A DNA stretch of 17,832 nt from Nitrospinales bacterium (GCA_046757665.1 JBHHYO010000055.1:1-17832), one strand, 5' to 3'; counted from the stretch's first letter, positions 1 to 17,832 are shown. Made by a program: numbers and translations. The notes: generated by a model not told the origin, from the sequence alone.

Positions 1-29
1 CTGTGTCTTAACCACTTGACGACGCCCCA
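1..29 (-). tRNA. 5' part of a tRNA, probably tRNA-Gln (cut by window edge, anticodon not visible)
   Basis: Reverse complement of 1-29 is TGGGGCG-TC-GTC-AAGTGGTTAA-GAC-A-CAG: acceptor 5' strand starting with U, T8, D-stem GTC/GAC and a D-loop with GG. This matches the bacterial tRNA-Gln 5' pattern, and ispE followed by tRNA-Gln is a common synteny. Confidence 0.8.
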
Positions 30-38
30 AAGGCGCTT

Positions 39-49
39 ATTATATTATA
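39..49 (-). promoter_or_regulatory. candidate sigma70 -10 element(s) for the tRNA
   Basis: Two overlapping TATAAT hexamers on the minus strand (39-44 and 44-49) just upstream of the tRNA 5' end. No convincing -35. Confidence 0.45.
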
Positions 50-245
50 AATTCTATTGATTTATCCAGCGGCCGGTTTTGGAGGCGCAGTCAGGAAGCC
101 CAAGCCTTGCAAAACAATCTTTCCTCTTTCCCCCGGCGCTTGTTACATTTTCTTGGGTTAAAATCTAGCGGGGTCCTCACGTCCGAAGAACGCAAAGACC
201 GTTTCGCCGGCCGGCGATTTTCAGTTGGAAGAGGGTTAATTGAAT

Positions 246-1163
246 TCAGGAGGGTTTCTGGTTGCGTGGGTAATGTATGATTTCCTCCGGCAAAAAGTCG
301 GAAAATCCGCTGACGGTTTCCGTCAGAAAAAGCTCCTCGTTATCCCCCTTATCAAGGTCCGCGAAAGCATTTTCGGCTTTTTCGCGATTTTCAAATAATC
401 CAAAAACGGCGGACCCGCTTCCGGACATCAAAGCGCCCTGCGCTCCGACTGCCCGTAACCGATCTTTCAGGGCCTGAATTTCCGGAATCCTTTGGATTAC
501 AACGGATTCCAAGTCATTATGCAGGGAAGATCCCAAACGCGGAATGTCTGATCGGGATAAAAGATTTTTCAAAATGCTAATATTCTTTTGCTTTTTTGTC
601 AACTTTAAATTTAGATTCTCATAGACCCAGGCCGTGGCGACGGAGAATCCCGGGAATATAAGGATAACGTAAAATTTTTTAATCGGTTGCACGGATTCAA
701 GCAATTCTCCCCGGCCCCGGCCCAGGGCGCAGGGGGAAAACAGGAAAAATGCTACGTCGGTGCCGAGTTCCGGCGCCAGCCGAACCAGGTCCTGGCGCGT
801 CAATTGCAGGTTCCAGAGGACGTTCAAACCCATCAGCGCCCCGGCGGCGTTGCCACTGCCTCCTCCCAATCCGGCGCCGGACGGGATATTTTTCCGCAAT
901 TTGATGCGCGCTCCACTCCGGACGCGGTCTGGAAAGCGGTTTTGCAACAACCGCGCCGCCCGCAAGACCAGGTTGCTTTCGTCCTTGGGGATTCCCGGAG
1001 TGTCGCAGTCCAGTTCGAGGCGGCTTGCCGCCTCGAGTTCCAGGCTGTCATACAAACCGACCATTTGCAAAACGGTTTCCAGTTCGTGGTACCCGTCCTC
1101 GCGTTTGTGCAGAACACTGAGGCCGAGGTTGATTTTGGCGGGGGTTTTAAGGATAAGTTTCAT
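246..1163 (-). CDS. ispE: 4-diphosphocytidyl-2-C-methyl-D-erythritol kinase
   Basis: PAKINLGL..REDGYHELET N-terminal motif, GHMP-kinase loop KNIPSGAGLGGGSGNAA, LGTDV, NDLE and MSGSGSAVFG motifs. Confidence 0.97.
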   Translation of the reverse strand: MKLILKTPAKINLGLSVLHKREDGYHELETVLQMVGLYDSLELEAASRLELDCDTPGIPKDESNLVLRAARLLQNRFPDRVRSGARIKLRKNIPSGAGLGGGSGNAAGALMGLNVLWNLQLTRQDLVRLAPELGTDVAFFLFSPCALGRGRGELLESVQPIKKFYVILIFPGFSVATAWVYENLNLKLTKKQKNISILKNLLSRSDIPRLGSSLHNDLESVVIQRIPEIQALKDRLRAVGAQGALMSGSGSAVFGLFENREKAENAFADLDKGDNEELFLTETVSGFSDFLPEEIIHYPRNQKPS

Positions 1164-1199
1164 AGCGAAGAATTCATGTGTTTTGAAGGACGGCGCGCC

Positions 1200-1228
1200 A
1201 TTTTAGCTTTTATCGGAAACTTTCGGAA
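1200..1228 (-). promoter_or_regulatory. candidate sigma70 promoter of ispE
   Basis: On the minus strand TTCCGA (1228-1223), 17 nt spacer, TAAAAT (1205-1200), about 37 nt upstream of the ATG. Confidence 0.4.
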
Positions 1229-1315
1229 GCGGTTTTTCTCCCCAAGAGGCATACCGCGTTTTTCTTTCTTGTCAAAGGGGAAGTGAGGCGACGATCTGTT
1301 TCCTGTTTGGCTCTG

Positions 1316-1324
1316 TGGTAGAAT
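1316..1324 (+). promoter_or_regulatory. candidate extended -10 promoter for the glycosyltransferase genes
   Basis: TGgTAGAAT fits the TGnTATAAT consensus, 30 nt upstream of ATG 1355. Confidence 0.5.
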
Positions 1325-1354
1325 CGCATCCCAATATCAGGGGACTTACTGTTC

Positions 1355-2833
1355 ATGACTGTCAACCTCGTCACGTTAGTTTTATTTTTTGTGCTTTCCT
1401 ACTGGGTTTACCGGGCATGGACGCTGGGACGTTACCGTTACTGTCTTTATGGGTCGCTTCTCCTGTCGCTGGTAATTCACGCAAACGGCATATTTTATTT
1501 TTACCTCAACACCTGGGACGAGGCTTTTCATGCGGTGGTGGCGAAGAACCTGCTCAACCACCCGCTGGAACCCATTCTGTATGAAGACGCGGCCTTGCCG
1601 GCGCCGCCGGAAGATTGGCGGAAAATACATGTCTGGTTGCACAAACCTCCCCTGACGCTCTGGTGCATCGCGCTTAGCTTGAAGGTATTCGGCGTCAATG
1701 AGGTTGCGGTGCGCATCCCCAGCGTCATCTTTTCCCTGCTGTCGGTGTGGCTGACTTTTCTGATGGGTTGCCGTTTGTTTTCCGGCGCCGCGGCAGGCGC
1801 GGCTTGCTATTTGTATGCGATCAACGGCATGTTGTTCGACCTGTCCACCGGCCGCCAGTTTTCGGACCATGTGGATACCTTGTTCATTCTGCTGATCCAA
1901 CTGGCGGTCTGGTTTGCGCTCCGGTTACTGCCGTCCAGGGATGGGAGTGGAAATGAAAGGCCGCGGGCGCCGATTCTATCTTCTGCCCTGCTCGTGGGCG
2001 GCGCCGTCGGCCTGGCTTTTTTGACCAAGCTGTTCGCCGCGTTTCTTCCTCTGGTTTTGCTGGCTTACATCCTCAGCGGACTCAGGACACCGCCGGGGGA
2101 CATTGTGAAGTACCTGTCAGCCGCTCTTTCCGTCTCGGCGTTGTTTATTGTTCCTTGGTCCCTGTATGCTTACCTGCAATGGCCGTCATCGTTCGTGGCG
2201 GGAATCTTCGGCAAGCTGGGGTACATCACTCATCCCGCCGAGGATTGGAGCGGCGGCGTTTTTTATCATTGGATTCGCATTCCCCGCTTTTACGGCGAAC
2301 TGTCCGTGTTGTCCCTGCCCTTCGTTTTTTATCACGCCTGGCGTTCGCATGATTTGCCCTTGCGGATTTTGAGTATCTGGGCGCTTGTTCCATACCTGGT
2401 TTTTTCGCTGACCGTCACCAAGGCGCCGGCGTACCCTTTTATTGCCGCCCCGGCGGTTTGTCTGATCAACGGATATTTCATCCGCTATGTTTATGAGATC
2501 AAACAGAAATCATCGTCCGGATTGAAAAGAAAACTACTCGCCGGCCTGCTGATTGTTTTCATCGTCTTGAACGTCCGGGTCTCCCTGGAAAGGCAAAAAC
2601 TCCATAAGACACCCGCCCGTCATATCGAATACTTCGATACATTGAAGGAGTTTTGCCGGACGATAAACCGGAACAATGAAAAGGTGGCGATCTTCCGAGT
2701 GCCTTCCCCAACGGCGATGTTTTATTGCAACGCGCCGGTATATTTCGACCTCCCCGACCGGAAAACGACCGAATCGCTGGAATCCAGGGAATACAAGGTA
2801 TTGATCTATGCCGACGAACGTTACGCGGAATAA
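1355..2833 (+). CDS. ArnT/PMT-like GT-C membrane glycosyltransferase (GT83/GT39-like)
   Basis: Many TM helices, WDEAFHAVVAKN first-loop motif, HKPPLTLW, FGVNEVAVRIPS, GLAFLTK and TK..YP motifs typical of the ArnT family. Confidence 0.88.
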   Translation: MTVNLVTLVLFFVLSYWVYRAWTLGRYRYCLYGSLLLSLVIHANGIFYFYLNTWDEAFHAVVAKNLLNHPLEPILYEDAALPAPPEDWRKIHVWLHKPPLTLWCIALSLKVFGVNEVAVRIPSVIFSLLSVWLTFLMGCRLFSGAAAGAACYLYAINGMLFDLSTGRQFSDHVDTLFILLIQLAVWFALRLLPSRDGSGNERPRAPILSSALLVGGAVGLAFLTKLFAAFLPLVLLAYILSGLRTPPGDIVKYLSAALSVSALFIVPWSLYAYLQWPSSFVAGIFGKLGYITHPAEDWSGGVFYHWIRIPRFYGELSVLSLPFVFYHAWRSHDLPLRILSIWALVPYLVFSLTVTKAPAYPFIAAPAVCLINGYFIRYVYEIKQKSSSGLKRKLLAGLLIVFIVLNVRVSLERQKLHKTPARHIEYFDTLKEFCRTINRNNEKVAIFRVPSPTAMFYCNAPVYFDLPDRKTTESLESREYKVLIYADERYAE

Positions 2834-2843
2834 GAACACCGCG

Positions 2844-5102
2844 ATGAGAGAAAAACTCCAGACAGATTGCGCCCGGCACGGCGCATCCGGCTCCCTGGTC
2901 TGGATAGCGCTTGCGGCCTTGGTCCTGGCGGTGTTTGCCGTGAATGGGTTGTGGGTGACTTTGGACACCCGCCCGCCGCACTGGGACGCGGCGGCCCATC
3001 TCCGCATTGCGTCAAAGTATCTCCATGTTCTGACCTCGCCCGCAAGCCGGTGGGTGGACCTGCTTGATGTGGAATCCTATTACCCGCCCTTGTACCACCT
3101 CAGCCTGGCTCCGTTTTTGGCCTGGTTCGGGCCTTACGCCGACCGTGCGGTGTGGGTCAACGGATTGTATTTGTCGGTGATTATTGTTTCGACCTTCGGC
3201 ATCGGGCGGACACTGTTCGGTTGGGAAACCGGGTTGGCGGCGGCGTTCTTCATAGCCTGCTATCCGTATCTGGCCTATATTTCGCGCACCTGCATGATTG
3301 ATACGGCGCTGACCGCCTGTGTTTCCTTGTCCTATTACTGCTTTATCCGTTCGAGAAATTTCGAGGACACCCGGTTTGCTTTCTGCTTCAGCGTCATGCT
3401 TGGCCTGGGGATGCTGGTGAAATGGACCTTTCTCTTTTTCCTGGCGCCCGCGGTTCTGATCGGACTTTTTTCCGGCGGCGAGGCGAGTTGGCGGCGCGCC
3501 GCGTTACGGGTTCGATGGGCAAATCTTCTCATGGTATTGGGCATCCCGGTTTTGCTGTGCTTTCCCTGGTACGCGCACAATCTGGTGAAGCTGGTGAAAT
3601 CGGCAACCAAGTTCTCCGGGGCGGGAACTTTGGAAGGAGACCCTACCCAGGGCTGGGACCTTTGGCTGTATTACTTCCGAATTGCCGAAACACAAACGGG
3701 GCTTGGATTATTTCTGTTGTTTCTCGTTGCCGGGGGATTCTTCCTGACGTGCAGAAGATTTTTTAACCCGGCGCTGTCTGCCTGGATCGTTATTCCTTAT
3801 GTAATTTTTTCCTTGATCAATAACAAGGATGAACGGTATACCCTGCCGCTTCTTCCTGCCGTGGCGGTGATCTCGGCGCGGGTTATTTTTCTCGTTGAGA
3901 GAGCCGCGGTTCGCAATGTGTTGTTGGCGTTGACCCTTGCCATGGGCTTGTTGACCTGGGGGTTGAGCGGGTTTTCCCATCATGCCTGGGCGCGTTGGCA
4001 GTTGCCGGTTCTCGGCGAGGTCCGTCCGATCGACTTGTGGCCGCCGGTAAGGGAACATTGGCCGATTGAGCAAGCGCTGAAAGATATGGTCGCAGAGTCC
4101 GGCTCCGGAAAAGGCAACCCCATTAGCGTTCGCACGTTGACCAATCATCCCTCGTTTCACCGCGGAGCGTTTTGGGAGGTCGTTCAAGCCGAGGATTTGC
4201 CGGTCGAATTAAAAATCGTCAAAAATAATTTGGGAGAACTGACCGATTTTTTCATCACCCGGGAAGGCGGCAAATCGTTTGCGAGTTCAGGCGCGGCGGG
4301 TAAGATAAATCGTCTGAAAAACGATCCGGCGCTGACTCGGACGTTTCCGGTGTTCCGCGAGTATCCCTTGCCGGACGGTAGCCGGGGCGTGGTTTATGGA
4401 TTCAAGGTCCGCCCGGCGACCCGCCTGGCCGGCGTGAATGACTTGGCAGAGGTGGCCGAACGCTTGCGGCTGGCGTTTGCAAAATATCCAGGCTATGGGA
4501 TTTCTCAAGGAAAAAATTTGCGGCTGACTGTTCTTCCCACCGGCAACCCCGACGACCTTTCTCTCGGGCGGTATCGGAGCATTACGATCACCGCCGATTC
4601 CGCCGTGATCGACAAGATTCTTTTCCACGACCTGCGGCTGGCGCTGGAGGAGGTGCAGATCAATCTGTACGAACTTTTTTTGCACGACCGGCTGATTTTT
4701 TTCAAAATCGGCCGCTTGACTCCCCGGTTAACGCTACGCTTTGAGGACGTGGAAAAAAGGATTGCCGGCAAACTGCGGCAACCTTTCCGGCTCGACGGCG
4801 AGGACAACGCCGTTCGCGCTAGGCTGGAACTTGCCTCGCCGACGGGTCCCCTTGTAGTGGAGGCCCGGGTGCGCCTGGATTTTCGGGCCGGGCAATCCAT
4901 CCGTCCGATTGTGGACTTCATTCGAGTCGGGCCGATTACCGTGCCGAGGATTTTTTACCGGGTGTTTCTGAACCAGGAATTGCGTTTGACACCCACTCCC
5001 GGCTGGCCGCTTGCCACGGATATCCGTTCGGTTGAAATTCTGCCCCGGCAATTGCGGATCAATTCCGCCACACCTACCCCAGCAGTTCGCGTAACCCATT
5101 AA
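2844..5102 (+). CDS. GT-C (ArnT/PMT-like) glycosyltransferase with C-terminal LmeA/DUF2993-like domain
   Basis: PPHWDAAAH, YYPPLYH, GMLVKW, PWY..N and NKDERYTLPLLP motifs with multiple TM segments. The soluble beta-rich C-terminus (LGRYRSITITADS...LEEVQINLYELF) resembles DUF2993. Start at 2844 preferred over the overlapping 2808 but uncertain. Confidence 0.82.
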   Translation: MREKLQTDCARHGASGSLVWIALAALVLAVFAVNGLWVTLDTRPPHWDAAAHLRIASKYLHVLTSPASRWVDLLDVESYYPPLYHLSLAPFLAWFGPYADRAVWVNGLYLSVIIVSTFGIGRTLFGWETGLAAAFFIACYPYLAYISRTCMIDTALTACVSLSYYCFIRSRNFEDTRFAFCFSVMLGLGMLVKWTFLFFLAPAVLIGLFSGGEASWRRAALRVRWANLLMVLGIPVLLCFPWYAHNLVKLVKSATKFSGAGTLEGDPTQGWDLWLYYFRIAETQTGLGLFLLFLVAGGFFLTCRRFFNPALSAWIVIPYVIFSLINNKDERYTLPLLPAVAVISARVIFLVERAAVRNVLLALTLAMGLLTWGLSGFSHHAWARWQLPVLGEVRPIDLWPPVREHWPIEQALKDMVAESGSGKGNPISVRTLTNHPSFHRGAFWEVVQAEDLPVELKIVKNNLGELTDFFITREGGKSFASSGAAGKINRLKNDPALTRTFPVFREYPLPDGSRGVVYGFKVRPATRLAGVNDLAEVAERLRLAFAKYPGYGISQGKNLRLTVLPTGNPDDLSLGRYRSITITADSAVIDKILFHDLRLALEEVQINLYELFLHDRLIFFKIGRLTPRLTLRFEDVEKRIAGKLRQPFRLDGEDNAVRARLELASPTGPLVVEARVRLDFRAGQSIRPIVDFIRVGPITVPRIFYRVFLNQELRLTPTPGWPLATDIRSVEILPRQLRINSATPTPAVRVTH

Positions 5103-5202
5103 AAACAAAGTGGTAATTCCAGGCCCACCCTGCACGCCGTGCATTATATAGGGGGGTAATCACTCCGGCGCCCCCGGTTTGCGGATCTTTTTGGAGTTTG
5201 CC

Positions 5203-5670
5203 ATGCTCACGGTTACGCCTTTCAAGTTGGTCGTCGATCCTCGCGCAATGTTTTCCAAAGCGCTGAACACCCGCATGGGCCATTCAATTTTTGTGACGGG
5301 ATATCGCCGCCGGATGCGGCGCGGGTTGGGCGTGGACGCCGGCGGCAACCCGGCGCGCCACAAGCCGCTCCAAAAAAATGCGCGGCCGGGCACGGGCCGG
5401 AACCCTTCGATCCCGTTATTGGACACCGGGGAAATGGTCCGGTCGTTCCGTGTGAACCGGGCTCGTACCACCGACCGTCTGCTGGTCATGGACTTTCCCG
5501 CAAAGGAACGCCGGAAAGCGGTCACGCACCAGTTTGGCGACTCACGCAGAAATATTCCGGCAAGGCCGCACGTCGGCGCGTCGCGCCAGGACATGAAAAA
5601 CGCCGTTCGCTTTCTGAAAAATTTCTGGGCACAAAACTTTCGCAAGTTTATCCGAATAGAACGAGGTTGA
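5203..5670 (+). CDS. phage virion morphogenesis protein (P2 gpS / Mu gpG-like), 155 aa
   Basis: PLLDTGEMVRS and HQFG...IPARPHVG motifs, basic protein. RBS GGAG at 5193-5196 supports ATG 5203 rather than TTG 5179. Confidence 0.8.
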   Translation: MLTVTPFKLVVDPRAMFSKALNTRMGHSIFVTGYRRRMRRGLGVDAGGNPARHKPLQKNARPGTGRNPSIPLLDTGEMVRSFRVNRARTTDRLLVMDFPAKERRKAVTHQFGDSRRNIPARPHVGASRQDMKNAVRFLKNFWAQNFRKFIRIERG

Positions 5671-5675
5671 GCGAT

Positions 5676-6794
5676 ATGGAAAATGTTGTCGTCTTTGCTT
5701 ATAACAACCGGTCCGATACCCCCTCGCTGGCCGCGGACAACCAGACGCCCACGCTTCCGGTGGGCAACGTCCAGAACAAACAGAGGCGCGCCGTCTGGCG
5801 CACGACGGATACCGGAGGAACCGCGGGTCATTATGTCATTGTGCCCTTCGACGCGGATGAATTTGTCGAAGGATTTTTCATGACGAACCACAATTTGTCC
5901 GTGAACGCAACGTACCGGATTCGCGGAGTAACACAAACGGTGACCGGGGGGACAATTGCCCTTACCGCCACCAGTAGCGCCGTCTCGAAGGCCGGCGGCC
6001 CGGCCTGGACATCCCGGATGGATGGAACGGATCTGTTATACGGAACCGGCGCGAACGTCAAGGTCGCAAAAATTCAAGCGGTGACGGGGCCGGATGCCCT
6101 GACGCTGGCGGCGCCCGCCCCCGTTTCTTTCACCGGCACCGACTATTTCGTTCTGGATTTTGAAAACGCTTACGACCCGGTTAATTTTCCGGAAGGCTAT
6201 CGGTTTGACAGCGGCATCATCGAGGTTTGGAAATCCCTGTGGGGCGCGGGAGAGGACCGAGCGGGTTTCCATGGCGCCAGCGGGGTCCCGCAGTCGGATG
6301 ATCTGCAATTCATCCGGCCCATTGATATGACCCTGTTCGCGGCAAGCCAGGAGTTCCGGTTTTGGAAGCTTCATTGGTTCGACCAGAATAATTCCGACGG
6401 ATACCTTGAGGTGGGTCGGATTTTTCTGGGTCCCGTGTTCCGTCCCAGCCGCAACTTTTCCGCCGATTTCCGCATTCGCCCCTTTAGCGACCCGTCGAGA
6501 AAGGAAGACTCCATGGGCCAGGTGACACATTCCGACGAAAAACAAAAATTCGGCCAAATTCAGTTGAATTTTGAAGGGGTGGATTCCTCGGAAGCCCAGG
6601 CGGAGTTTGCTCATATGCAAAATGTTGTGGGATTGACCAAGGATTTTTTTATAAGCCTGGAGCCGGACCAGAACGTCTCCAACTGGTTCTTCACCACTTT
6701 TTATGGACGGCTTGCCCGGCAGATGGTTTTCGCCACCAGCCACATCAACAAGACATTGCGCGACATCAACCTGGATTTCCGGGAAAGTTTATAA
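5676..6794 (+). CDS. putative phage tail-tip (distal-tail-like) protein, 372 aa
   Basis: HNLS..ATYRI, FRFWKL...D..NSDGYLEVGRIFLG...PSRNF....DPS pattern recalled from siphophage minor tail proteins. RBS GAGGT at 5663-5667 precedes ATG 5676. Confidence 0.6.
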   Translation: MENVVVFAYNNRSDTPSLAADNQTPTLPVGNVQNKQRRAVWRTTDTGGTAGHYVIVPFDADEFVEGFFMTNHNLSVNATYRIRGVTQTVTGGTIALTATSSAVSKAGGPAWTSRMDGTDLLYGTGANVKVAKIQAVTGPDALTLAAPAPVSFTGTDYFVLDFENAYDPVNFPEGYRFDSGIIEVWKSLWGAGEDRAGFHGASGVPQSDDLQFIRPIDMTLFAASQEFRFWKLHWFDQNNSDGYLEVGRIFLGPVFRPSRNFSADFRIRPFSDPSRKEDSMGQVTHSDEKQKFGQIQLNFEGVDSSEAQAEFAHMQNVVGLTKDFFISLEPDQNVSNWFFTTFYGRLARQMVFATSHINKTLRDINLDFRESL

Positions 6795-6826
6795 ACCTCG
6801 GCCACCGGCCAGAGCGGTAATGCAAC

Positions 6827-8524
6827 ATGCCCGATATTCTTACATACAGTCAACTGATTAACGAAACCGATTCGGAGAAGGTCTATCTTGCGGAAATCGA
6901 ACCGGCCTCGCACATGTCCGGATGGGCTCTGGCTTCGGGCCAGCTGAATACCTATTGGATTGCCGTTGAGCCCGGCATGGTGGTTTCCCGGTTAAAGGAA
7001 GAAAAAACTTTTCTCGGCGCTCAATCCGATATCTCCGCCGTGGAGGCCAGCCCCGGTTCCTGGTATTTCGATCCGATCGGTGAACTGCTGTACGCGCACA
7101 CTACGGATTCCGCCGCCCCGGACACGCATTACATGACGGCGTATTTTCTGGAAGTGTTCGGCACTCATCCGCGAATTTTTAACAACCGGTACTATCAACC
7201 GAAAATCGCCCGCATCCCGGAGTTCCGCCAAAGTATCAATGAAAAGAAATCGGGGAACACCATTCAATCCAGCGGCAGTCTGACTCTGCTGGAAGACAGC
7301 GGCAGTCCTTACTGGAGTGAGAAGCTGTACAAATACAATTGGCTGAACAAACCGGTGACCATCAAACTGGGCGGCGCTCACAAGGATTACCCGTTCTCCG
7401 AGTTCAAAACCGTGGCGAAATGGATTCTCAAGGGCAACACGTACTCGGATACCGGAGTGGATTTTGAGGTCGCCGACCTGAAAAGCCTTTTTAGAACACG
7501 TATTGGATTGATCCAATATGATTTGGCGACCTATCCCAACATGGACCCCTCCGCCGAGGGGAAAACCGTGCAGATTGCCTTTGGCCAAATTACCAATGGC
7601 CGCGCCGTGCGGATCGATTCCACCATCGGGGTTGGCGGCAAATGGAAACTGTCTCTGTTGGCCCTCGATTCAATCTCCGCCGTTTACGACGACGGCGTGT
7701 CTGTTTCCTTTACGCCGGACCTCGCCAACGGGGAGTTTACCTTGAACGCCGTGCCGCAAGGACAAATCACGGCGGATTTCAACGGACTGAAAGACGGCGG
7801 TGTCTGGCTCCGGAAAGGCGGGGAAATCTCCAAATATATTCTGCTCAATTTTCTTCCCCTCACGGCGAGCGATATTATCGCGGCGGATTTCAATGCCCTG
7901 GATACGGCGCGCAATTATACGCTGGGAATTTACGTCGAAAGGGTAACCCGGATCGACGAAATTTTTTCCCTTATTGAAAATTCCAACCACTGTTTTTTTT
8001 TCACCGACCGGGAGTCCGGGAAAATTCGGGCGCAGGTGTTCGCGGACCCGAATGCCGCGGACCCCAATCGCGTTCAATTGAGTGATGAAAACCTGTTCAA
8101 GTTTGAAATAGCAACCGACGAAAATGTGGCTCCAGAAATCAGCGTGTCGTACGGCAGGGATTTTTCCTCTGGAGAAATGAAGCTCTTCCGGCAATTTGAT
8201 TTGAATTCAGCTTACATCAACGACAGCGAGGAAGGCAAAAACATCGAAACCTTTCTTGTCAATAAAACCGATGCCCAATCGCTGGCCGGTCTGCTTTTGC
8301 CGTTTCACAGCAGGCCGCGGCTTCTGGCAAAGGCCGAAACGCATATCCGGCCGCTGGACCGAAATCTCCACGACAACATTGAAGTGAACCGGAACCAACG
8401 ACCCGATTTTCAGGACCAACAATTTGTTTACAGGCTGACCGGATTGAGGGAAAAAGCCGCCAAAAATAAAAAACGGGTCATCTTGACCTTATTGAAAAAT
8501 CTGCAACCGGGTGAGACCGGATAA
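6827..8524 (+). CDS. putative phage tail hub/minor tail protein, 565 aa
   Basis: Long ORF between the distal-tail-like gene and the fibre. The YPN.DP.AEGK...IAFG and VYDDGV....DLANGEFTL...P.GQITAD..G patterns resemble tail hub proteins. Function is inferred. Confidence 0.6.
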   Translation: MPDILTYSQLINETDSEKVYLAEIEPASHMSGWALASGQLNTYWIAVEPGMVVSRLKEEKTFLGAQSDISAVEASPGSWYFDPIGELLYAHTTDSAAPDTHYMTAYFLEVFGTHPRIFNNRYYQPKIARIPEFRQSINEKKSGNTIQSSGSLTLLEDSGSPYWSEKLYKYNWLNKPVTIKLGGAHKDYPFSEFKTVAKWILKGNTYSDTGVDFEVADLKSLFRTRIGLIQYDLATYPNMDPSAEGKTVQIAFGQITNGRAVRIDSTIGVGGKWKLSLLALDSISAVYDDGVSVSFTPDLANGEFTLNAVPQGQITADFNGLKDGGVWLRKGGEISKYILLNFLPLTASDIIAADFNALDTARNYTLGIYVERVTRIDEIFSLIENSNHCFFFTDRESGKIRAQVFADPNAADPNRVQLSDENLFKFEIATDENVAPEISVSYGRDFSSGEMKLFRQFDLNSAYINDSEEGKNIETFLVNKTDAQSLAGLLLPFHSRPRLLAKAETHIRPLDRNLHDNIEVNRNQRPDFQDQQFVYRLTGLREKAAKNKKRVILTLLKNLQPGETG

Positions 8525-8555
8525 TTTCTTTCGGTTTGCACCGGGGCGAGATTTG

Positions 8556-8578
8556 AAACCGGGAGCGGCCGGTTTTTT
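8556..8578 (+). terminator. intrinsic-terminator-like hairpin directly before the tail fibre RBS
   Basis: AAACCGG-gagcgg-CCGGTTT with a T6 run (8573-8578), then GGAGG at 8581-8585. Confidence 0.5.
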
Positions 8579-8591
8579 ATGGAGGGAAAAT

Positions 8592-10970
8592 ATGAGTTTT
8601 TTCGATTATTTGACTTATCAGTGGACGAAGGGGGAGAAGAACTGGCATATCCCCTACAACAACGCGCTCCAGGCGCTGAAGGATTTCCTCGGCGACAAGG
8701 GAACCAATACTGACCTGGGCGGCGGGCTGACTTCCGTACAGACCGAGGTGACGAACGCCCGGAGCGGCGCGGCGGATTTGCAAGCGCGCATTGATCCGAT
8801 TGCCAGTGAGCAGGTGGCGGCGCGCGGCACTACGGCAAACCTGTCAACGCGCCTGGCGCAGGTGATCAATCCGGATGGCACGCCGACCGCCGGGGCGTCG
8901 GTCGCCGTTGAATTCAAGGCTTCCGGCGACACGCCGGCTTTCGTTTCCTCGACCTCGTTTAAAATTCCGACGGACAAAACGGCGGTCTATGTCAAGAACC
9001 GCAAAGTCAAGTTGACGCTGAACGGTGGCGACGTGGTGGCCGCCATTGTTAGTTCATCATTCGCCAACCCGGATACCACGGTGGTCGTGGACGTGGCGGT
9101 GATCGACAACACCATTTCCGCCGTGGCCTATGGTATCGACACTCCGGCGTCGGCGCCGAAAAATCCGCAGGTTGATATCAACACGGACATGGCGTTCCGC
9201 CTCGCGGAGCAACAGTCCATAGATAATGGGCAAGCCTTGCTGATGGAGATCGCCTGGGCGGATTCGTTCCCGGTGGCCGACGGCATCGGCGCGGATGAGG
9301 CGGCATCCGTCGGATTCGCCTATGACATGGTGTCCAAGTTTTACAAGGGAATCGACGGCGGCGTGGGTTTCAATGTCGATTTTCCATTCACCACCGAATC
9401 CGATTACCTGCAAAAGGATTTTACAAACGCCAATCAATCTACGTCGCAGGCGACGTTTACCAACGCCAGCGCGACGGTCACCCTTTCCAGCGGCTCCTGG
9501 CCGACGAATGCGGCCAATATGCGAATCACGCCCGATGGCGGTACAACGTGGTTCGGTATTTTAAGCCGCGATTCGGCGACGCAGATTACTCTCGATACGA
9601 ATTTCACAGGCACCACCGGCCCGAAAGATTACATCATCCGGCCCACGGAGTTTGTGGGCGGCAAGGTGCGGTTGAATGAACGCGGCTCTGGCTTTACGGC
9701 GGATTTGACGAGTGGGAAAACGGCGACCAGCAATTTTTCAAGTGGTGTCGCCGCGGATGTTATCAACGACGTTACGAATACACTCGGTGTCTGGAACAAT
9801 CCCGGCAGTACAGGCCAATGGACGCTCGATTTTGGCGCGGGTGTAACGAAAATCATAACTCAATACACCATCATCGGATGGGATGCTAATACCGCCAGTG
9901 GATTCGCGCCGAAAGACTGGAAGTTGCAAGGTTCAAATGATGGAACAAATTTTACAGATATCGACACGCAAACCGGCGCGCCCGCCTGGACGGCCGACGA
10001 AAAGCGCACATACAATTCGTTCACAAACACTACCGGGTACAGGTATTACAGATTCGATATAACAGCCTCGCAAGGCGGATCAGCGCTGACATTGCACGAA
10101 ATCGAGTTGATGGAAAGTGAGGTTTTCAATCCTGTCAACGAGCCTGCGGTGGTCATTCCGGTGTTCAGTCAATTGAAGAACGCGGCGAGCGTAATCGATA
10201 TCAATTCATTTACAACCGCATCGGCCGCCAACCAGCAGTTTGTGAAACATGCGTTCATTTTTGGAACGAATGGAATGACCAGCTACAACAACACAAACAC
10301 GCTGGTTGCGGCGTTCAACTCGACCGGTGGTGTTTGGAAAAAGGTTGTCCGGTGGGATGGAGCCAAGTGGCAAAGAAACAGCGACACAACAAATACGAAC
10401 GCCGAGACATGGGTTGATTCAACCGGTGCGGGTGCGACGGATATTGTCCACGCAATTTCCGAGGCCATTGATCTCAACACGGCAGTCAGCATGACCGGTG
10501 GCGACGTGAATGGCATCACCGACGCGGAGTTTGAAATGTCGGGCGGATTTGTTCCCGGGACGCACACCTGGTTTGGTTTCGTAATGTATTTAAAATCCAT
10601 GAACAATATTCAAAATCCTGAGGTCAGTCTGGCGCGAGTCAATTGGGACACGGATCGGGCGGCGATGGATTTGCGCTCCAAAACATTCGATCCGGGCGCG
10701 GTGCCGGCGACGGCCTATGTCTGGGCGTTGCAGGAGTATTCGGCGGGCGACGGGCCGGGCGTGTTCCAGGTCAGCCGCGACGGCGGCGCAACCTGGACAA
10801 CCATCACGCTGGCCCAGCAGGGCAGTCCGATCAGCGGCAATATCCGGGTGATGCGCGGCACGCTGGATTTTACGACCGAACCGGCGGCGCAGGATTTGCG
10901 GGTGCGGTATCAAACCACACAGGGGCGGGATCAATTCCTGCACGCCTGGGGATTGCAGGCGCGGCAGTAA
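8592..10970 (+). CDS. tail fibre / receptor-binding protein with discoidin (F5/8 type C-like) domain, 792 aa
   Basis: N-terminal EVTNAR...L..R repeats typical of fibre anchors, Thr/Gly/Ser-rich beta modules, APKDWKLQGSNDGTNFTDID...YRYYRFDIT...EIEL discoidin signature, SRDGGATW Asp-box. RBS GGAGG at 8581 supports ATG 8592. Confidence 0.8.
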   Translation: MSFFDYLTYQWTKGEKNWHIPYNNALQALKDFLGDKGTNTDLGGGLTSVQTEVTNARSGAADLQARIDPIASEQVAARGTTANLSTRLAQVINPDGTPTAGASVAVEFKASGDTPAFVSSTSFKIPTDKTAVYVKNRKVKLTLNGGDVVAAIVSSSFANPDTTVVVDVAVIDNTISAVAYGIDTPASAPKNPQVDINTDMAFRLAEQQSIDNGQALLMEIAWADSFPVADGIGADEAASVGFAYDMVSKFYKGIDGGVGFNVDFPFTTESDYLQKDFTNANQSTSQATFTNASATVTLSSGSWPTNAANMRITPDGGTTWFGILSRDSATQITLDTNFTGTTGPKDYIIRPTEFVGGKVRLNERGSGFTADLTSGKTATSNFSSGVAADVINDVTNTLGVWNNPGSTGQWTLDFGAGVTKIITQYTIIGWDANTASGFAPKDWKLQGSNDGTNFTDIDTQTGAPAWTADEKRTYNSFTNTTGYRYYRFDITASQGGSALTLHEIELMESEVFNPVNEPAVVIPVFSQLKNAASVIDINSFTTASAANQQFVKHAFIFGTNGMTSYNNTNTLVAAFNSTGGVWKKVVRWDGAKWQRNSDTTNTNAETWVDSTGAGATDIVHAISEAIDLNTAVSMTGGDVNGITDAEFEMSGGFVPGTHTWFGFVMYLKSMNNIQNPEVSLARVNWDTDRAAMDLRSKTFDPGAVPATAYVWALQEYSAGDGPGVFQVSRDGGATWTTITLAQQGSPISGNIRVMRGTLDFTTEPAAQDLRVRYQTTQGRDQFLHAWGLQARQ

Positions 10971-10977
10971 ATCAAAT

Positions 10978-11075
10978 GTCATCGCGAGCCGCCACCGGCG
11001 GCGTGGCGATCCAGTCGGGCCGCGCCCGGTGGGAACTTTCTGGATTGCTTCGTCGGCTGAGCCTCCTGCAATGAC
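10978..11075. repeat. REP-like palindromic element of the GTCATTGCGAG...CTCGCAATGAC type
   Basis: Terminal inverted repeats GTCATCGC / GCAATGAC, inner inverted repeats GCGATCCAG (11006-11014) / CTGGATTGC (11040-11048), plus three small internal hairpins. Confidence 0.75.
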
Positions 11076-11092
11076 GATCATAGGGAGATTTT

Positions 11093-11335
11093 ATGAGCCA
11101 GATAACCGAATTCAAACACAATAAAGAACGCAACCGTAAGGAGCGCGAAAAAAAGGACAAGGAGGAACGGTTCCGGCGGAAGTTCCCCGGCAAGGCGGCG
11201 GTGGAGGCGCGGATCGCGTCGGCCATTGATTCCGCGAAAAACCTGTCGGGCTTGAAAACCGTCATCAAGCAGGTCCTGAACGGCGACAAGGACACGCCGG
11301 GAATTATCGACGCGCTGTTTGAACTGGACAGGTAA
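11093..11335 (+). CDS. hypothetical protein, 80 aa (highly charged, helical)
   Basis: RBS GGGAG at 11083-11087. Fills the gap between fibre and portal on the same strand. Confidence 0.7.
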   Translation: MSQITEFKHNKERNRKEREKKDKEERFRRKFPGKAAVEARIASAIDSAKNLSGLKTVIKQVLNGDKDTPGIIDALFELDR

Positions 11336-11362
11336 AAGCATGTTTTCTTACTGGAGAAAATT

Positions 11363-12898
11363 ATGGCAGATCAAGAAATACAACTTCCTTATTTTTTAAC
11401 GAAACACGCCAAGTACGACGAAATTGTCGACAAGCAAAACCTGTTTATCGACATGGTGACCGGTGAAGGAGGATTCGCCGACGGGTCCATATTGGAGCGT
11501 TACGAGAACGAGCGCGACGACACTTATGAAGACCGCCGCAAACTGGCGGTTTACCGTTACTATCCGGCGACGTTCCGCAAAATTTACGTGTCCTATCTGC
11601 ACAAGAAAAACCCGACGCGCCGGCTGTCCTCCCATGCCCGTAAGCAGGACGTGTTTGCGCGCATCATGGACTGGTTCGACAACGGTACAGTGGATTTGGC
11701 CGGAAGAAAGATGAATCAGTTCATGAAGCGCATAGCTTCCAAAACATATGTCCGCGGCAAATACCTGATCGGCGTGGATATGCCGAGGGGAGCCGCCGAC
11801 AACCTGGAAGAGATGGAACGCAAAAAACTGTTCCCCTACCTTACGGCCTATTGCCCGTCCACGGTATGGAACTGGGAGAAAGATCATCTGGGAAAATACA
11901 ACTGGATAACCCTGCGCCTGGAGAAAACAGGATTTGATATGGAAACGGGGCCTCCCGATGAACCGGAATACCAATACGTCGTGTGGACTTCTGATGAATG
12001 GTTCGAGTATGAAATCGACAAGACGGGCTACCGTCTGGTTGACCGGGCCGTGCACAATTTGGGAAAAGTGCCTTTCGTTGATTTTATGTTCGAAGAACAC
12101 GAAAACGACTCTGACAAGGGTTTGAGTCTCCTGAAACCCATTGAGGGGACCATCCGGGCGATTTACCGGCTGTTGAGCGATGCCGGGATGGCGGTCAAGT
12201 TTTACGTTTTTCCCCTGCTGTGCCTGCCTTCCGGGCAGGGCGGCGTGGAGGTGGAGCTGGGTCCGAAAAACGTGCTCTTCTACAACGCCGAAATGGGCGG
12301 CAAACCTTTTACCCTGGTGTTTGACCTGGAAGGCTTGCGGCAGATCGACGAGGAACTTCGCCATCACATTCGTTATATGTACAACGCGCTGAGCCTGATT
12401 TCCGAAAATCAAACCGCGGTCCGCGAAGCCGCCGATACGTTGAAGGAAAAGCGCGCTGACATTAAAAATATCCTCGCCGAACACGCCGATCAGGAAGAGC
12501 AGACGGAATTTAAAATCCTCGAAATCGTCCTGCGCTGGTTGTTCCGGGTCCGCGGCGAGGATGGTGTGCCGCGCGTCGATGAAGACAAGGTGGAGCAATT
12601 CCTCGATGCGGTTTCCATCGACTACCCCGACGAGTTCGATGTCAAGTCGTTTGAGGACCAATTCAATGAAGGGTTCCTGTTGATCAACGGCATCGATTCG
12701 CCGGTTCTTGCCGGGGAAATCGAGGAGCGGCTGGTGCGCAAGTATTTCCCCAATTTGTCCAATGACAAAATGGAGGAGATCGTTCAGGAAATCCGGGAGA
12801 ACATTAAGCGCAAACTCGTCAACCCGCAACCCGGCGCGCGAAGTTCGTCCGAAGCCCCCCGGGTACGCGGCGAACTTCACCCGGTACGGGAGACCTGA
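11363..12898 (+). CDS. phage portal protein (SPP1 gp6 / DUF4055-like)
   Basis: LERYENE..DTYEDR...A.Y N-terminal motif, PYLTAY.P..V.NW, HNLGKVPFV and IDYPDEFDV. Typical size of 511 aa, RBS GGAG. Confidence 0.85.
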   Translation: MADQEIQLPYFLTKHAKYDEIVDKQNLFIDMVTGEGGFADGSILERYENERDDTYEDRRKLAVYRYYPATFRKIYVSYLHKKNPTRRLSSHARKQDVFARIMDWFDNGTVDLAGRKMNQFMKRIASKTYVRGKYLIGVDMPRGAADNLEEMERKKLFPYLTAYCPSTVWNWEKDHLGKYNWITLRLEKTGFDMETGPPDEPEYQYVVWTSDEWFEYEIDKTGYRLVDRAVHNLGKVPFVDFMFEEHENDSDKGLSLLKPIEGTIRAIYRLLSDAGMAVKFYVFPLLCLPSGQGGVEVELGPKNVLFYNAEMGGKPFTLVFDLEGLRQIDEELRHHIRYMYNALSLISENQTAVREAADTLKEKRADIKNILAEHADQEEQTEFKILEIVLRWLFRVRGEDGVPRVDEDKVEQFLDAVSIDYPDEFDVKSFEDQFNEGFLLINGIDSPVLAGEIEERLVRKYFPNLSNDKMEEIVQEIRENIKRKLVNPQPGARSSSEAPRVRGELHPVRET

Positions 12899-12901
12899 GC
12901 C

Positions 12902-13348
12902 ATGCACGCGCCCATTGTGTTTGATTGTTCCGAGACGTTGACGCGGTGTTTCTGGTCGGCGGTGCTGGCTTTTGCGCTTCACCTGATTCGAGCGCATTCC
13001 GACCCGCTGTACTGGCTTGTGCTGGGTCTTTACAGTTTGGATTTCCTGTTTGGGCTGAGTCTCGCCGTTGTCCGGGAGCGGTTTTGCCCCGACAAGTTCA
13101 AGGCCGGGCTCAAAAAGTTCCTGGGGTATCTTTTGCTGATCCTGCCTCTGCTTTTGACGGATCATTTTCTGGCGGGAAACCGGCAGGAAGCGGTTTATGG
13201 TTATTTCAAAAACTGGTGCCTGTTGTATATGAGCATGATCGAGCTGGTTTCCATTGGTATGCACTTGCGGGAGATGGGGGTTCCCATTCCTTCTTTGGCG
13301 GATTTGAAGAAGTTTCGCGGCCTGTTGCGGGAAAACCTTCGCCGCTAA
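12902..13348 (+). CDS. phage holin (Phage_holin_4 / phi29-type family)
   Basis: Three to four hydrophobic segments with D..FG, G.KK and E..SI...L..MGVPIP motifs and a basic C-terminus. Confidence 0.75.
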   Translation: MHAPIVFDCSETLTRCFWSAVLAFALHLIRAHSDPLYWLVLGLYSLDFLFGLSLAVVRERFCPDKFKAGLKKFLGYLLLILPLLLTDHFLAGNRQEAVYGYFKNWCLLYMSMIELVSIGMHLREMGVPIPSLADLKKFRGLLRENLRR

Positions 13349-13407
13349 TCACGAGCAAAATTTATAAAACAGGCAACGGCGCCTGGGCGCTTTGCCTTTA
13401 TCAACCG

Positions 13408-13442
13408 ATATCCGGAGCCGGACGGCTACCGGATATTTTTTT
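13408..13442 (+). terminator. intrinsic-terminator-like hairpin directly before the scaffold RBS
   Basis: ATATCCGG-AGCC-ggac-GGCT-a-CCGGATAT with a T7 run (13436-13442), then GGAGGAG at 13443-13449. Confidence 0.6.
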
Positions 13443-13455
13443 GGAGGAGTACGGC

Positions 13456-14238
13456 ATGACCGAACGATTGGAAAGCTCTGGAGAGAGCGCTTCGACCCCG
13501 GGACCGGGGGCCGACTCAAACCTGATTTCACGCGACGAATTTCACAAGGTGGTATCGCAACGTGACCGGATAAAGGAAGAACTGCGCGCCATCCGCGGTT
13601 TGCTTGAGGAAGCCGATCAGACTAACCGGCAACTTCATTCCCAGCTCGAAGAGGAGATGCAGAATAAAAATCTCACCGAAAAGCAGAGCCGGGAACTGGA
13701 GATCAAGCTTCAGCAATTCGAGAACAAACATCTTGTGGAGAAGGAGCAACTGGAAGAGAAGTTCCGGGCGGCGCAGGAAAAGTTAAAGGAGACCGAGGGC
13801 GAGCTTTCGGGTTTTCAACGGGAAAAAATGCTGGCCCAGCAGGAGCGCGCGTTTATGCAAGCGGCGCGGCGGGCTTCCTATTCCCATGAAAACGCCGAGA
13901 CGCTTCTTGGTTATCTTCGCGGCCAGGGCCGGTTGCGGTCGGTTCCCATCAGTGGCGACGGCGCTCCGGAGGGAGCCTGCCAGCATGAGGTGGAATGCGA
14001 GGTGCCGCGAAAGGATGGGTCCGGTTACGAAAAACAGATGTTGCCGTTCGATGAAGCTCTGCCGTATCTCAAGCAGGAAAAGAAAAATCTGGCGCCCGCC
14101 ATGGCTTCGGGCGGCGGCCGCGGCTCCAGGGGATCCGACGGCCCCGTCCGCCCGGGCGTCCTGAATCGCAAAACATTGACGCTGGAGCAGTACAAGGCCG
14201 GACGCAACCCCGTGACCGGCCAGGTCCTGGTCCAATAA
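13456..14238 (+). CDS. putative capsid scaffolding protein, 260 aa
   Basis: Long E/K/Q-rich coiled coil and a Gly/Ser-rich tail (ASGGGRGSRG) directly upstream of the coat gene. Strong RBS GGAGGAG before ATG 13456. Confidence 0.75.
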   Translation: MTERLESSGESASTPGPGADSNLISRDEFHKVVSQRDRIKEELRAIRGLLEEADQTNRQLHSQLEEEMQNKNLTEKQSRELEIKLQQFENKHLVEKEQLEEKFRAAQEKLKETEGELSGFQREKMLAQQERAFMQAARRASYSHENAETLLGYLRGQGRLRSVPISGDGAPEGACQHEVECEVPRKDGSGYEKQMLPFDEALPYLKQEKKNLAPAMASGGGRGSRGSDGPVRPGVLNRKTLTLEQYKAGRNPVTGQVLVQ

Positions 14239-14263
14239 CGTCTTTAACGAAGGAGATTTTGAA

Positions 14264-15145
14264 ATGGCAAATGTCTTAGGTCCCATGGACCCTGAATTTT
14301 GGGCGATGGAAAGTTTGATCGCCCTGGAAAACAATCTGGTGATGGCCAATCTGGTGCATCGCGATTTTGAAAACATGGTCGCCCAGAAGGGCGACACCGT
14401 CAACACCCGCCAGCCGCAAACCTTTGTCGCCAACGACATGGGGGCAACGGTCACCATCCAGGATTTGGCTCCCACCAACGTTCAAATCGTTTTGAACCGG
14501 TGGAAAGAGGTCACCTTTGTCCTTGGCGACAAGGAGCAGGCGTTTTCGGTGAACAACCTGGTGGAGGAATACATTCAGCCCGCCATGTACGCTCTGGCGG
14601 ATCAAATCGACCGCGACTTGTGCGCGTTATACACCGACCTGACCACCTCCGTGGGCACGGCGGGCGTCGATTTGGTCGCAAACACCGTGGTGGATGCGCG
14701 CAAGGCGCTGAATGGACAAAAAGCTCCCGTCGACCGCCGCAACCTCGTTCTCAGTTCCAAGGACGAGGCGGCACTTCTAAAGGAAGACAAGTTCACTTCC
14801 GCCGAACGGATCGGCGACGACGGCACGGCGCTGAAGGAAGCCTCGCTGGGGCGGCGCTACGGACTCGGTTTGTTCATGGACCAGAACATCGTGTCCGCGG
14901 GCTCGGCCCCCGTGACGACTTACAACATGGCCTTTCATCGAAACGCCTTTGCCCTGGTCATGCGTCCGCTGAATCGCAACAGCAGTTTTCCCGGTGCGCA
15001 GGTGTCGGTGGTGGATTACAAGGGCCTCGGCCTGCGTTCCGCCGTCTGGTATGAAGGCAAGGAAAAGGCGGTCTATGTGTCCATCGACGCGCTCTATGGC
15101 GTCAAGACGCTGAACCCGAGCCTGGGCGTTCAGGTTCTGGGTTGA
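14264..15145 (+). CDS. major capsid protein, P22 coat (gp5)-like family, 293 aa
   Basis: MAN...E.L..LENNLVMANLVHRDF....KGDTV..R.P, YIQPAM.ALADQID, LG.RYG...MDQN, AFHRNAFALV.RPL and D.LYGVKTL.P motifs. RBS AAGGAG. Confidence 0.9.
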   Translation: MANVLGPMDPEFWAMESLIALENNLVMANLVHRDFENMVAQKGDTVNTRQPQTFVANDMGATVTIQDLAPTNVQIVLNRWKEVTFVLGDKEQAFSVNNLVEEYIQPAMYALADQIDRDLCALYTDLTTSVGTAGVDLVANTVVDARKALNGQKAPVDRRNLVLSSKDEAALLKEDKFTSAERIGDDGTALKEASLGRRYGLGLFMDQNIVSAGSAPVTTYNMAFHRNAFALVMRPLNRNSSFPGAQVSVVDYKGLGLRSAVWYEGKEKAVYVSIDALYGVKTLNPSLGVQVLG

Positions 15146-15152
15146 TCGGCAA

Positions 15153-15184
15153 ACGGCGGTCGGCGCCGGCAAGCCGGCCGCCGT
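15153..15184 (+). other. strong GC hairpin after the coat gene (mRNA stabiliser or weak terminator)
   Basis: ACGGCGGTCGGC / GCCGGCCGCCGT 12-bp stem with one G-U pair and an 8-nt loop, followed by a pyrimidine tract but no clean U run. Confidence 0.55.
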
Positions 15185-15217
15185 CCCCCTTCCCTCTTTA
15201 CTTTGGAAAGGAAAGCA

Positions 15218-15391
15218 ATGAATCGAATCAAGTCAGGAATCAAAACAACCGAATTTTGGACCACGGTGGTTGCCGGGGTGATCATGGTGTTCAATCAGGG
15301 ACTCGGCATCCAACTGCCCTCGGAGCAGATCATGTCGCTTGCGGGCGTCGTGATCGCCTACATTCTGGGAAGATCGATCGTTAAAAAATAA
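15218..15391 (+). CDS. small two-TM membrane protein, putative holin, 57 aa
   Basis: GIKTTEFW...two hydrophobic helices...YILGRSIVKK. Purine-rich RBS before ATG 15218. Confidence 0.65.
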   Translation: MNRIKSGIKTTEFWTTVVAGVIMVFNQGLGIQLPSEQIMSLAGVVIAYILGRSIVKK

Positions 15392-15405
15392 AGGAGCATT
15401 TTGAA

Positions 15406-15567
15406 ATGAAAACAAAACTTTTACTGGGTTTTTTGCTGGCGTTTGCCGTGACCGCCTGTAGCGCGGCCATTCAAGGGGTCAAGGTGAAAAAGGGAGAAAA
15501 AACATACGAGTTGGAAAAAGGAAACCTCGACCTCGGCAAAAAGAAAACGTCCGGGCCGAATTCCTGA
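15406..15567 (+). CDS. small lipoprotein, 53 aa (not in ORF track)
   Basis: MKTKLLLGFLLAFAVTA-C-SAAIQGVKVKKGEKTYELEKGNLDLGKKKTSGPNS with lipobox VTAC (Cys18). RBS AAGGAG at 15391-15396, stop TGA at 15565-15567. Confidence 0.75.
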   Translation: MKTKLLLGFLLAFAVTACSAAIQGVKVKKGEKTYELEKGNLDLGKKKTSGPNS

Positions 15568-15589
15568 TTCCTTTTGTGGCGCACACATT

Positions 15590-15799
15590 ATGAAAGTAAA
15601 AAATCAAGGTGGAATGGTTCTGCATGTTCCGGATGACTGGAGCGCCGAGGTTCTGCGGGAAAAGTCCCTGACCGCGCTTGCGAATTATGAGGACATGTCT
15701 TTGCAAGAGCTGAAGGCCCTGGCGCGCCGACGCAAAATTCGGATCGGCCGCTCCGGGAAAAAGAGACTCGCACAATTGCTCATGGAATCCGACGCCTGA
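15590..15799 (+). CDS. small protein with Rho-N/HeH-like helical module, 69 aa
   Basis: YEDMSLQELKALARRRKI...KKRLAQLL pattern. Such small genes commonly follow phage capsid genes. Confidence 0.6.
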   Translation: MKVKNQGGMVLHVPDDWSAEVLREKSLTALANYEDMSLQELKALARRRKIRIGRSGKKRLAQLLMESDA

Positions 15800-15882
15800 C
15801 ATCCCCGGAATCCTGTCCAAAACGCCCTTCCGCTCACCAGGGGAAAACCATTCCTTGCCAACCCATTTTTTCGGAGGCCTAC

Positions 15883-16332
15883 ATGACACGACTAATTTCC
15901 GCAACACGAAAAATAGCGGTGACCGACACCGACGGCAACCGGTATTCCATAATTTTTAAACTGCCCTCGCAGTCCAGGGTGCGCGCCATCCGCAAGGCCA
16001 GCCTCGGCCCCGACGGCAATCTCGACGGCGCCGGTTTCGCCGACAAAATGACCCGGGAAACGGTGGAACTTCTTTTGGAAGTGGAGGGCGCGCAAGCGGC
16101 CTTCGACGAAAACCCGGAACACGAAATGACGGTTTGCTCCGCCATGACGCAAGAGGAGATTCAAGGCGTGAAGGATTTTTATCGGCAAAACAACCTGGAA
16201 TATTATCCGGACGCGCCGGGCTGGAAGGCCGTGTTCATCACCCTGTTTGCCGATGTGTTTGAACGCGCCACCCTGGACCTGTGGAAAGGCAATTCGCAAA
16301 ACCGGCTGAACGAGGTGGGCGTGGGAAAGTGA
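15883..16332 (+). CDS. tail assembly chaperone (lambda gpG analogue), 149 aa
   Basis: RBS GGAGG, lies upstream of the tape-measure-like gene, and ends in the slippery heptamer G GGA AAG before TGA. Confidence 0.75.
   Translation: MTRLISATRKIAVTDTDGNRYSIIFKLPSQSRVRAIRKASLGPDGNLDGAGFADKMTRETVELLLEVEGAQAAFDENPEHEMTVCSAMTQEEIQGVKDFYRQNNLEYYPDAPGWKAVFITLFADVFERATLDLWKGNSQNRLNEVGVGK
16323..16329 (+). other. programmed -1 ribosomal frameshift site GGGAAAG
   Basis: In-frame G GGA AAG, identical to the lambda G/T slippery site. The -1 frame is open to TAG at 16697. Confidence 0.8.
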
Positions 16333-16697
16333 AGCGCGACATCCGCGCTCTCCTGGACGCACGGGTCTGTCGCATCGAACGGACCGCCTGTCCCATTCTC
16401 CTCGAAACCCGGCGGAAGTGGTGGGACCGGGCCTGCGCGGAATGCGAAATGACCCGCGCCGAGCAACTCCCGGAAATCGGCCCGTGGACCCTGCATGTCC
16501 TGCAACTGAAATTCGAGCTGGACGAATGTCGGATTCCCTACGGCGTCGATGACCTCTCGCCGGATGAATGGCATTACCTGGGGATTGTGTCGCGGGAAAT
16601 CAAAATTATCGAGTCCGAGCAAAGGCAAAAAGATGAAAGAATAAAGAGACAACTCCATCATCCTTCAACGAGGCCGGCCGAGCTTTCCATGCTTTAG
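16329..16697 (+). CDS. tail assembly chaperone C-terminal part (gpT analogue), expressed as a ~271 aa frameshift fusion or from GTG 16329
   Basis: -1 frame relative to 15883..16332 with a Cys-rich start (CRIERTAC...CAEC) followed by PEIGPW. Confidence 0.7.
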   Translation: MKRDIRALLDARVCRIERTACPILLETRRKWWDRACAECEMTRAEQLPEIGPWTLHVLQLKFELDECRIPYGVDDLSPDEWHYLGIVSREIKIIESEQRQKDERIKRQLHHPSTRPAELSML

Positions 16698-16713
16698 TAT
16701 ATTGTGCTAAAAT
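16685..16713 (+). promoter_or_regulatory. candidate sigma70 promoter for the inserted mini-gene
   Basis: TTCCAT (16685-16690), 17 nt spacer, TAAAAT (16708-16713) with extended TG at 16705-16706. Confidence 0.5.
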
Positions 16714-16763
16714 GAGAGTTCCGAATACCAAATTAATGGGGGCAGGCAAAAAAGGAGGATATC

Positions 16764-16946
16764 ATGAAAAAGTGGATGCTCGTGGTAGCGCTGGTGATTG
16801 GCATTTTGATCGGCTCGTTAGTCGGCAACCCCTTCAAGGGAGAGGCTGGGATTTTTAGTGAAATTGAGTTTGTAGGTCAAAGAAATTTATGTTTTGTGGT
16901 TTTTAGAGATTCGATTACCTTCGTGCAGAAAGGAAGATGTCCTTAA
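16764..16946 (+). CDS. small secreted/membrane protein, 60 aa (moron-like)
   Basis: Strong RBS AGGAGG, MKK plus hydrophobic signal-like helix, two Cys, AT-rich sequence. Confidence 0.65.
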   Translation: MKKWMLVVALVIGILIGSLVGNPFKGEAGIFSEIEFVGQRNLCFVVFRDSITFVQKGRCP

Positions 16947-17177
16947 TGAAATTTATAAAAATCGGTGGTGGATTCAACTCGCAAGTGCAACAGTTAATAA
17001 ACATTTCTTTTTGAAGAATAGCTCATAGGGTGGTTTAAAGCGCATAAACTCGGGGAAAGCGAGTGCATTCCTGTACATGGATTAGAAAGGAAGGCGTGTT
17101 GCGTCGACAATAGCTGACGGGGATATCAGGGTTTGTGAATTTTATTTAAATTGTGAAGGATTGATAATTTTTCACCC

Positions 17178-17211
17178 AAGGGAACGAAGCTTGACCTCTC
17201 GTTCCCTTTTT
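17178..17211 (+). terminator. intrinsic-terminator-like hairpin directly before the tape measure RBS
   Basis: AAGGGAACGA / TCGTTCCCTT perfect 10-bp stem with a T5 run (17207-17211), then AGAGG at 17216-17220. Confidence 0.65.
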
Positions 17212-17225
17212 CATTAGAGGCAGTT

Positions 17226-17832
17226 ATGAGAGAGATAAAAGCCGATCTGGCGGTGGGTCTGAAAGACGAAACATCCCAGGGTGTTACAGCTCTGCAGGAT
17301 AATTTAAAAAAGGCCTTGAATGAGGTCTTTAAAGCATTTGAGGAGGTGAATAAGGCCGCCGATGGGTCGGGAAAAGTCTCCAAAGAGGTATTGGAAGAGC
17401 TGGGCAAGGGTTTGGAAGACCTCGCGCAAGCATTTGAATCCAGTTCAAGGAAAATAACTGACATCAATCAGGAAACTTTTGTGGGTCTCGGCAGGACCTT
17501 CGAAGAACTGGAAGACACCTTCGTAAAAACCGCCAAAGCCTTCCCCAATACGTTTGTCGAAGGATTTGAGGAAAAGCTTAATGAAATAAATACCACTTTT
17601 GAAACCATAGAAAATTTTGGCAGAAGCACTGCCCGTGACCTCAATAAGGACTTCAACAGTTTTTTCAATAAAGGTTTTAAAACGGGCACGTTTTCCATGG
17701 GTGAGTTGTGGAAGGACGTTCTCAATAATATGAAGAACAACTTTTTCGATGCCTTGTCCGCGATGGCGGCGAGGCTAGCGACGTCGGCGATTTTCAAGGC
17801 GTTCCAGGGCGGCTTGAACGTTCTCGGTTTCA
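17226..17832 (+). CDS. tape-measure-like protein, N-terminal 202 aa (runs off window, not in ORF track)
   Basis: Open frame from ATG 17226: MREIKADLAVGLKDETSQGVTALQDNLKKALNEVFKAFEE...FKTGTFSMGELWKDVLNNMKNNFFDALSAMAARLATSAIF. Amphipathic helical, follows the chaperone pair, RBS AGAGG. Confidence 0.75.
   Translation, partial: MREIKADLAVGLKDETSQGVTALQDNLKKALNEVFKAFEEVNKAADGSGKVSKEVLEELGKGLEDLAQAFESSSRKITDINQETFVGLGRTFEELEDTFVKTAKAFPNTFVEGFEEKLNEINTTFETIENFGRSTARDLNKDFNSFFNKGFKTGTFSMGELWKDVLNNMKNNFFDALSAMAARLATSAIFKAFQGGLNVLGF

Follow-up and report, generated by a model that had tools for sequence, protein, structure and literature searches.

The question raised by this locus is whether a cluster of phage head and tail genes that lies directly beside host genes and has no recognizable integrase belongs to a gene transfer agent (GTA), to some other domesticated particle or to a prophage. 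The window, meaning the whole stretch of 17,832 nucleotides that was analysed, is the entire contig C55 from the MAG of a marine Nitrospinota bacterium (160 contigs, the shortest of 1517 nt), and the phage cluster extends from position 5203 to the window end. We hold with moderate confidence that the locus is a non-autonomous, recombined prophage-derived island. Its probable ancestor is a siphophage whose hub was T5-like and whose coat was of the P22 type.

By contig linking, the block of phage genes comes to roughly 19 kb (about 18.9 kb) and is probably bounded by host genes on both sides, with C55 making up what would be its left two thirds. The left host flank reads ispE, GT, GT, and the right host flank, on rc(C64), reads rimO, pfk, rpsB, tsf, pyrH, frr, uppS, cdsA, dxr, ispF. 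A host PMT_2 glycosyltransferase ends with its stop codon at 5102, and the first phage ATG, which has GGAG ahead of it, follows 100 nt on at 5203, the spacing that an earlier note on this DNA had given. Co-orientation, clear ribosome-binding sites and freedom from frameshift decay, all described in that note, are likewise seen here: all main ORFs from 1355 to 17832 are on the + strand, GGAG-type sites precede most starts in the window, and no gene in the window is visibly broken, the ORFs all being open and tightly spaced. The right edge of the window is the end of a contig and not of the element. No tRNA was found at the left junction, and no direct repeat of at least 11 nt is common to both junctions. 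The island resides in the chromosome as a single copy, with flat depth equal to that of the host flank (17.1 and 12.1 in two runs), and two runs each have a single Logan contig of 9700 nt that spans positions 1-9662. Its tetranucleotide composition is host-like (r 0.970, 50th percentile of host segments).

Matches to Pfam, PHROG and TIGRFAM-type profiles bear out the gene content and order that had been proposed for the head and tail cluster, which in the window is tail-completion, Dit-like, hub, fibre, portal, holin, scaffold, P22-type coat, G/GT chaperones and tape measure. The first gene of the element (5203..5670, + strand) encodes a tail-completion or Neck1-type protein of 155 aa from the ATG at 5203 (a TTG at 5179 is also open), which matches phrog_26 (E 1.2e-7) and, under the cut-off in both cases, PF05069 (E 0.0018) and TIGR01635 (E 1.4e-5). 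The next gene (5667..6794, + strand; phrog_8610, E 2.2e-26) encodes a 375-aa protein that is probably a Dit-like distal tail protein, a role read from gene position. Its homologue in EBPR siphovirus 2 directly follows a 919-aa gene of tape-measure size, and a homologue with 54% identity lies between the tube and the chaperones in a tail cluster of G001, a genome of the same family and another genus.

The 565-aa product of the third gene (6827..8524, + strand; phrog_8917) gave an AF2 model with a pLDDT of 89.4, for which Foldseek ranked first the chain 7zqp_b from the tail tip of phage T5 (E 3.4e-17, TMq 0.63), a chain that we take to be the T5 pb3 hub. Against 7zqp_b and 7zhj_b the E value is about 4e-17 and TMq 0.61-0.63, at a sequence identity of 8%, and the next matches are lambda J (8k35_A), RcGTA 6tba_8A (E 1.3e-8), Mu gp44 (1wru) and VgrG. 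The modelled fold confidently places the protein in the T5 pb3/lambda J class of baseplate hubs. Since the protein is predicted to fold like the T5 hub, a tail-tip gene precedes the portal, in agreement with the claim that tail tip and fibre lie ahead of it. The hub family comprises 1199 representative proteins, many of them fused to fn3, beta-helix or laminin-G modules, and a tblastn search of phage records with the hub gave no match. The tail fibre or receptor-binding protein (8592..10970, + strand) has 792 aa from the ATG at 8592, the ORF being open from a GTG at 8511 (819 aa), and contains an F5/8 type C (discoidin) domain (PF00754, E 7.2e-7) as well as a match to the tail protein family phrog_17517 (E 1.1e-13).

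Between the fibre gene and the gene for an 80-aa protein lies a copy of a host hairpin repeat (10977..11081; about 108 nt, MITE/REP-like), which has 95 blastn matches in the MAG, 78 of them of at least 90 nt, and a consensus that folds at -57.8 kcal/mol; summed depth reaches 4053 at 10996 versus about 17 around it. This host MITE sits inside the island, yet it is missing from the homologous spacer of a related metagenome contig, L039. The charged 80-aa protein, p80 (11093..11335, + strand), is encoded directly 5' of the portal gene, the usual place of the terminase, and profile searches found no family match for it, which accords with the earlier observation that no terminase lies upstream of the portal. 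In L039, p80 has 70% aa identity (dN/dS 0.24) and the same fibre-p80-portal adjacency occurs, again with no terminase upstream of the portal; the odd order must therefore be old and not a fresh accident. The 511-aa portal (11363..12898, + strand; phrog_145, E 5.7e-44) shares 22-24% identity with the nearest annotated portals in phage records. Compared with L039, it has a dN/dS of 0.056 at a dS of 0.55, well below 1 as had been predicted, and is under strong purifying selection. The C-terminus of the fibre is 68% identical between the two, with a dS of 0.96.

A 148-aa membrane protein encoded between portal and scaffold (12902..13348, + strand) is a holin (PF05105, E 8.4e-12, 45.7 bits against a cut-off of 22.2; TIGR01593 under its cut-off). 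The following gene (13456..14238, + strand) encodes 260 aa from the ATG at 13456 that have no family match; the position between portal and coat, the charged coiled coil and a GGAGGA before the start suggest that it is the scaffold. The major capsid protein (14264..15145, + strand) has the P22-coat/HK97 fold, with matches to PF11651 P22_CoatProtein (E 1.8e-35), PF25209 (E 2.2e-6), phrog_283 (E 1.3e-64) and PDB capsid proteins such as 8zdh_A (E 3.1e-10), and is thus P22-like and not RcGTA-like, as the first reading of the sequence had it. It is without the insertion domain of its relatives, and IMG/VR relatives (40-44% identity) are about 140 residues longer. Three small ORFs follow (15203..15799, + strand), for a 62-aa membrane protein with a weak match to the holin family phrog_9987 (E 0.0098), a 53-aa predicted lipoprotein and a 69-aa protein. 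Positions 15117-15590 are replaced by 861 other letters in a relative seen in run X5.

The tail assembly chaperones (15883..16697, + strand) were assigned by reading the frames directly, G occupying 15883-16332 and GT continuing in the -1 frame to 16697. An intact heptamer, GGGAAAG, which is also the G/GT slippery site of lambda, lies at 16323-16329 directly before the stop codon, and decay as an explanation for the overlap of the 149-aa and 138-aa ORFs was rejected on account of this programmed -1 frameshift site. The chaperone homologues of G001 (33% and 55% identity) are encoded directly 5' of the tape measure. In the island, an AT-rich gap of 530 nt (GC 0.44) intervenes, with an ORF for a 60-aa membrane protein (16764..16946, + strand) and a second short repeat (16983-17041; summed depth 172 at 16997). 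The N-terminal 202 aa of tape measure protein A (17226..17832, + strand), which runs off C55, match PHROGs 167, 2335 and 1272 (E 6e-6 to 1e-4) and align with residues 699-853 of the 1249-aa tape measure of G001.

The path beyond the window was built by joining contigs through shared end 55-mers and homology, without a spanning read, so that C125 might be an independent or tandemly placed piece. The final 55 nt of C55 recur at the end of rc(C125), and rc(C125) and rc(C64) begin with one 55-mer. The segments encoded by these 55-mers adjoin in the G001 tape measure, at residues 982-1030, and therefore the missing node should be about 110-130 nt long; across it, tape measure A probably reads through in frame. 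C125 contains the tape-measure C-terminus, an AAA ATPase gene, a weak endolysin match that marks a possible endolysin, a gene for a 323-aa protein for which an adaptor role is a lead, a 139-aa gene and a gene for a tube-like protein of 435 aa. The latter matches PF18906 (E 8.2e-4), gave an AF2 model with a pLDDT of only 39.6 and is a weak candidate for the tail tube; each of five closer homologues (63-93% identity) is exactly 435 aa long. At its start, rc(C64) has 103 nt that match the beginning of rc(C125) at 92% identity; a frameshift follows, and the next 50 aa run parallel to the C-termini of tape measures (30-35% identity) up to host rimO, so that a frameshifted relic of a second tape measure adjoins the host gene. 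A direct repeat of about 170 nt, a hydrophobic tape-measure segment, brackets the 6-kb C125 block and is probably the mark of recombination between two related elements. This scar at the right end, where a second copy of a tape-measure segment is joined out of frame to a C-terminus of divergent sequence, fits the note's alternative of a rearranged prophage.

Profile searches for terminase, integrase, repressor and replication families found no match in any window ORF, and terminase, integrase and replication families had none in ORFs of C55, C125 or the start of C64. Together with the lack of a junction repeat, this upholds the description of the cluster as one without integrase, att-like repeat, repressor or replication gene. 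In the whole MAG, PF03237 and PF17289 match only contig C143, where the only terL of the MAG lies next to a portal of another family (phrog_113), and PF20441, PF04466 and PF05876 have no match; a PF03354 match was rejected as a terminase because it is an HlyD protein. Tyrosine recombinases occur in the MAG only on C11, C29 and C113, the last a P4-type integrase-primase island with a composition at the 5.5th percentile. Of the terminase, tail tube and endolysin genes that were to be located to the right or elsewhere, linked C125 contains the tube-like gene and the weak endolysin match, and the sole terL lies beside a different portal. With none of the genes for terminase, integrase, repressor or replication, the island has no means of its own to excise, replicate or package DNA and so qualifies as a non-autonomous (defective) prophage-derived island. 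At 97.6% completeness of the MAG, a terminase may still sit on an unbinned contig.

The full order would begin with host ispE/GT/GT, tail-completion, Dit-like, hub and fibre genes and the host MITE, continue with p80, portal, holin, scaffold, coat, the small membrane protein and lipoprotein ORFs, G/GT and tape measure A, pass via graph links to the AAA ATPase, possible endolysin, 323-aa, 139-aa and tube-like 435-aa genes, and end with the relic of the second tape measure and host rimO, pfk and rpsB. Nearly full virion and lysis functions would thus be encoded. This arrangement corresponds to the canonical order of G001 broken between the tape-measure and tail-completion genes, and it would have gained a second chaperone-tape-measure-ATPase block 3' of the head genes through recombination between two related elements, of which the repeat around the C125 block would be the trace. 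The genes, if expressed, would build particles dependent on a terminase encoded elsewhere. Several observations count against a defective island. A dead remnant should decay, but the window ORFs are open and tightly spaced, the portal has kept its low dN/dS over a dS of 0.55, and the five tube homologues are uniform in length. The odd gene order shared with L039 is old, and an element that has lost just its non-structural genes, at both ends, looks domesticated and not randomly deleted.

Such a pattern would be explained by a domesticated, host-owned particle system of the GTA type, in which siphovirus-like particles would be filled by a terminase encoded elsewhere, as has been proposed for BhGTA, and set free by the island's own holin and lysin, a reading that we regard as possible but rather unlikely; the DNA inside would then be pieces of the host genome shorter than the island itself. 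According to the published account, BhGTA (VSH-1) of Brachyspira hyodysenteriae (Brachygtaviriformidae) is a 16.3-kb chromosomal cluster of head, non-contractile tail and lysis genes, the only identifiable terL of which lies outside the cluster, as a single copy elsewhere in the genome, and homologues span the genus Brachyspira, co-diversifying with it (PMC9662315). A terminase outside the cluster therefore has a GTA precedent, and the island resembles BhGTA in size, in its head, tail and lysis genes and in having no terminase inside. Particle production and random packaging are experimental findings for BhGTA, whereas the island is known from its genes alone and is likened to it by gene content. 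The confinement to structural and lysis genes between host genes, the intact ORFs and frameshift site, the portal dN/dS, the host-like composition and the single-copy depth all favour the proposal of a GTA-like system, as do full-length diverged variants (71-93% identity) in other samples and a second Nitrospinales MAG with both portal and tube homologues. On the other side, an active phage lineage should show purifying selection just as well, the tape-measure relic, like the repeat, shows that recombination was recent, and the sole terL, beside its different portal, is that of another phage. The expectation of presence in most relatives failed: unlike BhGTA, which is distributed genus-wide, the portal was found in 0/119 other Nitrospinota species genomes (0/60 relatives), the tube in 1/119 (G001) and the coat in 0/5 family members, the nearest genomes compared being of another genus. 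This scarcity counts against clade-wide domestication.

In the sister genus, one of five species (G001) has any close part, tube and hub at 53-64% identity and at another locus, while a hub homologue in G004, at only 27% identity, is taken to belong to another phage. The G001 cluster (139-aa, tube, 375-aa, G/GT, tape measure, hub, fibres) has adhesin/TPS genes on one side and ribF on the other, in a genome with no detectable portal or coat. This F-type tailocin-like cluster shares with the island the 139-aa gene, tube (63%), 375-aa gene, G/GT, tape-measure C-terminus (35%), hub (53%), fibres (39-47%), host flanks and lack of an integrase, and differs in its canonical order, 1249-aa tape measure, five tandem fibre paralogues after the hub and locus. 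As a tail-only cluster it looks like tailocin-type domestication in the same bacterial family, which lends the GTA-type reading some support. The island is also like RcGTA (Rhodogtaviriformidae) in being a head-tail cluster without integrase and replication genes and in its hub fold, common with 6tba_8A. RcGTA has terL at the cluster start, an HK97-type capsid with a protease and the canonical order. Unlike it, the island has no terL, a P22-type coat with a scaffold, and tail-tip genes before the head genes.

An intact temperate phage of unusual order, with its terminase, replication and lysogeny genes on unassembled or unbinned contigs and the host-to-host boundaries a linking artefact, is improbable. 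The window does end within a gene at a repeat, the node joining C55, C125 and C64 is missing, the MAG is fragmented down to contigs of 1517 nt, related contigs of other assemblies are all at most 6.3 kb, and C143 (terL and portal) and C113 are present unlinked; but independent Logan contigs span the left host junction without a change in depth, the tape-measure-derived start of rc(C64) runs straight into rimO, and the repeat halves adjoin in the G001 homologue, so that no module could fit in between. The portal that C143 carries belongs to a different family, C113 differs in composition, and L039 likewise has no terminase upstream of the portal. A helper-dependent, satellite-like element with its own capsid, tail and lysis genes, which relied for its terminase, and possibly for replication, on another resident phage, for example that of C143, is very improbable, even with a terL-bearing second phage fragment in the same MAG, diverse related variants, and a fibre C-terminus that diverges faster than the portal (dS 0.96 vs 0.55), as expected under host-range selection on a transmissible entity. 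The satellites P4, PICI, cf-PICI and PLE bring an integrase and replication genes with them and, in most cases, a small terminase or a redirecting factor, all absent from the island, and none of these satellites is known to encode a full tail. The att repeat is absent too, and the flat depth gives no sign of amplification.

The island is like siphophage T5 in hub structure and in having slippery-site G/GT genes with a tape measure, and unlike T5, whose relatives are large, lytic phages, in the low sequence identity of its hub and portal to phage proteins. PBSX-type cryptic prophages, which keep terminase and regulators, resemble it as resident, non-inducible-looking remnants with structural and lysis genes and recombination scars. 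Unlike typical remnants, in which gene loss is haphazard, the island retains almost exactly the virion and lysis set.

The metagenome-assembled genome (MAG) that contains the window comprises 2.97 Mb in 160 contigs, the smallest of which is 1517 nt, and is 97.6% complete; the window is its complete contig C55. Host DNA occupies positions 1-5102 and includes a tRNA-Gln gene, ispE on the minus strand, and two PMT_2 glycosyltransferase genes (GT1 and GT2), the second of which also encodes an LmeA domain. The phage-like ORFs begin with an ATG at position 5203, 100 nt past GT2, and all substantial ORFs from that point lie on the plus strand. The first of these encode a tail-completion/Neck1 protein (5203-5670), a 375-aa protein (5667-6794), a 565-aa protein (6827-8524), and a fibre with an F5/8 type C domain (8592-10970). 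These are followed by genes for an 80-aa protein referred to as p80 (11093-11335), the portal (11363-12898), a holin (12902-13348), a coiled-coil scaffold (13456-14238), and a P22-type coat (14264-15145). Three small ORFs encoding a membrane protein, a lipoprotein, and a 69-aa protein (15203-15799) precede a pair of ORFs of 149 aa and 138 aa (15883-16697), a 60-aa membrane ORF (16764-16946), and the first 202 residues of a tape-measure-like protein (17226-17832).

The 565-aa protein has no match in Pfam but has 1199 family representatives at E 0.001 or better, and its longer relatives bear fn3, beta-helix, laminin-G, or glycine-rich modules. Its predicted model (pLDDT 89.4, from a 33-sequence alignment) matches baseplate hubs in Foldseek, with the T5 tail tip as the top match (7zqp_b, E 3.4e-17, TMq 0.63), and 70 chains match it at E 0.001 or better, including those from DT57C, JBD30, Chi, lambda J, the RcGTA virion (6tba_8A), Mu gp44, T4 gp27, and VgrG. 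The model thus points to a siphophage baseplate hub fold of the T5 pb3/lambda J class. The 375-aa protein matches a gene of EBPR siphovirus 2 that lies after a tape-measure-sized gene, and is read as Dit-like from its gene position. Neither of these proteins has a match in a sequence search of the PDB. The motif GGGAAAG (16323-16329) directly precedes the stop codon of the 149-aa ORF, and the 138-aa ORF is in the -1 frame, which we take to be the G/GT arrangement of lambda; this supports both the identity of the downstream gene as a genuine tape measure and the integrity of the recoding signal. A search with the N-terminal 202 aa found no full-length tape-measure homologue. The coat protein matches solved capsid proteins in the PDB. 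The earlier note described a cluster of head and tail genes in an unusual order, and the gene inventory, hub fold, intact recoding site, and capsid matches bear this description out. The coat (293 aa) lacks an insertion of about 140 residues that is found at the same point in relatives from three IMG/VR loci with 40-44% identity. Lysis-type genes are housed in the head module, with the PF05105 holin gene lying between those for the portal and scaffold, and genes for a small membrane protein and a lipoprotein (15203-15567) are found directly behind the coat gene.

Three further contigs of the MAG appear to adjoin the window. The start of C55 shares a 55-nt overlap with C84 that is spanned by the tRNA-Gln gene, C55 and the reverse complement of C125 (rc(C125)) have identical final 55 nt, and the initial 55 nt are likewise identical between rc(C125) and rc(C64). 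The node that joins C55, C125, and C64 is absent from the MAG, and the sole linear path inferred is C84, C55, repeat, rc(C125), repeat, rc(C64). This path has three lines of support. Translated in frames that fit together, both 55-mers give the hydrophobic, glycine-rich sequence of a tape measure. In G001, a relative of the same family and another genus, the corresponding segments lie side by side within the 1249-aa tape measure (residues 982-1030). The start of rc(C64) is itself tape-measure-derived. The C55 part aligns with residues 699-853 of the G001 protein and the C125 part with residues 1007-1248. Taken together, the adjacency of the segments in G001 and the support for the path suggest that the lost node is about 110-130 nt and that the first tape measure is about 475 aa in length.

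On rc(C125), the C-terminus of the tape measure (269 aa) is accompanied by genes for a 406-aa AAA ATPase, a possible endolysin (179 aa), a 323-aa viral protein, a 139-aa protein, and a tube-like protein (435 aa). The gene for the ATPase (C125 minus strand, 3791-5011) is flanked by those for the tape measure and the possible endolysin, and its product has AAA_16/ATPase_2 domains with weak Orc1/Cdc6 and STAND-type matches; NCBIfam and PADLOC yielded nothing beyond weak Orc1/Cdc6 and SngB matches, with no clear match in PADLOC. The assignments of the tube, endolysin, adaptor, and Dit proteins are weak or positional. The 179-aa protein has a weak match to an endolysin PHROG (E 2.9e-4) and no meaningful match among PDB sequences, and for the 323-aa protein the Atlas offers an SU10 adaptor as a lead only. 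The tube-like protein, which matches PF18906 (E 8.2e-4) and phrog_290 (E 2.1e-4), has an Ig-like insert (174-251) that is the only part folded in an AF2 model with a pLDDT of 39.6, and its matches among PDB sequences are Ig-domain noise. A second copy of the tape-measure segment opens at an ATG after a hairpin, downstream of the tube-like gene, and runs into rc(C64), where 103 nt at 92% identity are followed by a frame shift. The last 50 residues of this relic align collinearly with the C-termini of tape measures, at an identity of just 30-35%. Host genes (rimO/miaB, pfk, rpsB, tsf, pyrH, frr, uppS, cdsA, dxr, and ispF) resume 85 nt past the relic. Along the inferred contig path the element is about 18.9 kb in length (12,630 + 5,974 + 252 nt and two short gaps).

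The tail-only cluster of G001 (24.4 kb, contig C17:39638-64036) gives the canonical gene order of the lineage. Its genes encode a 139-aa protein, the tube (63% identity), the 375-aa protein (54%), the G/GT pair, the 1249-aa tape measure, the hub (53%), and five tandem fibre paralogues, and its flanks are read from sequence as probable adhesin/two-partner-secretion-like genes and a ribF-like gene. The order of genes in the island is a circular permutation of the G001 order, opened between the tape measure and tail-completion genes. In the island, the head module comes after the fibre gene, and a second block, of chaperone, tape-measure, ATPase, and lysin genes, separates the head genes from the connector and tube genes. 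Recombination between two tape-measure genes has left its scar in the bracketing repeat and the out-of-frame relic. No head, lysis, or integrase gene is present in the G001 cluster, and neither portal nor coat was detected across the whole G001 genome (92% complete), making the cluster a candidate flexible-tail (F-type) tailocin. The presence of tail genes only is characteristic of such tailocins, whereas the island has portal, scaffold, and coat genes.

In two hydrothermal-vent metagenome runs, which may be the MAG's own source and hence are not independent of the MAG data, a single Logan contig of 9700 nt spans the host-phage junction (window 1-9662). Depth in the two runs (17.1 and 12.1) is flat across all 30 bins, repeats aside. 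The junction-spanning contig and the flat depth indicate that the island is single-copy and integrated. Its tetranucleotide usage is typical of the host, falling in the 50th percentile of random host segments for the island and the 81st for C125. A 1982-nt contig from another metagenome (L039) has the same order of fibre C-terminus, p80, and portal, with a portal gene that is 88% identical at the nucleotide level. The earlier note had proposed that host-kept genes would have dN/dS values well below 1, and this holds in the comparison with L039, which covers three genes only: the portal (0.056, at a dS of 0.55), p80 (0.24), and the fibre C-terminus (0.29). These values indicate purifying selection, as would be expected of GTA structural genes.

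Terminase, integrase, repressor, and replication families have no match in any ORF of C55, C125, or the start of C64, and no att-like repeat occurs between the junctions, the longest direct word in common being 10 nt. Of the findings that the earlier note took to count against its proposal, an integrase, a replication module, and a flanking att pair are not seen. No tRNA gene is found at either junction, and no recombinase lies inside or beside the island, the tyrosine recombinases of the MAG being on C11, C29, and C113. The only large terminase gene (terL) in a search of the whole MAG with PF03237 and PF17289 is on C143, where it adjoins a different portal gene. Five other terminase families have no true match in the MAG; PF20441, PF04466, and PF05876 have zero matches, and a PF03354 'terminase' on C21 is actually an HlyD membrane-fusion protein. 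The search for the missing genes elsewhere that the earlier note had called for therefore succeeded in part, with a tube-like gene and a possible endolysin gene on C125, but with terL only beside the other portal. C143 (3.3 kb), on which terL (phrog_38, E 9e-119) precedes a portal gene from a different family (phrog_113), represents part of a second phage in the MAG and has no assembly-graph links; it was rejected as a lost part of the element because of this difference in portal family. C113 (7157 nt) is in all likelihood an integrative element in its own right: a P4-type integrase gene (a 409-aa open frame) is accompanied there by small ORFs that look regulatory and by a 738-aa ORF that we read as encoding a primase/helicase-like protein. 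C113 was likewise rejected as a lost part of the element because its composition differs (5.5th percentile of host segments in tetranucleotide usage) and it has no graph link. GT1 and GT2 were considered as prophage conversion genes, a notion rejected for lack of supporting evidence.

We give about an even chance to the reading that the island is a non-autonomous, recombined derivative of a prophage. Such an island would encode the components of a siphovirus-like particle together with lysis functions, and would be unable to package, replicate, or move alone. An intact phage concealed by the assembly is improbable: the large terminase, replication, and lysogeny control genes of an intact prophage are absent along the inferred contig path, as are the integrase and att repeats expected of a temperate one. 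Phage satellites such as P4, PICI, cf-PICI, and PLE have an integrase, their own replication module, and packaging-redirection genes, and are not known to encode a full tail. A helper-dependent satellite is more improbable still, given that none of these three functions was found in the island and that a full set of tail genes is present.

A gene transfer agent (GTA)-like system is possible, if unlikely. The genes that have been kept are almost exactly those for the virion and lysis, they are intact with at least the portal under constraint, and the fibre-to-portal junction without a terminase gene is old. As in a GTA, the island is a chromosomal, phage-derived structural cluster without integration or replication functions and has host genes on both sides; it contains no terminase gene, the single terL of the MAG being the one on C143 beside the other portal. 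A precedent for terL outside the structural cluster is BhGTA, the VSH-1 agent of Brachyspira hyodysenteriae (PMC9662315). Against this reading, the conservation that it predicts within the host clade is not seen among genomes of the phylum, the level at which it could be assessed with the host genus represented by a single genome, and vertical inheritance at one locus across the clade was not found. The clade-wide presence anticipated by the earlier note thus failed to appear: the portal is found in none of 60 relatives (5 of the same family and 55 of the same order) or 119 other genomes of the phylum, the coat in none of the 5 family members, and the tube-like gene in 1 of 119 other Nitrospinota species genomes (G001), at a different locus. 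A broader proposal, which we regard as distinctly unlikely, is that these elements represent an undescribed Nitrospinales lineage of host-kept particles, in which the island would be a BhGTA-style GTA with an outside terminase and the G001 cluster a reduced tailocin with five interchangeable fibres.

In a collection of 5.8 billion proteins, five relatives of the portal show 74-83% identity, all on contigs no longer than 4.1 kb, and a further one shows 24%; the tube has relatives at 93, 82, 80, 71, and 63% identity, each exactly 435 aa, and one at 38%. Homologues of both occur together in one other MAG, named 'Nitrospinales bacterium' by NCBI. Phage databases yielded only distant portals (22-24% identity) and zero hub matches. 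Alignments of the portal matched one locus at 24% among genome contigs and two at 22-24% among metagenome contigs, all canonical-looking from ORF layout alone. Searches of IMG/VR with the portal and hub returned no close relatives, and the three loci found with the coat (40-44% identity) have no other gene in common with the island. Among 25 relatives, just 2 have a homologue of GT2 (about 40-44% identity), and the region upstream of rimO in five relatives has no match to ispE, the glycosyltransferase genes, the phage proteins, pfk, rpsB, or tsf. Synteny around GT2 and rimO is accordingly not kept in the relatives compared, the host genus being a single genome.

Nitrospinota are major marine nitrite oxidisers. 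Judging from literature listings and the openings of abstracts, we found no description of a prophage or GTA in this phylum, and the island and its relatives provide a first concrete handle on its phage-derived elements: a complete virion gene set, a discoidin-domain fibre that is a candidate for binding the receptor, and a related cluster with tail genes alone. If kept by the host, the island would represent an independent origin of a GTA-like particle and a means by which genes are exchanged within a group that is uncultured and grows slowly. A host-kept particle lineage, if real, would be without precedent as a GTA-like or tailocin system among nitrite-oxidising Nitrospinota. If it is a stranded prophage, it is still a useful marker for linking Nitrospinales to viruses in metagenomes.

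Scans of the island for Rfam families, promoters and terminators, and repeats revealed nothing informative. A spike in depth at 10977-11067 corresponds to a hairpin repeat (10977-11081) of about 108 nt with inverted termini, which has no Rfam family match and is not in the homologous spacer of L039. The MAG has 95 matches to it, 78 of them at least 90 nt in length, with a consensus folding energy of -57.8 kcal/mol, and its summed contig depth of about 4000 in the metagenome indicates an abundance well beyond the MAG genome. In one sequencing run (X5), a relative has 861 other letters in place of 15117-15590, marking this as a variable spot. A second short repeat (16983-17041) lies in the AT-rich stretch that precedes the tape-measure gene; its summed depth is 172 versus about 18 nearby, and partial copies of it occur on C19 and where C51 begins.
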